Positions 1-64,000 of a DNA stretch of 64,000 bases are shown here, piece after piece. Below the pieces are notes generated by a model. It was not told where the DNA came from, searched no databases, and saw nothing but the letters and a program-made list of their open reading frames with translations. Source of the DNA: Elusimicrobiota bacterium (lineage in GTDB: Bacteria; Elusimicrobiota; Elusimicrobia; FEN-1173); assembly GCA_016706425.1 (NCBI GenBank), contig JADJJR010000001.1:385728-449727 (forward strand). Reading direction: 5' to 3'. The position numbers and the translations under genes are program-made. How positions within the stretch are numbered: position 1 is the stretch's first letter; each line of letters starts with the position of its first letter.

Positions 1-1
1 T

Positions 2-1018
2 TTCGGCATTGCTTGGTACGGGTTCGGACGGTTGGTGCGCTGGTCCGCGGGGGACCCCGCCTGGGACGCCGTCGAAACGGCGGTGTTGGAGCTCGTCGGT
101 ACCGCCCCCGAGACGAAAACATTCAAAATTTTTCCCCGGCGGTCGGCCAAAAATTACCCCGCCCTCTCCGACGCCATCGCCCGCCGTCTGGGCCAGGCGG
201 TGGTGGACAAAACGGGGCTGAAGGTGGATCTCACCCGGCCGGACCTGTCCGTCCACGTGGAGGTGTTGACGCGGGAAATCGCTGTCCTGTCGGACCGGGT
301 CCAGGGTTTGCGGGGCATGCCCCGGGGGTCGGCGGGGGGCGTGCTGTGTCTTTTTTCCGGGGGCATCGACTCGCCGGTGGCGGCCTGGCTCATGATGAAG
401 CGCGGCGCGGTGGTCCACCATCTCCATTTCCACCCCCACCGGTCCTCCCGGGAGGTCTTGGGGACGAAGATCCCCCGGCTCGTCGAAACGCTCAACGCCT
501 TCGGCGCCCCCGGCAAGTTGTACCTGGTGCCGCACGACCGGTACCAGATCGCCGCGTCGTTGGCCGTCCCCACGGAATACGAGACGGTGTTCTTCCGCCG
601 GTTCATGTTCCGGGCCGGGGCGGTGCTGGCCCGCCGGTTGGGGCTCAAGGCGCTCGTCACCGGCGACAGCCTCGGGCAGGTCGCCAGCCAAACCCTCGAA
701 AACTTGACGGCCGTCCAAACGGAGTTGCCTTTGCCCGTGTTCCAGCCCCTCATCGCCATGGACAAGGAGGCCATCATCGAGGTCGCGCAGAAAATCGGCA
801 CCTACGCGCCGTCCATCGAAGCCTACAAGGACTGCTGTTCTTTAATGGCCAAGAAACCCAAAACCAAGGTGGCCACCCCCGTGGTCCGTCGGTTGGAGTC
901 GGAGCTGAGGATGGATCGATTGATTGAGGAGTCGCTGGCTCAGGCGGAAGTTTGGGACGGGCGGGCTCTGACGGCCCTCCCCCCGGCGCGCTCGGGGAGC
1001 GCCGCCCCGGTGATTTAA
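2..1018 (+). CDS. thiI: tRNA 4-thiouridine synthase ThiI, 5'-truncated by the window edge
   Basis: Frame is open from base 2 (FGIAWYG...). THUMP-like N-half, PP-loop LFSGGIDSPVA, TGDSLGQVASQT, PLIAMDKEAII, C-terminal DCC; no rhodanese domain. Confidence 0.93.
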   Translation, partial: FGIAWYGFGRLVRWSAGDPAWDAVETAVLELVGTAPETKTFKIFPRRSAKNYPALSDAIARRLGQAVVDKTGLKVDLTRPDLSVHVEVLTREIAVLSDRVQGLRGMPRGSAGGVLCLFSGGIDSPVAAWLMMKRGAVVHHLHFHPHRSSREVLGTKIPRLVETLNAFGAPGKLYLVPHDRYQIAASLAVPTEYETVFFRRFMFRAGAVLARRLGLKALVTGDSLGQVASQTLENLTAVQTELPLPVFQPLIAMDKEAIIEVAQKIGTYAPSIEAYKDCCSLMAKKPKTKVATPVVRRLESELRMDRLIEESLAQAEVWDGRALTALPPARSGSAAPVI

Positions 1019-1040
1019 CGGGCGGGACCGCCCGGCCGTA

Positions 1041-1601
1041 TCACTCCGGTCCGTGGTTGTCCAGGTGCAAGAAGTACGCCCACCCCGACATGGGATCGTT
1101 GCTCGCGTCATCGGTGAACTGTTTCAAATAGTCCCGAATGGCCGCCATCAACTTCGGCGGGCACCGGACATTGAGGGTCCGCAACGCGTTCGCCAGCGCC
1201 AAGAGAAGGGCCCCCGGAACCGCGTTCACTTCCTCGCTGCCGCCTTTGGAGACGATGCCCAAGAGCTGGCCCCCGCCGTTCATCTCCGTTCCCCTCCGCA
1301 GGGTCAATATGTCTTGGTGGGAATCGTTTTTCATGTCGGCCAAGGCCGTGAAGGGAATGACGGCGACATTCCCAAAGCGGGGGTCCAGGCTGACTTTCCG
1401 GTACAAACTCGGCCCGTCCTCGCCGGGCAGATGGTAATCCAAAACAATGATGTCCGGGGGGGGGGCCTTGTTCAGGTGGTCCCAGGCGTCCTCCGCCGAC
1501 GGAACAACGTGTGTCCGGAAATCAAGCGCGCCCAAGTCGCGCGTGAGCGCGGACTGCGTGACGGCGTTGTCTTCGACGATGAGCACGAACGGTGGCGTCA
1601 T
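1041..1601 (-). CDS. Response regulator receiver protein with C-terminal extension
   Basis: VLIVEDN, IIVLDYHLPGEDG (phospho-acceptor Asp), VIPFTA. Confidence 0.8.
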   Translation of the reverse strand: MTPPFVLIVEDNAVTQSALTRDLGALDFRTHVVPSAEDAWDHLNKAPPPDIIVLDYHLPGEDGPSLYRKVSLDPRFGNVAVIPFTALADMKNDSHQDILTLRRGTEMNGGGQLLGIVSKGGSEEVNAVPGALLLALANALRTLNVRCPPKLMAAIRDYLKQFTDDASNDPMSGWAYFLHLDNHGPE

Positions 1602-1718
1602 TCCGACCCCTGGGCGGTTTGGCGCCGGAGGGAATCCGGCGCGGCCCCGCGCTCCCTAAGGTTAGATGGGAAGGCGGATTAATTCAAGGGGGCGGCGTCG
1701 CGTGGGCGCCGGACCCGT

Positions 1719-2513
1719 TCAGTTTTTCGTTTTGTCGGCCAAGTTCCCGAGGAACTTGATCAACTCGACCGGCAGCGGGAAGAAAAAGGTGGAGGTTCGA
1801 TCGGAGCTGATTTCCTTGGCGGTTTGGAGGAAACGCAGTTGCAGGGCGGCCGGTTCGGACGCGATGATCCGGGCCGCTTCGGAAAGCTTTTGGGCCGCTT
1901 GAAACTCGCCCTCGGCGGCGATGATTTTCGCCCGGCGGTCCCGTTCCGCTTCGGCCTGGTGCGCCATGGCGCGCTGCATTTGTTCGGGCACCTGAACGTC
2001 CTTCACTTCCACGATCGACACTTTGATGCCCCAGGGGTCGGTTTGCTGGTCGATGATTTGCTGCAATTTGGAATTGATTTTCTCCCGGTGGGAGAGGACT
2101 TCATCGAAGTCGACCTGCCCGAGCACGCTCCGGAGGGAGGTCTGGGCGATCTGGCTGGTCGCCATGATGTAATTCTGGACTTCGATCACCGCCCGCTGTG
2201 GATCGATCACCTTGAAATAACAGACCGCGTTCACTTTGCAGGGGACGTTGTCTTTGGTGATGACTTCCTGGACGGGGACGTCCATGGTGATGGTTTGCAG
2301 ATTGACGCGGATCAGTTTGTCGATGAAAGGCACCAAGATCACCAGGCCGGGGCCGTTGCCGTTCCCCCCGATGTTCACGAGGGCGCGGGTCGTTTTCCCC
2401 AGACGGAAAATTACGCACCGTTCGTATTCGTTCAAAACCTTGGCGGTGTTCGCGATAAAAACCAAAACCACGATCAGAAGAAAAACGACGGTTCCAAATC
2501 CCAAGCCGAACAT
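1719..2513 (-). CDS. SPFH/stomatin (slipin) family membrane protein
   Basis: N-terminal TM helix, [52 protein letters not shown]. Confidence 0.93.
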
Positions 2514-2523
2514 GCGAGCCTCC

Positions 2524-3846
2524 CTAACCGATTTTTTGAACTTTCAACCGCGTCCCCAAAACCTGCAAAACGGTGACGTTCGCTCCCCGGGGGAGGCCCT
2601 CGGCCCCCTCGGCCGTCCAAAGGGCGCCGTTGAGAAAAACGAGCCCCTCTTCGCGCACCTCGGCGGTTTGTCCGACGAGGCTCTCCGCGCCGCTCACGGG
2701 CCGCGCCTTGCGGATGTCGAATATCTTTTTGAGGAGAAAACCGAAGAAGCCGCCCGAAACGGCCAGGGCGGCGACGATCAATTCCAACGACACCCGGGCG
2801 CCCGAGGGGCCCCGGTCGAAAAGCATGAACGAGCCGAGCGCGAAGGAAATGAGCCCGCCGAAAATGAGCAGGCCGTGGGACGACACGATGACGTCAACGG
2901 CCATCATTATCAAACCGGCGATCAGGAGCGTCAGGCCCGCGAAATTGAGGGGAAGGACTTGGAGGGCGAAGAACGCCAACGTCAAACAGATGACGCCGGC
3001 GATGGCGCCCAGCCCGATGCCGGGCGTTGAAAACTCGTAGACCAGGGCGTAAAAACCCAAAACGAGAAGTATGTAGGCCAAATTGGGGTGGGCCAGGGTG
3101 TGCAGCCAACGGCGGACGAGATTCATGGCGAAATTGACGCGGGGGGCGACGGCGAGATCGAGGGTCCAGGCCGCCCCGTTTTTTTTGATCTCCCGCGTTT
3201 TCAACGCGGCGAACAGCGCGGCCTCATCGGCGACCACCAAATCGATGACTTTGTTTTTGAGGGCTTCGTCCGACGTTTGGGAAACGCTTTCGCGAACGGC
3301 CCGTTCGACCCAGTCGGCGTTCCGCCCCTTGGCGGAGGCCAGGGCGCGCGCGTAGGCCGCGGCGTCGGAGACCATTTTTTCCTCCAGGGCCGACGCGTTG
3401 CCGTCTTTTTTCCCGTCCGCGTTATCGTTTTTGGACTTTTGAGGAACCCCGGGGGTCCCGCCCCCCAGTTGGACCGGGTGCGCCGCGCCCAGGTGGGTCA
3501 AAGGCGCCATGGCCGCAACGTCGGCCGCCATGGTGATGAACACCCCGGCCGAGGCGGCGCGCGCCCCCGAGGGGGCGACGTAAACGATGACGGGGAGGGG
3601 GGCGTTGACGATGCCTTGAACAATGTCCCGGGTGGCGTCCAGGAGGCCCCCCGGCGTGTCCAGCCGAATCAAGACCGCCTGGGCGGAGAGTTCCCGGGCC
3701 TGTTCGAGGCCATCCAAAACATAGTTTTTAACCACGGGGTCGATCACCCCGTTGACGGTCATCACGAACAGGGGTTTCGCCGCCGGCGGTTCCGCGAAGA
3801 CGGGGAGACTTCCCCAAAGGAGCGCAAAGATTAGCTTTCGAAGCAC
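2524..3846 (-). CDS. nfeD: NfeD family ClpP-class membrane-bound serine protease
   Basis: [24 protein letters not shown] block, C-terminal OB fold (GALWTA); directly upstream of the stomatin gene, the usual pairing. Confidence 0.92.
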
Positions 3847-3902
3847 TTGGGGATTATAGCAATTGCGGGGCCCGTGCCCGGGAGCCGACGGGAGGGAACC
3901 CG

Positions 3903-5429
3903 TTAATACGAAACGAGATCCGGCGCCAAGCCGAATTTGAGAATGAAATTGATGTACGTCATGCGGATGGGGTCCGAGGCGGTCACCGGACGGGCCAAGG
4001 CCGCCGATCGGATCGCGTTCAACCGCTGATGGGGTTTCAGCCAGGCCCAGCCGATCTCAACAATGGCGTTCTCGGAATTGGCGAACCTCAATTCCAAATC
4101 GATTTCGTCCATAATGCGGCTGCCCAAACCGTCGTTGGGTGTCTTCTCGGCGCGGGCTTCGAAGTAGTCGCCTTTAAAGGTCAATCGATTCCCCCAAAGG
4201 GGCGGCGTGTAATGAACGCCGATGTTAAAAAGGCGCAGACCAAAATCGCCGATGGTGGAGGTGTCCAATCCCGGGCCGATGCCCAGGTTGGCGTTGTCGT
4301 GGTAGATCTTCCCGTAGCGGAAATCCGATCCCGGGAGCCCCCCGTTGGCGCCGCCGTTGGACAGACCCAAAGTGGAAAAATCGCGAAACCCGTCGATGTC
4401 GTTGTCTTGCGGGTCCCCGTCCCCGGAGGCGATCGCGTACAGGGTGTGGGCTTGGAGGACGGCCCGCCAATCGTAACTGGCCTTCACCAACGACGCGGTT
4501 CCCCGGTAGCGCCGGGAAACCCCGGTGGAGGTGCTGATGGCAACGCCGTTAATGTCGTAGAGGGTTTCCCGGTTTTGGCCGGCGTTCAGCGCGAACTCCG
4601 CCGAGAGGGCCAGCACGTCGGTTCCCCAGGGCATGGGGACAAAGAATTTCGCCCGGGTGTCGATGATGTCGATGACGTTGGCGTCGTCGCTACGAGCCGC
4701 GTTTTTGTCGATGCCCCGGTAAAGGCCGAGCTCCAACTCCGTCTTAAAGACGGATTGCTTGAACTGTTGATCGGAGTTGAGGAGGGCGTAGAAGAGATTG
4801 ACGTCCCCGGCGTTGGTTCCTTCGTCGGCCTCCGTGGATCCGTCGCCGCCGATCCCCGGTTGGGGGATGCTGTCCTGCTCCACGCCCTTGGCGAAAACAA
4901 GCTGCGCCTGCACGCGGCCGAGATTCTCCTTGACGGTGACCCCCTGCAGGGATCGGACGGACATGACGTTGTCGTTGACCGGTCCGTAGTACACGAGCAA
5001 GTCGCCCGGACGGCCCGCGTATTGGCGGCCGAGGCGAATTAAATCGATTCCCCCGAACCCGGTGATGTCGAAATAGGCGTTCGTGATGAAAAAATTGGAC
5101 AGTTCGGCGTTGACGTCCGTGGGGGGTTTGCCGAATTGGGCGTTGGAGTTCAGTGCGGAACCGATGCGGGGGGCGCGCACGAATTCCACGCGCCCGGCGA
5201 TTTCCTTGGCGAGGGTGGCGTCCAACCCAAGACGGGTTCGCGTGAGGGTTTGTTGGCGGTCGTCCGCGAGGGCGGAATCAAAATCCTGTTCGTTGGCCGC
5301 GCGTTCGCCTCGGAACTCAAAGGACCCGTAAGGCCGCAGGTGGAAGGAATCCAGAAGCGACGCTCCCCGCGTTGCCGTCGGAGCGATCCCCCCCGTTAAA
5401 ACCACCAACAACATCCAATATTTTTTCAT
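3903..5429 (-). CDS. Outer-membrane beta-barrel protein, alginate-export (AlgE)-like
   Basis: Signal peptide, RTRLGL, amphipathic strands, LIRLGRQ, EIDLELRF, YINFILKF near the C-terminus. Confidence 0.6.
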   Translation of the reverse strand: MKKYWMLLVVLTGGIAPTATRGASLLDSFHLRPYGSFEFRGERAANEQDFDSALADDRQQTLTRTRLGLDATLAKEIAGRVEFVRAPRIGSALNSNAQFGKPPTDVNAELSNFFITNAYFDITGFGGIDLIRLGRQYAGRPGDLLVYYGPVNDNVMSVRSLQGVTVKENLGRVQAQLVFAKGVEQDSIPQPGIGGDGSTEADEGTNAGDVNLFYALLNSDQQFKQSVFKTELELGLYRGIDKNAARSDDANVIDIIDTRAKFFVPMPWGTDVLALSAEFALNAGQNRETLYDINGVAISTSTGVSRRYRGTASLVKASYDWRAVLQAHTLYAIASGDGDPQDNDIDGFRDFSTLGLSNGGANGGLPGSDFRYGKIYHDNANLGIGPGLDTSTIGDFGLRLFNIGVHYTPPLWGNRLTFKGDYFEARAEKTPNDGLGSRIMDEIDLELRFANSENAIVEIGWAWLKPHQRLNAIRSAALARPVTASDPIRMTYINFILKFGLAPDLVSY

Positions 5430-5499
5430 AGGACTCCCCGTTGATGTGTATCGGGCGGCCGGGATTGTTCAGCCGATCCCGCGCTGCGTTGTCGCGATT

Positions 5500-5591
5500 A
5501 ATATGCGTCCAATCCGGTTGTTTGTCAACAGGGTCCTCAACCGGGCGGGTTTCGACTGCCCCTTGTCAAACCGGTGTTTGTCGCTTATATA
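5500..5591. promoter_or_regulatory. Candidate divergent sigma70-type promoters
   Basis: Minus strand: TTGACA (5523-5528), 17 bp, CATATT (5500-5505). Plus strand: TTGTCA (5563-5568), 17 bp, TATATA (5586-5591). Confidence 0.4.
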
Positions 5592-5644
5592 AGATACAGT
5601 CGGAGCTAAATAGTTACCGACACTTTCGGAACGGAGGCGCGCGA

Positions 5645-5995
5645 GTGAAAATATTAATCATCGCGGGGATGGCGGTGGTCGGCTTGATCGGCGGCGTGTG
5701 CGCCGAGGAAGGACAAAAACTTTACCAGGCGAAATGCCAGGCCTGCCACGGACCGGCGGGGAAAGGCAACCCCGCGCTGAAAAAAGTTTACGGTCCGGGG
5801 ATTGATATCGCCGACGCGGACACCCAGCTCCGGGACGATGCCGACATGAAGAAAATCATCCAATTCGGCGCGGTCAAGGGGATGATGCCGGCTTACCGGG
5901 GACGTTTAAAAGACGAACAAATCACGGCGATCATCGCGCACGTTCGGTCCTTGAGCGCGTCCGATTCAGGAGGCCCCTCCCTGGCCGACGAATGA
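5645..5995 (+). CDS. Monoheme c-type cytochrome
   Basis: Likely GTG start at 5645, signal peptide, CQACH heme motif, MMPAY (axial Met), LKDEQITAIIAHVR. Confidence 0.88.
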   Translation: MKILIIAGMAVVGLIGGVCAEEGQKLYQAKCQACHGPAGKGNPALKKVYGPGIDIADADTQLRDDADMKKIIQFGAVKGMMPAYRGRLKDEQITAIIAHVRSLSASDSGGPSLADE

Positions 5996-6176
5996 TCCTC
6001 CCCGGATCGTTTTTCACCGCTCCGCCGCGTTGACGGTTCGCGTCGGCGTTCGGTCTTCACAACCACCGGAAAAAACTTTTCTCCAGTTCCCCCCGTTGTC
6101 CGTCGATCCCCTTTGGAACGGATCGCGGCATCGGGGTTTTTTTGTTTCCCCCGGGCTGCGTTGTGTCCGGGGGGGG

Positions 6177-9100
6177 TTACGGATTGGCGGTGAGGGTGAC
6201 GGTGAGGTCTTGTGTTGCCTCGGTGTCGGAGGCGGCGGGCATGTCGAGTCGGAACCAGAGAAAGCGGTTCTGGCCTGGGGAAACGGCCGAACCGGTTTGG
6301 GAACCGTCGATGGAGAAGACGGCGCCGGAGGCGAAGGCGGGGGAGCCGGTGACGACGTCCTCGGCGGCGAACCCGCCCAGCGCCGGACGGGCGGGGTGGA
6401 AGCCCGCCGAAAGGACCGCGATGTTGGCCGCGGTCGGCAGGGCGGCGCCGATGGCCCAGGGGGAGCCCGGGGTCGAAGTGGCCACGGAGAGGGAGTAGGT
6501 GCTGGTGACGTTGCCGTCGTTGAGAACGGTGACGGCGGTGGCGGTGTGGGAACTGGAGCCCACGGCCAAAAGCCCGAAGAGGTAGGGCGAGCCGGCGGTG
6601 ACGGAGACGGAGCGGTTGAGGAGCGCGGGGACGGCGCTGGCGGTGTTGGAAATGAGGGACCATTCGCCGACGTCGTCGACGCTCCAGAGAACGATGAAAT
6701 ACGTGTCGTTGGTGGGGACGGTCACGGTGGTCGATTGGGCGGTTCCCACGACGGCGGTGGTGGCGATGGTGACGGTGGTGGCGCCGGAGGGGGTGGTGGC
6801 GGTGCTCCAGACGGTGGCGGCGATTGTGGAATATTGGATTCGGTACTGGCCGACGAGGTTGTTGTAAACGAAGTCGTCGCCGGGGGCGGTCCAGGACAGG
6901 TTGATTTCGCCGGGCCCGCCGCCCGCGGCCGCGGACAGCGTGGACGACGAAGGCCCCACCCCCGTCCACAACGTCGACGTGGCCACGGACAACGCCGTGT
7001 AAGCGCTTTCCAGGCCGCCCGCGTCGACGGTTTTGACGCGGAAATAATATGTGGTGTCGGTTTGAAGCCCGAAATTCGCCGATGGCGAACGCCAGGGTTC
7101 GGTGGAAGTGAGGATCGCGCCGTATTTCGTGCCGCCGTCGTAGGTTTTGGGCGGGTCAAAGGCCCCCTCGGAGACGGCGGGGACCATCGTGGGAACGGTG
7201 GCTATCTGTAAATAATAGCTTAGCCCCGGTTCGGGGGTCGCTCCCGGGGCGTTGTCCGTTCCCTCGTTCCACATGAAGGTTCCCGTGGAGGCGGCGGTGG
7301 GGGAAAAGACGAAGGCGGTTTTAAGGACCGTGGGCGGGTTGGGGGCCACGTTGGCCACCGTTGAAAGGTTCCTGTAGACGCGGAGCTGGTTGTTCCCAGC
7401 GGTGTCCCGTCCCGTCACCACGAAATCCAGGTCGCCGTCGGCGTCGTAATCCCCCACGTCCAGGGAACCCAGGTAAAGATCCTCCGCCGCGGTGGGTTCC
7501 ACTTCAACGCGGGTGAAGGCCCCTCCCCCCGTGTTGATGTAGGCTCGTATTTCAGCCACCCCGCCCGCGGTCGCGCCCGTTAACCCGTGGACGAAGATGT
7601 CCAAATCGCCGTCGTTGTCGATGTCGCCCCATTGGGCCCCGCCCCGCGAATGCCCGCCGCCGGCCCCGTTGACTTCGATTTGGGTCGCGTTGAAAGTGCC
7701 GTTCCCGTTGTTTCGGTAAACGCGCAATTCCCGGCTGGCGGTGGTCGTTCCGGGCACCCCTTGGACCACAATGTCGAGATCGCCGTCGGCGTCGAAATCC
7801 CCCCAGTGGGCGCAATGTTTCCCGTTGTAGCCGTCGATGCCCTGGCCGGGATCCACGTTGATTTCGTTGGGATCGATGGTCCCGTTGCCGTTGTTCCGGT
7901 AAACATGGATGCGGCTGTCCGTCCCGGCTCCGGTCCACCCTTGAACAAGGATGTCCTGGTCTCCGTCCCCGTCGAAATCCCCCCAGTCCACGATCCCGTC
8001 GCGCAAGCCGCCGCCGGCCCCGTCGACTTCGATTTGGGCGGTGTCGAAGGTCCCGTTGCCGTTGTTGCGGTAGACGCGAATTTGCCGCGCGGAAGCGGCG
8101 TCGATGCCCCCGGCCAAGATGTCCAAGTCCCCGTCGTTGTCCAGGTCCCCCCAATTCACGTCCCCTTGGGTCAACCCGCCGTTCAGGCCGTCAATCTCGA
8201 TTTGGCCGGGATTGAAGGTGCCGTTGCCGTTGTTGCGATACACCCGCAATTGGGCCGAAGCCGCCGCGCCGCTGGTCAACGCCCCCGACGCGAGGACATC
8301 CAAATCACCGTCCCCGTCGAAATCCCCCCAATCGACGCCGCCGTCGCAAAGGCCGCCGCCGGCCCCGTCAATCTCGATTTGATTGGCGTCGAAAGACCCG
8401 TCCCCGTTGTTTCGATACACCCGCAATTGACACGCGCCGCCCCCCAAGCCGCTGGCCAAAATATCCAAGTCCCCGTCGTTGTCGAAATCCCCCCAAGACA
8501 CACCGCCCGCCTGGAGGCCGCCGGCCGCCCCGTCGATCTCCGATTGCGTGGGGGAAAAATACAGGGGGGGGGGAACCGCGCTCGCCGTGTTGGAAATCGG
8601 GGACGTCAGGCCGACGTCGTCGACGGTCCACAAAACGAAATACCACGTGCCGTTGTCGGGGACCGCGATGCCGGTGCTGACGGCCACCCCGGGGGCGATG
8701 GACGTCGCGGTGGTCAGGGTGTAGGCCCCGGCCGGCGTCGACGCGGGGTTCCAAACCGTGGCGGGGTTGGTGGCGTATTGGATGATGTAGCTGCCCGTCA
8801 GGGTCCCGGCGGTGAGGTCGTCGCCGACGGAAGTCCAGGACACGGTCACGTTGCCGCCCCCGGCGCCCGGGGCGGCGCTGATGGCCGACGCGGCGGGGGC
8901 GACGCCCGTCCACAGGGTCGACGAAGCGCTGGGCGCGCTCTCCAAAAGGCCCGCGTCGACGGTCCGGACCCGGAAATAGTAGGTCGTGTCGGTGCGAAGG
9001 CCCGGGTGGGCCAGGGCGGGGGCCCAGGGCGCGGTCGACTTCAACAGCACGCCGTGGCGGGTGTTCCCATCGAAAATCAACGGGGGCCGATCGTAGTTCC

Positions 9101-10598
9101 CCCGGCGGGGCGTCGCCCGGCTGTGGGGGGCCACGGTGTCGGGTGTGAAGGCCGCGAGGGTTGAAATTTCGATGTCGTAGTCCAACAGGCCGGGGGGGGT
9201 CGGGTTCGCCCCGAGGTCGGCGGCGGGGGCCCATTTGAACGTGGCCGTGGAGGATCCGGTGAGACTGAAACTGAAGGTCGAAGAAAGAACGGCGGGCGCG
9301 CCGGGGGCCGTTCCGGTGGTGATGTTGTTTTGATACACCCGCATGCGGCGGACGGCGGCGTTGTCGACGCCCGTGATGAAAAGGTCGATCCCCGTTGTGT
9401 TGTTGTAATCCGCCCAGGCCAGGTCGCCGTTTTGGAGCCCCAGGTTGACGGCGCTCTCCACGTTGAATTGCGTGAAGCCGAACCCGCCGTTGTTGCGGTA
9501 GACCCAGATCTCCACGTTGCCGGTGGCCGGCCGCAGGCCGACGACGGCGATATCCAAATCCCCGTCCGCGTCGGAATCGCCCACCGCCAACGCGCCGTTA
9601 CGGACCCCGAGGTTGGCCGCGCCCGGTATGTTGAAGGCGGTAAAGGTGTTGTTCCCGTTGTTGCGGTAAGCGCGCAATTGGGCGTTCGCGTTGTCAAACC
9701 CCATGGCAACGACGTCCAGCCATCCGTCGGCGTTCAGGTCCCCGAACGCCACGTCACCGTCTTGGAACCCGCCCACGCCCCCGGTCACGTCGAGGGGGCC
9801 GGTAAAACCGCCGTTGCCGTTGTTGGTGTAAATGTGAACCTGTCGGCCCGCCCCGTTTTGTCCGGACACCAACACGTCCAGATCCCCGTCGTTGTCGGGG
9901 TCGCCCCAAGCCACGGAACTGCGGGCGGCGTACCCGTTTCCGGCGCCGGCGACTTCCACCTGAGTCGGGTCGAAGGTGGCGTTTCCGTTGTTCCGGTAGA
10001 CGCGCAGTTGACGGGCCCCGGCGGAATCCTGGCCGCTGACCAAAAGATCCAGGTCGCCGTCGTTGTCGAAATCCCCCAGGGCGGGTTTCCCCAGGTCCAA
10101 CCCGCCGCCCGCTCCTCCGTCGATATCGATTTGCGTAAACGCGAGCGCCCCGTTGTTGCGGGCCACGAGGATGTGGCGTGTGGCCGCGGCCCCCCGATTG
10201 CCGCACAGGACGATGTCCAAATCCCCGTCCCCGTCCAGGTCGCCCAGGGCGAGGCCCCCGTCCTCCAGACCCGTGCTGCCGGCCCCCAGAACGTTCGTGG
10301 GGTTGTTGGCGATGGTGTACGTGGGCGCCGCCCCGACGGTGTAAACGCTGAGGCGGCGGTTGCCGCCCGAATCGTTGCCGCTGACGACGAGGTCCAAATC
10401 GCCGTCGTTGTCCATGTCCCCCCAGGCGGTCCCCCCTTCCGTCAGCCGGTCCGCGGCGGTGTTTTCAAAATTCAATTCAACGGCGTTGTAAGGAAGAGCG
10501 AAAGCCCCGCGCGCCAAGAAAAAGCCGGCCCCGGCGAGGAACAAGACGCGACGGAACGCACCGCCGCGGGCGATGGGAAGGGGGGGGGTGTCTGTCAT
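6177..10598 (-). CDS. 1473-aa secreted FG-GAP/VCBS repeat protein: two 7-repeat propellers, four FN3-like domains, C-terminal pilin-like domain (putative tip adhesin)
   Basis: Signal peptide ending AFA; 14 xGDxDxDGDLD-type repeats in two blocks of 7; YYFRVxTVDAG and SWTxxGDD FN3-like units; last approx. 145 aa align with the 187-aa ORF at 20995. Confidence 0.85.
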   Translation of the reverse strand: MTDTPPLPIARGGAFRRVLFLAGAGFFLARGAFALPYNAVELNFENTAADRLTEGGTAWGDMDNDGDLDLVVSGNDSGGNRRLSVYTVGAAPTYTIANNPTNVLGAGSTGLEDGGLALGDLDGDGDLDIVLCGNRGAAATRHILVARNNGALAFTQIDIDGGAGGGLDLGKPALGDFDNDGDLDLLVSGQDSAGARQLRVYRNNGNATFDPTQVEVAGAGNGYAARSSVAWGDPDNDGDLDVLVSGQNGAGRQVHIYTNNGNGGFTGPLDVTGGVGGFQDGDVAFGDLNADGWLDVVAMGFDNANAQLRAYRNNGNNTFTAFNIPGAANLGVRNGALAVGDSDADGDLDIAVVGLRPATGNVEIWVYRNNGGFGFTQFNVESAVNLGLQNGDLAWADYNNTTGIDLFITGVDNAAVRRMRVYQNNITTGTAPGAPAVLSSTFSFSLTGSSTATFKWAPAADLGANPTPPGLLDYDIEISTLAAFTPDTVAPHSRATPRRGNYDRPPLIFDGNTRHGVLLKSTAPWAPALAHPGLRTDTTYYFRVRTVDAGLLESAPSASSTLWTGVAPAASAISAAPGAGGGNVTVSWTSVGDDLTAGTLTGSYIIQYATNPATVWNPASTPAGAYTLTTATSIAPGVAVSTGIAVPDNGTWYFVLWTVDDVGLTSPISNTASAVPPPLYFSPTQSEIDGAAGGLQAGGVSWGDFDNDGDLDILASGLGGGACQLRVYRNNGDGSFDANQIEIDGAGGGLCDGGVDWGDFDGDGDLDVLASGALTSGAAASAQLRVYRNNGNGTFNPGQIEIDGLNGGLTQGDVNWGDLDNDGDLDILAGGIDAASARQIRVYRNNGNGTFDTAQIEVDGAGGGLRDGIVDWGDFDGDGDQDILVQGWTGAGTDSRIHVYRNNGNGTIDPNEINVDPGQGIDGYNGKHCAHWGDFDADGDLDIVVQGVPGTTTASRELRVYRNNGNGTFNATQIEVNGAGGGHSRGGAQWGDIDNDGDLDIFVHGLTGATAGGVAEIRAYINTGGGAFTRVEVEPTAAEDLYLGSLDVGDYDADGDLDFVVTGRDTAGNNQLRVYRNLSTVANVAPNPPTVLKTAFVFSPTAASTGTFMWNEGTDNAPGATPEPGLSYYLQIATVPTMVPAVSEGAFDPPKTYDGGTKYGAILTSTEPWRSPSANFGLQTDTTYYFRVKTVDAGGLESAYTALSVATSTLWTGVGPSSSTLSAAAGGGPGEINLSWTAPGDDFVYNNLVGQYRIQYSTIAATVWSTATTPSGATTVTIATTAVVGTAQSTTVTVPTNDTYFIVLWSVDDVGEWSLISNTASAVPALLNRSVSVTAGSPYLFGLLAVGSSSHTATAVTVLNDGNVTSTYSLSVATSTPGSPWAIGAALPTAANIAVLSAGFHPARPALGGFAAEDVVTGSPAFASGAVFSIDGSQTGSAVSPGQNRFLWFRLDMPAASDTEATQDLTVTLTANP

Positions 10599-10689
10599 CC
10601 GGCTTTAAGCATAGCTTAGTTGGGGATTTTTTCAACACCCATTATGGGGGGGCCCCCGCCGATGGGGGGGGCTGGTTTTGGGGTTGGGG

Positions 10690-13164
10690 TTACGGATTGG
10701 CGGTGAGGGTGACGGTGAGGGTCTGTTGGTTTTCGGTGTCGGAAACGGTGGGCATGTCGAGGCGGAACCAGAGGGAGCGGTTTTGTCCGGCCGGAACGGC
10801 GACGCCGGTTTCACTTCCGTTGATGGTGAAGATCGCCCCGGTGGCCAGGGCGGCGGCGCCGGTGACGACGTCCTCCGCGCCGAAGGCCGCGGCCGCCGGC
10901 CGGGACGGATGGAAGCCCGCGGAAAGGACGGCCACGTTGGGGCCGGTCGGCAAAGAGGTGCCGATGGACCAAGGGCTTCCCGCTGTGGTCGTCGCGACCC
11001 AAAGGGAGTAGGTGCTGGTCACGTTCCCGTCGTTCAAGACGGTCACGCCGGTGGCGGAGTGGGAACTGCTTCCCACGATCAAGTTGCCGAAAGCGTAGGG
11101 GTCGCCCGCGGTGACGGTCACGGAACGGATATAAGGGGCGGGGGCGGAGCCGGCGGTGGCCGACACCACGGACCATTCCCCCACGTCGTCCCGGCTCCAA
11201 AGGACGAAATAATACGTGTCGTTGGTGGGCACGTTGATGACGGCGGATTGGGCGCTCCCGACGGGGGTGTTGGTGGCGATGCCGACGGTGGTGGCCCCGG
11301 CGGGGGTGGTGGCGGTGCTCCAGGGGGTGGCGGCGTCCGTGGAATACTGGACGCGGAACGCGCCCACCAACGGGTTGTAAAAATTATCGTCCCCGGGGGC
11401 GGACCAGGATAGGTTGATGTCCCCGGGGGCCGCCCCGGCAACGGCGGCGAGCGTGGACGTTCCGGGCGCCACGCCCGTCCAGAGGGTTTGATTGGCGCTG
11501 GGCGCGCTGGGGAGAAGCCCCGCGTCCATCGTGCGGACGCGGAAATAGTAGGTGGTGTCGGTCCGCAGTCCCGGGTGGGCGTTGTTCCCGGCCCACGGTT
11601 GGGTGGAACGCAAGATCACGCCGTGCCGGGTGTTCCCGTCGTAAAGGCGGGGGGGGCGGAGGTAATTGCCCGTCCGCGGTGTGGTCATGCGCATGGCGGG
11701 GATCGTGGCCCGGGAGAAATCGGACGACGTGGAAACCTCGAGGTCGTACGTCAAGGTAACGGCCGGGGTCGCTCCCGGGGCGACGTCCGCGGCGGGGTCC
11801 CATTTGAAGGTGGCCGAGGAATACCCGGTGGGGGAGAAAGCGAAAGACCCCGCGAGCGTGGGCGGCGCGCCCGGCGCCGCGGCGGTGCTGATGGTGTTGC
11901 GATAAACCCGCATTTGCCGGGCGTTCGCGCTGTCCGACCCGGAGATCAAAAGGTCGGGACTTCCGTCGGCGTTGTAATCGGCCCAAGCCAAGCCGCCGTT
12001 CTGCAATCCCAAATTGTTGGCGCTTTCCACGTTGAATTGGGTAAAGGCGAAACCGCCGTTGTTCCGGTAGAGCCAGACCTCCTCGTTCCCCGTGGCGGGC
12101 CGGGTGCCCACCACCGCGAAGTCCGGCACCCCGTCGTTGTTGGAGTCGCCGATGGCCAGGGCGCCGTTTCGAATTCCAAGGTTGGCCGCGCCGGGCGCTT
12201 CGAACGCGGTGAAGGTGAATCCGGGCCCGCCGTTGTTTCGGTAGGCGCGCAATTGGGCGTTGGTGCCGCTGTTGCCCATGGCGACCACGTCCAAAAGGCC
12301 GTCGTTGTTTAAATCCCCGAAAGCGACGTCGGCGTCGGACATCCCGCCCACGCCGGCCGTCACGTCCAACGGTCCGGCAAAACCGCCGTTTCCGTTGTTG
12401 GTGAAAAGGTGCAAGCGTCGCCCCCCGGCGGAGAGCCCGGCCACAAGCAAATCGAGGAACCCGTCGTTGTTGTAGTCCCCCCAGGCCACGCCGCTCCGGG
12501 TGGCGTAACCGTTCCCGGCGGCGCCGGGCACTTCGATTTGGGTGGGGTCGAAGGTCGCGTCGCCGTTGTTTCGGTACACCCGAAATTGCCGCGCGCCCGC
12601 CGGGTCGAGTCCGCTGACGGCCAAGTCCAGGTCCCCGTCGTTGTCGAAATCGCCGAGGGCGGGTTCCCCGCCGTCCAGCCCCGACCCGGCGTCCACGGGG
12701 ATCGAACTGAAGGAAAGCCCGCCGTTGTTGCGGGCCACCAGGATCTGCCGGGTCGCCGCCCCCCCGCGATTGCCCGTGACGACAATGTCCAAGCGCCCGT
12801 CGCCGTTGAGGTCGCCCAGGGCCACTTCCCCCGACTGAAGGCCGTTGTTGAGTCCAAAGACTTCGGTTTGCGTGGCGTTGATGGCGTAGCCCGGCGCACC
12901 CCCGTTGGTGTAGACCCGCAATTGACGGTTCCCGGCGGAATCTTGCCCGCTGAGGACCAAATCCAAATCCCCGTCCCCGTCCATATCGCCCCAGGCGGCG
13001 CCGCCTTGTGTCAGTCGATCGGTGGCGGTCACGGGCTCCACTTCAATTTGGAGGGCGTTGTAAGGGAGGGCTTGGAGCCGGGGGGAGGCCTCGAAAAGGA
13101 GTGCCAGGCCCCCCAGGATAAACCAGCGTCGTCCCGGGAAAAGTGAACGAAAAAAGGAACGCAT
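10690..13164 (-). CDS. 824-aa secreted FG-GAP/VCBS repeat protein: one 7-repeat propeller, two FN3-like domains, C-terminal pilin-like domain (putative tip adhesin)
   Basis: Signal peptide ending LQA; 7 FG-GAP repeats; close paralog of 6177-10598; ends LWFRLDMPTVSDTENQQTLTVTLTANP. Confidence 0.85.
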   Translation of the reverse strand: MRSFFRSLFPGRRWFILGGLALLFEASPRLQALPYNALQIEVEPVTATDRLTQGGAAWGDMDGDGDLDLVLSGQDSAGNRQLRVYTNGGAPGYAINATQTEVFGLNNGLQSGEVALGDLNGDGRLDIVVTGNRGGAATRQILVARNNGGLSFSSIPVDAGSGLDGGEPALGDFDNDGDLDLAVSGLDPAGARQFRVYRNNGDATFDPTQIEVPGAAGNGYATRSGVAWGDYNNDGFLDLLVAGLSAGGRRLHLFTNNGNGGFAGPLDVTAGVGGMSDADVAFGDLNNDGLLDVVAMGNSGTNAQLRAYRNNGGPGFTFTAFEAPGAANLGIRNGALAIGDSNNDGVPDFAVVGTRPATGNEEVWLYRNNGGFAFTQFNVESANNLGLQNGGLAWADYNADGSPDLLISGSDSANARQMRVYRNTISTAAAPGAPPTLAGSFAFSPTGYSSATFKWDPAADVAPGATPAVTLTYDLEVSTSSDFSRATIPAMRMTTPRTGNYLRPPRLYDGNTRHGVILRSTQPWAGNNAHPGLRTDTTYYFRVRTMDAGLLPSAPSANQTLWTGVAPGTSTLAAVAGAAPGDINLSWSAPGDDNFYNPLVGAFRVQYSTDAATPWSTATTPAGATTVGIATNTPVGSAQSAVINVPTNDTYYFVLWSRDDVGEWSVVSATAGSAPAPYIRSVTVTAGDPYAFGNLIVGSSSHSATGVTVLNDGNVTSTYSLWVATTTAGSPWSIGTSLPTGPNVAVLSAGFHPSRPAAAAFGAEDVVTGAAALATGAIFTINGSETGVAVPAGQNRSLWFRLDMPTVSDTENQQTLTVTLTANP

Positions 13165-13277
13165 GCGGGCTCCTCATCGAACCGATGGGTCATTCGGCCT
13201 GTCCGGACCCGGCGGGTCCCGGTTGTTCTTTTATTCAGGATAAACGGGGAAAAGCGGTCTGTCAATGGACAAGCGAA

Positions 13278-15485
13278 TCAATCCGGGGGGGGCGCCGATT
13301 CTTTCGTTGTTAAGGGCACGACGTGCTCCGCGGTGCCCCAGCGCCAAAAAAGCGTTCCCGACAACCCGCGCCGCGGCGGCAGGCCGATTTCGTCCTCCAC
13401 CAGATAAATGAGGGCCGTTCCGAACCGAGGGTTCCAGAATTTTTGCGCGCGGGCGGCCAGGGAGGTGGTTTGGTCCCCCGTGACGCCGACGGCGACGGTG
13501 TTCACGGCGTTGCTGCTGGAGCGGCTCAGCGTCAATTCGAAAAAATCATCGGTCCGCGCCCCGTACCGGCGCAGGGCGATTTCCCGGGCGTAGCCGGCGC
13601 CCGTGGTTTGCGGGATCCAGCTGAAACGCGTTCGGGCATACCAACGGCCCGCGTATTTGGCCAGGGAAACCGCGTAAATGTCCACGTCGTCCAGGCGGAA
13701 ATCCATGTGCCGGTAGCGGAAGGAAGCCTCCCACTGCTTGCCAAAGGATTGGAATATCTCCCCGTGCCCTTCGACCCGGGGGACCACCTCGGCCTTGACC
13801 ACGGCTTGGAACCGGGCGTTGGCGTAGGCCTTGGGCCAGAGGGCCAGATAGCCCTCGGCGGCGCCGCCCCGGTCGGTGCGGCCGAACCGACGGTAGCGCA
13901 ATCCTTCGACGGTGAGACTGCCCCGTCGGACTTTGCGCTCCATCACCCAGGTGGTGGTGTACCAGGCGTTGCGCGGCGGCCCGTAGCTCTGCCGCTCGTA
14001 GCTGTTGGAAAATTGCCAATACGCCCCCCGCGCGGGGGCGCCCGCCAGAAACAACGAAAGGAGGGTCAGTCCCGCGGCGATTTTGGCGGGGCGATGGAGG
14101 ACCCCGAGTCGTTTCATCGCGCCCCACCCCTTGACCCGGAACAGGGACGTCAACAAACCGTGAAGGCGCCAGTACGTCACCAGTTGCCGGTACCCGAAAT
14201 TCTCCAAAAAAGCGAGGACGAAGAGGTGCATGTAATCCCGGGTTCGGCGGAAACGATGAAAAGACTGTTCCTCCAGCGACACGGCGGCGATCGAAAGGGC
14301 CATCCCGAACCCGAAGGCCAGGAGCGCGAAGGCCGCCACATAGGCGGCGGACACCCGGCCACCGATCAGGGCCGCCACAAAAGCCACGTAGCCGAACAGC
14401 TCCACAACAGGCCCCAGCATTTCCAGAAAAAAATAATAGGGGAAGGCGATGAGGCCGGGCGCGCCGTAGCCGGGATTCCCCAGCATGCGGATGTGCCGCA
14501 GGAGCGAATCCACCAGCCCGCGTTGCCAGCGGTCGCGCTGTCGCGCCAGCCCCGACAGTCTTTCCGGGCATTCCGTCCAGGCGACGGGATCCGGCACGAA
14601 GGTGATGCGGTAAAGACGTTTTTTCTCCCGGCAAAAACGGTGCAGCCGGACGATCAGCTCCATGTCCTCGCCGACCGTGTCCCGGGCGAAGCCGCCGGCC
14701 TCGATCACCACCGACCGACGGAATAACCCGAAAGCCCCCGAGATGATCAGCAGGGCGGACATCGCGTCCCAGCCCATTCGGCCCGTCAAAAAGGCACGCA
14801 AATACTCCAACACCTGGAACCGGGCCAGCCAGCGGTCGGGCATGCGGACGTCCGTCAGAACCCCCCCCTTGAACACGCAGCCGTTGGCGATGCGCACCAA
14901 CCCCCCGGCGGCGACCGTGGTGTCGTTTTCGATGAAGGGGCGGACGATGCGCTTGAGCGCGTCGCGTTCCAGGACGCAATCCGCGTCCATGGCGCAAAAA
15001 AGCGGCGTCCGGCAATGGTTGAGCCCGGCGTTCAGGGCGTCGGCCTTGCCGCCGTTTTCCTTGTCCAAAACCCACAACCGGGGATGGCGGGCGCTGCGCA
15101 ACGTGGCGCGCACGCGCGCGGTCGGCAACGTGGCGAGGGGAAACCGGTTCGCGGGAACGAGATCGAAAGCCCGGGCCAATTCGCCCAGGGTGTCGTCGGT
15201 GGACCCGTCGTTGATCACGAGGATTTCGTAATCGCCGTACTCCAGCGTCAGCAACGATTTGACCGCTTCCACGCAGGTGGGTTCTTCGTTGTGAGCGGGA
15301 ACGAGGAGCGTGATGGCGGGGGCGCCGCCCCGGGCGACGTAGTCGTCGAGGACATGCAGGAGTCGTGACCGGGAGGCGTGACGCCGAAGGGCCGCGATGG
15401 AAAATCCGGCCGTGAGCAGCTGCGACCCGTTGAGCAGGACGAAATACAACAGCGCGAACGCATTGAACCCGTCGAGGAACGTCAC
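13278..15485 (-). CDS. GT2 processive glycosyltransferase fused in frame to a YaiO-family outer-membrane beta-barrel
   Basis: Likely GTG start at 15485 overlapping the upstream stop. Motifs NDGS, NGGKADALN, MDAD, GEDMEL, QRDRW; TM helices; WGAMKRLG; then a signal-like stretch and a YaiO-like barrel from about 14117. Confidence 0.85.
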   Translation of the reverse strand: MTFLDGFNAFALLYFVLLNGSQLLTAGFSIAALRRHASRSRLLHVLDDYVARGGAPAITLLVPAHNEEPTCVEAVKSLLTLEYGDYEILVINDGSTDDTLGELARAFDLVPANRFPLATLPTARVRATLRSARHPRLWVLDKENGGKADALNAGLNHCRTPLFCAMDADCVLERDALKRIVRPFIENDTTVAAGGLVRIANGCVFKGGVLTDVRMPDRWLARFQVLEYLRAFLTGRMGWDAMSALLIISGAFGLFRRSVVIEAGGFARDTVGEDMELIVRLHRFCREKKRLYRITFVPDPVAWTECPERLSGLARQRDRWQRGLVDSLLRHIRMLGNPGYGAPGLIAFPYYFFLEMLGPVVELFGYVAFVAALIGGRVSAAYVAAFALLAFGFGMALSIAAVSLEEQSFHRFRRTRDYMHLFVLAFLENFGYRQLVTYWRLHGLLTSLFRVKGWGAMKRLGVLHRPAKIAAGLTLLSLFLAGAPARGAYWQFSNSYERQSYGPPRNAWYTTTWVMERKVRRGSLTVEGLRYRRFGRTDRGGAAEGYLALWPKAYANARFQAVVKAEVVPRVEGHGEIFQSFGKQWEASFRYRHMDFRLDDVDIYAVSLAKYAGRWYARTRFSWIPQTTGAGYAREIALRRYGARTDDFFELTLSRSSSNAVNTVAVGVTGDQTTSLAARAQKFWNPRFGTALIYLVEDEIGLPPRRGLSGTLFWRWGTAEHVVPLTTKESAPPPD

Positions 15486-16543
15486 GTGGACTCCAGGATC
15501 TGCCGCGCCAAAACCGCGCGCGGGTGGGGGGAAGACGCCACCGCCCGCAGGAAAGTGAGCGCCCCGATGCGTTTCAGGGCGTCCGCGGCGTGGGACGCGA
15601 CCCACACGTTCGGTGTGTCGAAAAAGTCCCGCAGAAACGCTTCCTCGCCGGGGCCGCCCACCCGCCCCAGGGCGGTCAAAGCGGCCGCGCGGACGAAAAA
15701 AGACGGCGCCGCGCAGGCGGCGCGGATCGATTCCAAATGCTCGGGTCGTCCCAGGTTCTTCAAAATCGCAAGGACGGCGCTCAGGATTTCCGGATCGGTT
15801 TCATTCGACAAAACACGCGCGGCGCAGTCCCCGGCCAAGGGGTCCTGCAGACGCACCAACGATTGCGCCGCAATTTGGCGAGCGCGGAGGCCGCGCCCGC
15901 GGTCCTCGAGAATTTGGCGCAAGTCCCCGGCGATCCCCGCGCCCACCTGCCCCAGAAGAAAAGACAACAAGCCGGTGTCCCACGTCCCGAACCGGTCCAG
16001 GCGTTGGAGCACCGTGCGCGCGTCGTCCGCCGAGCGATGGGTCAAAAGGACAAAGGCGGCGGTCACGGCCACGGAAGACGAAGGGTCGTCCAGCGCCGCG
16101 CGGATCGGTTCGTTGAAGCGGACGGGGGCCAGGAGGCCCAACGTGTAGACCGCGCGCGCCCTTTTTTCCGGGTCGGGGTCCGGGAGACGCTCGGCCACGG
16201 CGCCCAGGAACGGCGCCGCCAGGGTGGTCAGAACCCGGCGTTCGGGCCCGCGCAATCTTCGGGCGAATTGGAGGAGGAAGTGGGAAAAGGCCGAGGCTTG
16301 GTTTTTCCCAACCAAACGCAGGAGGACGGGGGGGCCTTCCTCCCCCGAAAGGACCCGGAGGATGGCGCGCGTCCAGGTTTCTTGGATCGCCCGCTCCGAC
16401 CTGGATTTTTGAAAGGAGCGGGCGCCCGCGAGGACGGCGTAAACCGCGAAACCGCAGGCCAACAAGAAAAGCCCCAGGCCCGCGCCCGCCATACACCAAA
16501 GAAGCCGGTCGGGGGGGGCCGCGGGGAGGGACAATCCCATCAC
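15482..16543 (-). CDS. HEAT-repeat protein with N-terminal TM helix
   Basis: Repeated LxDxxxxVRxxAxxALG-type units (DPDPEKRARAVYTLG, AAPSFFVRAAALTALG); translationally coupled to the GT2 gene. Confidence 0.8.
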   Translation of the reverse strand: MMGLSLPAAPPDRLLWCMAGAGLGLFLLACGFAVYAVLAGARSFQKSRSERAIQETWTRAILRVLSGEEGPPVLLRLVGKNQASAFSHFLLQFARRLRGPERRVLTTLAAPFLGAVAERLPDPDPEKRARAVYTLGLLAPVRFNEPIRAALDDPSSSVAVTAAFVLLTHRSADDARTVLQRLDRFGTWDTGLLSFLLGQVGAGIAGDLRQILEDRGRGLRARQIAAQSLVRLQDPLAGDCAARVLSNETDPEILSAVLAILKNLGRPEHLESIRAACAAPSFFVRAAALTALGRVGGPGEEAFLRDFFDTPNVWVASHAADALKRIGALTFLRAVASSPHPRAVLARQILEST

Positions 16544-18078
16544 TTGGATTTCATGTGGCGGTGAACCCGCGCCACGAGCTCCACCGGTGAAAACGGTTTT
16601 AGAATATAATCGTCGGCCCCGAGGGCAAGGCCCCGGACCACATCGTTTTCACCCCCCATGGAGGTCAACATCAGAATCGGCGTTTTTTCAAAAGCGGGAA
16701 CCGCGCGGAGGCGCTCCAGCAGTTCAAAGCCGTCCATCGCCGGCATTTTCACGTCCAAGATCATCAAATCGGGGTTTGTGTCGGAGGCCGCCGCCAACGC
16801 GGCGGCGCCGTCCATAAAGGGGGCGACGAGAAACCCTTCCCGCTCCAGACGGTGACGCACCAGGGCGATGACCAGTTCGTCGTCGTCGACGACCATGATC
16901 GTTTTTCGGGTTCGGCCGACGCCCTTGCGGTGCAGGGCGATTCGTCCCGCCCCCTGGGCCCGGGCCTCGGCGAGGGCCTCCGTTGCGCGCGAAAGCAGGA
17001 CCTCCACCGTGACGCCCTCCTCGGCCTCCGTCACCCCCGCGGAAAAGGTGACCCGCGTGGTGGAGCCCTGGGGAAGCGGGTACCGTTCCGTGGACAGGGC
17101 GCCCAGGGCGCGTTCCAGGGTCAGGATCGCCGTGTCGGTGGCCACCGATGGAAAAAGCGCCGCCAGCCGATCCCCTTCCCAACGGGTCAGCACGCCCATG
17201 GGTTGAATGGCGCGCCCCACGGCCTTGGCCGCCCAGGCCAAAATGTCTTCGGCGGCCCCGTCTCCCTGGGACGCGCGGATCACGGCCAGGGTGTCCACTT
17301 CCATCAGTCCGACGCTTATGACCCGCTGCGGGCCCGGCAAAAGCAATTCCGCGCGGCGGAAAAGCTTGAGAAAACCCGCGCGATTGGGGAGCCCGGTTGA
17401 AAGGTCACGCTCAAACCCGGCGGGGGACCCCTCCCCGGGGCGCAAACGTTTTTCCACTTCCCGCGCCAGGGCCTCGAGTTCCAGGGGTTTGGAAAAGCAG
17501 GCGTCGGCCCCTAAAGACAGGCATTCCTGGCGCACGGGCCCGCTGGCCCAGGCGCTCAAAACCAACACGGGGATCGAGGCCGTCTCGGGGAGCCCTTTCC
17601 ATTTGGACAACAAACGACGCCCGTCGATATCCGGCAATACCAAGTCCAGCAGGATCAAGGCCGGGGGGTGTTCTTTGAGGCGGTGTTCCGCCTCGAGGGC
17701 GGTGTGCGCCACGGTGACCGCGCGGCCGGTCGAGCCCAATTTGGCCGCCAAAAGGGCCGTGACGTCGGCGTCGTCATCAACAATCAAAACGCCCGAACGT
17801 TCGTCCCCCGTCAAGACCGAAGCCATGACGCGCAGCAGATCCTCGGTGCGGGCGCCGAGAGTCTCGGACGCCGCGCGTTCCACCGCCTGGGCGTGCTGCG
17901 AAATTTGCGGGAAACCGTAGGAGGCCCCGGAGCCCGTGAGCAGGTGGGCCAGCCGCCGGATCTCGGCCTCCGCCCCTTCCGCGCGGTTGCGCCAGCGTTC
18001 AAGTGCCAGTTCCACGGCGTGCCGCTTGTCGGGCAGAACCCGGCGGTACCAGAGTTTCAGTTCGGCGCTGTCATCCAC
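16540..18078 (-). CDS. Hpt-REC-degenerate GGDEF-REC multidomain response regulator
   Basis: Likely GTG start at 18078. AHLLTGSGASYGF (Hpt), LILLDLVLPD, LSTGLPNR, RWEGDRL in place of GGDEF, LMILDVKMP ... YILKPF. Confidence 0.85.
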   Translation of the reverse strand: MDDSAELKLWYRRVLPDKRHAVELALERWRNRAEGAEAEIRRLAHLLTGSGASYGFPQISQHAQAVERAASETLGARTEDLLRVMASVLTGDERSGVLIVDDDADVTALLAAKLGSTGRAVTVAHTALEAEHRLKEHPPALILLDLVLPDIDGRRLLSKWKGLPETASIPVLVLSAWASGPVRQECLSLGADACFSKPLELEALAREVEKRLRPGEGSPAGFERDLSTGLPNRAGFLKLFRRAELLLPGPQRVISVGLMEVDTLAVIRASQGDGAAEDILAWAAKAVGRAIQPMGVLTRWEGDRLAALFPSVATDTAILTLERALGALSTERYPLPQGSTTRVTFSAGVTEAEEGVTVEVLLSRATEALAEARAQGAGRIALHRKGVGRTRKTIMVVDDDELVIALVRHRLEREGFLVAPFMDGAAALAAASDTNPDLMILDVKMPAMDGFELLERLRAVPAFEKTPILMLTSMGGENDVVRGLALGADDYILKPFSPVELVARVHRHMKSK

Positions 18079-20248
18079 GCGGCGCCTCCGTCGGCTTCGA
18101 GGGACCGGGTTGAAACACCACACGGAACACCGAACCCCGATCGACTTCGCTCTCCAGTTCCATGCGAAACCCCAAAAGGTCGACCAGGGCCCGCGACACC
18201 GTCAGCCCCAGGCCCGTGCCGCCGAATTTCCGCGCGGTGCCGTTATCGACTTGCTGAAACGCCTCGAAAATCCGGCCCACCTTGTCGGGCGGTATCCCGA
18301 TGCCGGTGTCGGCCACCTCCAGCGCGGACGGCGCGCCGTCCGCCCCGGCGCGGACGCGGACCGTCACGGACCCTTGCGGAGTGAACTTCATGGCGTTGCC
18401 GATAAGGTTGATGAGCACTTGTTTCAATTTCCCCGGGTCCGTTTGGAGGGGAGTCGTTGGCCCGGGCAAGTCCGAACGCAGAACCACCGGGCCCCCTTCG
18501 GGCAGCCCCCCCCTCAGTTGTTCGACGGTCTCCGTGACCAGCCGCCCCAAATCCACCGCGGCGTTGTTAACGGGCATGCGACCGGCCTCGACCCGCGAGA
18601 GGTCCAGGATGCTGTTGATCAATTCCAGAAGGTGCAATCCGTTTCCTTGGATCTTTTGAAGCCGGACGAGGTCTTCGGGACCGAGGTTCTCTTTTTTGTT
18701 TTTCAGGAGCAGGTTGGCGAATCCGATGACCGAGTTGAGAGGGGTGCGCAGTTCGTGGCTCATTTGGGCCAGGAAGACGCTTTTGGCCTTGTTCGCGGCA
18801 TCCGCCTCGTTTTTCGCTTGGCGCAGGGCCGCTTCCAAGTATTTTTGTTCTGTGATGTCTTCAACGACGCAAAGAATATATCGGAATTGCCCCTGGGCGT
18901 CTTTGATCGGCACCCGGCGCACACGCAACATTCTCCGTTTCCGCATACGGGTCGTCACGAATTCCAGGTCGGTCTCGCTGGGGCGCCCCGACGCCACCAC
19001 CGCGCGATCGTGCGACTCAAACACGTCGGCTTCTTCCGGGAGAAAACAATCGTGGTTGCGTCGGCCGATCATTTCCCAACGGGAGATTCCCAAAAGGCGT
19101 TCCCCCGCCGGGTTGACGTGCACGAACCGGAGTTTTTCCGCGTCTTTAACATAGACGACCGACGGCATTTCGTGGAGGACGGAATCGAGGAAAAGGACCG
19201 ACTGGCGCATTTCCAGCGTCAATGTCCGGGCCAATTGAAGGGCGTCCGTGTGCGCCCGACGGTTTCCAATCACCAGCCCCCCGCCCACCGCCGCGATCAG
19301 AAAACCGCCCACCAGAACCCACACGGCCGGCAACCGGAACCAGGGGTCCCCCTTTCCCGATGGGGTTACAACCAAGAGCCAGGAGCGATCCGCGGCCGGG
19401 ACCGTCGTGGAGAATTCCGGGCCCGGGATTTTGACGGGGGGCGATCCCACGAGCCAACTGCCCGGGGGAGGTGTCGCGGTGTCCCACAAGGCAAAATCCA
19501 AGGGGCCCGCCCGTGTTTTTATGGTCTCTCTCAATCGCGGCATGGCGAGCGCGACAACGATAAAACCGCGCAGGAGTTTCCGGCGTTCGGCCACTGAAGA
19601 CGGGGCGGGGCCGTTCCGGTAGACCGCTGCGTAAAAAACGACACCCCGGGTGGCGACTCCGCCCACGCCGCCTTTGAGGGGCAGGGGCGCGGTGACGGCC
19701 ACTCCCCCCGAATCCCGGGCTTTTTCCATGGCGGTTCGCCGGTCGGGATCCGCCCAGCTGTCGTACCCCGACAAAACACGCTGGGTTCCGAAATGCGAGG
19801 TAAAAAAAAGGAGCGGGGCGGATTCCTCTCGTCGACCTGACGGGGGGGGCGTCCGCGGGGAAAAGCCACCGGGACGGGACCCGGGGGCGGCCGCCCTCAA
19901 GAAGGGGGCGTACCCCAAGTTAATGGGGCCGTCCGGTTTCAAATTCAAGGCATTGATGTACCCCGACCAAAGGCCCGCGTCGAGCCGGTCGTGGGTTTGG
20001 AAGGCGGCCCGGGTCGTCAAGGCGGTGTTTTCGCAGGCGCGAATCGATTCGGTCAAAAGGTTTTGCCCCAGGTTCAAAGCGCGCGCCATTTCGGAGCGAC
20101 GCTCGCGCGCGTTCCAGCGGTGAACCCCCCAGGTCAGAAAAATGGTCAAGGTGACAAGACCGCACCCCAGGTATTTGGCCAAGGACAAGCCTTGTTCCAC
20201 GCGGCCCAACAACCGCGGGGCGGGGAGATCGGGAGACGAAAGATTCAT
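18071..20248 (-). CDS. Sensor histidine kinase (TM-CHASE-TM-PAS-HisKA-HATPase)
   Basis: CHASE-like DPDRRTAMEKARDSG, PAS (VYVKD, VNPAGE), MSHELRTPLN, NLIGNAMKFT, DTGIGI, GTGLGL. Confidence 0.92.
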   Translation of the reverse strand: MNLSSPDLPAPRLLGRVEQGLSLAKYLGCGLVTLTIFLTWGVHRWNARERRSEMARALNLGQNLLTESIRACENTALTTRAAFQTHDRLDAGLWSGYINALNLKPDGPINLGYAPFLRAAAPGSRPGGFSPRTPPPSGRREESAPLLFFTSHFGTQRVLSGYDSWADPDRRTAMEKARDSGGVAVTAPLPLKGGVGGVATRGVVFYAAVYRNGPAPSSVAERRKLLRGFIVVALAMPRLRETIKTRAGPLDFALWDTATPPPGSWLVGSPPVKIPGPEFSTTVPAADRSWLLVVTPSGKGDPWFRLPAVWVLVGGFLIAAVGGGLVIGNRRAHTDALQLARTLTLEMRQSVLFLDSVLHEMPSVVYVKDAEKLRFVHVNPAGERLLGISRWEMIGRRNHDCFLPEEADVFESHDRAVVASGRPSETDLEFVTTRMRKRRMLRVRRVPIKDAQGQFRYILCVVEDITEQKYLEAALRQAKNEADAANKAKSVFLAQMSHELRTPLNSVIGFANLLLKNKKENLGPEDLVRLQKIQGNGLHLLELINSILDLSRVEAGRMPVNNAAVDLGRLVTETVEQLRGGLPEGGPVVLRSDLPGPTTPLQTDPGKLKQVLINLIGNAMKFTPQGSVTVRVRAGADGAPSALEVADTGIGIPPDKVGRIFEAFQQVDNGTARKFGGTGLGLTVSRALVDLLGFRMELESEVDRGSVFRVVFQPGPSKPTEAPRG

Positions 20249-20643
20249 ACGGGGGGGGGCGGTTTGTTTCCGCTTTGGGCGCGAGCCAGGCCGCGTTGGA
20301 TGGCGGTCAACAGCAGGGTTTCATCGACGATGGGTTTCGCCACGTAGTCGTCGAACCCGGCGGCCAAAAACCGTTCCCGATCGCCGTCCATGGCGTGGGC
20401 CGTGAGGGCGATGGCGGGAACGATTTTCAATTGGGGGAACTCCCGCAGCGCGCGGAGCACGGCCAACCCGTCCATGCCGGGCAGGGAAATGTCGAGCAGG
20501 AGGAGGTCCGGCGGGGACGCGGGCAAGGCGGCGATCGCGGCCGCGCCTTCGTCGAATTCCACCAGGCGGAAGAAATCTTCCAGAATGCCTTTCAGCAGCA
20601 GACGGTTGTCTTCGTTGTCTTCGATGATGGCGATGGATTGCAT
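20245..20643 (-). CDS. Single-domain response regulator (DivK/CheY-like)
   Basis: IAIIEDN, LLLLDISLPGMDG, ALTAHAM, YVAKP. Confidence 0.92.
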   Translation of the reverse strand: MQSIAIIEDNEDNRLLLKGILEDFFRLVEFDEGAAAIAALPASPPDLLLLDISLPGMDGLAVLRALREFPQLKIVPAIALTAHAMDGDRERFLAAGFDDYVAKPIVDETLLLTAIQRGLARAQSGNKPPPPV

Positions 20644-20718
20644 GGCGCTCTCCCCGCCCTATATACCCCCCAACGGGGAATTTGTCCAGACCCGGTTGCG
20701 GTTCGATGTTAAAAACAC

Positions 20719-20747
20719 TTGCAAGGGAGGACGGATGGGGTTATATA
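20719..20747 (+). promoter_or_regulatory. Candidate sigma70 promoter for the pilin-like operon
   Basis: TTGCAA (20719-20724), 17 bp, TATATA (20742-20747). Confidence 0.45.
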
Positions 20748-20994
20748 AAGCTTGGGTTCACCAAAACCACAGGGGGAAACTTCCCCCGGCGCGAGGTAAA
20801 ATGCTTCACCCACCCGTTGTTTATGTCGGTCCCACGACCCCGTTCACCCAACGGGGGTTCGCTCCCCTCTGTCCTCTGTTTTTCTTTGCGGCGCGCGGTT
20901 TTGAAGAACCCCCCTCGGCATTCTTCGAGGGGAAAAGAACGGATTCGGATGCAATCGCCGGATTCCGGCGATACAACCTCAAGGAGGCAGCACA

Positions 20995-21558
20995 ATGAAA
21001 ACAACGATGCGGAAAATGATGATGATGGGCGTGATGATGGTGGCCGCCGGCGGCGCCATGGCCGCGGTGACGGACACGGTGGTGTTGACGGTGACGCCGA
21101 CGGGAACGAAAAGCGTCTCGATCGACCGGGCGAGCTACGACTTCGGGGCGTTGGTCCTCGCGACCACCGACAACCTGTCTTCGTCCGCCACGGTGACCAA
21201 CGACGGCAACATCGTCTCCACCTGGGCCCTGCGCGTCAGCGCGAACGACGGCGTGTGGACGGCGGCCACGGGCGTCCAGGTCCCGGCGGCGGACCGTTAC
21301 AAATTGATGGCCCTGTTCGATGACCCGACCGTGGGCGGAGCTCCGGTGACGGCGAACTTCGACACGACCAACGACGTGTTGGTCTCCGCGGGCCCCGGCC
21401 TCGGCACGTTGTCCAGCGCGACCAACTACGCCGGCGACCAATCGGGCGAAGCCGTGACGGTGGGCGCGACCCGCGGTCTGTGGTTCCGGTTGGACATGCC
21501 GACCTCGTCGAGCGTCAGCACCCAGCGGAGCTTCACGGTCGAAATCGAAGCGCAATAA
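20995..21558 (+). CDS. Secreted 187-aa Ig-fold pilin-like protein (putative major fibre subunit)
   Basis: Strong SD AAGGAGG, signal peptide ending AMA, Thr/Val/Ala-rich beta sequence, TVTNDGN and LWFRLDMP motifs shared with both FG-GAP proteins. Confidence 0.7.
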   Translation: MKTTMRKMMMMGVMMVAAGGAMAAVTDTVVLTVTPTGTKSVSIDRASYDFGALVLATTDNLSSSATVTNDGNIVSTWALRVSANDGVWTAATGVQVPAADRYKLMALFDDPTVGGAPVTANFDTTNDVLVSAGPGLGTLSSATNYAGDQSGEAVTVGATRGLWFRLDMPTSSSVSTQRSFTVEIEAQ

Positions 21559-21605
21559 CGACCGGCCGTCCCTGAGGGGGTTGCTCGGAATCCGAAACGA
21601 CACCG

Positions 21606-21642
21606 GGCGGGAGCGGAGACGCGAGCGTTTCCGGCTCCCGCC
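21606..21642 (+). terminator. Strong intergenic stem-loop after the pilin-like gene (partial terminator or mRNA stabiliser; no U tract)
   Basis: GGCGGGAGCGGAGACGC / GCGTTTCCGGCTCCCGCC, near-perfect inverted repeat. Confidence 0.5.
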
Positions 21643-21692
21643 GCGGAGCGGCGGCGGACCGAACAGCGCCCCGAAGCGAGAAGGAGAGGCGA

Positions 21693-22595
21693 ATGATGAA
21701 GTCAAGGCGATGGAGCGGGATCGTCCTGTGGGCGGCGGTGGTCGCCGTCCCCGTGGCGGCCAAAATGTCCCTGGCGGTGCGGTTTCCGGACGTGGTTCTG
21801 GAAAACGTCGCCCCGGGCCTCGTGTTGAACCTGCGTCAAGCGAAAGGGGTTCCCTACGTGGTGATCAACAATTCGGACACGGCGGTCGACATCCAGGTGG
21901 ACGTGGAGTTGCCGGGCCCGCAGCGAATCAACCCCAAAGAGGGTTACGAACCGGCGCCGGACGCGGGATGGATTCGCGTCGTGCCCAACCGGTTCCGCCT
22001 GGGTCCGGGGGAGGTGGGGACGGCGGAGGTCATCCTGTCGGTTCCGAACGACCCCGCCCTGCAGGGCCGGCATCTTCAAATCAACCTCCACGCGCGCACC
22101 CTGACCACCGGTCAATTGGCGTTGGCCGTCAACCATTACGTGCGTTTCTCCGTCGGTGCGATGGGGCCGACGGCGCTGGCGAAGGAGCGGGACCGGGTGG
22201 CTCTGGGTCGTCTGGATCTCGACATGACCCCCAGCCTGCGGCTCGACAAGGTCCCGGTGGGACGTCCCATCAACATAAAGGACATGTATGGCGCGGCCGT
22301 CAAAATCGCCAACAAAGGGAACGAGGCCGTCCGCCTCAAACTGGTGAGCGCGAAGTTGCAAAACAGCCTCCGCGAGCCGGGGTGGGACGAGCCGAAGGAT
22401 CCCGGATGGCTGACGGTCCGACCGGACACGCTCAAGTTGAAACCGAATCGGATCGCCGAGGCGCGGTTGTCCCTCAACATTCCGGACGCGCCGGATAACC
22501 GGGGGCGGAAGTTTCTGTTCCTCCTCACCGGCGAATTGGCCGACTTGGGCATCCCGCTTCAGTACACGACGCGGGTTTATGTGACGACGGAATAA
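21693..22595 (+). CDS. Secreted two-Ig-domain chaperone-like protein (PapD-N/DUF916-like)
   Basis: Signal peptide; two internal repeats GWIRVVPNRFRLGPGE...SVP and GWLTVRPDTLKLKPNR...NIP; directly after the pilin-like gene. Confidence 0.6.
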   Translation: MMKSRRWSGIVLWAAVVAVPVAAKMSLAVRFPDVVLENVAPGLVLNLRQAKGVPYVVINNSDTAVDIQVDVELPGPQRINPKEGYEPAPDAGWIRVVPNRFRLGPGEVGTAEVILSVPNDPALQGRHLQINLHARTLTTGQLALAVNHYVRFSVGAMGPTALAKERDRVALGRLDLDMTPSLRLDKVPVGRPINIKDMYGAAVKIANKGNEAVRLKLVSAKLQNSLREPGWDEPKDPGWLTVRPDTLKLKPNRIAEARLSLNIPDAPDNRGRKFLFLLTGELADLGIPLQYTTRVYVTTE

Positions 22596-22622
22596 GGAGA
22601 ACGGCGGGAGAAAAGGAGATCG

Positions 22623-24188
22623 GTGGGTGAAATGAGGCAACACGGAGGGACTTGCCTGGGCAGGCTCAGGGCCTGGATTCCGCGAGGAATCCTGACCGTG
22701 GGCCTCTTTGTCTTCGGCGGCGCCGCGCGCGCCGCGCCGACGGACAGCCTGGTGTTCACCGTGTCGATTCTTGACGTCGATCCCCCCGCGGCCATCGCGC
22801 CCCTCAACGCGACGGCCTCCGTCACGCCCGGGCAGGTGGTGTTGGATTGGCTCGCCCCCGACGAAGACGGCGTGGGGCTGAACGGCGAAGCCGTCCAGAC
22901 TTACCTCGTCCGTTACGCGACGTTCTCCATCGCCGATGTCGGGGGGAACGCCGCCCTGTGGTGGGCGACCGCCACGGCGGAGCCTTTCCTCGGGGTCCCC
23001 CAGGCGCCCGGCCAACCGGAAGTGATGGTGCTCGCCCTGGCGGAGGCCACCCGCTATTACTTCGCCGTCCGATCGATCGACGCGTCCGGCAACGTGTCGC
23101 CGCTCGACAACACCGTCCCCCAGGCGAACGCCCTGACCCGGTCGTCCGACGCGGAAATCCCCGTCGCGGTGGCCGGCGTGCGCGCCACCCGGGCGGGCGC
23201 CAATCACGTCGTGACTTGGCCGGCCGTGACGCGCAACATGGACGGTTCTCCCGCCGGGGACATCGTCGGGTATCGGGTGTATTCCTCGACGAGCCTTTTC
23301 GGGTTTGAAACTTCCAGCAACACCGTCGGGTTCGTCCCGGAGGGCGCGCGCAGCGTGGCGTTGGCCGCGGGGACGGATCTTTATTACCTCATCCGCGCGG
23401 TGGACGCGACGGGCAACGAGTCGCCCGTGGCGCCCTCCAATTTCTTCCGCGTGACGGTCCCCGACGGGATCGTCTTCGGGGCGCGTGAGGCCGGCGGCAC
23501 CGTGAGCGCAGCGTTCCTCGCGCGGGCGCTGTGGCCGGAGCTGACCCGCGGGGGCGCGGATTATCTATTGAGCGTGACCCCGGACGCGACCCCGGCCCTC
23601 GCGACGGGAACGTGGAACCGGGGCACCTACCGGGTCGGCCTGGCGAATCCCGACGGGTCGGCCGCGTCCAACACCGCGGCCTTCTCGGGGGCCGAAATGA
23701 CGGTCACGTTGGAATACACGGTCCTCCCCGGCGATGACGCCGCGCGGATCGGGGTGTTCTGGTGGAACGGAAAGACCTGGATCAAGATGGGGCGGACGAA
23801 CGCGCAATCCGCGACCGCGCCCCGCACGGTCACGTTCCAAACGGCGTTCCCCGGGGTGTATCAGGTGCGGAACTACGCAACCCCCGACGGGCTCTCCCTC
23901 GATCGGGCCAGCGTGGTGCCGCGGATCTTCACGCCGAACGGCGACGGCATCAACGACGCCGTCTACTTCTATCTGGAGAATCCGCGCCTGTCCGCCTTGG
24001 ACGGGGGAATCATCGACCTGTCCGGCGCCGAAGTGAGCCCGTTGACCCGGGTCACGGGCGCCGCCGACAACGTCATGATGTGGGACGGCCGGGATTCCAC
24101 TGGACATATCGTCCGCGCGGGGGTATACATTTATAAGATCCGGGGCGAAGGGAAAACCTTCTCCGGGAGCGTGGTGGTGGCGAAATGA
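22623..24188 (+). CDS. Secreted FN3-like protein with gliding-motility-associated (T9SS type B-like) C-terminal domain
   Basis: Signal peptide, two FN3-like units (YYFAVRSIDASGN, YYLIRAVDATGNES), C-terminal PRIFTPNGDGIND...WDGRD...GVYIYKI. Confidence 0.8.
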   Translation: MGEMRQHGGTCLGRLRAWIPRGILTVGLFVFGGAARAAPTDSLVFTVSILDVDPPAAIAPLNATASVTPGQVVLDWLAPDEDGVGLNGEAVQTYLVRYATFSIADVGGNAALWWATATAEPFLGVPQAPGQPEVMVLALAEATRYYFAVRSIDASGNVSPLDNTVPQANALTRSSDAEIPVAVAGVRATRAGANHVVTWPAVTRNMDGSPAGDIVGYRVYSSTSLFGFETSSNTVGFVPEGARSVALAAGTDLYYLIRAVDATGNESPVAPSNFFRVTVPDGIVFGAREAGGTVSAAFLARALWPELTRGGADYLLSVTPDATPALATGTWNRGTYRVGLANPDGSAASNTAAFSGAEMTVTLEYTVLPGDDAARIGVFWWNGKTWIKMGRTNAQSATAPRTVTFQTAFPGVYQVRNYATPDGLSLDRASVVPRIFTPNGDGINDAVYFYLENPRLSALDGGIIDLSGAEVSPLTRVTGAADNVMMWDGRDSTGHIVRAGVYIYKIRGEGKTFSGSVVVAK

Positions 24189-24613
24189 TCTCACTCACGA
24201 AGACATCGGGCCGCGCGCCGCGGCCGTTTCCACCGATCCGGGTCGGCTTGTTGCTGGCTCTGGGGGCTTTGCTCGTTGCCGGCCGCTCCGCGCGCGCGTT
24301 GTCCCTCAACCCCGACGCCGGCGTGGCCCCCAAAGTGTTCACCCCCAACGCGGACGCGATCAACGACGTGGTGTGTTTTCAGATGGACAACCCCGCTTTG
24401 ACGGAATTGCGCGGCACGGTCTCCGACGCCGCCGGGGCCGAAGTGGCGGAGCTTCGCCCGGCCACCGCGGCGTGCGCCCCGCCCCACGACGTCTACGATT
24501 TGATGTGGGACGGACGGGACCGCGCCGGCCGCACCGCGCCGGCGGGGCCTTACATTTATCGAATCGAAGGGGAGGGAGTCATGTTCACCGGCGTTGTGGT
24601 GGTGGCGAAATGA
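24185..24613 (+). CDS. Stand-alone gliding-motility-associated C-terminal-domain protein
   Basis: Signal peptide followed directly by PKVFTPNADAIND...WDGRD...GPYIYRIEGEGVMFTGVVVVAK. Confidence 0.8.
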   Translation: MISLTKTSGRAPRPFPPIRVGLLLALGALLVAGRSARALSLNPDAGVAPKVFTPNADAINDVVCFQMDNPALTELRGTVSDAAGAEVAELRPATAACAPPHDVYDLMWDGRDRAGRTAPAGPYIYRIEGEGVMFTGVVVVAK

Positions 24614-26184
24614 ATCGCCCCCGCGGGCTGTGGCGGATGGGCCTGATCCTCGGGGGAGCCGCGCTGGCCGTTTCGACGGGCCGCGCCTTTGATGAGTTGG
24701 CGGTGGGGGCGCGCCCCACCTCGATGGGCGGCGCGTTCACGGCGCTGGCGGACGACATGCACGCCTTGTATTACAACCCCGCCGGGTTGGCGGATTTGGC
24801 CCGTCCCGAGCTGGGGGTCTATTACGCCCGCCTGTTTCCTTCCTTGTCCGACCAGACCCGTTCCGCCCAGGCGTTTTTGGGGGGAGCCTCCCCGCTGTCG
24901 CCGGACGGCCGGTGGGGGAGCGCGGGTCTCGGTTACCAGGAATTGCGGGTCGACGATCTCTTCAAAGAGAGGACTTTTTCGCTCGCCTACGGCCGGCGCT
25001 TGCCGGGCCCCCGGTGGGACCGGTTGGCCCTGGGGGGGGGATTGAAATTCCTCAACCGCGATTACGGCGTGGGCAACGCCGTCATCCCCGATCCCGTCTT
25101 TAACGGAGGGCGTTCGGTGTCGGCGGTGGGTTTGGATTTCGGCGCGCTTTACACTCTGGTCCCCCACGTGAAAACCGGGTTGGCGTTTCAAAACATCAAT
25201 CGACCGGATCTGGGGCTCGTCAGCGATGATCGGTTGCCTTTGGTGACGCGCTGGGGTGTGGCCTACGACAACAACGATTTAAGGGTGACCGCGGACCTGA
25301 CGCGCGGGGCCTATTTGATCGGACGAAACGACCACCGGTTCCTGGTCGGGGCCGAGCGGCGGTGGTTGCTGCGGCGCTACGGGCTCGTGGCGGTTCGGGG
25401 CGGGGCGGGGTTCGGCAATCGGGATTACCGCCGCATCAACATGGGCCTCGGGTACGAGGTGAACGGCGTGGGCTTGGATTACGTGTTCGCCCTGCCCCTG
25501 GGCGCGGCGGACGACACCGGCAATCTGCACAACGTGGCCTTGTCCTACCGGTTCGGGAGGGCCCCCGCGGAGGACGAATTGCTGTCTTTGATCGCCCAGG
25601 AGCGGGAGGCCACCGTGCGGGCGGAGGAAGCCTTGAAAATAGCCGAGGCGGAGGCTCTGTTCGTGAAGGAAGAAAGGAACAGCTTGCTCGCTCAATACAC
25701 CCAAGAGATCGAGAGATTGAAAGAGGCTTTGGCGAACGCCCCGAAAGGCGGGGCGGTAAAACCCGCCCCGGCCGCCCCGCGCGTGTTCACGGCGGAGGAA
25801 CGCGAGCGGTTCGCCCGGGAAAAAGCGGTCAAGGAATTCGCCGCGGCCTACCAGGCCTCCTACCGGGCTTACCGCGTTCAAGTGGAACGCGGGGCCACGC
25901 TTTCCAAGCGCCAGGAATTGTTGAGCGCGTTGGTGCGCCGGTACGAGAACAAAGGGATCGATTTGTCGACGGTGCGGAACGAGCAGGAACGCGTCAAATC
26001 CGACTTGGCCCAAGTCTCCAGCGATTTCCGCATCACCCTGGACTTTTACAAAAAGACGGTCGCCCAGGGGGCGGACGCGGCCGAGCGCGTTTCCCTGCTC
26101 GAACGCATGTTGAAAAAATACCAGAAGACGGGCATCGACTTGACGGAAGTCCGCGAAGAGCTCAATCGGCTCAACAAACCGTGA
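24610..26184 (+). CDS. PorV/PorP-SprF-like outer-membrane beta-barrel with C-terminal coiled coil and tandem helical repeat
   Basis: ATG at 24610 overlaps the upstream stop. GARPTSMGGAFTALADD...YYNPAGLA, amphipathic strands ending LSYRFG, then a charged helical tail. Confidence 0.75.
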   Translation: MNRPRGLWRMGLILGGAALAVSTGRAFDELAVGARPTSMGGAFTALADDMHALYYNPAGLADLARPELGVYYARLFPSLSDQTRSAQAFLGGASPLSPDGRWGSAGLGYQELRVDDLFKERTFSLAYGRRLPGPRWDRLALGGGLKFLNRDYGVGNAVIPDPVFNGGRSVSAVGLDFGALYTLVPHVKTGLAFQNINRPDLGLVSDDRLPLVTRWGVAYDNNDLRVTADLTRGAYLIGRNDHRFLVGAERRWLLRRYGLVAVRGGAGFGNRDYRRINMGLGYEVNGVGLDYVFALPLGAADDTGNLHNVALSYRFGRAPAEDELLSLIAQEREATVRAEEALKIAEAEALFVKEERNSLLAQYTQEIERLKEALANAPKGGAVKPAPAAPRVFTAEERERFAREKAVKEFAAAYQASYRAYRVQVERGATLSKRQELLSALVRRYENKGIDLSTVRNEQERVKSDLAQVSSDFRITLDFYKKTVAQGADAAERVSLLERMLKKYQKTGIDLTEVREELNRLNKP

Positions 26185-26197
26185 GGCTTTCGAACCG

Positions 26198-27205
26198 GTG
26201 ACCCTCCGCGCGAAAGTCACGTTGTTCTCGTTTCTCTTCCTGGCCGCTTCCGGGGCGGTCGGGGCGTGGTGCCTCATAAACATTCGTCGCGAAGAGGACG
26301 CCTTCAACCGGAGCCGTCTCGCCCTCAACACCCACGCGGCGGTCACCGACATTGAATATTTCCTCAACCGCCAGAGCCGCGCCTTGGCCAATTATGTCCT
26401 GTTGGGGGACGAGGCCGAGAAGCTTCAACTGGTTCAGGCGCAAACCCGCTGCCGTCAGCGGGTCGAGGATTGGCAAAAGGCCGTCCAGGCGGGGAACGCC
26501 GTCGGCGATGAGATCCGCATCGTGCAGGGGTTGTTGAAACGGGTCGCCGGGGAGGCGCAAACCGTTTTAAAAGGCGTGGATGCCGGGCGGCGGGTGGAAG
26601 CGATGGAGGCGGTGGAAAAAACTTTTGGTCCGGTGTTTGATCGGGCGCTCAAGGATTTCCACGCGGTAAAAGGGCGCACGGAGGACGCCAAGGCCGAGAC
26701 CGAAGCGGGCATGTTGGACAACCTGCGGCGGAACCACATGAACCTTTTGGGCGGGTTGATATTCTTGGCGGTTCTCGGCTTGACGTTCTTGTTGTGGCAG
26801 TACCGGGCGACCATCGGGCCGGTCAACGCCCTGCGGCGTTGGGCGGACCGGATGGCCCGGGGCGAGAGGAACGTGCCCCTGGGTTTCTGGGGGCAAAACG
26901 AATTGATGGATTTGGCCCAGAGCATCGGGGAAATGGCCATTCAACTGATGCGGCCCCGGAGCCTCCCTGTGGAAAGACGCGCGGCCCCCGCGGTGGCGGG
27001 GCCCTCGGAGGTGGGCGCCCTGGTCGCGGCGGTCGCCCCCGCCCCGGCGCCATCGGCGGTTCCGCCCCCGGCCCCGGTGACCGCCAAAACCACCCCGCTC
27101 GGTGACAAGGCCAAGGACAACTTCGAGGAAGCGGTTGACGAATTCCGCGACGTGCTGGCCCAGCTGGCCGGCCAACAACCCAACAAATCCCGCAAGCTCG
27201 GCTGA
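26198..27205 (+). CDS. Membrane sensor: TM, four-helix ligand-binding domain, TM, HAMP, Pro/Ala linker, short acidic tail; no output domain
   Basis: Two TM helices, HAMP (GPVNALRRWADRMARGE...NELMDLAQSIGEMA), low-complexity linker. Confidence 0.7.
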   Translation: MTLRAKVTLFSFLFLAASGAVGAWCLINIRREEDAFNRSRLALNTHAAVTDIEYFLNRQSRALANYVLLGDEAEKLQLVQAQTRCRQRVEDWQKAVQAGNAVGDEIRIVQGLLKRVAGEAQTVLKGVDAGRRVEAMEAVEKTFGPVFDRALKDFHAVKGRTEDAKAETEAGMLDNLRRNHMNLLGGLIFLAVLGLTFLLWQYRATIGPVNALRRWADRMARGERNVPLGFWGQNELMDLAQSIGEMAIQLMRPRSLPVERRAAPAVAGPSEVGALVAAVAPAPAPSAVPPPAPVTAKTTPLGDKAKDNFEEAVDEFRDVLAQLAGQQPNKSRKLG

Positions 27206-27209
27206 TTTT

Positions 27210-28118
27210 TTAAGGCCGGAAAAGTTCCGTGGTGGCCGACAGGGCTTCCGGGGTGCCGGAAACCCAATACAACGTGGGGTCCCCGTCCCGCCGGGCGATG
27301 GTCCGGGCGATGGGGTCTTTTTCGGTTCGGCCGAAACGGATCGCGTGGGTGGATCCGTCCTCCAGAGTGACGGTCAGAACCGCCGAAGGTCGATCCAATC
27401 CCAACCGGCGCGCGACGGACGCGTCCGCATCGTCGATGAAATCCTCGGCGGTGAGATAACGAAGCCGGTTCTCGAACCCTTCCGCTTTGAGGGGGTGCGC
27501 GGGTTTCCCGTTCACGGTCCACCCCGTTGACGACCGCTCCAGGGCAAACCGCGTCGCCCCCCGCTCCAACCGGATCGCCCGCGCGCGTGTTTGAGCCGGC
27601 AGGGGGAGCAGTCGCCCTTCCCGCCAACGGTTGGCTTCCCCGTAGAGAAAATCCCGCCGCAAGCCGCGCGCCAGATAGACCCGTTTGTCCCCGGGTTTTC
27701 GAAGATAGGCGCGGGTCGTGTCCGGGGCGGTCCGCCCCACCCACCATTCGGTCGGGGCGTCGGTCCCGGCGCCCCAGACCCGCAACAGGGTTCCGCTGGC
27801 CTCGTCCACCTCGAAAAGGGAGTGGCTTTCGGCCCGGTCGCTCAGGACGGCTTCGAGCGTAAGTTCGTTGAGGGCGTTGGCGACGCCCATCACCAGGCCC
27901 TCCCCCGCCGGGGCCCGCACCGGGGCGGCCACCCGCCAGTCGTCCCCGGTTTTCTCCAGCACCACCGCGCCTTCGGGTCGACGGATTTCGACGCGGTTGA
28001 GATCGCGGGGGGGGGGTGGGGTGTTGGGCCGCTCGTTCGACCGCGGCCAAAGGCTCAAGCCGACCACAAAGGCCACGGCCACCGCGGCCGCCGCCAAGGA
28101 ACGAATCCATTTAGGCAC
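27210..28118 (-). CDS. DUF4340 domain protein
   Basis: N-terminal TM, LEKTGDDWRV, YLRKPGDKRVYL, LGLDRPS; typical partner downstream of gldG. Confidence 0.8.
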   Translation of the reverse strand: MPKWIRSLAAAAVAVAFVVGLSLWPRSNERPNTPPPPRDLNRVEIRRPEGAVVLEKTGDDWRVAAPVRAPAGEGLVMGVANALNELTLEAVLSDRAESHSLFEVDEASGTLLRVWGAGTDAPTEWWVGRTAPDTTRAYLRKPGDKRVYLARGLRRDFLYGEANRWREGRLLPLPAQTRARAIRLERGATRFALERSSTGWTVNGKPAHPLKAEGFENRLRYLTAEDFIDDADASVARRLGLDRPSAVLTVTLEDGSTHAIRFGRTEKDPIARTIARRDGDPTLYWVSGTPEALSATTELFRP

Positions 28119-29691
28119 GGCCGGTCCCCTCCTCCATCCAACGTCGAACCTCCGCGCGGACCGTTCGCCGGTGGCGCCAATGGAGCAGGCCGGCGAGCAC
28201 GATCAGAACGGGGACCAAAAAATAACCGACGGCCTTCGTCAGCCCTTTGAGCACGGGGGCCAGCATCTTCAGCGGACGGTAGGGCGAACTTTTGGGCGGC
28301 ATGGCGAGGTATTGCCCGTCCTGGGTCAGCCATTGGGCCAAGGCCAAGATGAACAGCGGGTTTCCGTCGGGATGGGGAAATTGGGGGTTGGCGAAGTACG
28401 AGGTCCCCAACACCACCAGCCGGAGGTTCGGCACCGAACGTTGGGGCGCGCGAAAGGTCACCGTGCTTCCTTCCACCACGGCGGCCAGGGTGAAGGGCCC
28501 GCGACGGGAGGGGGACTGGGATTGGCGTTGCGCCAAAAGGCTCGGCGGGTCGACGTTGTAGGCCCCCTCCCAGACCCAACTTTTTTCGGAGGAACGGGCG
28601 AGCGGGGTGAAGGCGAGGGGCGCGCCGTCGCCGAACGAAGGGGACACCGCGTTCGCGTAGGGGAAGGCCAAAACGTCCAGGTTCCGAACGGCGACGTGGT
28701 CCTTGTTGAGGTTGTTCGCCATCACAAACGGCCAATAACTGACGTAGTAGGCGTTTTCCCGGCTTTGCATGACGATGTTTTGGCAGCGCTCGTCCAAAAT
28801 GAATTCACGGTCGACATTCACGCCGTAGTGGGCCAGATAGGATTCCAGCCCCGTTTCCTGGGCGATGCTTCGAAAGCTGTTGGGCATCACCACGCGGCGG
28901 TTGAGCGCCACCACCACCGGCACCCCGGAAGAGATGTAGCGGTCCAGCGCGTCCAGCTCGTCGTCGTTCAGTTTGTTTTGGGGGCCCAACAGGAAGATGG
29001 CGTCGGGCCAGATTCCGGGATCGTCCTTGAGCGAAAGGCGCGTCGGTTCCACGTGGAATTCTTCGAAAAGGCGGGCCGCCGGACCCTGCTTCATATGCTG
29101 GGGCGACACCTCGTTGTGGTTGGAAACGAAGAAAAGGGTTTTTTTCTTTTTCTGGCTCATCACCCGCAGGCGGCTGGCGATTTCGTACTCCAAATTGTTG
29201 GCGTTTTTGACAAAGGGGATGACGTCCTGTTGATCCTGGTAAAAGAGGACCAACCCCAGGAATCCTTCGCGCACCTGAAACTGATCGGAGGCCATTTGGG
29301 TGAAGCGCGCGGATTCGAGACCCAAGCGGGCGAGATCGGACACGGAGGCGTCGGAATTGTCCGGGGTGACGGTTTCCACCGTCCATCGTCCCCGCGAAGC
29401 CGCCCGGAATTCGCTCAAGAGGTCGCGGATGTATCGGCCCTGGGTCTCGTAGGGTTCCGGAAGGGCCGGTGTGCGGACGTATTTGACCACCACCGGGTCG
29501 GGCAGGGACCGGACGAGCTCCCGGGAGGCCCGCGAGAGGGAGTAGCGGTTGTCGGCGGTCCAGTCGAAGCGGGCGAAAACGCGGTCGGCCGCGATGTTGA
29601 CGCCGGCCAGGATCCCCCCCAGCAAAAGGAGGCCCGAGCCCGACACCAGGCTCAGCCGTCTTTTCCGTTCGCGGAGGGGGTCTAGCGCCAT
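28111..29691 (-). CDS. gldG: GldG-family ABC transporter auxiliary component
   Basis: ATG at 29691 overlaps the upstream stop. RFDWTADNRYSLS, LEYEIASRL, FFVSNHNE, LDRYISSG, C-terminal TM. Confidence 0.85.
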   Translation of the reverse strand: MALDPLRERKRRLSLVSGSGLLLLGGILAGVNIAADRVFARFDWTADNRYSLSRASRELVRSLPDPVVVKYVRTPALPEPYETQGRYIRDLLSEFRAASRGRWTVETVTPDNSDASVSDLARLGLESARFTQMASDQFQVREGFLGLVLFYQDQQDVIPFVKNANNLEYEIASRLRVMSQKKKKTLFFVSNHNEVSPQHMKQGPAARLFEEFHVEPTRLSLKDDPGIWPDAIFLLGPQNKLNDDELDALDRYISSGVPVVVALNRRVVMPNSFRSIAQETGLESYLAHYGVNVDREFILDERCQNIVMQSRENAYYVSYWPFVMANNLNKDHVAVRNLDVLAFPYANAVSPSFGDGAPLAFTPLARSSEKSWVWEGAYNVDPPSLLAQRQSQSPSRRGPFTLAAVVEGSTVTFRAPQRSVPNLRLVVLGTSYFANPQFPHPDGNPLFILALAQWLTQDGQYLAMPPKSSPYRPLKMLAPVLKGLTKAVGYFLVPVLIVLAGLLHWRHRRTVRAEVRRWMEEGTGRA

Positions 29692-30398
29692 CGTCGGCTG
29701 TTGAAACTGGCCAGGGTGCCCGCGAGCGCCAACACGGTGCCCGAGAGGAAGTAGAGGACGTCGCGGGTGTCCACGATCCCCTTGAGAAAGGGTTGGTAAT
29801 GGCGGTCCACCCCGAAGTAAGACAGGAGTCGACCGGTCAGTCCGGGCAGGTACTCCGCGGATTGCCCCACCAGGAAAAAGACGAAGCAAAGAAGAAAACC
29901 CAACAGGAACCCCACAACCTGGCTGCGGGAAAGGGACGAGGCGAAAAGCCCCAGCGCGCTGTAAAAGATCCCCAGGAGGAGCGCCCCCAGGAAACCGCCG
30001 GCCGCTTGCCCCAGGTCCGGCGGACCCAGGACGATCAGCAGAGCGAGGTACACCAAAGACAACCCCAACAACACCCCCCAAATCGCGAGGGCGGCGCCGA
30101 ACTTGCCCAGCACGATTTCGGCGTCCTCGAGCGGCAGGGTGACGAGCGTTTCCACGGTCCCGGTTTTGTATTCCTCGGCGAACAGGCGCATGGTGAAAGC
30201 GGGCAGGAAGACGGCCAACAAAAGGGGCAGGGGCGTGAGGAATTCATCGAGGGACGCCTGCCCGACAAGGAACAGGGACGCCGTGAAAAGCCAACCCATG
30301 ATGACGAAGAAAAGCACCAGCGCGATGTACGGGGTGGGGGAATTGAAAGACTCTTTCCACTCCTTGCGGGTCAAGAGAAGGGCGCGGGAGATTCTCAC
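29682..30398 (-). CDS. gldF: GldF-family ABC-2 permease
   Basis: GTG at 30398. KEWKESFNSPTPY, TMRLFAEEYKTGTVETLVTLP, GIVDTRDVLYF. Confidence 0.88.
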   Translation of the reverse strand: MRISRALLLTRKEWKESFNSPTPYIALVLFFVIMGWLFTASLFLVGQASLDEFLTPLPLLLAVFLPAFTMRLFAEEYKTGTVETLVTLPLEDAEIVLGKFGAALAIWGVLLGLSLVYLALLIVLGPPDLGQAAGGFLGALLLGIFYSALGLFASSLSRSQVVGFLLGFLLCFVFFLVGQSAEYLPGLTGRLLSYFGVDRHYQPFLKGIVDTRDVLYFLSGTVLALAGTLASFNSRRWR

Positions 30399-31321
30399 GG
30401 CGTCACCGTCAGTTGGCGGAAAATGTCGTCCAGGGTCGCGGTTTGCCGCCGCAGCTCCATCAAAGGCCACCGCCGGTCGGCGCAGAGGCGGGCCAAATCT
30501 TCCCGCGGGTCGCGGGTCCCCGTCAAAAGGAAACCCGGGCAGCCGACTTCCGCCTCGTCCCGTTTCTCGACGGCGGTCACGCCCGCCAGACCGGCCAGCG
30601 CTTCCGCGGCGGCGGCGGGGGCCTTGAGGCGGACGTAAAAACTTTGCGCCCCGGCGAGACGGTCCTGCAATTCGGCCACGGTGCCCTGGGCGACGATTTG
30701 GCCCTTGTGGATGATCAGCAGGCGGTCGCACATCCGCTGGGCTTCGGGCAGGATGTGGGTGGACAACAGGACCGTCTTCTTTTCCTTCAGACGCAAGATG
30801 AGGTCCCGAACGTCCTTTTGCTGGTTGGGGTCGAGGGCCGAGGTCGGTTCGTCCAGGATCAAAATCGGCGGGTCGGCCAGTATGGCCAGGGCCAATCCCA
30901 GCCGCTGGCGGTACCCCTTGGACAGTTCACCGATGTCCTTGGACACGACGTCCCGCAGGGCGCATTGGTCGATAACTTCCCTCAGGCGGGCGTCGATGCG
31001 CCCGGGGGGAATCTCCCGCAGGTGGGCGAAGAGTTCCAGAGCCTCCCACACCCCGAGGGATTCGTAGAGGGGGTTGGTCTCCGACAGATAGCCCACGCGG
31101 CGGCGCGTTTCGAGGGCGTCGGCCAGGACGTTCACGCCGTCGAGGGTGACCGTCCCGGCGGTGGGGGGCAGGTAGCCCGTGAGCACGCGCAGGGTCGTGC
31201 TTTTGCCCGCGCCGTTGGGGCCGAGCAGGCCGACCACCTCGCCGGGGTTGACCGTGAAGGACACCCCCGCCACGGCGCGGGTGGGACCGTAATCTTTAAT
31301 GAGTCCTTGGACGTTGATCAT
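30395..31321 (-). CDS. gldA: GldA-family ABC transporter ATP-binding protein
   Basis: GPNGAGKS, LSKGYRQR, ILILDEPT, STHIL. Confidence 0.9.
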   Translation of the reverse strand: MINVQGLIKDYGPTRAVAGVSFTVNPGEVVGLLGPNGAGKSTTLRVLTGYLPPTAGTVTLDGVNVLADALETRRRVGYLSETNPLYESLGVWEALELFAHLREIPPGRIDARLREVIDQCALRDVVSKDIGELSKGYRQRLGLALAILADPPILILDEPTSALDPNQQKDVRDLILRLKEKKTVLLSTHILPEAQRMCDRLLIIHKGQIVAQGTVAELQDRLAGAQSFYVRLKAPAAAAEALAGLAGVTAVEKRDEAEVGCPGFLLTGTRDPREDLARLCADRRWPLMELRRQTATLDDIFRQLTVTP

Positions 31322-31344
31322 GAAAAAACGATTCTAGAACACGC

Positions 31345-32262
31345 TCAAGGGGCTCGCAAGTCGTCGGGCCATTCGGCGCACAGCCGACGCAAAAGGGCTT
31401 CGGAGCCGTCGCTGATGACGGTGAAATAAGCGGGGCCGCGGTGTTCCTGGACCACCGCCATCCGTCCCCGGGGGACGGCGAGACGCACGGGTTTCTCCGT
31501 ACGGAAAAAAGACACCACCGTTAGCCCGTCGGTGTAGGTCCATTGCGTCACCGTCACGCCCTGGGTTTGGAAGCGCCGGTCCCTTTTCAAGACGAACCCG
31601 CAGGGCAGGGCGCGCGGGGCGTCGACCCCGGCCGGCGCGTCGGCGGCGGGGGTTTCGGATTCGGCGGCCACCTCGAACAGGCGCGGGTTTAGCCCGGGGG
31701 CGGCCTCGAACCGAACGAAGCGGACCATCGACGCGTCCCCGGGATCGGGGCCGTACCGGCGCAACGCCAGGACGACGCCGGCGTCGTCGTCCACCCACCA
31801 ACGCTCCCGGGGTTTTCCTTCCGTCAGGGGGGTCAACTCCACGCTCCAAACGGCCCGATCGGCCACGCGGTCCCGCGTCGGCGCCGAGACGCGGTAGTTG
31901 CTTTGAAACAGGGTCCATTCTTTGTCGGGGGACAGGGCGGGCTGGATCGGTTTGGAGCGGGCCCGACGGCCCTCGGGCTTCAGCAGGTGCTCCACGCCCT
32001 TCGCCCCCACCACCACGCGTCCCACCCGTCCCGCCGGGGTGAGGTATTCGTAGCGATAGGTGCCGCGGTCTTGGACGTAGACGCGGGCTTCTTCGGCGCG
32101 GGCGCCGGCGGCGGACCAATGGGTGATGGTGATCTCGCCTTGGTAAGGCGCGCGCGGTCCCTCGAAGGCCCGGCGGACGAGGGCGCCCCCGTCGGGTTCG
32201 GCGGCCCGGAGGCCCACGGCGGCCAGCAACAGCAGGCCGCTAACGCGAGTCAGCGTCGTCAT
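31345..32262 (-). CDS. MucB/RseB-like periplasmic sigma-E regulator
   Basis: Signal peptide, LolA-like N-domain (RWWVDDDAGVVL), TYTDGLTVVSFF. Confidence 0.8.
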   Translation of the reverse strand: MTTLTRVSGLLLLAAVGLRAAEPDGGALVRRAFEGPRAPYQGEITITHWSAAGARAEEARVYVQDRGTYRYEYLTPAGRVGRVVVGAKGVEHLLKPEGRRARSKPIQPALSPDKEWTLFQSNYRVSAPTRDRVADRAVWSVELTPLTEGKPRERWWVDDDAGVVLALRRYGPDPGDASMVRFVRFEAAPGLNPRLFEVAAESETPAADAPAGVDAPRALPCGFVLKRDRRFQTQGVTVTQWTYTDGLTVVSFFRTEKPVRLAVPRGRMAVVQEHRGPAYFTVISDGSEALLRRLCAEWPDDLRAP

Positions 32263-32710
32263 TGTAAGAGGCCCAGCGCACGGCGTCGTCCTCGTAAAAG
32301 CCGCTCACGGGCATCGGCCGTTCGGCGGCCGAGGCCGCGTGGGCGGCCATCAAGGGTTCGAGGTCGATCGCCGCCGGCACCGCGACGTCCCGTTGCAACA
32401 CCCAGGCGGTCGCGACGGCCAACGCGGCCGTCGCCAACCCCGCCGCGAACCACCGGGGGCTTCGCGCCGGGGGGATCCATCGCCGCCACAGGGGCGGTCG
32501 GCTCCGCCGCGCCCAGGAGGCGCGCAAGGCGGCCGGCAGGGGCCGTCGCGGGGCCTCCGCCAGTCGGGCCTTGAGGGACCGCAACGCCGCCACTTCGTTT
32601 CGGCACTCGGCGCACCCGGCCAGGTGTTCCTCAAAAAGAACGCGTTCATCGTCCGCGAGGGCGCCGTCGACAAAGGCCGAGGGAAAGGACCAGTCCGGCG
32701 GGTGGATCAC
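32240..32710 (-). CDS. Zinc-finger (ZAS) anti-sigma factor, RseA-like
   Basis: SAFVDGAL, HLAGCAEC (HxxxCxxC), TM helix. Confidence 0.85.
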   Translation of the reverse strand: MIHPPDWSFPSAFVDGALADDERVLFEEHLAGCAECRNEVAALRSLKARLAEAPRRPLPAALRASWARRSRPPLWRRWIPPARSPRWFAAGLATAALAVATAWVLQRDVAVPAAIDLEPLMAAHAASAAERPMPVSGFYEDDAVRWASYNDDADSR

Positions 32711-33315
32711 CGGGCGGCCTCGGCGCGGTACCGGTCGAAATAGGCCCGCAGCAAACGGCGGCCCTGGTGCAAACGCGAACGCACGGTGCCCAGGGGGCAG
32801 TCCAGGATCTCCGCCAGGGTCTCGTAGGAATGGCCCTCGATGTCGCAGAGGGTCACCGCGGCCCGGTACACGGGGGGCAGTTGCCGCAAAGCGCGGCGCA
32901 CCCAGCTGTCGCGTTCCCGGTCGAGCAGGGCGTCGACGGGGTTGGGGTCGTTCCCCCGGAACTTTTCGACCAGGGGGGTCTCGCCGTCGGGGAGCGGGGC
33001 GTCGAAGGAGACCGCGTTCCGCCGTTCGTAACGGCGCATGTTGTCCATAAAGACGTTGTGCAGAATGCGTCCGGCCCAGGCGTCAAAGGGGCGGCCGGGG
33101 TCGTAGCGGTCCCGGGCGGCGAAGGCGCGGGCGAGCGCCTCTTGAACCAAATCGGAGGCGTCGGCCTCGTTGCCGGCGAGGCGCCAGGCGAAATTGTAGA
33201 GCTTGTCGCCGTGGCGCTCCGCGAGGGCCCAAAAATCTTCGGGGGTCAAGGGGCGGGGTGTGTCGGTTGAAAACGATGGGTCGAGGGCGATGTTGAGCGC
33301 TCCGGTGTTTGTCAT
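32707..33315 (-). CDS. ECF sigma factor (RpoE/SigW-like)
   Basis: DASDLVQEAL, FDAWAGRILHN, YETLAEILDCPLGTVRSRLHQGR. Confidence 0.92.
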   Translation of the reverse strand: MTNTGALNIALDPSFSTDTPRPLTPEDFWALAERHGDKLYNFAWRLAGNEADASDLVQEALARAFAARDRYDPGRPFDAWAGRILHNVFMDNMRRYERRNAVSFDAPLPDGETPLVEKFRGNDPNPVDALLDRERDSWVRRALRQLPPVYRAAVTLCDIEGHSYETLAEILDCPLGTVRSRLHQGRRLLRAYFDRYRAEAAR

Positions 33316-33455
33316 GGGGCCGTCCTTTTCCGTCGATCGCGATGGTGTGGCCGTTCGTTATTTCCTACGGGCGGGCCCCTGTTTGGTTCGAGAATTTACA
33401 ATATTGTTACATTATTTTAAGGGAATGATCGGCGTTTCAGGCATAGGATTACGGC

Positions 33456-36400
33456 GTGTTCTCCCCTATAGTTTATAGGAAGACGACCGCCTTTTGTCTA
33501 TCGGTGGCCTATGCGTTGTCGAACGTGGTTTTCGTCCACAGTGCCGAGTCCCGGTTTTGGGCGGACCGCCAACGCGCGCGGCGTTCCGATCAATCGGACC
33601 CCCGGGGTTGGCTGGCCCAGGCCGGGCCCGCCGCCTTGCCCAACGCCGCCTTGCCCCGCGTCGCCGCGGTGGAACCGGGCGCCGCGGCGCGGTCGGCGCG
33701 GGAGGAGCGCCTTCCGGAACGTTTGTCGCCGGACCACCGCCGCTGGTTGGCGGCCGTTCCCGCTGCCCGGGCGTCGTTGAGGCGGGTGACCTTGCCGCCC
33801 CAGGCCCCGCGCGGCCTGGTGATCCATCTCCAGGATGTGCACCACCACGTGGAAGCCCAAAAAAATCTGGGCGGGACCGTCGACGCCCTCCTCGCCGCCG
33901 GGGGGCGGCGTTCGCCCTGGGTGGCGTTGGAGGGGGCGTTTGGTCCCGTGGACCTCTCCGTGCCGAGGGCGTTCCCGGACCCCGCGGCCCTGGCCGCCGC
34001 CGCGGAGGAAATGCTCCTGCAAAACGAAATTTCCGGTCCGATCCAGGCCCTTTTAACGCGGGCGGGGCCCGCGCCTTTGGTGCTGGGAATCGACGACCCT
34101 GCCCATTACGCGGCCAACGTCGAGGCCTACCGTCGCGCCCACCCCCGATTGGCCGCCGAAAAAGAGCGGCTGAGCCGGGCCCGCGCCGCGCTCGAGGATG
34201 AAAAAGCCAAAACGGGGAACACGGCTCTCCTGGATTTCGACCGCCGGGCCCGCGCCTATCATGGGGGCGCGACGCGCTTGGGGGCCTTCGCCCGCTCCCT
34301 GGCGCCTCTGCCCAAGGGCCGTCACCCCGCCCTAGCGCACTTCCTGGACACTCTGGCGATGGAGGACGCCATCGATTTCGCCCGCGTGGAGGCCGAGCGC
34401 GGCCGGGTGTTGGAACGGCTCGCGCGGTCGCTCTCGCCCGAGGACACGGCGCGGTTGGTGGCCCAGGGGGTGGCCTATCGGTCGGGCGAGTTGAGCGCCG
34501 CGGATTTCTATCTTTCACTGGATGAACTGTGCCAAAAGGCCGGGGTGGCTCTGTCGGGCACCCCGGCCTTCGCCGATTACCTGCGCTACGTGTTGCACGC
34601 CCACCGGATCGACGCCGAGGCGTTGTTCGAGGATTTACGGGTGCGGGAAGAGGCGGTCGTCGAGGGGCTCTTGTCCACGCCCGTCGAACGCCGGCTTTGG
34701 GAGGAATCCGGACGCCTGGCCCTGGAGGAAAAACTCGCCGACTTCTCTTTGACGCCGGAGGAATGGGCCGGGCTGGCGGCGAAGGGGCCGGCGCGATCGG
34801 CCGTTTTGGCGTACGCCGAACGTTTTTACGTCGAAGCTCAATCCCGGGACGAGGCCATGGCCGCCGGGATGTTGAAAAAATTGGCCGATGCCCCCGAGGC
34901 CCTTTTGGTCACCGGGGGCTACCACGCCCGGGGATTGACCGAACGCCTGACGCGGGCGGGGTACGCCGTCGCCTCGGTCGTTCCCAAACTCACCAACATC
35001 GAAGGGCCCCAGGGCGCGGCCTATTTGGCGGTCTTCGCCGAGGAAAAGACCCCCCTGGACCGCTTGTTCGAAGGACCGAAACTTTTCCTCGCCGCGCCGC
35101 CGGCTTCGGACGAGAGTCTGGCGCGCACGGAATTGACCGCGGGCGCCGTCGCCGTCGGCGGCGAGCCGGACGGCGCGCTGCCCGGTCCGGTGCGCGACCA
35201 CTTGAAGCGGACGTTCACGGTCATTGACGGCGGACGGAAGGGGGGGGTGTCTTCCGTCCGCGTCCGTCATCGGGGACGGACGATCGTCGCCTCCTTCGAC
35301 CCCACGAAACCCGGGGGGCGCAAGGCCCGTTGGGGGCTTGTCGGGCGGGCGCGTCCCACCCGCGAAGATTTTCGCCGCTGGACCGGGCGGATCGGTTCCC
35401 GCGCGCGGAATCTCCTCCGGGGGGCGTGGGGGGCACCGCCGTCCGTGGCGGTCGTTTCCCCCGCCGCGGTGCGCCGTTTGGACCCCCGCGCGGTGTTCAT
35501 TGATTTTGATTTGACCCTTTGGGCGGGTTACCCCTTCGACCCCCAGGCGAATTTGTTCGTGGACCGGTTGTTCAACGGCGACCCGGCGAAACGCGCGCCG
35601 ATGGCGCGTTTCCTGAAACGGATCTCGGGTTTGGGCGAAGCGGATAAATTGGCCGCGCTTCGCAACGATCGCGCGCTCGGTTTCCCCCCGATGGACGCCG
35701 CGGCCTGGACGGCGGTTTATCGGGAGGTCCGGGCGCTGATCAAGGCCCGTATTGAATCCAATTTCGATCCCCGTTTGGTGCCCGGCGCGATGGAATTGCT
35801 CCAGGCGGTGAAAGCGTCGGGGCGGCCGGTGTTCGTCCTCACGGGCGGCAACGCCGCGGAATGCCGCGCCCGGGCGGAACGGCTGGGGCTGGCGCCGTTC
35901 CTGGACGGGTATTTCGGGGACGGGGACAAAGCCGCCCGTTTGGCCGAGGCCCTGAAGAAAGAAAATTTGGCGCCGCACCAGGCGCTGATGATCGGCGACG
36001 CCCCCTCGGACATGGAGGCCGCGCGGTCCCAGGGCGTTCTCGGGGTGGGGTTGGCCCTGGAGCCGGCCGATGACGTTCTATTGAAAGAGGCCGGCGCCGG
36101 GGTGCTGGTGCGCCGCGCGTTCAACGATCCGGGCGCCTTGCTCGGCGTTCTCAAACTCGAAACCCCGCCGACGGTCTTTCCCGCCCGCGCGGGGATGCGG
36201 ACCGCCGTGGGCACCTACGCGCCGCTGTTCCAAATCCGGTCGGACCGGGATTGGGGCATCGGCGATTTCGGGACCGCCGCGCGGACGGCGGAACTGCACC
36301 GGGCCCTGGGTCTCACGCTTCTTCAAATCGAACCCTTGAACATGTCCTCCGCCGGAAACTCCCCCTATTCCGTGGCCAGCTCCCGGGCCATCGAGCCGAA

Positions 36401-39400
36401 CCGGATTGACGTGGAGGCCGCCGTCGCGCGTTTCGCCCCCCAGGGCGAAACGGCCGCCTGGGTCGCCGCCGCGGAGATCCAGCGACGGATCGCGGCTCTC
36501 CGCGCTTCCCCGCGGGTGCGCTACGCGGAGGTGGACGCCCTTAAGCGCGAGGCCCTCTCCCGGCTTTGGGCGGAGGTGAAAGACACCCCCGCCGTGCGCG
36601 CCGCGCTGGCCGAATTTCGGGGCGCCAACGAAGCGTGGCTGACGGACCACTTGCTTTACGTGGTATTGAAAAGGCGCTTCCTGGCCGAACCCCCGGGCGC
36701 GGCGGCGGGCCCGATGTGGGACTGGCGCAACTGGCCGGCGGGCCTGCGGGACCGGGACCGCGGCGCCCTCCGCCGCGCCCGCATCGATAACCGCGAGGCG
36801 CTCGCTTTCGAAACGTTTCTCCAGTTCCTGGCCGCGGATCAACGCCGACGGTTCGTGGACCAGTCCCGCCGCCTGGGGGTCGAGGTGATGTTGGACATTC
36901 CCTTCGCGCTGGACGGGGCCGACCTGTGGATCCACCCGGAAGTTTTTGGGTTAAAAAAAAGCGACGGGTACCGGCGATCGGTCACCCAGGGGGTGCCGCC
37001 CGAGTCGGCCTACCCCGCGGGCCAATACTGGCAATTTTATCCCTTCGACTGGTCGAACCCCGCGAGCGCCGATTTTATAGACGAATTGCTGCGGTTCAAC
37101 CAGCGGTGGGCCTCCTGCGTGCGCCTCGACCACGTGTTGGGCTACTATCGCTCGTACTTGTTCAGCGAAGACGCCCGGGGGCGATTGACGTTGGAGAGCC
37201 TTGGCCTTTACCGCGCCCTGCGGGAATTGCAGGAACGCGGCCGCGCGGCGGGGGACGACGTCAAGCGCGCCGCGGTGGACGAAGCGCGCCGGCTCCTGCT
37301 GGAAAAATTCCAAAGGTTGGACCGGGGGACGCCGGTCGAAGACAATTCCCTGCCGGCGGTGCTGCGGGGCCGGCTGTTCGGCGCGGACGGCGCGTTGACG
37401 CCGGACGCGGCCTTGATCGTGGCGCGGTCGGCGGACGGGACGCCCCCCGGCGGTTCCTGGAACCGACAATACGTCGTTGAAAAAGCCGTTTTTGAAGACC
37501 GGCCCTGGTGGGATTTCCTGCGGCTCACGCCCCGGTCCGACGGCGGGGACGGGGGATTCCTCTGGGAATACCTTTTCGGGTCCGGCGGCGACGTGCGCCC
37601 CACGGACAGCCTGCGCCCGGCCGCCTTCGTCCGCGCCCCCGGGGAAGAAATTCTTTCGCGCCTTCTGGCCACGGCCCAGGCGAACGGAACCCAGCTCGTT
37701 TGGGAGACCCTCGGCACCGTCCCGCCCGGCGTGCCCGAGTCCGTGCGGCGTTTGGGCGGCACCGACTATCTGCCGGTCATTTACGGCGAAAACCCCGGCA
37801 GCCTTTACCACCCCACCCGTCACACGGCCAACGCCTACGTGACGATGGGTCTGCACGATTCCACCACGCTCCGGCACCGCTGGGAAAACGAATGGTCCGA
37901 AGCCGACCGGCGCCATCTCTGGGGACTGATGCGACCGGACCGCGCGCCGCCGGAGGATTTGCGATCTTTCACCCCCGACGTCCGCGACGGGTTGATCGCC
38001 CTGGTGATGAAATCCCCGGCCCGCATCGCGGCGCTGACGTGGACGGATCTTTTGGGGCTGGGCGAAGAGCACCGCATCAACGCCCCGGGGGTTCAGGACG
38101 GCCAATGGACGGGCCGCTGGCCCTTCACCGTCGAGGAAATGGGCCGGGTCCTCGCGACGAACGACGCCGACCACCCCGCCCACGGCGCCCTCACGGCCCT
38201 GCCGCGTCTCGTCGCCGAAGGGGGGCGGCACCGCGGCGCGGCGCCGCCGACCGGGCTGCTGCGGACCGACCCGGAGACCGATGGGGTTATGGTTCAAATT
38301 CGGCCGTTCGGCCAACCCTTCGTGATCGACGCCTACGTGAACCGCCCGGGCGGGGTCCCCCGCTGGCGGGTTCAAGACCCGGAGGGCCGAACCCTGGCCG
38401 ACCTCCCCCTGAAGGGGGGGGATTCTGTCGGGTCCCTTGTCGGGGGCACGCCGCCCGGTGTGACCCGGTGGCGAACCGAATGGCGGGCGCCCCGCCCCGG
38501 CGATTACACCTTCACCGTTGAAATCGACGGCGCGACGTCGGCGCCGGGGCGCCTGCGCGCGGTCCCCGTGGGCACCGATTTGAATCCGCTCTCCCCCGGC
38601 TACGGGCAACACAAACCCTCCCTATTGGCCCGATTGGGGCGGGGCGTGGTTTCGTTGTTGGTGGTTTTGTCCCTCGGGGTCGGGTCTTCGTTTCCCGTCG
38701 ACGCCCGGGAGGAACGAATTTTCGCCGAACAGGGTTGGACGGTGTTGGGGGCTGAAGATTCGGGTCCCGGCGCGCGGGCCATTCGGACCCCGGCGGGGGC
38801 GTTCACCGAGCTTAAGATCCTGAAGGGGAAGGTGCAGGTGGGGTCTATCAAGGGGAATGGGTATTTTCGCTTGACCCCGCCCGACACCGTTTGGGGAACC
38901 AGTTTCGTGACCCCCGGTTATTGGGCCGACGGACGCCAGCACATCACCCTCATCACGGACGCGACCTATTCGACCGACGAAGAGGGCCGCCTGACGGTGA
39001 AGGGGCGGCTGGATTCCCCCCACGTGAGCGCCAACGATTGGACATGGACGTTTCGCCCATCGGACCCTTCGGGAGGGGTGGAGACCGGACTCGCCTTTAC
39101 GTTGAAGGCGAACCGGGAATTCGCTCTGGACCCGGATCGCGCGGATTCGGGCGAGGCGATGAAAATCGCCCAATTCAGCTCCATGAACATCGGCAGCGAC
39201 TGGGACGCCGACGGCGTGACCGCCGGCGACCGGTCCGGTTCGCTGGCCCGCGCCGACGCGCGGGTGTTCGATTGGCCCGTCCCGTTGGGGCGGGGCCAGG
39301 AGGTGGTGTTGGCCAACGACGGCCTCTCCCGTCCGCGCCAAACGCCCACCACTTTTTTCCGGGTTGATAAATCGCCCGGCCCCCTTCTGGTTCAAGGGTG

Positions 39401-42400
39401 GGTGACCCGTTCGAACGACCCCAACGATGACAACGTGGGCGTTTGGCTCGCCTGGGACGGACGGGGCCAAACCCGGTTCCGCCCGGGGGACGTCATTGGG
39501 GGTCCCGTTGAATTGATCGCGGGCGCCCGCCCGCCGGGGGACCCCCCAACCCTCCCGCCGGCCTCGGGTTTTTCATCCATCGACGAGGCGTCTTTCCGGC
39601 GCGCCCAAAAAAGCGTCGAAAGCATGGGGGAATTTCTGCGGGATTATTTCGCCGCCCGCGGTTTCGCGCCGCGCGCGGAACATGTCCTCCGGGGGATCGC
39701 CGAGCATTACACCGCTCCACGCGCCCCCCACCGTCCCTACGCCGACCTCGCCGCCGAATTTACGCCGGGCCGGCTGGATTCCATGGTCAAAGCGGGGGAA
39801 CTCCGACGGCTTCCGCCGGGTGGGAGTTGGATTCCCCCGGACTGGGAATGGAAAGGTCGGCCGATCGGGCGGTGGTACGCCGTGTACGTCGCCGGGGCCT
39901 TGGAAGGCGCGGGGGTGTTGGCCCTGGCCGCAAAAGGATTCCCCCTTTTGTTGGCGGCCTTGGCCCCCGGCCTGGGCGATTCCCTGGTGTTTGATGTTTT
40001 GAGGACGGTGACCGCGGGGGGAGGGGCGTGGGCGCTTTTTCGTTATTTGCATTGGCCTCTCAATCGGGACGCCTTGTCGAACGCTTCCGTCGTAAAACTG
40101 GGGGCCGCGATGTTTCTCGCGGGCGTTTTGGCGGGGTTCCCGTGGTGGGAGCCATTGGCCGGGAACATCTTATTCGGCGCGTTGCTGGCCTTTGTTTCCA
40201 TCGAGCATTACCGGGAAAATTTCAAGATCTTTTCGGAAGTGAAACCGGCAACCGGAGGCGCGGAGGAGTCCCCGGTCCCGCGGGTTCGGCCACGCGACCC
40301 CATGGAAGTCTTGCGGGGCCTGACCGAAACGGCCCCCCCCGGTTGGGGGTCCTGGCAGATCCTTCGGGGAAAGGATTCCGTGGTCTTGCACGCCTACGTC
40401 GAAGCCTTCGGGCGTGAGCCGGTCAATCAATTTGAAATGAAAGTCCGACTGGGCGCCGTGGACGATTGGGGCGGGACGTGGAACCGCGTCCAGGAATTTT
40501 CCATGACCGACCCCTTGAAGGGGGCCTATTGGCGGAACGGGGAGGCGTTTTTCTCGACCCGCCTCCAGGTCCCGCCCGGGAAATACGAATACGAATTCCT
40601 CCTTCGGAAATATCCGACGGGTCCCTGGATCAAGGAAAAAGGGAAAACGCGCGTCCACCGTCTGCTCGCCGACCCGGGCGGCGCCCGCTTCGCCCTGCGC
40701 CAAAAATTCGTGCCCATCCGCCAAGGCCAGGGCACGACCTGGCAGGCGCGGCGGTTGAGCGACCGCTTGGGCGCCGGTTTTGTCAACGCGGAACCGGAGC
40801 GGGGCGCGAAAATCATTCTCCACGCCTTAAAGGACATCGTGTATTACGCCGTGGAAAACACCCAACAGCACGGCCGGCCCGGGGCGGAGGCCTTCGTCGA
40901 CGCCTGGGTGGAGGGGGACGCCCTATTCGTCGAGGTGGTCAACCCGAGCGATTTGCCGCTGCCCGCCGAGTTGGACGGGGAGTATTCGGTGACGTCCCCC
41001 AATCCCCCCGTCCCCAAGGAAAAACGCGGCCCGGGCTCCCGCCGCGGAGAGGCGGTGGCGCGGGTCCGATCCCTGGTTAATAAAGTTTATTCCGACGCGG
41101 CGGTCGCGTCGGTTCTCGCCCCCCGGGCCCGCTGGTCCTGGCGACGCGAACCCGCAACGGGGGCGGTCGTGTTTCGCCTGTCGATTCCATTGCCCGAAGT
41201 CGGGAAAGCGGCACTCGCCCCGTCCGCGCCCTTCGGGGCCGAGGAGGTGGAGATCGCGCCCTTGACGCCGGAGAGCGCGCGGCGGTTCGAGGCCGATTTG
41301 TTGGCCATGGAGCGAGGCCGCCCGGGCGGGTGGCGCACGCTTTCGCGCTTTTTGGAGGAAAAGCGCGCCGCCACCGGCACGCCGCTCGAGGGGAAATGGG
41401 AATTCAGTTTTCTCGCGGTCGTGAAGGGCCGCGCGGTGGGTTACCTGATCGGCGTTCGACCCAACGCCGACAAGCCCTACGCGCGCGAGGATTTGGCCCT
41501 GCGGGGCCTGCCCGTGTCCAAGGGCCTTGTGGTCTTCCGGGCCGGGGTTTTGGACTCCGCCCGCGGACAGGGGGTCGGGCGGCGCCTGTGGCGCGCGGCG
41601 GCGGAGGCGGCCGAAGCCGCCGGCATCGACTACATTTATCAGGACGCCCGCGTGGACAACACGCGCGCCCGGGATTTGTACCGGCGCTTGGGCTTCGTCG
41701 ACATCGCCGGGTTCAACGATTCCTCCAAAGACATCGATTACATGGCCATGGTGGCGCGCACTCGCGATCTTCGATCGTCCACCGGCGGTCGCGCGCCGGG
41801 GATCGCCTCCCAAGTCCTGGGGTTATCGGGCCTCGTTTTCATGGCGGAAGCGCTGGAGCGGTATCTGTCCTGGATGGGCGGACTTCTGTGGATGGCCCCG
41901 CCCGGGGCCACGGGCCCTCCCGCGGCTTTGATCGCGCGGGCCGTGGAATCGGCGCGGTCGGTGGATCGGGCCATGAGCACCGGCGGTTACGACCGCTTGA
42001 CGGGTCTCGCCGGGGATTTGAAAGCGGCTCTCCTCAATTTGGGAAAAGGCCCCGCCGGTCTTCGGTCCCTATTGGAAAACACTTTGGAAACCGCCGAATT
42101 GGCCGTTGCGCAACTGGGCCCTGAAGTGGCCCGCCGCAGCCTCGACGCCCCAAGGGTGTCGTTCCTCTTCGTCGCGGCGGAAACCGCCCTCTTGGCCAAC
42201 GACGCCCCCGCCGCCGCGAAGGCCCTCGACGCCTTGGAATCCATCCGGCCCGGTCTGCTATTTAAGGAAGCCCAATACCACGGGACGCTCCGGTGGGCCC
42301 TGGCGGTGGTTCGGAACGAGCCGGACGCGGCGGCGCGTTTCCAATCCGCCGTCGCCCACCGTTTTGTGGACGGCCTCCTGGGCTGGACCGAAGAATCTTT

Positions 42401-45400
42401 CCACGCCCGGTTCCTCGGTCGGGACGGCGGGACCGCCGGGGGGGACGCCGCGCCGATGTCGCTGACGCTGGCGGCCGCCGCGCCCCGCGTCGCGCCGACG
42501 GATCTGCGCGCGTTGATTAAAGAAGCGGTCGGCGCCCCGGCGTCCGTTTCGACGGCGCGGGCGCGCCGGCTCGGGGTTCCCGCGGACGAATGGTCGCGAT
42601 GGCTCGATCAATTGAAATCCCGGGGCTTGCTCACGGGCGACGGCGCGGGACCGTCCACGGCCCGGCCGCGGGGCGGAGCGGGGCGGCTGACCCTGTGGGT
42701 GTTGGCGGCGGGGTTGGGTCTGCTTTGGATGGCCTTCGGCCCCTTCCCCATCGGGGCTGCGGAATGGCACCAAACCGTTTTTTCGGCGGCCGGCGTCCTC
42801 CCGTGGTTGGCGCTCGGCACGAACCGCCCGGTTCCCCCGGACCGCCGCCGACCGGTCGAACAGGCCCCCCTCGGTCGCGTCGCCGCCGTCAACCTGATGG
42901 ACGCGGGCAGCCGCATCGAAGGCGACGGCTTCACGACCGCGCGCGGGTTGGCCAAGGTCGCGCGGTTGTTCCCCACCCTGGCCCGCCGGGGGTTCACGCA
43001 GGTTTACCTTTACAACGGCCTCTACGCGATGAGCGCGTTGGGGGACATGATCCACCGCGACGGCGGCGCGTCGCCGCGGTTGGTGAAATCCGGGCCCGCC
43101 CAGGTTCGGGTCGAAGGTTACACTCCCAAGCGGATGGAACGCGACGGTCTCGTCTACCGGGACCACGGCAACAATTTCTCCATCGCCAGCATGGACCGTC
43201 TGAACCCCGCGGTCGTGGACGGGGTCACCAACGAAGAACGCTGGGCGCGGTTCGCCGAGGCGGTGGCGGCGGCGCGGCGCGCCGGGTTGGGCGTGGTGGT
43301 CGACTTCAACCCGTGGATCTCCCCCGACGCGTTGACGCCGGAGACCGCGCGCTGGGCCGAGGAGGTCCGGCCGGTTGTTGGCGCGGACCGCGACCGGTCG
43401 GACGAAGAATTGCTGGCACAACCCGACAACGCGGAATTTGCCCTGCTCACCTTCGGCGCCGAACGGCTTTTGGTGAAAAATTGTTTCCCCGGCAAAGACC
43501 AAATGAAACCGAACCCCCGCCACCCCGACTACGCCGCCTACCTGGACCGGAGCCTGCGGCGGTTGATCGACGCCGGGGTGACGGGCGTCCGCGTCGATAT
43601 GGCGGGGGACTTGACGGTGTCCCAGGTCGGCGTGGATTGGGAGTTTTGGGGCCGTTTGATCGAGGACGCCCGTCGTTACGCCGAATCGAAAGGGCAAAAA
43701 ATCCACTTCATCATGGAGGCGTTCAAAGACAATTGGCCCGAACGGTTCCTGGACCGCTACCCGGACAATTACGTCTACCACGCCGCGCCTTTTCACATTT
43801 TCCGCGCGCTCGCGAAGGGGGACCGGGCCGCCCTTCCCGAATTGCGCCGCGACTTGGACGACATCTTGAGCCGCCGCCGGGGGCAATACGTCGTTTACCC
43901 GACCAATTTCGACGAGCCGTCTCTCCGGGCCATGGGGGGGCCGACCGCGGCTTTCGTGGCGATGTTGCTGACTTACGAGCGGCTTGGCCTGCCTCTGTTG
44001 CTGGATCTGCGGGAATTGATGGGAGAGGAAGGGCAGAATATCCCCCAGGCCGGCGGCGAAACGCGAGACGAAGCGGGCCGGTTTCAGCACCCCTTTTCCA
44101 ACCCGGCCCGTCGCGATTGGCGGGAATTCCGCCGGCGGTTGGAACGGGAAGATCCCCTGGGCGTCGGGCCCTGGGTCGCCGAGCTCGCCGCCGCCGACCG
44201 GGTGGAGGTGTTGGACACCTCCGACCCGACGCGTTATTTCGCCGTTCGACTGACGTGGGAGAACGGCGAAGAAGTCGTTCGGGTGTTCGATTTTTTCCCC
44301 GAGGACCCGACCGAGGAAAAAGACGTTCCGCTCCCCGCAAACCCGCCGAATATTCCTTCATTCCGCACCGCCATGGTCAACCTCATGGACGTGGGCAGCC
44401 ATTTGCGCGCCGCCAAAATGGCCACGGACCGGGGGCTGGCCAAGGCCACCCGCCTTTTGCCCTTCCTCGCCGAGATCGGCATGAACGACATTTACATCCA
44501 CAACGGGCTCTATGAACCCAGCGCCGCGGGCGTCGTGGTCCACACCGAAAGCACCGCGGCCCCGAACCTGCTCCGGTTCGGCCCCGCGACCGTTTTCGTC
44601 CAGGACTACACCCCCAAGCGCATGACCGTCACGGTCGATGGCCGGTCCATCGAATTGGGCGATGATTTCGGGAACAACTACGCCGTGGACGACATGAACC
44701 GTTTGAACCCCGCGGTCGTGGACGGCGACACCAACGAAGACCGTTGGTCGTCCCTGGCTTCCTTCACGGCGGCCGCCCGTCAAAAGGGCCTGACCGTGAC
44801 CGTCGACCTCGTCCCCTGGTTGACGCCCCTCAACGTGACCTTCGACCGCCTTGGGTGGGCGAAGGAGGTCGTCAAGGTGGAGGGCGAACGGGCGGCGCTC
44901 TCGGACCGGGCCCTCCTTGAGGCGAACCGGGACCACGTTTTGTTGACGTTTCCCGAAGGCCGGTTTTTGGTTCGGCGGTACATGGGGGTGGACCAGATCG
45001 CTCCCGATTTCACCCACCCGCAATATTTCTCCTATTTGGAATCGCATCTCCGTCGGTTGATCGACGCCGGGGTGTCCCGGGTCCGGGTGGACATGGCCCA
45101 CGACCTCATCGATCCCGCCCGGGATCCGCAATGGGACCTTTGGACCAAGTTGATCAACGGGGCCAAGGCCCACGCCGCGCGGCGGGGGCTATCGTTCCAT
45201 TTCCTGATGGAAGCCTACGGCCCCTGGGCCGTAGAATTCCTGCGGCGCTTTCCGGAGGAACAGGTTTACCATGTCGATCCCCACCACAATTACCGCCGGG
45301 TGGCGGCGGGCAACGACCCCCGCGCCTTGCCGGACCTGTTGGCCGCCTTGAATTACGCCCGGGACGTCCAAAAAGGGCGGTTCGTCGCGTTCCCGACGAA

Positions 45401-47174
45401 CTTTGACATGCCGTCCCTGGCGAACATCGGCGGCCCCACGGAGACGTTCCTCAAGTTGCTCCTCGTCTATGAACGCTTGGGCGTGCCTCTGATGGTGGAC
45501 CTGCGGGAATTGTTGGGCGAAGAGGGGCAGAACATTCCCCAGGCGGGAGGCCAGGAGATCGTCAACGGAAATTTTGGCCATCCGTTCTTGCGGACACCGC
45601 GCCGGGGGTACCGGGGTCTCCTGCGGCTGATCGGCGCGCGTCCGTCCCCGGCGGCGGTCATTCGGGATTGGCGCGAAACCCTGCGCAACGCCGCCTCGGT
45701 CGAAATCTTGGAGTCCAACGACCCCGCGCGGTTCGTCACGGTGCGGATCACCAACCAAGAGGGGTGGCAGCGCATCGAGGATTTGGATTTCAACCCCCAG
45801 GCCGGGCCGCCCGTGAACGACCGTTGGGTCCGTTGGAGCGCCGGCACGGCCCGGGCCGCCGCTCTCCTGGCCCCCGCCGTGGGCGTTCTGTTGATCGGCG
45901 CGTTGACCCCCGGCGCCGCCTGGGCCGTCGACGCCGCCTCCGGAGCGACGGGAGTCCTCGAGATCGTCGGTTGGACCGCTTTGGCCTGGGTCGCTTTGTC
46001 GGTGGTGGTCGTGTCGCTCGTGGCCCGCGCGGTGGGTCGCGGCAAGCGGGGGGAATGGGTCGAGTCGGTCCAGGTGAGCCCGTTGCCCTGGGGGAAAATC
46101 GTTCGGACGCTTCTGCGGGGCGCGGCCTGGGTTCATGACGAGCGGTCGTCGCTTCGCTTTCTCGGCCGGGCCGCCGAGGTGATCCGAACGGTGGGGCCGG
46201 AGGGCCTCAGCGCGGCCGAGCGGCGCGAGGTCCATTTCGCGGTTCAGGATTTGCGGGACCTTTTTTCTGGGAAAATGGTGCGCGGGAAGGCCCTGGAGGA
46301 GTTCCACAAAACCTTCGTTCGCCCGGGCGCCCCCGCGACGCCGGCTTGGTTGGAACCCGCCGCCGGCCGGGACGGCGCCATTTTGTCCGCCGCGGTGTGG
46401 GGCTCGCCCATCAATTTTGAAACGGCGTTCCGGCTGGAGGAGCGGAATTTGGCCTTCAAGCTCAACGAATTCCTTCCCTTTGAGGGCCCGTTGGACGTCC
46501 AAAGCGTTGACGGGCGTTCGCGCGGTCACGAATTCCTCACACGGCTGGCCCCGGCCCTGGCTCGAAGCGATTACCGTCGGCCCTTTGAAGCCGCGCTTCG
46601 AAAGACGCCGCCCTTCGAGCGGGGCCCGCTTCCCCCCTGGGAGGTGGTGTTGCACCGCCTCCGCCAAATGGCCCTCGGTGAATCGACTTTGAGCGCGCTC
46701 CCCCCGGGCGCCCCGGCCCAATTGGAGATTTGCAACTGGAACGACCGGGAAACCGTCCGCGACACCGTGGAACGGGTGCGGGCTATTAACCGCGGGGCCG
46801 ACACCCCGGTGCGGCTCATCCTGGCGGGGTCCGACGAATCCACCCGGGAGCGGTTGAACCGGTGGGCCGGGACGGATCCGTGGATCGCCGTGCTCGATCG
46901 GCCGGTGGCGCCCGCGGGGTCCTTGGACCTGAACGCCTTGGGCGAGAGCTACGCGCGCCTGATCGCCCGGCCGGACTGGGACAGGCCGTTGTCCCTGGCG
47001 GTCAGCGCCTCGGAGGGTTTGATCCAAAATGTGGGCACGGCCGCCGCGGCCGTCGCGGCTCTGCCCGCCGCCCTTGGGGAAGCCCTGCGTCGGTTCATGG
47101 AGGCCATGCCGCTCCGCCCCGTGGATTTTAACAGCCAAATCCAAGTTCTCCAAATTCTCGCCCAAAACGCTTAA
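33456..47174 (+). CDS. Giant 4572-aa multidomain membrane protein (HAD hydrolase, 4-alpha-glucanotransferase GH77, Ig/CBM-like, HATPase-like, GNAT, two GH13-like domains)
   Basis: Single uninterrupted frame with recognisable motifs along its length: DFDLTLW/IGDAPSD, RLDHVLG/WETLG/LHD, ARGQGVG/YRRLGF, RVDMA/MEA/TNFD twice. Confidence 0.85.
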   Translation: MFSPIVYRKTTAFCLSVAYALSNVVFVHSAESRFWADRQRARRSDQSDPRGWLAQAGPAALPNAALPRVAAVEPGAAARSAREERLPERLSPDHRRWLAAVPAARASLRRVTLPPQAPRGLVIHLQDVHHHVEAQKNLGGTVDALLAAGGRRSPWVALEGAFGPVDLSVPRAFPDPAALAAAAEEMLLQNEISGPIQALLTRAGPAPLVLGIDDPAHYAANVEAYRRAHPRLAAEKERLSRARAALEDEKAKTGNTALLDFDRRARAYHGGATRLGAFARSLAPLPKGRHPALAHFLDTLAMEDAIDFARVEAERGRVLERLARSLSPEDTARLVAQGVAYRSGELSAADFYLSLDELCQKAGVALSGTPAFADYLRYVLHAHRIDAEALFEDLRVREEAVVEGLLSTPVERRLWEESGRLALEEKLADFSLTPEEWAGLAAKGPARSAVLAYAERFYVEAQSRDEAMAAGMLKKLADAPEALLVTGGYHARGLTERLTRAGYAVASVVPKLTNIEGPQGAAYLAVFAEEKTPLDRLFEGPKLFLAAPPASDESLARTELTAGAVAVGGEPDGALPGPVRDHLKRTFTVIDGGRKGGVSSVRVRHRGRTIVASFDPTKPGGRKARWGLVGRARPTREDFRRWTGRIGSRARNLLRGAWGAPPSVAVVSPAAVRRLDPRAVFIDFDLTLWAGYPFDPQANLFVDRLFNGDPAKRAPMARFLKRISGLGEADKLAALRNDRALGFPPMDAAAWTAVYREVRALIKARIESNFDPRLVPGAMELLQAVKASGRPVFVLTGGNAAECRARAERLGLAPFLDGYFGDGDKAARLAEALKKENLAPHQALMIGDAPSDMEAARSQGVLGVGLALEPADDVLLKEAGAGVLVRRAFNDPGALLGVLKLETPPTVFPARAGMRTAVGTYAPLFQIRSDRDWGIGDFGTAARTAELHRALGLTLLQIEPLNMSSAGNSPYSVASSRAIEPNRIDVEAAVARFAPQGETAAWVAAAEIQRRIAALRASPRVRYAEVDALKREALSRLWAEVKDTPAVRAALAEFRGANEAWLTDHLLYVVLKRRFLAEPPGAAAGPMWDWRNWPAGLRDRDRGALRRARIDNREALAFETFLQFLAADQRRRFVDQSRRLGVEVMLDIPFALDGADLWIHPEVFGLKKSDGYRRSVTQGVPPESAYPAGQYWQFYPFDWSNPASADFIDELLRFNQRWASCVRLDHVLGYYRSYLFSEDARGRLTLESLGLYRALRELQERGRAAGDDVKRAAVDEARRLLLEKFQRLDRGTPVEDNSLPAVLRGRLFGADGALTPDAALIVARSADGTPPGGSWNRQYVVEKAVFEDRPWWDFLRLTPRSDGGDGGFLWEYLFGSGGDVRPTDSLRPAAFVRAPGEEILSRLLATAQANGTQLVWETLGTVPPGVPESVRRLGGTDYLPVIYGENPGSLYHPTRHTANAYVTMGLHDSTTLRHRWENEWSEADRRHLWGLMRPDRAPPEDLRSFTPDVRDGLIALVMKSPARIAALTWTDLLGLGEEHRINAPGVQDGQWTGRWPFTVEEMGRVLATNDADHPAHGALTALPRLVAEGGRHRGAAPPTGLLRTDPETDGVMVQIRPFGQPFVIDAYVNRPGGVPRWRVQDPEGRTLADLPLKGGDSVGSLVGGTPPGVTRWRTEWRAPRPGDYTFTVEIDGATSAPGRLRAVPVGTDLNPLSPGYGQHKPSLLARLGRGVVSLLVVLSLGVGSSFPVDAREERIFAEQGWTVLGAEDSGPGARAIRTPAGAFTELKILKGKVQVGSIKGNGYFRLTPPDTVWGTSFVTPGYWADGRQHITLITDATYSTDEEGRLTVKGRLDSPHVSANDWTWTFRPSDPSGGVETGLAFTLKANREFALDPDRADSGEAMKIAQFSSMNIGSDWDADGVTAGDRSGSLARADARVFDWPVPLGRGQEVVLANDGLSRPRQTPTTFFRVDKSPGPLLVQGWVTRSNDPNDDNVGVWLAWDGRGQTRFRPGDVIGGPVELIAGARPPGDPPTLPPASGFSSIDEASFRRAQKSVESMGEFLRDYFAARGFAPRAEHVLRGIAEHYTAPRAPHRPYADLAAEFTPGRLDSMVKAGELRRLPPGGSWIPPDWEWKGRPIGRWYAVYVAGALEGAGVLALAAKGFPLLLAALAPGLGDSLVFDVLRTVTAGGGAWALFRYLHWPLNRDALSNASVVKLGAAMFLAGVLAGFPWWEPLAGNILFGALLAFVSIEHYRENFKIFSEVKPATGGAEESPVPRVRPRDPMEVLRGLTETAPPGWGSWQILRGKDSVVLHAYVEAFGREPVNQFEMKVRLGAVDDWGGTWNRVQEFSMTDPLKGAYWRNGEAFFSTRLQVPPGKYEYEFLLRKYPTGPWIKEKGKTRVHRLLADPGGARFALRQKFVPIRQGQGTTWQARRLSDRLGAGFVNAEPERGAKIILHALKDIVYYAVENTQQHGRPGAEAFVDAWVEGDALFVEVVNPSDLPLPAELDGEYSVTSPNPPVPKEKRGPGSRRGEAVARVRSLVNKVYSDAAVASVLAPRARWSWRREPATGAVVFRLSIPLPEVGKAALAPSAPFGAEEVEIAPLTPESARRFEADLLAMERGRPGGWRTLSRFLEEKRAATGTPLEGKWEFSFLAVVKGRAVGYLIGVRPNADKPYAREDLALRGLPVSKGLVVFRAGVLDSARGQGVGRRLWRAAAEAAEAAGIDYIYQDARVDNTRARDLYRRLGFVDIAGFNDSSKDIDYMAMVARTRDLRSSTGGRAPGIASQVLGLSGLVFMAEALERYLSWMGGLLWMAPPGATGPPAALIARAVESARSVDRAMSTGGYDRLTGLAGDLKAALLNLGKGPAGLRSLLENTLETAELAVAQLGPEVARRSLDAPRVSFLFVAAETALLANDAPAAAKALDALESIRPGLLFKEAQYHGTLRWALAVVRNEPDAAARFQSAVAHRFVDGLLGWTEESFHARFLGRDGGTAGGDAAPMSLTLAAAAPRVAPTDLRALIKEAVGAPASVSTARARRLGVPADEWSRWLDQLKSRGLLTGDGAGPSTARPRGGAGRLTLWVLAAGLGLLWMAFGPFPIGAAEWHQTVFSAAGVLPWLALGTNRPVPPDRRRPVEQAPLGRVAAVNLMDAGSRIEGDGFTTARGLAKVARLFPTLARRGFTQVYLYNGLYAMSALGDMIHRDGGASPRLVKSGPAQVRVEGYTPKRMERDGLVYRDHGNNFSIASMDRLNPAVVDGVTNEERWARFAEAVAAARRAGLGVVVDFNPWISPDALTPETARWAEEVRPVVGADRDRSDEELLAQPDNAEFALLTFGAERLLVKNCFPGKDQMKPNPRHPDYAAYLDRSLRRLIDAGVTGVRVDMAGDLTVSQVGVDWEFWGRLIEDARRYAESKGQKIHFIMEAFKDNWPERFLDRYPDNYVYHAAPFHIFRALAKGDRAALPELRRDLDDILSRRRGQYVVYPTNFDEPSLRAMGGPTAAFVAMLLTYERLGLPLLLDLRELMGEEGQNIPQAGGETRDEAGRFQHPFSNPARRDWREFRRRLEREDPLGVGPWVAELAAADRVEVLDTSDPTRYFAVRLTWENGEEVVRVFDFFPEDPTEEKDVPLPANPPNIPSFRTAMVNLMDVGSHLRAAKMATDRGLAKATRLLPFLAEIGMNDIYIHNGLYEPSAAGVVVHTESTAAPNLLRFGPATVFVQDYTPKRMTVTVDGRSIELGDDFGNNYAVDDMNRLNPAVVDGDTNEDRWSSLASFTAAARQKGLTVTVDLVPWLTPLNVTFDRLGWAKEVVKVEGERAALSDRALLEANRDHVLLTFPEGRFLVRRYMGVDQIAPDFTHPQYFSYLESHLRRLIDAGVSRVRVDMAHDLIDPARDPQWDLWTKLINGAKAHAARRGLSFHFLMEAYGPWAVEFLRRFPEEQVYHVDPHHNYRRVAAGNDPRALPDLLAALNYARDVQKGRFVAFPTNFDMPSLANIGGPTETFLKLLLVYERLGVPLMVDLRELLGEEGQNIPQAGGQEIVNGNFGHPFLRTPRRGYRGLLRLIGARPSPAAVIRDWRETLRNAASVEILESNDPARFVTVRITNQEGWQRIEDLDFNPQAGPPVNDRWVRWSAGTARAAALLAPAVGVLLIGALTPGAAWAVDAASGATGVLEIVGWTALAWVALSVVVVSLVARAVGRGKRGEWVESVQVSPLPWGKIVRTLLRGAAWVHDERSSLRFLGRAAEVIRTVGPEGLSAAERREVHFAVQDLRDLFSGKMVRGKALEEFHKTFVRPGAPATPAWLEPAAGRDGAILSAAVWGSPINFETAFRLEERNLAFKLNEFLPFEGPLDVQSVDGRSRGHEFLTRLAPALARSDYRRPFEAALRKTPPFERGPLPPWEVVLHRLRQMALGESTLSALPPGAPAQLEICNWNDRETVRDTVERVRAINRGADTPVRLILAGSDESTRERLNRWAGTDPWIAVLDRPVAPAGSLDLNALGESYARLIARPDWDRPLSLAVSASEGLIQNVGTAAAAVAALPAALGEALRRFMEAMPLRPVDFNSQIQVLQILAQNA

Positions 47175-47257
47175 CCCGAAATCACCGTCGGCGTTGTGGG
47201 GTTCAGCGGAATCCCCCCCGGCGCCGTCGAAATCGATGGAACTGGTAAAATGCGCGG

Positions 47258-48334
47258 GTGCGACCCGCCCCCGCGACGTTTCAAAAGAAACTCCTCGCCT
47301 GGTACCGCGTCCACGGGCGGCACGATCTGCCCTGGCGGCGCTCCTGGGACCCCTACCCCGTCCTGGTCTCGGAACTCATGCTGCAACAAACGACCGTGGC
47401 GACGGTCATCCCCTACTTCGAGCGTTTCCTTCAACGCTTTCCGACCCTCGCCGCCCTGGCGTCGGCGCGGTTGGAAAGCGTTTTGGAATTGTGGTCGGGG
47501 TTGGGTTATTACGCCCGGGCCCGCAACCTCCACCGCGCCGCGCAAATTCTGGTGAACCGGCACGGCGGCCGCATGCCCCGCGACCGGGAAGCCGTGGATG
47601 CCCTGCCGGGCGTGGGGCCCTACACGGCGGGAGCGGTGTTGTCCTTCGCCTTCAATCAACCCGCGGCGCTGGTGGACGGCAACGTGATCCGGGTCTTGGC
47701 CCGGGTTTACGGCGTCCGGCAAAACACGAAAACCGCCCCGGTATCGAAACGGCTCTGGGCCTTGGCGAAAGCCTTGACGCCCCCCGGCGGGGCCCGGCAC
47801 TACAATTCCGCCCTGATGGATTTGGGAGCCACCGTGTGCCGCCCCGCCGCGCCCGATTGCGCGCGGTGCCCCTTGTCGGGGGTTTGTTGGGCCCGTCGAC
47901 AGGACCGCGTCGCCGACATCCCCGCCACCGGCGGCGAGCCCGCCAAAAAAACAATTTATTGGCACGCGGCGATGGTTGAGAAGGACGGCCGCTGGCTCCT
48001 TCGCCGGCGACCCTCCACCGGGCTCTACGCGGGTCTGTGGGAGTTCCCCGGATTGGAATTCGCGAGTCCGCCGTCCCGGACCGAGATCCCCCGCCTTTTT
48101 CGGGACCGCTTCGGCGTGCGCCCGCGCTCGGTCCGCGCGCCCACGCCTTTGCGGCATGTGTTGTCCCACCGGGAGATATTCATGTTCCCGTGGTTGTGCG
48201 AATCCGTGGCGCCGTTTGGGGGCGGGCGTTGGGTGGCGTCCCGGGATGTTCCGCGGCTTGCGATTTCCAGTTTGACCCGCAAGCTCTGGGGAGGGATCGG
48301 GCTGGATTTCACGAACACAGGGAGGATCCTATGA
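47258..48334 (+). CDS. mutY: A/G-specific adenine glycosylase
   Basis: LPWRR, VSELMLQQT, GLGYYARARNLH, LPGVGPYTA, VDGNV, CX6CX2CX5C Fe-S motif, GLWEFPG. Confidence 0.96.
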   Translation: MRPAPATFQKKLLAWYRVHGRHDLPWRRSWDPYPVLVSELMLQQTTVATVIPYFERFLQRFPTLAALASARLESVLELWSGLGYYARARNLHRAAQILVNRHGGRMPRDREAVDALPGVGPYTAGAVLSFAFNQPAALVDGNVIRVLARVYGVRQNTKTAPVSKRLWALAKALTPPGGARHYNSALMDLGATVCRPAAPDCARCPLSGVCWARRQDRVADIPATGGEPAKKTIYWHAAMVEKDGRWLLRRRPSTGLYAGLWEFPGLEFASPPSRTEIPRLFRDRFGVRPRSVRAPTPLRHVLSHREIFMFPWLCESVAPFGGGRWVASRDVPRLAISSLTRKLWGGIGLDFTNTGRIL

Positions 48335-48669
48335 AACGATGGGTTTGGTTGGCGCTGACCGTGGGAATAGGGCTTGGAGCGGCGGGGGCGGCGAGCGTTC
48401 GCGCCTTTCGGCAGGGGGTCTATTATTCCAACGATGTCGCGGAGGAAAAATTGGATTTTGGGACCGTGGACAAAGGCGCGCGATTCAGCCAGGGGCGTTC
48501 CCTGGGGTTCGTGCCGGCCGGTTACGGTCGACTGGTGGGAATCACTTCGAGCGGGGCCAACGCCGTGCTTTGGTTTGAGGATGAGGGGAAAACGCTTCGG
48601 AACGTCTGGGTAGAGGACGGCCGGCTCGTCCGCGTTCACCGGGGAGGAACGTTTGAGGACCGGCCTTAA
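48331..48669 (+). CDS. Small exported hypothetical protein
   Basis: GGAGG SD and ATG overlapping the mutY stop; signal-like N-terminus. Confidence 0.65.
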   Translation: MKRWVWLALTVGIGLGAAGAASVRAFRQGVYYSNDVAEEKLDFGTVDKGARFSQGRSLGFVPAGYGRLVGITSSGANAVLWFEDEGKTLRNVWVEDGRLVRVHRGGTFEDRP

Positions 48670-48682
48670 AGGGGAATAATAA

Positions 48683-48705
48683 AGGCCCGCCTTCGGGGCG
48701 GGCCT
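48683..48705 (-). terminator. Intrinsic terminator
   Basis: AGGCCCGCC / GGCGGGCCT stem preceded by AATAATAAA (U-rich tail on the minus strand), between convergent genes. Confidence 0.7.
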
Positions 48706-48720
48706 GGGGTGCCCTTCGGG

Positions 48721-49059
48721 TCAATCGGCCAGTTCGATTCCCTGAAGTCTCGCTCTCTCCTGCATGCGGAGGCGGTGTTCCATGCGCAACCGCGCCCGCT
48801 CCTCTTCGGTTTTGCATTCCTTCAACTGTTTGCGGTACTGCGCTCTTTCTTGTTTTGTCATCAACTCATCGCCGAAAACGCCCTCTTTTTGGCGTTTTTG
48901 CGTTCGCGCCTCCTCCCTTTCCTGGGTTCGGGTCTCTTGCCGAACCTCGGCTTCGGTCCTCGTTCGGTTGGACACCGGTGTTTTTGGAGGGTTGGCGGCG
49001 CTAAGCGACATCGTCCCCAGCCCCAACAAAACAACCGCCCACCTTGGCCACGCTCTCAT
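48721..49059 (-). CDS. Periplasmic charged helical hypothetical protein
   Basis: ATG at 49059, signal peptide, GDELMTKQERAQYR...EHRLRMQERA. Confidence 0.7.
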   Translation of the reverse strand: MRAWPRWAVVLLGLGTMSLSAANPPKTPVSNRTRTEAEVRQETRTQEREEARTQKRQKEGVFGDELMTKQERAQYRKQLKECKTEEERARLRMEHRLRMQERARLQGIELAD

Positions 49060-49177
49060 GACACGCTCCTCACTGGCATTTATCTGACGCTTTAACGGAC
49101 ACAAAAGTTTAGTCCCCGGAACCAAACCGCGCCTTCGGTGTCGTACCAACAAGGGGACACTTCCCCCGGAGGCGTCT

Positions 49178-50302
49178 ATGAAACGGATCTCAGCGGTGAT
49201 TCTGTCTTTCTTTGTCGTGTCGGCCGGGGCTCATCCCGTCGATCCCCGGCCCGATCGGCCCCTGGTGCAATTGGCTCTTTTGCTCGACACGTCCAACAGC
49301 ATGGACGGGTTGATCGACCAGGCCAAATCCCAGCTCTGGCGCATCGTGAACGACCTGGCCGGCTCCCGTTGCCGGGGGCACGCGCCCCGCATCGAAGTCG
49401 CGCTTTACGAATACGGCAATTCCGGCCTCTCGGCGGGGGAAAAATACCTGCGGCAGGTCTTGCCCTTCACCCGCGACCTGGACCGGGTGTCCGAGATGTT
49501 GTTCGGCCTGCGGACCAACGGGGGCGAAGAGTATTGCGGGGCGGTGATCAAGGACGCCGTCAAAAACCTTCAATGGGACGGCCGCGCGTCGACCTACAAA
49601 ACCCTCTTCATCGCCGGCAACGAACCCTTCACCCAGGGGGATGTGAACTTCCGCGACGCCGTCCAAAAGGCCGTGGACAGGGGCGTGGTCGTCAACACGA
49701 TCTTCTGCGGCGACCGACGCGAGGGCCTTGAAACCGGCTGGCGGGACGGGGCCGACCGCGGGCGGGGGGCGTTCCTGACCATCAACCAGGACCGGGACAT
49801 CGTGGTGCGGCGCAGTCCCTACGACGACGAGATCGAACGACTGGGTCGGTTGTTCAACGACACCTTCGTCTATTTCGGCGCCCGGGCGGAAGAAACGGCC
49901 GCGCGGCAAAGCCGGGCCGACGCCGCGGCCCTCAAGGCCGCGCCGGCCGGGGCTTCCGTGGAGCGTTCGCTTTTCAAATCCAAACGGCAGTACAGCGAGT
50001 CCCTGGCGGCGGAAGACGCCGTGAGCGCCGTGGTCAGCGGTCGAATGAAAGCCGTCGAGCTCGAGGCCAAAGACCTGCCGGCCGAAATGCGCGGAAAGGA
50101 CGCGAAGGAACTGGAGGGCGCGTTGAAGGCCAAACAGGCCGAACGAGAAAAGATTCAATCGGAATTGGACGCGCTGGGTAAGAAACGGGAAAAATTCCTG
50201 GCCGAGAAACCCGCGGACGCCAAAGACACCCTCGACCGAGCGATCCTCGACGCCGTCCGGGAACAGGCCCGGGGCCTGGGGTACGCCTTCGACAGCAAGT
50301 GA
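49178..50302 (+). CDS. Secreted von Willebrand factor A domain protein
   Basis: Signal peptide, MIDAS LDTSNSMDG, TNGGEEYCG, FIAGNEPF, helical C-terminus. Confidence 0.85.
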   Translation: MKRISAVILSFFVVSAGAHPVDPRPDRPLVQLALLLDTSNSMDGLIDQAKSQLWRIVNDLAGSRCRGHAPRIEVALYEYGNSGLSAGEKYLRQVLPFTRDLDRVSEMLFGLRTNGGEEYCGAVIKDAVKNLQWDGRASTYKTLFIAGNEPFTQGDVNFRDAVQKAVDRGVVVNTIFCGDRREGLETGWRDGADRGRGAFLTINQDRDIVVRRSPYDDEIERLGRLFNDTFVYFGARAEETAARQSRADAAALKAAPAGASVERSLFKSKRQYSESLAAEDAVSAVVSGRMKAVELEAKDLPAEMRGKDAKELEGALKAKQAEREKIQSELDALGKKREKFLAEKPADAKDTLDRAILDAVREQARGLGYAFDSK

Positions 50303-50312
50303 GGCAATAAAC

Positions 50313-50347
50313 AAAAGGGGCGCGGGCCGTGGGCCCGCGCCCCTTTT
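50313..50347. terminator. Bidirectional intrinsic terminator
   Basis: AAAAGGGGCGCGGGCC-GTG-GGCCCGCGCCCCTTTT perfect 16-bp inverted repeat between convergent genes. Confidence 0.9.
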
Positions 50348-51037
50348 TTATTTGGGATCGGCGAAGCGGTGGCGGATGTCTTTGCCCTGGACCATAAAGA
50401 TGACGTCCTCGGCGATGTTGGTGGCGTGGTCGCCGATGCGTTCCATGTTCTTGGCCAGCAGGATCAAGTCCACGAATTGGGTGGAATGGGTCGGGTCTTT
50501 CTTGATCAAATCGATCAGGCTGGTGATCGCCTCGGCCTTGAGTTTGTCCTCTTCCTCGTCCTGGGGGAAGACGCCCTGGGCCAGATTTACGTCGCCCCGG
50601 GAGAAAGCGTCCAGGGCCTCGCGCAGCATTTTTTGGGAGATCTCCGCCATGCGGAAGACCAGGCTCACCTGGGGCACGGGTGTTTCCTTGAAGAGGTGGT
50701 AATAACAGGTCTGTGAGGCGTTCACGGCCTGGTCGGCGATCCGCTCCAAATCCGAATTGATTTTCATGGCCGCGGTGATGAGGCGCAGGTCCGCCGCCAT
50801 GGGTTGGTGCAGGGCGATGAGCTTCAGGCAGCGGTCGTCGACCTCCACGTGCATGTGGTTGACCTGCTCCTCCAGGGTAAACACCTCCTGGGTGAGCTTT
50901 TCGTTCCGTTCGCGCAGGGCGCGAACGGCCTTCTGGATCATGTCCTCGGCGGTGGCGCCCATGCGGAGCAGGAGCTCCTTGAGGCGGTTGAGTTCTTCGT
51001 CGAAATGGCGTTCCACGGGGTTCTCCTTTTTATCCAA
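50348..51037 (-). CDS. phoU: Phosphate signalling protein PhoU
   Basis: [33 protein letters not shown]. Confidence 0.96.
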
Positions 51038-51860
51038 AACGGCCGGTGATGTATTGTTCGGTGCGCGGGTCCTGGGGGCTGGTGAAGATCTGCCCCGTCG
51101 GGCCGTATTCCACCAGGTCGCCCAGGAGGAAATAGGCCGTGCGCGAGGAAACGCGCGCGGCCTGTTGCATGTTGTGCGTCACGATCACGATGGCGTAGCG
51201 TTGTTTGAGGTCGATGATCATCTCCTCGATGCGCTGGGTCGCCAACGGGTCGAGGGCGGAGCAGGGCTCGTCCATGAGAAGGACTTCGGGCTCCACCGCC
51301 AACAAACGGGAAATGCACAACCGTTGCTGTTGCTCGGGGGAAAGCGCGAGGGCCGGGGCGTCGAGGCGGTCCTTCACCTCGTCCCACAACCCCGTGGACC
51401 TCAGGCATTTCTCCACCAGTTCCCGCAGCCCCGCGCCCTGCACGGCGTGGTGGACCCGGGGCCCGTAGGCCACGTTTTCGAAAACGCTGATGGGGAAGGG
51501 GTTGGGCCGCTGGAACACCATACCCACGCGTTTGCGCAGGCCGATGAGGTCGGCCTTGGGCGCGTAAATGTTCTTGCCGCGCAGAAGGACTTCGCCCTCG
51601 ACGCGCGCGCCGTTGATTAAATCGTTCAGACGGTTCAGCGTTCGCAAAAGGGTCGATTTGCCGCAACCCGACGGACCGATGAAGGCCGTGATCGCCCGGT
51701 CCGGAATCGCGATGTGAATGTTTTGGAGGGCCTGGAAGTTGCCGTAAAAAAAGTTTAAATCCCGCGTCTCCAACACCGGGGTCTCGGTGGGCGCGTTCTG
51801 GGCCGCCGCGGGACGGTCCGGGGTTTTCTCGGGGGTTTTAACCAAAACGTCCGGAGACAT
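51030..51860 (-). CDS. pstB: Phosphate ABC ATPase PstB (signature degenerate, LSPEQ)
   Basis: [47 protein letters not shown]. Confidence 0.94.
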
Positions 51861-52599
51861 AGTCGGCCGTCCTTTGTTCTTTGGGGCTGGTGAAAATTTG
51901 CCCGGTTTCGCCTTCTTCGATCAGTTGGCCCATCAGTAAAAAAGCCGTCCGGTCCGAGGTGCGCGACGCCTGTTTGACGTTGTTGGTCACCAGCACGATG
52001 GACATTTTTTCCTTGAGACCTTTCAAGGCCTCTTCGATCTTGGCGGTGGAGATGGGGTCCAGGCCCGAGCAGGGTTCGTCCAGAAGCAGGATGTCCGGCG
52101 CGAGCATGAGGCTGCGCGCGAGGCAAAGACGTTGTTGTTGGCCTCCCGACAGTTCCAAGGCCGACGCGCCCAGCCGGTCTTTGACCTCATCCCAAAGGAA
52201 GGCGGCGCGCAGGCTTTCCTCCACGCGGCCCCGGGGCGTTTGGGCCCCCTGAAAGCGAAGGCCCAGGCGCAAATTGTCTTCAATGGACATGGGCAAGGGC
52301 GTTGGCACGGCGAACATCATGCTGATCCGCCGTCGCAGCGACGCCACGTCGGTTTTGGGGTCCAAAAGGTCACGGTCGTCCAAAAGAATTTCGCCCCGCA
52401 CCTCCAGGTTGTCCTCCAGGTCGGTGAGCCGGTTGAGGCACCGCAACAGCGTGGTTTTGCCGCCGCCGGCCGGGCCGATGATGGCGAGGATCTCGTTTTG
52501 AGACACGTCCAACGACACGTCGTTCAAGAGGGTTTTGCCCCCCGCCCGGACGGTGAGGTTCCGCACCCGGATTTTTTCGGCGGCGCCCAGGCGGCTCAT
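51838..52599 (-). CDS. pstB: Phosphate ABC ATPase PstB paralog (Q-loop and H-switch degenerate)
   Basis: ATG at 52599. [47 protein letters not shown]. Confidence 0.9.
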
Positions 52600-53501
52600 C
52601 GTTGGATCCTCCGGCGGATGCGCGAGCGGATGATGATGGCGGTGAAATTGAGGCCGAAGGTCAACAGCAGCAGCACGAGCACCGTGGCGTAGAGGATGGG
52701 CAGGGTGGCGTCCACGTCCGGTGATTGGGTGGCCATGACGTAGACGTGATAGCCCAGCTCCATGAATTGGTGGTTGAGCCGCGTGGGCAGGTACGGGAGG
52801 AAGTAGGCCGCCCCGGTGAAAAGGATCGGCGCCACCTCGCCGGCGCCGCGGCTGATGGCCAGGATCGTTCCCGTCAAGATGCCGCCCACCGCCTGGGGCA
52901 GCAGGACGAACCGCACCATCTGCCAACGGGTGGCGCCCAGGGAATAGGCCACTTCCCGGTGGCTTCGCGGCACCACCCGCAGGGCCTCCTCGGTGGCGAC
53001 CACGACCGTCGGTAAAGTGAGGAGCGCCAAGGTCAACGCCGCCCAAAGAATGGCGGGTTGGCCGAAGTAGAGCTTGTTGTCAAAGAAGAATTTGTCGAGA
53101 CCCCGACCGACGAAATTGATGAAGAAGCCGAGCCCGAACAGGCCGAAAACGATCGCCGGCACGCCGGCGAGGTTTTGAATGGCCATCCGCACCAGGGGCA
53201 CCCAGCGGGATTTTTTGGGCGCGTATTCCTGCAGATAGATGGCCGTCGACACGCCCAGGGGCACCACGGCGATGGTCATGAGGATCACCAGAAAAGCCGT
53301 GCCGAAAATAGCGGGGAAAATGCCGCCTTCCGTCATGCCGGACCGCGGCGCCGTCGAAAGGAAATCCCAATTGATGTGGCCGACGCCGTGGATCACGACG
53401 TTCCCCAGGATCAGGACCACCGCGAGGGTCAAGATCAGGCAGGCCAAACCCGTTAAGGCCTTGAAAAAAACGCTGGTGAGGTCGATCCAGCGGCGTTTCA
53501 T
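52596..53501 (-). CDS. pstA: Phosphate ABC permease PstA
   Basis: GGIFPAIFGT, LAGVPAIVFGLFG, EEALRVVP, GEVAPILFT. Confidence 0.95.
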   Translation of the reverse strand: MKRRWIDLTSVFFKALTGLACLILTLAVVLILGNVVIHGVGHINWDFLSTAPRSGMTEGGIFPAIFGTAFLVILMTIAVVPLGVSTAIYLQEYAPKKSRWVPLVRMAIQNLAGVPAIVFGLFGLGFFINFVGRGLDKFFFDNKLYFGQPAILWAALTLALLTLPTVVVATEEALRVVPRSHREVAYSLGATRWQMVRFVLLPQAVGGILTGTILAISRGAGEVAPILFTGAAYFLPYLPTRLNHQFMELGYHVYVMATQSPDVDATLPILYATVLVLLLLTFGLNFTAIIIRSRIRRRIQR

Positions 53502-54436
53502 TGTTCCCCCGTGAGCTTTTTACGGAACCGACCGACCCACATTTGGCCGGCGAGATTGATTAAAAAAGTGAAGACAAAGAGCAAAACCCCAATGAAGAAA
53601 AGCACGTGGTAATGGGGGCTGCCCGATACGACTTCGCCCAGTTCCGAGGCGATGGTGGCCGAGAGGCTGCGGAACCCGTACCCCAGATGCCAACTCGGGA
53701 TGGCCTGGTTGCCCGAGGCCATGAGGACGATCATCGTCTCCCCGATGGCGCGGCCGAAGCCCAGAATGCCCGCGGCGAAGATGCCGGGAAAGGCGGCGGG
53801 GAACACCACCCGGCGGGCCGTTTGCCAGGGGGTGGCGCCCAGGGCCACCGAGCCCTGCCGGTAGCTTTGGGGAACGGCCGTCAGGGCGTCCTCGGCGACG
53901 GTGAACACGATCGGGATGACCGCCAGGCCGAGGGCGATGCCGGCGTTGATGGTGTTGAGGCGGTAGTCCAAACCGAACAGGTCCTGAACGGCGGTGGCCA
54001 TCACGAGCAGGGCGAAAAACCCGAGCACCACCGAGGGAATGCCCGCCAGGAGTTCGATGACGGGTTTCACGATTTCCTTGAGCCAGGGGGGCGCGAACTC
54101 CGAGGTGAAGACCGCCGCCCCCAGGGCCAGGGGGAAGGCGAAGGCCAACGCCACAAAGGTGACTTTGAGAGTCCCGATGATGAGGGGCCAAAAGGAATAT
54201 TTGGGAATTTCCGACACCGGTTGCCACATGTGCCCGGCGGGCTCGCCAGGTTCCGGGACCTGCGCCAGGAACAACTTAGACAGGCCCGCCTCCGCGCGGG
54301 CCTCCGGCGAGGTGAAAAGGGGCACGGCTTCTTTCCCGATAAAGACGAAGATGAGGACCAAACCCACGATGGCGATGGCGGCGCTGGCGTGGATCAATCC
54401 CTCGATGATCCGCTCCGAGAGTTTTTTCTGAATCAT
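53498..54436 (-). CDS. pstC: Phosphate ABC permease PstC
   Basis: ELLAGIPSVVLG, EDALTAVP, GRAIGETMIV. Confidence 0.95.
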   Translation of the reverse strand: MIQKKLSERIIEGLIHASAAIAIVGLVLIFVFIGKEAVPLFTSPEARAEAGLSKLFLAQVPEPGEPAGHMWQPVSEIPKYSFWPLIIGTLKVTFVALAFAFPLALGAAVFTSEFAPPWLKEIVKPVIELLAGIPSVVLGFFALLVMATAVQDLFGLDYRLNTINAGIALGLAVIPIVFTVAEDALTAVPQSYRQGSVALGATPWQTARRVVFPAAFPGIFAAGILGFGRAIGETMIVLMASGNQAIPSWHLGYGFRSLSATIASELGEVVSGSPHYHVLFFIGVLLFVFTFLINLAGQMWVGRFRKKLTGEQ

Positions 54437-55284
54437 TTCTTTTTCCCCGCGATGGGATAAAACCCCACCTTGGCCACGATGGCCTGGCCTTCGGGGCTCA
54501 AGGCGAAATCGATGAAATCCTTGATGGGGCCTGCGGGGTCCCCGCGCAAGTAGTAATACAGGTCGCGACTGACCGGGTAGGTACCGTCCAAAATGTGTTT
54601 TTCATCGGGGAGGATGGCCGGCCGGGCGGGATCCGCCTGGAGCGCGGCGAACTTGATGCCCTTGGCGTAGGCGGCGCCGCCGAAGCCGATGCCACGCTTG
54701 TCCCGGGCGACGGCGTTGGCCACCGAGGCCGTTCCGGGCAGGCACTGGGCGAAGGGGGTGAAATCCTTTTTCTTCAACACGTGTTCTTTGAAGAATTCGT
54801 AGGTCCCCGAATTGTTTTCCCTGGAATAAAGGATGATTTTTTGGTCCGGCCCGCCCAGGTCTTTCCAATTGGTGATCTTGCCGCGGTACACCAGGGCCAC
54901 CTGCTCGGTGGTGAGCGCGGAAAGGGGGTTGGCGCTGTTGAGATAGACCGCGATGCCGTCCTTGGCGACGGCGATTTCCACGGGGTCGCGCCCGGTCTTG
55001 GCCTTGAGGGCGACCCGCTCCTTTTCTTTCATGGGGCGGGAGGAAGCGCAGATGTCCGTCGATCCCGCAAGCAGGGAGGCGATCCCGGTGCCCGATCCAC
55101 CCCCCGTCACCTGAACGATGGCTTTTCCGTGGGTGGCCATGTACCGTTCCGCCCAGCGCTGATTGAGGATGACCAGGGTGTCGGACCCTTTGATGGTGAC
55201 GGTTTCCGCCGCCCGGTTCGGTCGGGGCGAGGCGAGGGACAGGAGAATCCCGCAAAGGACGGCGAATGTTCGGGCGGTCGGCAT
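54433..55284 (-). CDS. pstS: Phosphate-binding protein PstS
   Basis: IKGSDT, GGGSGTG, SSRPMK, RENNSGTYEFF. Confidence 0.95.
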   Translation of the reverse strand: MPTARTFAVLCGILLSLASPRPNRAAETVTIKGSDTLVILNQRWAERYMATHGKAIVQVTGGGSGTGIASLLAGSTDICASSRPMKEKERVALKAKTGRDPVEIAVAKDGIAVYLNSANPLSALTTEQVALVYRGKITNWKDLGGPDQKIILYSRENNSGTYEFFKEHVLKKKDFTPFAQCLPGTASVANAVARDKRGIGFGGAAYAKGIKFAALQADPARPAILPDEKHILDGTYPVSRDLYYYLRGDPAGPIKDFIDFALSPEGQAIVAKVGFYPIAGKKK

Positions 55285-55496
55285 GGGTATCGCGAAAAGG
55301 AATTTAGCACTTTCGGCCGGATTGGCCTAGACCGCGGGCGCGCCGGACGGGACACGCGCGCCGCGCGGGGCCGTTTTCCCGTCGGGAATTAAATGCCGCG
55401 CCACGGCGCAAGTAAATTTTTGGGGGGCGGAAAAAATTTACAAAAACGCGCTTTTCCGCCGAGCGGCGGCCCGCGGATCGTCGGTAAAAAACGCGC

Positions 55497-55527
55497 TTGA
55501 CACTCACTAGGGATGGTGGTGTAAGAT
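55497..55527 (+). promoter_or_regulatory. Candidate promoter of the nrdR operon
   Basis: Perfect TTGACA (55497-55502) and TAAGAT (55522-55527); the 19-bp spacer is longer than ideal. Confidence 0.4.
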
Positions 55528-55570
55528 ACGCGCCGCCACAACCCGTGGCCGCCCGCCGCGTGGGGCGAAG

Positions 55571-55617
55571 AATCAATATGTGGTAGAATCCTGGGAGGGA
55601 GACCCCACCTGTTGTAG
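55571..55617 (+). promoter_or_regulatory. Tandem NrdR boxes
   Basis: AATCAATATGTGGTAG (55571-55586) and ACCCCACCTGTTGTAG (55602-55617) resemble acaCwAtATaTwGtgt, lie 31 bp apart, and sit just upstream of nrdR-nrdJ. Confidence 0.7.
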
Positions 55618-55626
55618 GGAAAGTCC

Positions 55627-56193
55627 ATGAGATGCCCCGCGTGTGATCATCCGGAAGACCGCGTCATCGACAGCCGACCGTTGGAGTCGGCCTCGGTGAT
55701 CCGTCGGCGCCGTCTGTGCCTGCACTGCAGCAAGCGCTTCACCACCTACGAGCGGGTCGAATCGACCCCGTTGATGGTCATCAAGCGCGACAACCGCCGG
55801 GAGCCCTTCAGCCGCGACAAGATGCGCGAAGGCATCGTCCGCGCCTGCCGCAAGAGGCCCGTGTCCCCCGCCGTCATCGAGAAGCTGGTCTCGGAAGTGG
55901 AATACAGCCTGCAAGACTACGTGCTGGAAGTGCCCACCGCGGAAATCGGGGAACGCATCCTCAAGCGGCTCTACGACATCGACACCGTGGCCTATGTGCG
56001 ATTTGCTTCCGTCTACCGCTCCTTCGGCGACATCGACTCCTTCCTGACGGAAATCAAGCGGCTGAAGCAGGCCCACCGCCGACGCGTGACGCTCGGCGCG
56101 GCCCGCCTCGCCGTCCCGAAAGACCCGATGTTGAAATCACCCGCGTCGGGGGATGCCCTTTTGCCGGACGCCGCCCAGCCGGCGACGGTCTAA
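55627..56193 (+). CDS. nrdR: Transcriptional repressor NrdR
   Basis: MRCPAC...DSR...IRRRRLC..C.KRFTTYE, ATP cone, VAYVRFASVY. Confidence 0.97.
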   Translation: MRCPACDHPEDRVIDSRPLESASVIRRRRLCLHCSKRFTTYERVESTPLMVIKRDNRREPFSRDKMREGIVRACRKRPVSPAVIEKLVSEVEYSLQDYVLEVPTAEIGERILKRLYDIDTVAYVRFASVYRSFGDIDSFLTEIKRLKQAHRRRVTLGAARLAVPKDPMLKSPASGDALLPDAAQPATV

Positions 56194-56202
56194 CGAATCG
56201 TC

Positions 56203-58773
56203 TTGAAGAAGGATGGAGGAACGCCCATGAACCCCGTTGACGCCCCTGCTCGCCCGTCGGAAAAATCGCGCGCCCGCCCGGCCCTGCGCCTGTCGGAAAA
56301 CCAGCGCAAAGTCATCACCGACAAATATCTTCGCACCGACCCTTCGCCCGAGGTGTGGTTGGAACGGGTCGCCGCCAACATCGCCCTGGGCGAACTCCTC
56401 CACGCCCCCGAGGCGGACGGCTGGCACCTCTGGGACGGCGTCAAGCGCAAGACCGTCGAGGCCCACACCCGCAAGGGCCAAAAAAGCCGCATGACGCTTC
56501 TCCACCACGGCCTGGCCACGTCCGATGAGCGGGACAAAAACTTTTTCGTCTATCTGGACAACCTGCGCAAGGCCGCCGCGGAGATCCCCGAGGCCCGCGA
56601 TCTGGCCGAGGCCTGGCGGGACAAGTTCTACGCCATGATGGCGCGGTTCGACTTCCTGCCCAATTCCCCCACCCTCATGAACGCCGGCCGCGACCTCCAG
56701 CAGTTGTCGGCTTGCTACGTGCTGCCCGTGCCGGACAGCATGGAGGGCATCGCCGACGCCGTCAAAGCCCAGGCGCTCATCCACAAGTCCGGCGGCGGCA
56801 CCGGGTTCTCCTTTCAGCGGCTGCGCCCCTCCGGGGACAACGTCAAGTCCACCAAAGGCACGGCTTCCGGCGCCATCAGCTTCATGCAGATCTTCGACAA
56901 GATGACCGACGTCGTCAAGCAGGGCGGCGCCCGCCGCGGCGCCAACATGGGGATCCTCCCCTATTGGCACCCGGAGATCGAAGACTTCATCACCATGAAG
57001 GACAAGCCCGGCGTCATGGAAAACTTCAACGTGTCCGTCACCGTGGACGAAAAATTCATGAACGCGGTGGAAAAGGGCGAGGAGTACGACCTGCTCAACC
57101 CCCGCACCCTCCAGCCCACCGGCAAGCGGCTCAACGCCCGCGACGTCTTCGAAAAAATGGTCGACGGCGCCTGGCGCACCGGCGACCCCGGCATCATCTT
57201 CATCGACCGGATCAACAACTCCGCCTCGAACCCCACGCCGCAACTGGGGCAGATCGAAAGCACGAACCCCTGCGGCGAACAACCGCTTCTCCCCAACGAG
57301 CCCTGCAACCTGGGGTCCATCAACCTCTCCAATTTCGTGGAGGGGGAGGTCACCCTGGGGCAAATGAACTGGGACCGGTTGGCCGAAACCGTGGCCCTGT
57401 GCGTGCGGTTCCTCGACAACGTCATCGAAGTCAACAACTACCCCCTGGCCCAAATCGAAGAGCTGTCCAAGGGCAACCGCCGCATCGGGTTGGGCGTCAT
57501 GGGGTGGGCCGAAGCCCTCGTTAAAATGGGCGTGGCCTACGACTCCGAGGAATGCCTGGCGCTTTCCACCAAGGTCATGGGGTTCATCAACGAGAAAGCC
57601 CTGGAGGCTTCCGAGGCCCTGGCCGAGGAACGCGGCGCCTTCCCCAACTGGAAAGGCTCCATCTTCGATCCGGAGAGCCCGCACTTCCGCGGCGAGGCCC
57701 GCCTGCCGCGCCATTGCGCCCGCACGACCATCGCCCCCACCGGCACCATCGGGCTGGCCGCCGGCCTGCAGGGCGCGGGCATCGAGCCCTTCTTCGCCAT
57801 CGCCTACACGCGCTACAACGCGAGGGCGCTGGACGCCCTCAAAAAAGGCGAGAAGCCCAACGAAGCCGACGTCTTCCACGAAGTCAACCCGCTCTTCCGC
57901 GAAGTCGCCCGCCGGAACAATTACTTCGGCATGGCGGAGAACGAGCTCTGGAAAAAAGTCGAAGGCAACCACAAATCGGCCCGCGGCGTCAAAGAGATTC
58001 CGGAAAAATTCCAGAAACTCTTCGCCTCGAGCCACGACGTGGCGGTCCCCTTCCACGTGCAGATCCAGGCGGCGTTCCAGACCCACACCGACAACGCCGT
58101 CTCCAAGACGATCAACATGCCCAACTCCGCCACCCGCGAGGACGTGAAGGCCGCCTACTGGCAGGCCTACAAGGCCGGCTGCAAAGGCACCACGATCTAC
58201 CGGGACGGCTCCAAGAGCCAGCAGGTGCTGAACCTGGGAACGGGCGGCGCCGCCGCGCCGAAACCCAAGGCCCGCGACACGGCCCGGGGCATGTCCTCCG
58301 AGTACTACGAGATCCGCACGGGCCACGGCGGGCTGCACATCCACATCGACTACGACGAAACGGGCCCCTACCGCCTCTTCACGAGCCTTTCGCCCCTGGG
58401 GACGGACATCTCGGGTTTGACCTCGGTGGTGGGGATCATGATCTCCAAGTACCTCGAGGCCGGCGGGGATCCGAAGCGGATCCTGAAACACCTCAACTCC
58501 GTCAAGGGCGACCGCCCCTTCGGCTTCGGCGCCCAACGGGTGGACTCGATCCCGCACGCCATCGCCATCGCGTTGCGAACCCACTTGCAAAAGCACGGCC
58601 AGATGGAGACGCCCCCCGCGGCGCCGGCCGGCGAGGAGGCGAAGGGCGGCTTGGAATTGTGGAACCGTTCCGCCGCGCTCTATTGCCCGGATTGCTTCTC
58701 CTCCAACGTGGCCCAGCAGAGCGGCTGCACCGGCGTGACCTGCTTCGACTGCGGGCACTCGGAGTGCTCGTAA
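56203..58773 (+). CDS. nrdJ: Class II (adenosylcobalamin-dependent) ribonucleotide reductase
   Basis: FLPNSPTLMNAG, LSACYV, GGGTG, STNPCGEQPL, RRIGLGVMG, TIAPTGTI, AVSKTIN, YRDGSK, C-terminal Cys cluster. Confidence 0.95.
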   Translation: MKKDGGTPMNPVDAPARPSEKSRARPALRLSENQRKVITDKYLRTDPSPEVWLERVAANIALGELLHAPEADGWHLWDGVKRKTVEAHTRKGQKSRMTLLHHGLATSDERDKNFFVYLDNLRKAAAEIPEARDLAEAWRDKFYAMMARFDFLPNSPTLMNAGRDLQQLSACYVLPVPDSMEGIADAVKAQALIHKSGGGTGFSFQRLRPSGDNVKSTKGTASGAISFMQIFDKMTDVVKQGGARRGANMGILPYWHPEIEDFITMKDKPGVMENFNVSVTVDEKFMNAVEKGEEYDLLNPRTLQPTGKRLNARDVFEKMVDGAWRTGDPGIIFIDRINNSASNPTPQLGQIESTNPCGEQPLLPNEPCNLGSINLSNFVEGEVTLGQMNWDRLAETVALCVRFLDNVIEVNNYPLAQIEELSKGNRRIGLGVMGWAEALVKMGVAYDSEECLALSTKVMGFINEKALEASEALAEERGAFPNWKGSIFDPESPHFRGEARLPRHCARTTIAPTGTIGLAAGLQGAGIEPFFAIAYTRYNARALDALKKGEKPNEADVFHEVNPLFREVARRNNYFGMAENELWKKVEGNHKSARGVKEIPEKFQKLFASSHDVAVPFHVQIQAAFQTHTDNAVSKTINMPNSATREDVKAAYWQAYKAGCKGTTIYRDGSKSQQVLNLGTGGAAAPKPKARDTARGMSSEYYEIRTGHGGLHIHIDYDETGPYRLFTSLSPLGTDISGLTSVVGIMISKYLEAGGDPKRILKHLNSVKGDRPFGFGAQRVDSIPHAIAIALRTHLQKHGQMETPPAAPAGEEAKGGLELWNRSAALYCPDCFSSNVAQQSGCTGVTCFDCGHSECS

Positions 58774-58779
58774 AAGCGC

Positions 58780-59340
58780 GTGCCGGTTAAAAACGACACG
58801 TGGATCCGGCGCATGGCGCTGGACCACGGGATGATCGATCCCTTCGCCGAGGGGGAAAAACGGCCGGGTGTGATCTCCTACGGGTTGTCGAGTTACGGCT
58901 ACGACTTCCGCGTGGCGGGCGAGTTCCGGCTTTATTCCGCCGTCCCGGGGGCGGTCCTGGACCCGAAGGACGCGTCGCGCGCGCCGTTCCAGGAAATCCG
59001 CACCGAGACGTTCGTGGAGATCCCGCCCCACGGCATCGTCGTGGCGCGGTCGGTGGAGCGTTTCCGCATCCCGCGCAGCGTGGTGACGGTCACCTTCGGA
59101 AAAAGCACCTACGCGCGGATGGGCTTGGTGGTGAACATCACCCCCTTCGAACCGGAGTGGGAAGGGCACGTGACGCTGGAAATTTCGAACACCGCGCCCC
59201 TGCCGGCGCGGGTCTACGCGAACGAGGGCATCGCGCAAGTGTTGTTTTTGGAGTCCGACGAAGTCTGCGCGACGTCCTACGCCGACCGCCAGGGCAAGTA
59301 CCAGGGTCAAAAGACCATCACCGCCCCGAAAGTCATTTAA
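58780..59340 (+). CDS. dcd: dCTP deaminase
   Basis: [46 protein letters not shown]. Confidence 0.95.
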
Positions 59341-59370
59341 AAATTTACCTTTCCCAGGAGGAACCATCGC

Positions 59371-60537
59371 ATGGCGTTCTTTATTGGTCGTGACAGGGAG
59401 GCCCGCCGGGCCTACGGTTTTGACGAAGTGGCCTTGGTGCCGGGCACCGTGACGGTGAACCCCGAGGACGCCGACGTGTCCACGCGGTTGGGGCCCGTGA
59501 AACTGCAGATCCCGATTTTGGCGAGCGCCATGGACGGCGTCGTTGACGTCGAATTCGCCATCGCCATGGGGCAAATGGGCGGGCTGGCGGTGTTGAACCT
59601 GGACGGCATCCAAACCCGCTACGAAAAGACCAAGCCCCTTTTCAAAAAAATCGCCGAAGCCACACCGGAAGTCGCCACCAAGCTGGTTCAAGAGATTTAT
59701 TCCAAAGAGCCGGTGAAAGAAAAACTCGTGGCCCAGCGGGTCAAAGAAATCAAGACCAAAGGCGTCCTCTGCGCGGTGTCCTCCATCCCGCAAAACGCCG
59801 AGCGCGTGGGCAAAATCGCCGCCGACGCCGGGGCCGACCTGTTCATCGTGCAGGGCACGGTGACGACGGCGCGCTTCAAATCCGCCAAAGGCCCCGTGGT
59901 GGACTTGTCGAAGCTTTGCGAAAAGCTCAAGATCCCCGTGATCATCGGCAACGTGGTCACCTATTCGGCCGCCCTGGAACTCATGGAAACAGGCGCCGCG
60001 GCCCTGTTGGTCGGCGTCGGCCCCGGCGCCGCTTGCACCAGCCGCGGCGTGCTCGGTTTGGGCGTCCCCCAGGTGACGGCCACGGTGGACTGCGCCGCCG
60101 CTCGGGATTTTTATTTCAAGAAAACCGGCCGCTACGTCTCGATCATCACCGACGGGGGCATGAGCACCGGCGGCGACGTCTGCAAGGCTTTCGCCTCCGG
60201 CGCCGACGCGGTCATGGTCGGCTCGGTGTTCGCCCGGGCCGAAGAGGCCCCGGGCCTGGGGTACCACTGGGGCATGGCCACCCCGCACCACAACCTGCCG
60301 CGCGGCACGCGCGTGCGGGTGGGCACCGTGGGCACCTTGAAGCAAATCCTGCACGGGCCGGCCTCCCTCGACGACGGCACCCAAAACATCGTCGGCGCCA
60401 TCCGCACCTGCATGGGGGCCGTGGGCGCCACAAACATCAAAGAATTTCAACTGACGGAAATCATCATCGCGCCGGAAATCAAGCACGAAGGCAAGCTGTT
60501 CCAGCAGGCGCAGCGCGTCGGTATGGGCAAGAAATAG
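59371..60537 (+). CDS. guaB: IMP dehydrogenase family protein (GuaB3-type, no CBS domains)
   Basis: [38 protein letters not shown]. Confidence 0.9.
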
Positions 60538-60565
60538 CCCCGTTCAAACAAAGGAGACCTCAATA

Positions 60566-60925
60566 ATGCAATCGGGAAATGGCGTGTTCGGGTTGTTGGT
60601 GTGGTTGGGCATCCTGGTCCTGTTGTTGGTGGCCAGCTGGCGGATTTTCGTCAAAGCCGGTCGGCCGGGTTGGGCGTCGCTGATCCCGTTCTACAACCTC
60701 TATGTCCTCTGTGAAATCGTGAGTTGGCCGGGCTGGTATTTGGTGTTCTTCTTGATCCCGATCGTCAACATCGTCTTCATGTTCCTGCTTTACTTCAAGC
60801 TTTCCAAGGCCTTCGGCCAAGGGTTGGGTTTCGCGGTGGGCATGGTCCTGTTGCCCTTCGTGTTCCTGCCCATCTTGGGTTTCGGCAAGGCCGTTTACAC
60901 CGCTCCGGCCAAGGGAATCGTTTAA
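60566..60925 (+). CDS. DUF5684-like small membrane protein
   Basis: WRIFVKAGRPGWASLIPFYNLY, SKAFGQG. Confidence 0.8.
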   Translation: MQSGNGVFGLLVWLGILVLLLVASWRIFVKAGRPGWASLIPFYNLYVLCEIVSWPGWYLVFFLIPIVNIVFMFLLYFKLSKAFGQGLGFAVGMVLLPFVFLPILGFGKAVYTAPAKGIV

Positions 60926-60946
60926 CACCGCCGCCGGCGGGCGCCC

Positions 60947-61360
60947 ATGAACCTCGAGCTGTTCGCCCTTTGCGACGCCGCCACGGAGGCGGGGGGGAAG
61001 TTGAATTTGCTGGGCGCGTTCGACGCCATCGTGGCGCCGAACGCGCCGGCGGTTCATCCCTCCTGCGCCGTGGCGCTCCGGTTGCGCTTCCAGCGCATTG
61101 AGGCGGGGCCCCACCGGGTCAAGATCGCCGTGGTGGACGCCGACGGCAAGCACGCTCTGCCCCCCTTTGAAACCGAAATCCGCATCGGGGTGGCGCCGGG
61201 GGACGAGTCGGCGGTGGCGAACTTGATCCTCAATTTGCAGCAGCTTCGACTCGAAAAGTTTGGACGCTACTCCATCGACCTGGCCGTGGACGGTCGGCAG
61301 GAAGGCGCTCTCCCGTTGTATTTGAAGGCCGCGCCCCAAACCGTTCGGGAACAGTCGTGA
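60947..61360 (+). CDS. DUF6941-like hypothetical protein
   Basis: FALCDAA...GKLNLLGAFD...GRYSIDLAVDG. Confidence 0.7.
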   Translation: MNLELFALCDAATEAGGKLNLLGAFDAIVAPNAPAVHPSCAVALRLRFQRIEAGPHRVKIAVVDADGKHALPPFETEIRIGVAPGDESAVANLILNLQQLRLEKFGRYSIDLAVDGRQEGALPLYLKAAPQTVREQS

Positions 61361-61911
61361 TGCGCCGCGTCCCTACGCGCAAAGGCTGTGTCTTGGGGGT
61401 TCCGCTGGTTCTTGGCGGGGTGTTGGTGATCGGGGGGCCCATTCCGAAATCGTCGCCCTCTGAAATTGCTGAAATCCGCGCCGTTTATAAGGAAGTGGAA
61501 TCCCTTCGGGTTGAAAAAACAATCGAATCGAAGACGGTCCCCATCAGCGAGTTCGAAGACGCAACCCTCTATGCCGATTCGGAAGGCCGTGCCCGGCTGT
61601 ACATTGAATCACTCGGGGGGCAGGATTCGGTGGTGACCGTGAACGCTTATTACGATCGGGGAGAACGCTTGCGATTTGTTTTTTGCCGGGCGGGGGCTGT
61701 GAACGAGACGATTTTGGAACGCCGCTACTACATGGGGAAAAACGGGAAAACGCTCAAGAAAAACATCTTGCTGGTCAAAGGGCCAGGGTATCCCTGGGAT
61801 TGGGAAACACTGGAAAAAGAGGTGGTTTTCGGACGCGCTCGATCCCCCAAGGACTCCTTCAACCGATTCAAGGCGGCGGAAAAAAAGAAACAGGAGACGA
61901 CAGCCCCATGA
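61357..61911 (+). CDS. Hypothetical exported protein
   Basis: Coupled to both neighbours by 4-bp overlaps, hydrophobic N-terminus, [12 protein letters not shown]; visibly more A/T-rich than its flanks. Confidence 0.65.
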
Positions 61912-63434
61912 TCCTCATCCTCGACTTCGGATCCCAATACACGCAACTCATCGCCCGCCGGGTGCGCGAGGCGAACGTGTTTTGCGAAATCCACCCCTAC
62001 AACCACCCCATCGACAAAATCCGCGCCGCCAACCCGGCGGGGGTGATCCTCTCGGGGGGACCGTCGAGCGTGTACGCCAAGGGCGCGCCCAAACCCGACC
62101 CCGCGCTGTTCGACCTGAGCGTGCCGGTTTTGGGCATCTGTTACGGCCTACAAGTCATGGTGACCCACTTCGGCGGCCGGGTCAGCAAGGCCCCCCGGCG
62201 CGAATACGGGCCCGCGGACATTCGTGTGTCCGCCGACAACCCCCTCTTTACGGGTTTGGGCGCCCAGATCCCCGTCTGGATGAGCCACGGCGACCACGCC
62301 GAGGCGTTGCCCAAAGGTTTTGAAATCGTGGCCAAGACGACCAACGCGCCCTACGCGGCCATCGCCAACACCGCGCGCAACTTTTACGCCGTCCAGTTTC
62401 ACCCCGAGGTGCACCACACGCCCCGGGGCAAGGAGCTGTTGGCGAACTTTTTGTTTGAAATTTGCGGGGAAAAGCCGAACTGGACCATGGCTTCCTTCGC
62501 CGAAGAACAGACCCGGATCGTGCGCGACCAGGTGGGCAAGGAGAAGGTCCTGTTGGCGCTCTCCGGCGGGGTCGACTCCTCCGTGGCGGCGGCCCTGTTG
62601 CACAACGCCCTCGGCAAGCAACTGGTCTGCGTTTTCGTCAACAACGGCCTGCTCCGCGCGGGGGAGGAGGAGCGCGTCCGCAAGGTTTTCGGAAAGGCCC
62701 AGGGGTACGTGACCCACATCGTCGACGCCCGGCAACGTTTCTTGCGCAAACTCAAAGGCGTCACCGACCCCGAACGCAAACGGAAGATTATCGGTCACGC
62801 GTTCATCGAGGTGTTCCAGGAATTCTCCAAAAAGTTCAAGGGCGTCAAATTCCTGGCCCAGGGCACGTTGTATCCCGATGTGATCGAAAGCGTTTCGGTG
62901 AAGGGCCCCTCGGCCGTCATCAAGACCCACCACAACGTGGGCGGCCTGCCGGATAAAATGAAGATGAAACTGGTCGAGCCCCTGCGATTCCTCTTCAAGG
63001 ACGAGGTGCGCGCCCTGGGCAAAGAGCTCGGTTTGCCCGACGAAATATTGTTCCGCCAGCCTTTCCCGGGACCGGGCCTGGCGGTGCGGGTCCTGGGCGA
63101 CATCACCGAGGACAAGCTGCGCAAGACCCGCGAGGCGGACCTGATCGTGGAACAAGAAATCCGCGAGGCGGGCCTGTACCACAAACTCTGGCAGGCCTTC
63201 GCGGTCCTTTTGCCCGTCAACAGCGTCGGGGTCATGGGCGACGAACGAACCTACGAGAACGCCATTGCCGTGCGGGCCGTGAACTCGGTGGACGCCATGA
63301 CCGCCGATTGGGCGCGGCTCCCGGACGAGGTGTTGGCCAAAATGTCCACCCGGATCATCAACGAAGTGCGCGGCATCAACCGCGTCGTGTACGACATCTC
63401 CTCCAAACCCCCCGCCACCATCGAGTGGGAATAG
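61908..63434 (+). CDS. guaA: GMP synthase (glutamine-hydrolysing)
   Basis: ATG at 61908. [50 protein letters not shown]. Confidence 0.98.
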
Positions 63435-63453
63435 GATTCGCCCCGCGACGCCC

Positions 63454-64000
63454 ATGACCACGACCGACCTTTTGCCGTTTAAGCTGTGGACCCGAGGCAA
63501 GGTTCGGGACGTCTACGACCTGGGGGACCGTCTGTTGATCGTGGCCACGGACCGCATTTCGGCCTACGACTTCGTCCTGCCCACGCCGGTGCCCGACAAG
63601 GGCCGGATTCTTTGCCAGATGTCCAATTTTTGGTTCGCCAAGCTCGCGGCCGTCTGCCCGCACCACCTGATCGCCACCCGCGTCGCCGATTTCCCGCCCG
63701 AGGTCGCCCGGGCCTGCGCGGGCCTGGACGGGCGCGTCGTGTTGGTCAAGAAAACCCGGCGGGTGGACGTGGAATGCGTTGTGCGCGGTTATCTGGCGGG
63801 TTCCGGCTGGAAGGAGTACCAAGCCTCCCGGAGTGTCTGCGGTGTCTCTCTGCCGGCGGGGCTGGGGGAATCGGCACGCCTGCCCGAACCCATTTTTACG
63901 CCCGCCACCAAGGCCCCCGACGGGGAGCACGATGAAAACATTTCCTACGAGCGCATGGTCGCGCTGGTGGGGGCGGACCTGTCGGAACGCCTCCGGGCCG
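63454..64000 (+). CDS. purC: SAICAR synthase, 3'-truncated by the window edge (absent from the ORF track)
   Basis: Translated from ATG 63454: MTTTDLLPFKLWTRGKVRDVYDLGDRLLIVATDRISAYD...VECVVRGYLAGSGWKEY...FTPATKA...HDENIS. Confidence 0.95.
   Translation, partial: MTTTDLLPFKLWTRGKVRDVYDLGDRLLIVATDRISAYDFVLPTPVPDKGRILCQMSNFWFAKLAAVCPHHLIATRVADFPPEVARACAGLDGRVVLVKKTRRVDVECVVRGYLAGSGWKEYQASRSVCGVSLPAGLGESARLPEPIFTPATKAPDGEHDENISYERMVALVGADLSERLRA

Follow-up and report, generated by a model that had tools for sequence, protein, structure and literature searches.

How does a single reading frame come to encode both an inner-membrane polysaccharide synthase and an outer-membrane barrel, and in what form would the two parts reach their membranes? 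The question arises from a gene within a 64,000-nucleotide stretch of an Elusimicrobiota genome (contig JADJJR010000001.1; hereafter the window). An earlier sequence-only reading had noticed that a GT2 synthase runs in frame into a YaiO-like barrel through an apparent Sec signal. It offered three explanations: a polyprotein cut by signal peptidase, an internal translation start, or a recent stop loss. We weigh these against the architecture of the gene, its relatives, and the features of the junction.

Architecture of the fused reading frame

The fused open reading frame (ORF) occupies positions 13278–15485 on the minus strand, the strand of every feature described below. It runs for 735 codons plus a stop, without an internal stop, from a GTG start at 15485; the start shares a GTGA with the stop codon of the HEAT gene upstream. 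GT2 and YaiO Pfam matches fall within this one chain, bearing out the proposed in-frame fusion: A processive GT2 synthase (residues 1–456) is followed by a signal peptide (457–485) and a 14-strand YaiO-family barrel (486–716). Full-length homologs with both GT2 and PF19413 measure 718–739 aa. The expectation that the two genes are normally separate also held, with fusions in 0 of 80 GTDB species-representative loci and 0 of 300 other same-phylum genomes.

The GT2 module (14118–15485) comprises an N-terminal transmembrane (TM) helix (residues 3–33), a GT-A domain (56–330), and TM/interface helices (338–448). Pfam Glyco_tranf_2_3 matches residues 56–323 (E = 6e-25), and all motifs of the D, DxD, (G/T)ED, QxxRW series are found: D93, D167-A-D169, G272-E-D274, and Q316-R-D-R-W320. 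These residues are invariant in the alignment except A168 and D318, which is nearly invariant. AF2 models the module at a pLDDT of about 90. Foldseek with the full-length model returned GT2 matches only and none for the barrel—Chlorella virus hyaluronan synthase (7sp7; E = 1.5e-16, TMt 0.59), BcsA (4p00; E = 4.6e-15), and Chs1 chitin synthase (E = 3e-12). Judged by its motifs and modeled fold, the module is a processive, membrane-embedded synthase of the BcsA/HAS/chitin synthase/NodC/PgaC class. It is a relative of PgaC rather than PgaC itself: With the equivalog model TIGR03937 (PgaC/IcaA PNAG synthase) it scores 129.2 bits, where the cut-off is 422.3. The polymer is possibly N-acetylhexosamine-based, an assignment that we make with low confidence.

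The mature barrel (residues 486–716; 13338–14030) is matched by PF19413 (YaiO) at residues 493–654 (E = 5.5e-19; 69.2 bits against a cut-off of 23.9). NCBIfam TIGR04390 (OMP_YaiO_dom) matches residues 494–716 (76.6 bits against a cut-off of 32), covering model positions 5–230 of 230. Two independent AF2 runs predict 14 strands at a pLDDT of about 88–95, and the barrel ends in an aromatic β-signal-like TLFWRW that aligns with the RW/RF ends of relatives. In Foldseek, a separate barrel model drew generic outer-membrane-barrel/porin-like matches only (OmpG, TM 0.63; FadL, 0.60; PgaA barrel 4y25, 0.55), with no close solved homolog. Profile matches, predicted fold, and β-signal thus identify the C-terminal part as a YaiO-family barrel. 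No other YaiO domain occurs in the genome, which is 99.45% complete and also carries two SPase I genes and BamA.

A word-based protein search using the barrel by itself gave only its three close relatives, since the sequence has diverged too far for that method; further relatives were sought with a profile of the barrel in a full HMMER scan. Beyond the β-signal lies a clade-specific, disordered 19-aa C-terminal tail (GTAEHVVPLTTKESAPPPD; 13281–13337). A tail of this kind is unusual for BamA-recognized barrels in Proteobacteria.

The gene belongs to a same-strand string. Immediately upstream, and translationally coupled to the synthase, lies a gene for a HEAT-repeat protein with an N-terminal TM segment (15482–16543), a conserved partner in every related locus examined for gene content. 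It is preceded by an Hpt-REC-GGDEF-REC response regulator (16540–18123), whose GGDEF domain scores 61 bits and carries a degenerate signature (EGDRL). Relatives have GGDRL, AGATF, AENAF, or GGAEF at this point, and some have REC only. The head of the string is an ORF called as a sensor histidine kinase (18071–20248); the homologous position in locus L084 encodes a CHASE-PAS-HisKA-HATPase protein.

Age and recurrence of the fusion

An indel at the gene junction, introduced by assembly or sequencing, could mimic such a fusion, or the stop could have been lost very recently, in an inactivating or neutral change. We regard either as practically ruled out. The same architecture is found in 13 protein variants (≥90% identity, all 729–735 aa) that occur across more than 50 independent contigs in NCBI, ENA, JGI, and Logan, some of them 2.5 Mb long; as far as assemblies can show, this rejects an assembly artifact. 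Fusion is likewise seen in P0003 and P0004, two sister species at 83% identity, and analogous fusions occur in other lineages. The earlier worry that all relatives might have two ORFs, leaving this one as an assembly error, was therefore not borne out, and the search for like fusions that it had recommended was productive.

The stop loss is not recent either. Between fused species dS is 0.9–1.4 (about 1), and dN/dS is 0.08–0.11 for the barrel and 0.08–0.10 for the GT2 part. On these estimates, purifying selection acts on the barrel as strongly as on the synthase.

Unfused relatives point to the form from which the fusion derives. Their split operons hold a REC/GGDEF-like regulator, a HEAT protein, GT2, and YaiO, and the GT2 stop overlaps the YaiO start; the overlap is GTGA in both the same-family genome G168 and the Elusimicrobiota locus L001. 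The sequences identify this overlapping two-gene form as the ancestral state, and the present gene as a fusion through a lost stop/start overlap that is old rather than recent. YaiO lies directly downstream of GT2 and overlaps it in about 20 loci, and lies upstream in Proteobacteria; monoderm homologs of the GT2 have no barrel gene nearby.

Split HEAT-GT2-YaiO operons—in Elusimicrobiota (L001/G168), in L002, in Fidelibacterota (L007/L013), and in Stutzerimonas stutzeri (L070)—encode the same proteins, with regulator and HEAT genes upstream. Their GT2s are 60–67% identical to the one here and their barrels 26–43%, and every YaiO carries a signal peptide of its own, with AxA before the cut and Q or R after it. 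Unlike the fusion, they consist of two genes that overlap (GTGA/ATGA/TGATG) or are parted by a single in-frame stop. Many of their YaiO genes include a periplasmic TPR domain, and the order in Proteobacteria is YaiO-HEAT-GT2. Long YaiO relatives combine TPR and barrel and are built like PgaA/BcsC-type porins; TPR occurs in the fused protein P0008 and in many stand-alone YaiO relatives, and is absent from the fused protein here.

Fusion has also recurred. On GT2 trees the fused label changes six to seven times, with starred branches forcing two changes (FastTree) or three (IQ-TREE), and an AU test rejects a single fused clade (P = 0.00087). By these phylogenetic measures, the fusion arose more than once, in at least two to three independent events.

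The junction and the fate of the fused chain

At the junction, the GT2-family C-terminal motif KGWGAM (residues 452–457; 14115–14132) is followed by KRLGVLHRPAK-IAAGLTLLSLFLAG-APA/RGAYWQF, the slash marking the predicted cut. The Sec signal described earlier is well supported by its sequence features. The retained signal peptide (residues 457–485; 14031–14117) has an n-region MKRLGVLHRPAK (net +4), an h-region IAAGLTLLSLFLAG, and a c-region APA with a −3/−1 site, and SPase I is predicted to cut at A485/R486, between nucleotides 14031 and 14030. The unfused relatives L001 and G168 have LGA/RDAGYWE and LWA/RDAGYWE at this point. The alternative site nearest the barrel, RGA/Y, has Arg at −3, and a better one, APA/R, lies three residues upstream; the exact cut is therefore uncertain. 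AF2 places a helix at residues 468–480, between low-confidence linker stretches.

Fused proteins share these features. A −3/−1 signal-peptidase site and an h-region of 12–22 aa are present in 15 of 15, the n-region is net-positive in 14 (+2 to +5 in 13 of those), and Gln stands at +1 in 10. Stand-alone YaiO signal peptides look like the fused ones in h-region, −3/−1 site, and n-region. Across fused sister species, junction identity is merely 44–49%, typical of signal peptides. With signal-peptide-like features in every fused protein, the segment reads as a YaiO-type Sec signal retained inside the fusion.

In our view the product is probably a polyprotein precursor, which signal peptidase I would cut into two parts of a synthase-dependent exopolysaccharide machine. 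Among the three explanations first offered, this one is the best supported under sequence rules, given the signal-peptide-like junction in all 15 fusions and the existence of a fused protein, P0023, without a usable internal start. The GT2 part (residues 1–456) would insert into the inner membrane. Its helices 415–448 are short and amphipathic, and the loops on both sides are strongly positive; the net-positive GT2 C-terminus (the KGWGAMKR...RPAK region) would therefore be cytoplasmic. In this topology, which we infer from charge and hydropathy, the former YaiO signal peptide would serve as the last N-in/C-out segment and thread the barrel through SecYEG. Signal peptidase I would cut after A-P-A485, and the freed 231-residue barrel with its tail would go to BamA and fold in the outer membrane into a 14-strand pore for the polymer. 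The synthase would keep the signal peptide as an additional C-terminal helix.

A separate barrel could also be made by translation. The in-frame ATG to which the sequence-only reading had drawn attention is present (14117–14115), and ribosomes might start there, at M457, behind the SD-like AAGGGGTGGGG, to make an ordinary pre-YaiO (MKRLGVLHRPAK-h-APA/); the fusion would then merely give the synthase a C-terminal extension. The run lies 4–9 nt upstream of the ATG (AAGGGG at 9 nt, GGGG at 4 nt), and the sequence from M457 onward is a textbook signal peptide. Most fused relatives keep the Met, and at the apparent ancestral YaiO start P0011 still has a GTG, accompanied by a GGGGGG run. However, the SD-like run merely reflects the codons of the conserved KGWGAM(E/K)R end: AAGGGGTGGGGCGCGATG, coding for KGWGAM, doubles as the run and the in-frame ATG. 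Motif and coding sequence are equally present in unfused GT2s, including L002, and in unfused genes the same ATG would give a peptide of only about 16 residues.

Conservation also tells against a start at this position. The Met is replaced (KSWGSAKR) in six of six full-length variants of the fused sister species P0004, and P0023 lacks an in-frame ATG/GTG/TTG ahead of the hydrophobic core. The organism's own genes have stronger GAGGAG sites (read upstream of 13164), and the full-length chain would still be made and need handling. We thus reject the ATG as a conserved, dedicated start. In the source species, ATG and SD-like run could supply some or all of the barrel, but overall we judge internal initiation unlikely to account for it.

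The chain might instead stay whole, with the hydrophobic segment as a permanent TM anchor and the barrel as a dead passenger or in a new periplasmic or inner-membrane role. In favor of this, cleavage is a prediction from sequence rules, and the h-region reaches 20–22 aa in P0003, P0008, and P0011. Against this stand the purifying selection on the barrel, which equals the enzyme's, and the retention of all family features, including the C-terminal aromatic β-signal, in what is the genome's only YaiO copy. The barrel begins 4 residues past the c-region, leaving no linker long enough to span the periplasm, and every independent fusion keeps its −3/−1 site. We therefore hold an unprocessed chain to be very improbable, and the cleaved polyprotein is the reading carried forward below.

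Relation to known envelope machines

The gene is a new variant among known synthase-dependent secretion systems. Like the Pga, Bcs, Alg, Pel, and Nfr systems, it combines an inner-membrane GT2 synthase/translocase with an outer-membrane β-barrel; its relatives include PgaA/BcsC-like TPR+barrel proteins, and two-component/GGDEF-type signaling appears to be linked, with c-di-GMP control as a candidate feature. Gene context couples the porin genetically to the synthase, with YaiO downstream, upstream, or fused, and the fused protein here lacks the periplasmic TPR scaffold of synthase-dependent systems. PgaA, BcsC, and AlgE barrels have 16–18 strands, whereas the module here has a 14-strand barrel, places synthase and porin in one ORF, and carries a degenerate GGDEF motif. 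A HEAT-repeat membrane protein stands in place of PgaD/BcsB.

The Escherichia coli K-12 cluster yaiS-yaiP-yaiX-yaiO offers a second comparison. Its barrel shares the YaiO family models (PF19413/TIGR04390), and yaiO lies in one gene string with the membrane GT2 gene yaiP. There, however, the genes are separate, and the cluster has no HEAT protein and no two-component genes. YaiP is 26% identical to the GT2 part here (E = 4e-8); pairwise BLAST detects no similarity between E. coli YaiO and the barrel here (E = 0.08).

Polyproteins of related design have been described. FbcH of Bradyrhizobium japonicum is reportedly a cytochrome b-c1 polyprotein in which an internal signal-peptide-like segment exports the second half and is the point of cleavage. 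As here, where cleavage is predicted, one ORF joins two normally separate proteins through such a segment; unlike here, both FbcH products are said to reside in an inner-membrane complex, with no outer-membrane component and no polysaccharide role. A precedent by analogy for a processed synthase fusion is AcsAB, the cellulose synthase of Gluconacetobacter hansenii, a single polypeptide proteolytically processed into two proteins (PMC4877109). AcsAB likewise carries a processive GT2 synthase and a normally separate downstream partner in one chain, but that partner, AcsB/BcsB, is an inner-membrane-anchored periplasmic protein rather than an outer-membrane barrel.

A bolder reading is that selection has favored the fusion as an assembly device, with an obligate polyprotein serving both inner and outer membrane. 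The barrel would be exported cotranslationally from the synthase's own translocon, giving one pore per synthase, and the synthase would retain the signal peptide as an extra, functional TM helix. The conduit would thus be built in cis, and would have arisen several times over, in Elusimicrobiota and other lineages at least. We put this forward as a conceivable but doubtful extension of the polyprotein reading.

If cleavage occurs, the gene would be a rare case of one bacterial chain yielding an inner-membrane enzyme and an outer-membrane protein. SecYEG and signal peptidase could then handle a barrel behind a polytopic protein, and the arrangement would be a simple design for stoichiometric coexpression of envelope-spanning machines. 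If it does not, the locus is still a well-documented recurrent gene fusion.

A literature search on YaiO function and on the HEAT+GT2 module found nothing usable. The fusion acts as a natural "Rosetta stone" here: It links the YaiO family, functionally uncharacterized in E. coli as well, as outer-membrane partner, to a specific class of membrane GT2, and it points to a widespread, uncharacterized HEAT + GT2 + YaiO module under two-component control in many phyla.

Layout, age and reality of the fused gene

A single minus-strand open reading frame (15485..13278) encodes a 735-aa product with both family-2 glycosyltransferase (GT2) and YaiO domains, bearing out the synthase–barrel fusion that a sequence-only reading had placed at 13278–15485. 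Its GTG start overlaps, as GTGA, the stop codon of the HEAT-repeat gene upstream and coincides, by alignment, with the start position of homologues. On this minus-strand product, Pfam Glyco_tranf_2_3 covers residues 56–323 (E 6e-25), PF19413 matches the YaiO barrel at residues 493–654 (E 5.5e-19), and TIGR04390 spans residues 494–716 with the whole model covered (score 76.6 bits; cut-off 32). The sequence at the junction is ...RVKGWGAM457KRLGVLHRPAK-IAAGLTLLSLFLAG-APA485|RGAYWQF..., and the internal in-frame ATG is indeed at 14117.

An AlphaFold2 model (58-row alignment; mean pLDDT 89.6) predicts a long N-terminal transmembrane (TM) helix, a GT-A domain, helices 310–448, a low-confidence linker (449–467), a short helix (468–480), a 14-strand barrel (489–717), and a disordered 19-aa tail. 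The tail (GTAEHVVPL..., 13281–13337, minus strand) follows the aromatic β-signal LFWRW and occurs only in this protein's clade; in most relatives, RW or RF are the last two residues. Immediately downstream, and likewise on the minus strand, are genes for two very large FG-GAP repeat proteins of 824 and 1473 aa (6177–13164, minus strand).

Sequence comparison indicates that the fusion is real, old, and selected—a genuine, recurrent gene fusion. The 90%-identity cluster of the protein holds 13 different sequences, all of 729–735 aa. Their contigs number in the dozens, come from NCBI, ENA, JGI, and Logan, and in some cases reach 2.5 Mb; this contradicts an assembly error. The same fusion is present in two sister species-level clusters, P0003 and P0004 (each 83% identical to the fused protein; P0004 with six full-length variants), and analogous ones in 12 proteins of other lineages. 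A recent stop loss, also proposed earlier, is contradicted by the dS of 0.9–1.4 among the three species-level clusters and by the dN/dS of the barrel (0.08–0.11; GT2 part, 0.08–0.10). Protein identity in the 39-codon junction is just 44–49% among the three, the usual behavior of a signal peptide, whose composition is kept while its sequence is free. No second YaiO domain was found in the source genome (2.62 Mb, 99.45% complete), which encodes two signal peptidase I genes and one BamA gene.

Unfused relatives and recurrence of the fusion

GT2 and YaiO are normally separate, as had been stated: no fused case occurs among 80 species-representative loci or among 300 further genomes of the phylum. 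When a barrel profile was run with HMMER against all 1.84 billion representatives, it returned 2415 relatives; GT2 fusion within the 150 best of these is confined to the protein's own cluster, and all 10 long barrel matches checked (487–855 aa) are TPR+barrel proteins. The closest unfused relatives are Elusimicrobiota, namely locus L001 and the same-family genome G168 (GT2 part 66% identical). Unfused relatives, distant ones included, share a gene set of response regulator (Hpt-REC-GGDEF-REC, or REC only), HEAT_2 protein, GT2 of ~470 aa, and YaiO of 250–430 aa. Their GT2/YaiO boundary is a stop–start overlap (GTGA, ATGA, or TGATG) or one in-frame stop, and each stand-alone YaiO starts with an ordinary signal peptide, such as M-NRWWILAAFAVPSGLWA|RDAGYWE in G168. 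In three loci (L036, L041, and L063, the last from Agrilutibacter niabensis, L063:5495-5500), GT2 and YaiO share a frame with a single stop codon between them and an ATG immediately after; on sequence, a single point mutation would fuse them.

The 12 further fused proteins, found by protein search, are 46–51% identical overall, and their loci carry the same upstream genes. GT2-only trees require 6 changes of fused state (FastTree, 198 rows) or 7 (IQ-TREE PMSF, 58 rows), with starred branches making at least 2 and at least 3 of them, respectively, unavoidable; unfused Elusimicrobiota sequences are sister to the fused protein's clade (99*). Some clades lack a linker, one has GDGSAEDLVPRGG, and another has DSAPSTSSVARG, a variation that fits separate fusion events. 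A single fused clade was rejected by the AU test (delta lnL 88.8, p 0.00087). One of the 12 proteins, P0008 (L087:6001-8685; 894 aa), carries a TPR domain of ~170 aa between signal segment and barrel, combining synthase, periplasmic scaffold, and porin within one ORF.

Predicted membrane topology and proposed release of the barrel

Loops 405–417 and 449–468 of the fused protein are both Arg/Lys-rich, and the pair of helices that they flank is short and amphipathic (R433, Q434, R440, H442), much as at the interface in solved synthases. The GT2 C-terminus should therefore be cytoplasmic, and the hydrophobic segment behind it would span the membrane N-in/C-out, the orientation that a signal peptide needs. 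Across 15 fused proteins, the segment ahead of the hydrophobic core is net positive in 14 (+2 to +5 in 13 of these), the core has 12–22 residues (median 16), and a small-residue −3/−1 site is kept right behind it in all 15; stand-alone YaiO proteins have the same features. Gln occupies +1 in 10 of the 15, a residue reported as typical of signal peptidase I substrates in Bacteroidetes (PMC5837995).

We favor cleavage of a polyprotein by signal peptidase I, a step inferred from these features. The predicted cut, APA485|R, would be the counterpart of LGA|R and LWA|R in unfused relatives; the alternative RGA488|Y has an unfavorable Arg at −3. In this species, where AAGGGG and GGGG lie 9 and 4 nt before the ATG, translation could also start internally at M457, and such initiation may contribute beside the polyprotein route. 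However, this Shine–Dalgarno-like sequence simply encodes KGWGAM, a motif of the family, and is equally found in unfused genes; every full-length variant of P0004 lacks the Met (KSWGSAKR), and the fused relative P0023 has no in-frame ATG, GTG, or TTG ahead of its hydrophobic core. Because these points argue against M457 as the main start, cleavage of a polyprotein is the preferred route to the barrel. KGWGAM (14115–14132, minus strand) is necessarily encoded by AARGGNTGGGGNGCNATG, a Shine–Dalgarno-like run plus ATG, and recurs at loci L002 and L084–L087; in unfused genes it lies ~15 codons upstream of the stop/start overlap with yaiO, where it might aid ribosome re-initiation.

The closest precedents are FbcH, the cytochrome b–c1 polyprotein, and AcsAB. 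Neither is known to release an outer-membrane protein. AcsAB is a proteolytically processed cellulose synthase fusion (PMC4877109). The components of the present fusion are otherwise ordinary, and its key step would be the cleavage.

Partner genes and a putative secretion machine

The GT2 has one constant partner, a HEAT-repeat protein whose N-terminus carries a TM segment. In the window, this HEAT_2 protein (15482–16543, minus strand; ~350 aa, one TM segment) precedes the GT2, as it does at L001, L002, L070, and L084–L090, usually with a stop/start overlap; the loci examined came from Elusimicrobiota, metagenomic relatives of other lineages, and Pseudomonadota. Proteobacteria also have the HEAT protein, in the order YaiO–HEAT–GT2. 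By analogy with PgaD and PgaC, it may serve the synthase as a co-subunit; a literature search found no paper on the HEAT–GT2–YaiO module or its HEAT protein. The adjoining Hpt-REC-GGDEF-REC regulator (16540–18123, minus strand) has a degenerate GGDEF signature (RWEGDRL), and those of relatives read GGDRL, AGATF, AENAF, or GGAEF, with a REC-only protein instead at some loci. Its GGDEF domain probably lacks diguanylate cyclase activity, which makes c-di-GMP control of the module doubtful.

The GT2 part bears D, DxD, GED, and QRDRW motifs, and its predicted fold resembles that of hyaluronan synthase, BcsA, and chitin synthases. Assignment as a PgaC equivalog was rejected. For the barrel model, matches are limited to generic outer-membrane barrels; TM-scores are highest for the 14-strand OmpG and FadL, and the PgaA barrel is also among the matches. 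Comparison with known systems supports YaiO as the putative outer-membrane pore of a synthase-dependent exopolysaccharide system, because many relatives are TPR+barrel proteins, because GT2 homologues of Actinomycetota and Bacillota have no barrel gene found nearby, and because E. coli has a yaiS–yaiP–yaiX–yaiO gene string. In E. coli K-12 (locus L091, 380069–384616), these four genes lie on one strand and include a deacetylase (yaiS), a membrane GT2 (yaiP), and an acyltransferase split by IS2 (yaiX), a string that resembles a cryptic exopolysaccharide operon that has been disrupted.

What the first reader, a model, noticed from the sequence alone, without database searches (positions are those of the whole stretch)
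33456..47174. 4572-aa giant protein concatenating alpha-glucan enzymes with HAD, GNAT and HATPase-like domains
Approximate order: conserved-looking N-domain (IHLQDVHHH, 33456-35150), HAD (35490-36160), GH77 amylomaltase (36190-38120), Ig-like (38290-38570), beta-rich domain (38710-39520), TM cluster (39870-40200), CBM-like (40370-40660), HATPase-like (40800-41200), GNAT (41250-41770), helical region, GH13-like twice (42880-45800), TMs, C-domain. Giant multi-enzyme membrane proteins are reported in Omnitrophota/Elusimicrobiota-type bacteria with suggested host or prey interaction roles. A glycogen/maltodextrin-focused set points to use of storage glucans (inference).
Basis: partly seen in the sequence, partly recalled or inferred. 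Interest (0 to 1): 0.75.

Follow-up and report, generated by a model that had tools for sequence, protein, structure and literature searches.

The report
Membrane-anchored giant alpha-glucan multi-enzyme protein
This is a real 4572-residue gene of an uncultured Elusimicrobiota bacterium, and it belongs to the poorly understood class of giant membrane proteins also found in Omnitrophota; it strings starch/glycogen-type enzymes together, most probably on the inner face of the cell membrane rather than as a surface weapon.

Summary
The 13.7-kb ORF (33456-47174, +) is real. It carries a coding signal throughout and is under purifying selection in every segment. At least nine public sequences are intact, and there is a collinear, syntenic 4569-aa ortholog at 77% identity. 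A few assemblies split the gene, each at a different place. The two split points seen at DNA level are single-base changes in C runs.

Confirmed domains:
- HAD (motifs I, II and IV).
- GH77 amylomaltase (Asp/Glu/Asp intact).
- GNAT.
- Two tandem copies of a divergent GH13-like barrel that Pfam does not capture (Arg-Asp/Glu/Asp invariant, canonical histidines absent).
- Several transmembrane clusters.

The labels Ig-like, beta-rich, CBM-like and HATPase-like could not be verified.

Two results are new here. The N-terminal domain is a remote ChaN/Tiki-superfamily module that heads a paralogous family of giant proteins. It occurs 5-8 times per Elusimicrobia genome and also in Omnitrophota giants of up to 7.5 kaa. 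The GH13-like module is rare (about 100 cluster representatives in 1.84 billion) and is found largely in those giants. Some of them also carry a debranching enzyme, glycogen phosphorylase or GT1.

Charge distribution and cofactor-dependent paralog cargo place most of the protein on the cytoplasmic side. Verdict: a new member of a known, uncharacterised kind.

The parts
33456..47174 (+). Whole gene: 4572 codons plus stop, GTG start. AGGA lies 7 nt upstream, in an AT-rich intergenic region.
   Evidence: Identical protein P0113 is on 6 public contigs. Ortholog P0007 is 77% identical and collinear. dN/dS is 0.11-0.42 in all segments except the 25-codon TM1 (0.86).
33483..33545 (+). N-terminal hydrophobic helix (aa 10-30), followed by the family motif ES[RN]FWxERR. 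Read here as an N-out/C-in membrane anchor; a cleaved signal peptide (HSA|E) is not excluded.
   Evidence: K+R is 2 upstream and 5 downstream. The motif is conserved.
33738..35135 (+). Family-defining N-domain (aa 95-560): an alpha/beta core interrupted by a ~260-aa helical insertion. Invariant or near-invariant residues are D127, H129, Q135, E159, R464, G487, G488 and H490. Remote ChaN/Tiki-superfamily relative.
   Evidence: Alignments A4 and A5. AF2 model: pLDDT 87, pTM 0.79. PF04187 is hit by 12 of 25 family members, best E 2.2e-6, window's own sequence 0.04. Foldseek found nothing significant; EreC ranked 10th and 17th.
35136..35486 (+). Linker or small domain (aa 561-677). It contains the two C runs (35050 lies just upstream; 35458) where the JGI contig has an extra C.
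   Evidence: The frame is supported by P0002, P0005, P0006 and by ortholog P0007. dN/dS 0.19.
35487..36155 (+). HAD-superfamily phosphatase/mutase domain (aa 678-900). Motif I is D683-x-D-x-T, motif II T796, motif IV GDxxxD (D848).
   Evidence: Pfam PF00702 7.7e-13, PF12710, PF13419. PDB relatives are BT2127-type pyrophosphatase and beta-phosphoglucomutase. Motif positions.
36168..38135 (+). GH77 4-alpha-glucanotransferase (amylomaltase) domain (aa 905-1560). Catalytic D1225 (VRLDH), E1417 (WETLG) and D1468 (LHD) are present. A ~155-aa insertion sits between the nucleophile and acid/base strands.
   Evidence: Pfam PF02446 1.9e-74. Residue-level alignments to E. coli MalQ, Aquifex and Thermus amylomaltases. 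Positions.
38136..38624 (+).
   Evidence: No Pfam, NCBIfam or PDB match. Conserved in the ortholog: 70% identity, dN/dS 0.23.
38625..38699 (+). Transmembrane helix TM1 (aa 1724-1748).
   Evidence: Hydropathy peak 2.0, with K/R on the N-terminal side.
38700..39860 (+). Unassigned ~390-aa domain (aa 1749-2135). It is the only large part predicted to lie outside the cytoplasm.
   Evidence: No homologs apart from the ortholog. dN/dS 0.20. Its location is inferred from TM parity and flanking charges.
39876..40208 (+). Transmembrane cluster (aa 2141-2251): four clear hydrophobic helices plus one weak one.
40236..41255 (+).
   Evidence: No Pfam, NCBIfam or PDB hit. No homolog found. No similarity to a true HATPase_c. 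dN/dS 0.12-0.22.
41256..41780 (+). GNAT acetyltransferase domain (aa 2601-2775), with acetyl-CoA motif A R2703-G-Q-G-V-G.
   Evidence: Pfam PF00583 9.9e-12, PF13508, PF13673. Position.
41781..42674 (+). Least conserved segment (aa 2776-3073), possibly with a hydrophobic hairpin at aa ~2780-2815.
   Evidence: 55% identity to the ortholog, dN/dS 0.42. Hydropathy.
42675..42818 (+). TM hairpin (aa 3074-3121) in front of the GH13-like pair.
   Evidence: Similar hairpins occur in P0001 and P0002. It is not a class-wide feature: 11 of 61.
42870..44357 (+). GH13-like (clan GH-H) barrel, copy 1 (aa 3139-3634). Region I D3283, region II R3379-x-D3381, region III E3421, region IV D3486. The canonical GH13 histidines are absent (VDFNPW, NFD).
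   Evidence: Alignments A2, A3, A9. PDB profile hits are all GH13, best CGTase 4.4e-7. AF2 model pLDDT 58; the Foldseek top 50 are all GH13 (SucP, TreS, GlgE), E ~1e-9. 90% identity to the ortholog.
44358..45845 (+). GH13-like barrel, copy 2 (aa 3635-4130). D3784, D3879, E3919 and D3984 are present. 46-47% identical to copy 1.
   Evidence: 94% identity to the ortholog.
45840..46043 (+). C-terminal TM pair (aa 4129-4196).
   Evidence: Hydropathy peaks of 2.4. K/R lie on both outer flanks and the connecting loop is acidic.
46044..47171 (+). C-terminal domain (aa 4197-4572). The last ~210 aa are shared with the C-termini of P0009 and of paralogs L011 and L018.
   Evidence: No PDB or Pfam match.
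32240..33315 (-). Divergently transcribed ECF sigma factor (32707-33315) and zf-HC2 anti-sigma factor (32240-32710). These are syntenic neighbours; no functional link to the giant gene has been shown.
   Evidence: Gene calls and Pfam on the near-identical JGI contig. The same order is seen next to the 77% ortholog.

Best explanation
One real gene encodes an inner-membrane-anchored polypeptide that faces mostly into the cytoplasm. It belongs to the Elusimicrobiota/Omnitrophota giant-protein class.

Frame of the protein. An N-terminal anchor helix is followed by a ChaN/Tiki-superfamily domain with a conserved Asp/His...Glu...Arg...His constellation. At the other end sit a TM pair and a C-terminal domain. 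Between them lies a cargo of enzymes.

The cargo here is alpha-glucan centred:
- a HAD sugar-phosphate phosphatase/mutase-type domain;
- a catalytically intact GH77 4-alpha-glucanotransferase;
- a GNAT;
- two tandem divergent GH13-like barrels whose nearest folds are sucrose phosphorylase, TreS and GlgE.

Proposed mechanism. [quoted passage not shown] GH77 disproportionates alpha-1,4 chains. The GH13-like modules transglycosylate or phosphorolyse alpha-glucosides. HAD handles a phosphorylated sugar product. A single ~390-aa extracytoplasmic domain (aa 1749-2135) may link this to the envelope or to a signal.

Shown: gene integrity, domain identities, catalytic residues, class membership, and co-occurrence of the N-domain and the GH13-like module.
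Inferred: topology, substrates, and physiological role.
For: Gene integrity:
- Coding signal throughout the ORF.
- Nine full-length sequences of 4552-4572 aa at 99.7-100% identity, on contigs of up to 2.55 Mb.
- A 4569-aa ortholog, 77% identical with only 19 gaps, on 7 contigs in the same synteny.
- dN/dS 0.11-0.42 in all segments except the 25-codon TM1 (0.86).

Enzymes:
- Pfam hits for HAD, GH77 and GNAT.
- GH77 D1225/E1417/D1468 align with the amylomaltase catalytic residues.
- The GH13-like module has significant profile hits to 47 GH13 chains. All top-50 Foldseek hits are GH13. D/R-D/E/D are invariant across 16 diverse members.

Class membership:
- The N-domain is found in 78 Elusimicrobia loci, at 5-8 per genome, heading ORFs of 1.1 to more than 3.9 kaa.
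- 39 of about 104 GH13-like representatives also begin with it, including Omnitrophota proteins of up to 7471 aa.

Alpha-glucan theme in relatives: GDE_C (1e-86), glycogen phosphorylase in two members, DUF3417, GT1 and APH.

Cytoplasmic side:
- K/R distribution around the TM segments.
- GNAT requires acetyl-CoA (established knowledge).
- Paralogs L058, L018, L011 and L012 have Glu/Leu dehydrogenase, PPDK_N plus LMW phosphatase, HEAT plus GNAT, and NUDIX directly after the N-domain with no hydrophobic segment between.
- A 2026 preprint reports the same inner-membrane-anchored cytoplasmic-domain reading for 46% of Omnitrophota long proteins, with GNAT/HAD/HATPase and starch-synthase/GT1/PGM modules (10.64898/2026.06.07.730766).
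Against: - Topology rests on crude hydropathy and the positive-inside rule. No dedicated predictor was available.
- The N-terminal segment (n-region K/R, h-region, HSA|E) could be read as a Sec signal peptide. Known ChaN and Tiki proteins are extracytoplasmic.
- The GH13-like module lacks the canonical histidines of regions I, II and IV, so its substrate need not be an alpha-glucan.
- About 1300 aa (aa 1561-1723, 1749-2135, 2261-2600, 2776-3073, 4197-4572) have no assigned fold.
- No other glycogen gene lies in the 64-kb window.
- Nothing shows that the full-length protein is made or remains intact.
Confidence: 0.6

Rival explanations
1. Surface-exposed or secreted weapon. The N-terminal segment is a cleaved signal peptide. 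The N-domain, HAD and GH77 (and perhaps the GH13-like pair) then act outside the cell on host or prey polysaccharide, as proposed for Omnitrophota giant proteins.
For: - The N-terminus has an n-region with K/R, an 18-20-aa hydrophobic core and HSA|E in both the window protein and the ortholog.
- ChaN and Tiki proteins are extracytoplasmic (established knowledge).
- The literature suggests predatory or cell-wall-degrading roles for such giants (10.1101/2023.11.21.568195; PMC12057145).
- GH77 and GH13 enzymes need no cofactor.
Against: - Five Arg fall within the 15 residues after the hydrophobic core, in a motif conserved across the family.
- The AxA-like site is not conserved in paralogs (AAP|ES, YGR|ES, YTP|ES).
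- Paralogs place NAD(P)-, ATP- and acetyl-CoA-dependent enzymes directly after the N-domain with no TM segment.
- The GNAT in the same chain needs acetyl-CoA.
Confidence: 0.12
2. Polyprotein precursor. The N-terminal Tiki-superfamily domain is a metalloprotease that cuts the giant chain, in cis or in trans, into separate membrane-bound and soluble enzymes. The gene would then be a way to co-express and co-localise them. This is compatible with the main explanation.
For: - The N-domain is related to the ChaN/Tiki superfamily, which includes the Tiki metalloproteases (superfamily content from established knowledge).
- The constellation D127/H129/E159/R464/H490 is invariant across two phyla.
- The domain always sits at the N-terminus, whatever the cargo.
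- The Omnitrophota preprint makes an analogous suggestion for N-terminal C39/S8 peptidase domains.
Against: - Other members of the superfamily are haem binders or esterases, not proteases.
- No conserved linker or cleavage motif was looked for or found.
- Fold search gave only weak EreC matches.
- There are no protein-level data.
Confidence: 0.15
3. Synthesis or export machine for an alpha-glucan (capsular or periplasmic). The GH13-like pair would work as GlgE-, amylosucrase- or TreS-type polymerising transglycosylases next to TM segments that pass the product outward.
For: - The closest folds are transglycosylases and phosphorylases (SucP, TreS, GlgE, amylosucrase) rather than hydrolases.
- TM hairpins flank the GH13-like pair in this subgroup.
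- Relatives carry GT1 and APH (maltokinase-like fold) domains.
Against: - TM segments next to the GH13-like module occur in only 11 of 61 (upstream) and 5 of 48 (downstream) cases across the class.
- No transporter-like domain was recognised.
- GH77 and the debranching and phosphorylase domains of relatives fit turnover at least as well as synthesis.
Confidence: 0.1
4. Assembly artefact. Two or more neighbouring genes (an N-domain protein of ~590-680 aa plus a HAD-GH77 protein, and so on) were fused by missing bases in homopolymer runs.
For: - JGI contig Ga0558120_03230 is 99.9% identical over 21.8 kb but has one extra C at window 35050 and another at 35458. There the gene is called as 590 + 3770 + 150 aa.
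- One NCBI contig splits it into 1651 + 2904 aa.
- The HAD motif I lies only 8 residues after the JGI start of the second piece.
Against: - The break points differ between assemblies: aa 532/668/4423 in one and ~1651-1669 in the other.
- After the first JGI indel the window frame reads FAEEKTPLDRLFEGPKLFL, matching P0002, P0005 and P0006, while the JGI frame does not.
- The 77% ortholog is open and alignable through all these points.
- Nine full-length sequences exist.
- Dozens of paralogs continue far beyond the N-domain.
- The linker has dN/dS 0.19.
Confidence: 0.02

Closest known systems
Giant multi-domain membrane proteins of Candidatus Omnitrophota (West-Roberts et al. 2023, bioRxiv 10.1101/2023.11.21.568195; 2026 bioRxiv 10.64898/2026.06.07.730766)
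   Same: - A single multi-kaa ORF with many TM segments and a mosaic of enzyme domains (HAD, GNAT, HATPase, PPDK_N, NUDIX, HEAT, sugar-metabolism modules).
- About half are predicted to be inner-membrane-anchored with cytoplasmic domains.
- Direct homology: the N-domain and the GH13-like module of the window protein occur in Omnitrophota proteins P0010, P0015, P0021/P0128 and P0038.
   Different: - The host is Elusimicrobiota.
- At 4.6 kaa it is small for the class.
- Its cargo is GH77 plus a duplicated GH13-like module, rather than the GT5/GT1/TSP3 content stressed in those papers.
- The passages I read in those papers do not mention a shared ChaN/Tiki-like N-terminal domain or a GH13-like module (term searches only).
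GH77 amylomaltase / MalQ (Thermus aquaticus 1CWY, E. coli 4S3P) and its known fusions (NCBIfam PRK14507 TreY-MalQ type, PRK14510 GlgX/MalQ)
   Same: - Pfam GH77 match over the full profile (2-460 of 465).
- The catalytic Asp/Glu/Asp align.
- Fusion of GH77 to other alpha-glucan enzymes has precedent.
   Different: - A ~155-aa insertion lies between the nucleophile and acid/base strands.
- Scores are far below all NCBIfam equivalog cut-offs.
- The domain is embedded in a polytopic 4572-aa membrane protein.
GH13 transglycosylases and phosphorylases: sucrose phosphorylase, trehalose synthase TreS, GlgE, amylosucrase, CGTase
   Same: - A (beta/alpha)8 barrel with a C-terminal beta domain in the AF2 model.
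- The top-50 Foldseek hits are all GH13.
- Profile hits cover regions I and II.
- Region I Asp, region II Arg-x-Asp, region III Glu and region IV Asp are invariant.
   Different: - No Pfam Alpha-amylase hit.
- The histidines of regions I and IV are replaced (PW, NF), and the region II His is shifted by one position.
- A strongly conserved DLRELxGEEGxNIPQAGG motif is specific to the module.
- Only about 100 representatives were found among 1.84 billion clusters, most of them inside giant proteins.
ChaN / Tiki / TraB / erythromycin-esterase superfamily (Pfam PF04187 Cofac_haem_bdg)
   Same: - 12 of 25 N-domain sequences hit PF04187, best E 2.2e-6.
- Motif layout: strand-end His (xQDxH), LEGA Glu, and a C-terminal GGxH.
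- EreC is the best-superposing PDB fold.
   Different: - The window sequence itself scores below threshold (E 0.04).
- The Foldseek matches are not significant.
- A ~260-aa helical bundle is inserted into the core.
- The predicted location is cytoplasmic, and the domain is always fused to giant cargo.
Eukaryotic glycogen debranching enzyme (a GH13-type transferase and a GDE_C glucosidase in one chain)
   Same: Several alpha-glucan activities on one polypeptide. The class relative P0035 combines the GH13-like module with GDE_C.
   Different: The eukaryotic enzyme is soluble, about 1500 aa long, and has no TM segments, HAD, GNAT or ChaN-like head. This comparison rests on my own knowledge and was not tested here.

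Membership tests
GH77 (4-alpha-glucanotransferase) | Match to the family profile above the curated threshold | tested here: met
   PF02446: 251.7 bits against a cut-off of 25, profile positions 2-460 of 465. The NCBIfam equivalog cut-offs are not reached.
GH77 (4-alpha-glucanotransferase) | Catalytic Asp nucleophile, Glu acid/base and Asp transition-state stabiliser | tested here: met
   D1225 (VRLDH), E1417 (WETLG) and D1468 (LHD) align with the xRIDH, EDLG and THD motifs of Thermus, Aquifex and E. coli enzymes.
GH77 (4-alpha-glucanotransferase) | Disproportionating activity on maltooligosaccharides | not testable with these tools
   Needs an enzyme assay.
GH13 / clan GH-H | (beta/alpha)8 barrel fold | tested here: met
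   AF2 model (pLDDT 58, pTM 0.61; the core strands are confident). Foldseek: 242 PDB hits at E<=1e-3, and the top 50 are all GH13 at probability 1.0. The model quality is only moderate.
GH13 / clan GH-H | Conserved regions I-IV carrying Asp, Arg-x-Asp, Glu and Asp | tested here: met
   D144, R240, D242, E282 and D347 (copy-1 numbering) are invariant in 16 diverse members. Regions I and II align to CGTase and pullulanase at E 4.4e-7 and 8.9e-7.
GH13 / clan GH-H | Canonical histidines of regions I (NH), II (D+4) and IV (HD) | tested here: not met
   The sequences read VDFNPW / VDLVPW, VRVDMAG/H and TNFD. It is therefore GH13-like, not a canonical GH13 member.
GH13 / clan GH-H | Match to Pfam Alpha-amylase (PF00128) | tested here: not met
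   No hit at E<=0.1 in the window protein. PF00128 is not among the families reported at E<=1e-4 for 15 relatives.
HAD superfamily | Motifs I (DxDxT), II (S/T) and IV (GDxxxD), plus a profile match | tested here: met
   D683-F-D-L-T, T796 and G-D848-APSD. PF00702: 49.7 bits against a cut-off of 26.4. The motif III Lys was not pinned down.
GNAT acetyltransferases | Profile match and acetyl-CoA motif A (Q/R-x-x-G-x-G/A) | tested here: met
   PF00583: 45.6 bits against a cut-off of 20.7. R2703-G-Q-G-V-G.
GHKL / HATPase_c | Profile match; N box plus G1 (DxGxG) and G2 boxes | tested here: not met
   No Pfam or NCBIfam hit and no PDB hit. No similarity to the window's own HATPase_c. The sequence has an ENxxxH-like stretch, but VVNPSD stands where DxGxG should be.
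Carbohydrate-binding module (CBM20/48-like) | Profile or fold match | tested here: inconclusive
   No sequence-level match. Only a PGKYEYEF-type motif resemblance was seen.
ChaN/Tiki superfamily (PF04187) | Profile match | tested here: inconclusive
   The window sequence gives E 0.04 (14.3 bits against a cut-off of 27.7). However, 12 of 25 homologous N-domains hit the family, best E 2.2e-6.
ChaN/Tiki superfamily (PF04187) | Shared fold | tested here: inconclusive
   The AF2 model is confident. Even so, the best related PDB matches (EreC 6XCQ/6XCS) have only TM 0.22-0.26 and probability 0.11-0.13.
Elusimicrobiota/Omnitrophota giant membrane multi-enzyme proteins | Single multi-kaa ORF, several TM clusters and a mosaic of enzyme domains | tested here: met
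   Class description.
Elusimicrobiota/Omnitrophota giant membrane multi-enzyme proteins | Homology to recognised members | tested here: met
   The N-domain and the GH13-like module are shared with Omnitrophota proteins of 5-7.5 kaa and with 78 Elusimicrobia loci.

The most novel reading that the evidence does not exclude
The ChaN/Tiki-like N-domain and the orphan GH13-like barrel would together mark a system shared by two phyla (Elusimicrobiota and Omnitrophota). In it, whole metabolic routes, here alpha-glucan turnover, are encoded as one membrane-tethered chain. The invariant His/Asp/Glu/His head domain would act as a built-in processing or regulatory hydrolase that decides whether the cargo works as a tethered assembly line or is released. 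The GH13-like module would be a new glycoside-hydrolase or transglycosylase family with its own specificity.
Probability: 0.15. Interest if true: 0.75.

Novelty: new member of a known kind. Interest (0 to 1): 0.55.

Why it matters
Giant genes of Omnitrophota and Elusimicrobiota are well catalogued but functionally opaque. They are usually discussed as predatory surface weapons.

This protein is a compact 4.6-kaa member found intact in many assemblies. It has three enzyme types that can be assayed directly (GH77, GH13-like, HAD). That makes it a practical entry point for three questions:
- Are such giants cytoplasm-facing enzyme tethers or exported effectors?
- What does the N-terminal head domain do, given that it is shared across phyla?
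- What is the specificity of a GH13-like family that current domain libraries miss?

If the cytoplasmic-tether reading holds, it would shift the interpretation of a large share of these giant proteins from predation to organised metabolism.

Tried and rejected
- A whole-protein search of the 5.8-billion database timed out.
- The word-indexed search of aa 1561-2600 returned nothing, not even the ortholog, so it says little.
- PDB sequence searches of aa 1561-2135, aa 2261-2600 and the C-domain gave only chance-level hits.
- A PDB profile search with the 49-sequence N-domain alignment gave nothing.
- Foldseek of the confident N-domain model gave no significant match.
I rebuilt the alignment from exact substrings of recorded proteins.
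- I proposed that a TM hairpin always precedes the GH13-like module. This was rejected: 11 of 61 cases.
- I tried to locate cytoplasm-obligate domains in paralogs with the window's own sigma factor, GATase and HATPase as probes. This gave one ambiguous hit. It was replaced by Pfam scans of the TM-free stretches after the N-domain.
- An iterative HMM search for the C-domain found only L011, L018 and P0009.
- The window has no tRNA or Rfam element and no second copy of either hallmark domain.
- The assembly-artefact rival was examined in detail and rejected.

Full report
**1. The observation**

The ORF is as described: 33456-47174 on the + strand, GTG start, 4572 aa. With the window's base composition (65% G+C), a stop-free run of 4572 codons has a probability of about 1e-52. 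The next longest ORFs in the window are about 1470 aa. GC by codon position stays near 0.70/0.51/0.82 in all fifteen 900-nt blocks, so a single frame is coding throughout. An AGGA lies 7 nt before the GTG, in an AT-rich intergenic region. That region is shared with a divergent ECF sigma/anti-sigma pair.

**2. Is it one gene?**

A JGI contig (Ga0558120_03230) is 99.9% identical to window 23456-45226. It has one extra C in a C run at window 35050 and another at 35458. There the gene is called as 590 aa plus 3770 aa.

- After the first indel the window frame reads FAEEKTPLDRLFEGPKLFL. This matches homologs P0002, P0005 and P0006 (FTQEKTPLEKLFxGEKLFL). The JGI frame gives unrelated sequence.
- A 4569-aa ortholog (P0007) is 77% identical and collinear, with only 19 gaps. 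It reads straight through both sites. It occurs on 7 contigs from NCBI and Logan, in the same gene neighbourhood.
- The exact window protein is on 6 public contigs, the longest 2.55 Mb. Its 90% cluster holds nine full-length sequences of 4552-4572 aa.
- The split versions break at different places. The JGI contig breaks at aa 532, 668 and 4423. One NCBI contig breaks at about aa 1651-1669.
- dN/dS against the ortholog is 0.11-0.42 in every segment, including the linker. The only exception is the 25-codon TM1, at 0.86.
- In 78 related loci, the ORF that begins with the same N-domain usually runs on for 1100 to more than 3900 aa.

The gene is real and intact. The splits are sequencing errors or sporadic mutations, not a gene boundary.

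**3. Domains that hold up**

- HAD (aa 678-861; PF00702, PF12710, PF13419). Motif I is D683-x-D-x-T, motif II is T796, and motif IV is GD848xxxD.
- GH77 (aa 923-1556; 1.9e-74). D1225, E1417 and D1468 align with the catalytic residues of Thermus, Aquifex and E. coli amylomaltases. A ~155-aa insertion follows the nucleophile strand.
- GNAT (aa 2647-2766), with motif A R-G-Q-G-V-G.
- Hydrophobic segments at aa 10-30, 1724-1748, 2141-2251 (4-5 helices), possibly 2780-2815, 3074-3121 (hairpin) and 4129-4196 (pair).

**4. The 'GH13-like twice' claim**

Pfam, NCBIfam and single-sequence PDB searches see nothing here. The two copies (aa 3139-3634 and 3635-4130) are 46-47% identical to each other. Three lines of evidence support a GH13 relationship.

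- A 4-sequence profile gave a marginal CGTase hit (E 0.0018), aligned over regions I and II.
- A 16-sequence profile gave 47 PDB hits, all GH13. The best were CGTase at 4.4e-7 and pullulanase at 8.9e-7.
- An AF2 model (pLDDT 58, pTM 0.61) retrieved only GH13 enzymes in the Foldseek top 50. These were sucrose phosphorylase, TreS, GlgE, amylosucrase and amylases, at E ~1e-9 to 1e-7 and probability 1.0.

Across diverse members the region I Asp, region II Arg-x-Asp, region III Glu and region IV Asp are invariant. The canonical histidines are missing (VDFNPW, TNFD). The module is therefore a divergent, catalytically plausible GH13-like (clan GH-H) family that current libraries do not capture. Its substrate remains open.

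An exhaustive HMMER scan of 1.84 billion cluster representatives found only 104 proteins at E<=1e-3. Most of them are 2000-7500 aa long.

**5. Labels that do not hold up**

The segments called Ig-like, beta-rich, CBM-like and HATPase-like have no Pfam, NCBIfam or PDB sequence match. No homolog was detected beyond the ortholog. The HATPase-like stretch has an ENxxxH-like box but lacks DxGxG. It shows no similarity to the window's own histidine-kinase ATPase domain. All these segments are conserved and under purifying selection, so they are real protein of unknown fold. My two structure-prediction jobs went to the N-domain and the GH13-like module.

**6. The N-domain defines a family**

*Distribution.* A scan of GTDB species representatives with an N-domain alignment returned 78 loci. 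All are in Elusimicrobia/Elusimicrobiota MAGs, with 5-8 loci in the best-sampled genomes. Examples are Ca. Obscuribacterium magneticum DUR003, OdNE BATAC.493, Lyne MAXAC.215 and EBPR_ori4bin.9. In addition, 39 of the ~104 proteins bearing the GH13-like module start with the same domain. Those that carry names are Candidatus Omnitrophota MAG proteins of 6.0-6.5 kaa, plus one labelled Verrucomicrobiae.

*Conserved residues.* Across both phyla the conserved positions are D127, H129, Q135, E159, R464, G487, G488 and H490.

*Structure.* AF2 with 25 sequences gives a confident model (pLDDT 87, pTM 0.79). It shows an alpha/beta core split by a ~260-aa helical bundle. Foldseek finds no significant PDB match; erythromycin esterase EreC is the best-superposing relative.

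*Superfamily.* At sequence level, 12 of 25 family members hit Pfam PF04187 (ChaN, Tiki superfamily), with best E 2.2e-6 and the window's own sequence at 0.04. I conclude that this is a remote ChaN/Tiki-superfamily domain. Its chemistry (hydrolase or ligand binder) is not established.

**7. Cargo in relatives**

Fifteen giants carrying both the N-domain and the GH13-like module contain the following:
- GDE_C amylo-1,6-glucosidase (1e-86), glycogen phosphorylase in two members, DUF3417, GT1, APH, His_Phos_1 and MGH1-like GH;
- also methyltransferases, MBL/Beta-Casp, LOG and guanylate kinase.

Seventeen Elusimicrobia paralogs contain PPDK_N, PEP-utilizers, LMW phosphatase, sigma-70 regions, ABC1 kinase, GATase, DnaJ, NUDIX, ROK, HEAT, S8 and M48 peptidases, NAGPA and GNAT.

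This matches the repertoire reported for Omnitrophota giants. Alpha-glucan enzymes recur in the class, but they are only one theme among several.

P0009 (1458 aa) is a minimal version: N-domain, one GH13-like module, a TM pair and the C-domain. L011 and L018 share the TM pair plus C-domain ending.

**8. Topology (inferred)**

- K+R counts are 2 before and 5 after the N-terminal helix.
- Lys and Arg precede TM1, while the sequence after it is net acidic.
- Both the 3074-3121 hairpin and the 4129-4196 pair have basic outer flanks.
- GNAT needs acetyl-CoA.
- Four paralogs have no hydrophobic segment between the N-domain and a cofactor-dependent cytoplasmic enzyme. These are Glu/Leu dehydrogenase (L058), PPDK_N with LMW phosphatase (L018), HEAT with GNAT (L011), and NUDIX (L012). 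The N-domain side is therefore the cytoplasm.

On this model only aa ~1749-2135 is extracytoplasmic. For GH77 and GNAT to lie on the same side, the TM cluster at 2141-2251 would need an odd number of helices. Four strong helices plus one weak one is compatible with that.

The main caveat is that the N-terminus could also be read as a Sec signal peptide (HSA|E). No dedicated predictor was available.

**9. Mechanism and rivals**

The best-supported reading is a membrane-tethered, cytoplasm-facing enzyme chain for alpha-1,4-glucan or maltodextrin remodelling, using GH77, two GH13-like transglycosylase/phosphorylase-type modules and HAD. It is framed by a conserved head domain and a C-terminal anchor module.

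The rivals are an exported prey-directed enzyme array, a self-processing polyprotein, and a glucan synthesis/export device. All three remain possible at lower probability. The assembly-artefact rival is rejected.

**10. Context and novelty**

The neighbours are housekeeping or regulatory genes:
- ECF sigma/anti-sigma and an ABC-2/GldG-like set upstream;
- mutY, pst/phoU and guaA downstream;
- FG-GAP proteins, a GT2-YaiO fusion and two-component proteins further upstream.

There is no other glycogen gene, no mobile element, and no tRNA or Rfam hit in the window.

The protein is already deposited in public databases, named only '4-alpha-glucanotransferase'. The class is described for Omnitrophota, including an inner-membrane-anchored cytoplasmic reading and GNAT/HAD/sugar modules. 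This is therefore a new member of a known but uncharacterised kind.

Two points appear to be undescribed in the papers I could search: the cross-phylum ChaN/Tiki-like head domain, and the orphan GH13-like module that travels with it.

Noticed in passing
window 42870-47171 compared with L081 (ortholog locus): Synonymous divergence from the 77% ortholog is about 1.0 over the 5' two thirds of the gene. It drops to 0.17-0.53 over the 3' third (the GH13-like pair, the TM pair and the C-domain). This could reflect recent recombination between the lineages or unusually strong constraint.
   Followed up: no
L001 (JGI Ga0558120_03230), equivalent to window 35050, 35458 and ~46722: This otherwise 99.9% identical contig carries at least three frameshifts inside this one gene. 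The two that I could see at DNA level are single extra C's in C runs. A different NCBI contig breaks the gene at aa ~1651-1669. Gene calls on these assemblies under-report giant ORFs.
   Followed up: yes
L018:481-8430 (Elusimicrobiota EBPR_ori4bin.9): This 2650-aa paralog shares the C-terminal module. After the N-domain it carries a PEP-utilizers mobile domain, an LMW phosphatase and PPDK_N. That set is reminiscent of a dikinase/phosphatase pair. It is a lead only.
   Followed up: no
L058:11678-13363 and the loci scanned: Paralogs fuse the N-domain to a complete Glu/Leu/Phe/Val dehydrogenase. One paralog scanned carries sigma-70 regions 2 and 4. This is unusual cargo for a membrane-anchored giant protein.
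   Followed up: partly
window 56137-60486 (-): A 1449-aa ORF with no Pfam hit. I did not check whether it is a real gene.
   Followed up: no
window 6177-15605 (-): Two large FG-GAP/fn3 repeat proteins (1473 and 824 aa) lie next to a 775-aa protein that fuses a GT2 glycosyltransferase to a YaiO beta-barrel domain.
   Followed up: no
P0001 (JGI, 946 aa): A stand-alone relative combines a NAGPA phosphodiester-glycosidase domain, a TM hairpin and one GH13-like module. So the module also exists outside giant proteins.
   Followed up: partly

Follow-up and report, generated by a model that had tools for sequence, protein, structure and literature searches.

Bacteria take up phosphate at high affinity mainly through the Pst system, which doubles as the sensor for the Pho regulon, and both textbook and structural work assume that it contains two identical PstB subunits. 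The locus described here encodes two PstB proteins together, non-identical nucleotide-binding domains (NBDs) that share 48% of their residues and depart from the catalytic consensus in different motifs. Our reading of the sequences, which we consider highly probable, is that PstB(N) and PstB(E), the products of the two pstB genes, form an obligate heterodimer in which one site alone is catalytic and which would power the PstC/PstA channel.

The DNA studied (the window) is a 64,000-nt stretch from an Elusimicrobiota bacterium, assembly GCA_016706425.1, contig JADJJR010000001.1, forward-strand positions 385,728-449,727. Both pstB open reading frames proposed in the initial annotation were found on the minus strand, P0001 being PstB(N) and P0002 being PstB(E), within the following set of features, for which scores are given against the cut-off of the family named.

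54433..55284, minus strand: pstS, periplasmic phosphate-binding protein, 283 aa (TIGR02136, 223 bits, cut-off 206.6)
53498..54436, minus strand: pstC, permease, 312 aa (TIGR02138, 244.4 bits, cut-off 196.45); first 4 nt shared with the end of pstS
52596..53501, minus strand: pstA, permease, 301 aa (TIGR00974, 246 bits, cut-off 193.45); 4-nt overlap with pstC
51838..52599, minus strand: pstB, N-type (P0001), 253 aa (TIGR00972, 309.7 bits, below the cut-off of 343.2)
51030..51860, minus strand: pstB, E-type (P0002), 276 aa (TIGR00972, 374.4 bits, above the cut-off of 343.2)
50348..51037, minus strand: phoU, 229 aa (TIGR02135, 206 bits, cut-off 130.25); 8-nt overlap with the E-type pstB
50313..50347, no strand assigned: GC-rich hairpin of 16 bp with A/T runs on both sides, directly after the phoU stop

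PstS, PstC, PstA and PhoU each score above their family cut-off, and their genes are on the same strand and translationally coupled, in the order pstS-pstC-pstA-pstB(N)-pstB(E)-phoU, followed by the hairpin, which looks like a bidirectional terminator. Successive genes overlap by 4, 4, 4, 23 and 8 nt; the ATG of pstB(N) overlaps the stop codon of pstA (ATGA), and the 23-nt overlap between the two pstB genes is kept in a relative. Overlapping genes and a single terminator are consistent with translational coupling and with the production of the N and E proteins in a 1:1 ratio. The operon follows the same logic (pstS, pstC, pstA, pstB, phoU) as that of E. coli PstSCAB (PDB 9k3x, 9k3y and 9k3s; PMC12976172), with which it also shares high sequence similarity. 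The same genome has a further pst operon whose one PstB is canonical, so that the N/E pair is not demonstrably essential in this organism, and mixed assemblies of the N or E proteins with that canonical PstB may form.

PstB(E) passes the TIGR00972 equivalog cut-off for PstB and has a single non-canonical motif. Its Walker A (GPSGCGKS), Q-loop (MVFQRP), Walker B (VLLMDEP), D-loop (SALD) and H-switch (VTHN) are all intact and its signature reads LSPEQ, with the substitutions encoded as follows.

51333..51338, minus strand: codons of Pro175-Glu176, signature positions 3 and 4 (Gly156/Gly157 of E. coli PstB)

The Glu at signature position 4 is found in 116 of the 120 closest homologs of PstB(E), and the Q-loop Gln and switch His are kept in 119 of the same 120. 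Among the 36 E-type proteins of the tree set the signature Glu is present in 100% and the Pro in 78%, where the former value follows from the definition of the class by that Glu and the homolog count is the independent figure.

PstB(N) shows the opposite arrangement. Its Walker A (GPAGGGKT), Walker B (ILLLDEP) and signature (LSGGQ) are intact, while the Q-loop reads MMFAVP, with Ala97 instead of Gln, and the H-switch reads VTNN, with Asn206 instead of His; alignment to E. coli PstB (PDB 9k3x, E = 4e-72) confirmed both positions residue by residue, and identity to this solved protein is enough to settle the fold. Two further changes had escaped the initial annotation: the adenine-stacking Tyr of the A-loop is replaced by Ala19, and the D-loop reads SGLD. 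The codons concerned are these.

52543..52545, minus strand: Ala19, A-loop position (Tyr20 of E. coli PstB), from the column profile
52309..52311, minus strand: Ala97 (gcc), in place of the Q-loop Gln, from the alignment
51973..51984, minus strand: Asn206-Asn207-Val208-Lys209, switch His to Asn and the +3 Gln to Lys, from the alignment and the column profile

In the 119 closest homologs of PstB(N), which extend down to 58% identity, the Q-loop Gln is absent from all 119 (Ala in 91, Ser in 27, Pro in 1), the switch residue is Asn in 119 of 119 and LSGGQ is kept in 100%. Lys occupies the position three residues after the switch in 95% of N-type proteins, and the Walker A Lys, Walker B Asp and catalytic Glu are present in 100% of them. 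The A-loop column of the profile holds Tyr (87%) or Phe (10%) in canonical PstBs, and Ala (47%), Phe (21%) or Tyr (9%) in the N-type; the D-loop reads SALD in 92% of the canonical proteins, and 98% of N-type proteins have Gly in it. TIGR00972 is by far the best family for PstB(N), the next scoring 229 bits, although the equivalog threshold is not reached, and judged by this NCBI threshold the protein is a divergent PstB paralog and not an equivalog. The full catalytic ABC motif set is thus present in neither protein, PstB(N) being without the A-loop aromatic, Q-loop Gln and switch His and PstB(E) having LSPEQ for a signature.

How these defects combine depends on the geometry of the ATP sites, which we took from general ABC architecture and from the structure of E. 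coli PstSCAB, where each site is formed by the Walker A/B motifs of one monomer and the LSGGQ of the other (PMC12976172). Mapped in this way, the altered cis motifs of PstB(N) meet the altered trans signature of PstB(E), and the intact cis motifs of PstB(E) meet the intact signature of PstB(N), so that all of the changes fall in one composite ATP site, with the exception of the SGLD D-loop of PstB(N). The complementary motif states imply that either homodimer would have two defective sites. The reciprocal degeneracy proposed in the initial annotation was thus borne out by the open reading frames, the 9k3x alignment and the homolog columns, and its proposal that a mixed pair would have one canonical and one doubly degenerate site is supported by the mapping onto E. 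coli PstB. Unlike E. coli, where two identical PstBs form two consensus sites, two paralogs are encoded here, and the A-loop, Q-loop and H-switch changes and the two signature-position changes would all lie in one of the two sites.

As a separate observation, the SGLD D-loop of PstB(N) points towards the consensus site.

If the two proteins function as a pair, their substitutions should be found together, and the expectation of co-variation in relatives was upheld. Tandem pairs occur in 18 relatives belonging to the same class, and in all 18 the N-type gene lies upstream and the E-type gene downstream. Sampling of other classes of the phylum ("Elusimicrobia" in the source records of the homologs) gave 20 genomes with an N-type gene, and each of the 20 has an E-type gene too, adjacent to it in 17 and on another contig in 3. 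Also conserved are the succession of pstA, N, E and phoU and the coupling of their translation. Beyond the phylum, records that carry the labels Acidobacteriota and Planctomycetota contain the pair as well (3 loci among the matches listed); in the representative library, clustered at 50% identity, the N-type family makes up a handful of rows, which speak for its diversity and provide no counts. Single PstBs in the relatives are all canonical, as are 67 of 67 single-copy loci among the matches listed in a cross-phylum scan, where the query was the N-type alignment and one of the two patterns, GGQQQRLC, is common to all PstBs, so that about 10 of 80 loci are informative. Given the homolog counts and the canonical single PstBs, the pattern is not one of chance.

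The phylogeny agrees with this picture. In a careful tree built with the motif columns removed, the E-type proteins form one clade (support 94/96), and the N-type proteins form another (99/99) together with variants that keep the switch His. Over 23 pairs the distances of the two partners are correlated (r = 0.87; reached in 0 of 5000 Mantel permutations), with a mean distance of 0.41 for PstB(N) and 0.35 for PstB(E). Against a syntenic relative of 92% identity, dN/dS is 0.072 for both pstB genes, close to the values of 0.04-0.09 for pstS, pstC, pstA and phoU; both pstB genes are under strong purifying selection. In ~1-Mb genomes of one genus the N/E pair provides the only two PstB matches, and must therefore suffice for Pst function there.

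In the variant pairs the upstream gene has lost the Q-loop Gln and kept the His, with mostly Gln at the +3 position, and the defect of the partner is milder too (LSLGQ), with Gly at signature position 4. The signature Glu, the switch Asn and the +3 Lys are derived in the core N/E pairs. We considered the variants as stepwise intermediates, for which a quick tree, placing the His-keeping variants as sister to the N-type clade and their LSLGQ partners as sister to the E-type clade, had spoken; the careful tree scatters them inside or near those clades, and we do not claim that they are intermediates. They could be partial reversions.

In the heterodimer that we propose, the consensus site would be built from the Walker A/B motifs, Q-loop and switch His of PstB(E) and the LSGGQ of PstB(N), and would bind and hydrolyse ATP and so drive transport. 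The degenerate site would be built from the Walker A/B motifs of PstB(N), without the A-loop Tyr, Q-loop Gln and switch His, and the LSPEQ of PstB(E). The importer would then use one ATP per cycle, and the second interface would be a fixed or regulatory contact. That the consensus site carries out all or most of the ATP hydrolysis is suggested by the lost switch His and Q-loop Gln and by the precedent of CFTR G551E; physical heterodimerisation and the role of the degenerate site we likewise infer from the sequences. One active site has been reported to be enough in the histidine importer (PMC3971661).

The degenerate site is probably catalytically dead, and it probably cannot clamp ATP normally because the Glu sits where the gamma-phosphate meets a backbone amide. 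In CFTR G551E and G551D an acidic residue occupies the same fourth position of LSGGQ as Glu176 of PstB(E), and electrostatic repulsion blocks ATP-driven closure of the NBDs (PMC4178940); unlike the CFTR substitutions, which are disease mutations that destroy the function of a consensus site, the Glu here is fixed, selected and predicted to lie in a site that is already degenerate. Given the retained Walker A Lys, Walker B Asp and catalytic Glu of PstB(N), residual hydrolysis or a nucleotide-dependent role may persist. The Walker B catalytic Glu is lost in many degenerate exporter sites. In TM287, unlike here, this residue is Asp (PMC3971661).

A more elaborate role for the degenerate pocket, which we regard as unlikely, is that of a purpose-built regulatory latch that senses cytoplasmic phosphate or the energy state and feeds PhoU signalling. 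The Glu of PstB(E), the switch Asn of PstB(N) and its near-invariant +3 Lys could then replace the contacts made by the ATP gamma-phosphate, and the interface might stay shut, or respond to ADP or phosphate rather than to ATP.

Three other explanations compete with the heterodimer. The two proteins might form separate homodimers with different jobs, for instance transport and signalling, as proposed for pstB1/pstB2 of Enterococcus faecalis, where non-overlapping functions of adjacent pstB genes are documented (PMC12096839). The gene for PhoU, an interaction partner of PstB, comes next in the operon, which speaks for this reading. The tandem PstBs of Firmicutes (PstB1/PstB2 of E. faecalis OG1RF, PMC12096839; PstBA/PstBB of B. 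subtilis, PMC11466899) do resemble the present pair in being encoded by adjacent genes in a pst-phoU operon and in being assumed to form a heteromeric NBD pair, but both E. faecalis proteins are fully canonical (PMC12096839); so are both products of a tandem pstB pair in an Akkermansia record (L111). Here both sites of an N/N dimer would be without the Gln and the His, both sites of an E/E dimer would contain a repulsive Glu, and the strict retention of LSGGQ in PstB(N) and of the cis motifs in PstB(E) is hard to explain without mutual completion. The small genomes have the N/E pair as their only PstB complement. On all these grounds we find separate homodimers quite improbable.

We think it very improbable, too, that PstB(N) is a non-catalytic regulatory pseudo-ATPase which acts off the transporter, leaving the work to homodimers of PstB(E), whose signature is unusual. 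PstB(N) scores 309.7 bits, short of the 343.2 set for curated PstB, evolves faster than PstB(E) and has lost three nucleotide-handling residues, all of which would fit such a role, but in CFTR the closure driven by ATP is lost when signature position 4 is acidic, so that the E/E dimer should be inactive (PMC4178940). Furthermore, PstB(N) would have no need of its invariant LSGGQ, Walker A, Walker B and D-loop Asp if it never took part in an ATP site, and the conserved order of pstA, N, E and phoU, with coupled translation, also argues against it. Decay of duplicates under relaxed selection, with no special mechanism, would suit the relative (G013) in which both pstB genes are frameshifted and pstA, pstC and phoU are intact, but is effectively refuted by the dN/dS of 0.07 for both genes, the fixation of the same substitutions across classes and in other phyla, the well-supported N and E clades and the reduced genomes in which the pair provides the sole PstBs.

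Exporters and fused sugar importers with degenerate ATP sites have been described before. As in the proposed PstB(N)-PstB(E) heterodimer, the degenerate-site systems TM287/288, TAP1/2, TmrAB, BmrCD, PatAB and CFTR (PMC7756269, PMC3971661) combine two different NBDs with one consensus site, and in the heterodimeric exporters the deviations are gathered in one composite site and the arrangement is evolutionarily conserved. In those exporters and channels the NBDs are fused to the transmembrane domains, unlike the free-standing NBDs of this type I binding-protein-dependent importer, where the defect comprises the A-loop, Q-loop, switch His and an acidic signature residue. The initial annotation had described such asymmetry as well known for heterodimeric exporters and had named no case among phosphate importers. 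The emphasis on exporters has to be widened, since RbsA and NupO of B. subtilis are sugar/nucleoside importers with one of two ATP sites off consensus, the second Walker A being without its Lys in both and the second Walker B of NupO also without its Asp/Glu (PMC11466899). These belong to a different transporter family, unrelated to Pst, and carry both NBDs in one fused polypeptide. In agreement with the earlier impression of novelty, no description of a degenerate or asymmetric PstB was found in the full-text literature searched, which largely excludes subscription journals, and the characterised E. faecalis pair is canonical (PMC12096839).

A design with one normal and one crippled ATP pocket appears to have been kept across a whole phylum and beyond. 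The finding bears on annotation, as PstB(N) falls below the NCBI equivalog threshold and a shared generic name, "phosphate ABC transporter ATP-binding protein" or "phosphate transport system ATP-binding protein" for both genes in the source names covered here, hides the asymmetry. If our reading is true, this would be a widespread and strongly selected type I binding-protein-dependent importer that works naturally with one catalytic site, and the N/E Pst system would offer a clean setting in which to ask if a transport cycle requires ATP to be hydrolysed twice and what purpose the second site serves. In E. coli PstA and PstC each receive one of the two PstB subunits (PMC12976172); with each PstB on a different permease, the active site of a heterodimer would always lie over the same one of the two, PstA or PstC, and this fixed orientation may bear on how the conformation of the transporter is reported to PhoU and PhoR.

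Six translationally coupled genes occupy positions 55284-50348 of the minus strand, all six identified with NCBIfam models, and adjacent genes overlap, in operon order, by 4, 4, 4, 23 and 8 nt:

55284-54433, minus strand, pstS
54436-53498, minus strand, pstC
53501-52596, minus strand, pstA
52599-51838, minus strand, first pstB (P0001, 253 aa)
51860-51030, minus strand, second pstB (P0002, 276 aa)
51037-50348, minus strand, phoU
50313-50347, 16-bp GC-rich hairpin with flanking A/T runs, directly 3' of the phoU stop

The hairpin, which resembles a bidirectional terminator, is common to the pst operon and to a convergent 374-aa ORF (49178-50302, plus strand) for which no Pfam match reached E <= 1e-5. 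Divergently upstream of pstS (55627-58773, plus strand) lie nrdR, encoding an ATP-cone and a zinc ribbon, and a large ribonucleotide reductase gene, a neighbourhood also present in a 92%-identical relative (L148). Elsewhere in the window, a giant ORF of 4572 aa (33456-47174, plus strand) combines HAD hydrolase (residues 678-858), GH77 4-alpha-glucanotransferase (923-1556) and GNAT acetyltransferase (about 2650-2750) domains with long stretches lacking a Pfam match. Judging by the source names of close homologs, the organism belongs to the Elusimicrobia/Elusimicrobiota.

The two PstB proteins are 48% identical. All of the motifs listed in the initial annotation, which had proposed a reciprocal degeneracy leaving one canonical and one dead ATP site, were borne out by the translations and by alignment to E. 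coli PstB (PDB 9k3x). P0001 has an intact Walker A (GPAGGGKT), Walker B (ILLLDEP) and signature (LSGGQ), with Ala97 in place of the Q-loop Gln (MMFAVP) and Asn206 in place of the switch His (VTNN); P0002 has [25 protein letters not shown], VTHN and the signature LSPEQ. Column profiles of 198 PstB sequences, in which we term proteins with the switch Asn N-type and those with the signature Glu E-type, add three features of P0001 to that list. Its D-loop reads SGLD, with a Gly found in 98% of N-type proteins at a position where 92% of canonical PstBs have Ala; Ala19 stands in for the A-loop aromatic, 23 residues N-terminal of Walker A (Tyr 87% and Phe 10% in canonical PstBs, Tyr 100% in E-type, Ala 47% in N-type); and at switch +3 Gln gives way to Lys209, a near-invariant residue present in 95% of N-type proteins.

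These substitutions are conserved. The Q-loop Gln is absent from all 119 of the closest P0001 homologs, down to 58% identity (Ala 91, Ser 27, Pro 1), and every one of them has the switch Asn together with intact LSGGQ, Walker A Lys and Walker B Asp-Glu; SGLD is present in 118. Signature position 4 is Glu in 116/120 of the closest P0002 homologs, which keep both the Q-loop Gln and the switch His. Two proteins from the P0002 homolog set, P0277 (475 aa; a single chain with two PstB domains, each having the canonical LSGGQ) and P0295 (384 aa; a C-terminal PstB fragment followed by a canonical PstB domain), could be fusions or could result from gene calls that run across tandem genes.

The pairing is equally regular. 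Tandem pstB genes occur in 18 of 40 relatives of the same class, invariably with the N-type gene upstream and the E-type gene downstream, and the lone pstB genes among these 40 are all fully canonical, as are the 67/67 single-copy loci of a cross-phylum scan, among the matches listed. Within the phylum, about 75 of 251 genomes have an N-type-like match, a figure estimated from identity values among the matches listed. From that survey 20 such genomes of other classes were extracted; the E-type gene lies directly downstream in 17 and on a different contig in three (G076, G140 and G051; loci L141, L142 and L138 with L127, L129 and L136); the pair thus persists even where the two genes are no longer neighbours. 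Downstream of the N-type gene in G076 is an unrelated gene encoding 390 aa. In roughly 1-Mb genomes of one genus, the N and E genes are the only PstB matches, among the matches listed. Beyond the phylum, the cross-phylum scan found complete N/E pairs in records labelled Acidobacteriota and Planctomycetota; a Desantisbacteria record has an N-type gene at a contig end, and homolog source names also include Hydrogenedentes and Edwardsbacteria. One same-family relative (G013; L023, G013:C4:50064-53603) has both genes broken by frameshifts that put their N-terminal parts in other frames, beside intact pstA, pstC and phoU and with a canonical pstB elsewhere in the genome; either the two have become pseudogenes together or the assembly is in error.

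Milder pairs were found in records labelled Chloroflexota (Anaerolineae), Thermodesulfobacteriota (Syntrophobacteraceae) and Bacillota (L042, L073, L093, L110). Their upstream PstB lacks the Q-loop Gln and carries SGLD, keeping the switch His (VPHN, VPHS or VTHN), and the downstream signature is LSLGQ in place of LSPEQ. Mild defects are therefore paired with mild and strong with strong, which is the co-variation that the initial annotation had proposed looking for. The position of these variants, inside or next to the N-type and E-type clades, differs between trees, and they may be intermediates or reversions.

In a careful IQ-TREE analysis of 89 sequences, from which all motif columns had been removed, the N-type proteins and the His-keeping variants fall together on one side of a 99/99 branch and the E-type proteins form a single clade (94/96). 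Across 23 pairs, N-type distances predict those of the partner (r = 0.87; Mantel, 0 of 5000 permutations), with faster evolution in the N-type (mean distance 0.41 vs 0.35). Comparison with one syntenic relative of about 92% identity gives a dN/dS of 0.072 for each pstB and of 0.04-0.09 for pstS, pstC, pstA and phoU. By these sequence comparisons, the two pstBs are under selection and are inherited together.

A split ATP site, formed by the Walker A/B motifs of one monomer and the LSGGQ of the other, is common to ABC proteins. PstB binds ATP in this manner, with one PstB placed per permease (PMC12976172). In a PstB(N)-PstB(E) heterodimer, site I would join the canonical cis motifs of PstB(E) to the canonical LSGGQ of PstB(N), and site II would join PstB(N) cis motifs devoid of the A-loop Tyr, Q-loop Gln and switch His to the LSPEQ of PstB(E); in either homodimer both sites would be defective. 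This motif mapping supports the earlier interpretation of one consensus and one degenerate site, with neither homodimer canonical. The signature is kept at 100% in N-type proteins and the cis motifs at about 100% in E-type, a pattern that fits selection on mutually completing proteins. [quoted passage not shown] Because of this Glu and the lost cis motifs, site II is probably non-hydrolytic and incapable of the usual ATP clamping. The Walker A Lys and Walker B Asp-Glu retained by PstB(N) suggest that a nucleotide-related function is still under selection. We infer heterodimer formation, the loss of hydrolysis at site II and the role of that site from sequence; histidine permease work, in the passage of PMC3971661 that cites it, indicates that a type I importer can work with a single active site.

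E. coli PstSCAB employs two identical PstB subunits, whereas here there are two different ones, and the tandem PstB1/PstB2 of Enterococcus faecalis (PMC12096839) and a tandem pair in an Akkermansia record are, unlike the N/E pair, canonical in both members. The genome under study also has a second operon (pstC, pstA, pstB, phoU; L002, G000:C1:710125-713868), outside the window, whose single PstB is fully canonical (GPSGCGKT, MVFQKA, LSGGQ, SALD, VTHN), and the organism therefore has both the homodimeric and the putatively heterodimeric design. The N-terminus of a gene adjoining this operon resembles, by eye, polyphosphate kinase. That one site can be degenerate is well known for heterodimeric exporters (PMC7756269, PMC3971661), and the importers RbsA and NupO, whose NBDs are fused, have such a site too (PMC11466899). 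The initial annotation knew of no such asymmetry for phosphate importers, and we found no description of a degenerate site in Pst in full-text literature searches covering few subscription journals. The N/E Pst is a conserved, multi-phylum and apparently undescribed variant of the Pst importer. In it a familiar arrangement, a consensus ATP site beside a degenerate one, would occur in an importer that depends on a binding protein and whose ATPase subunits are free-standing.
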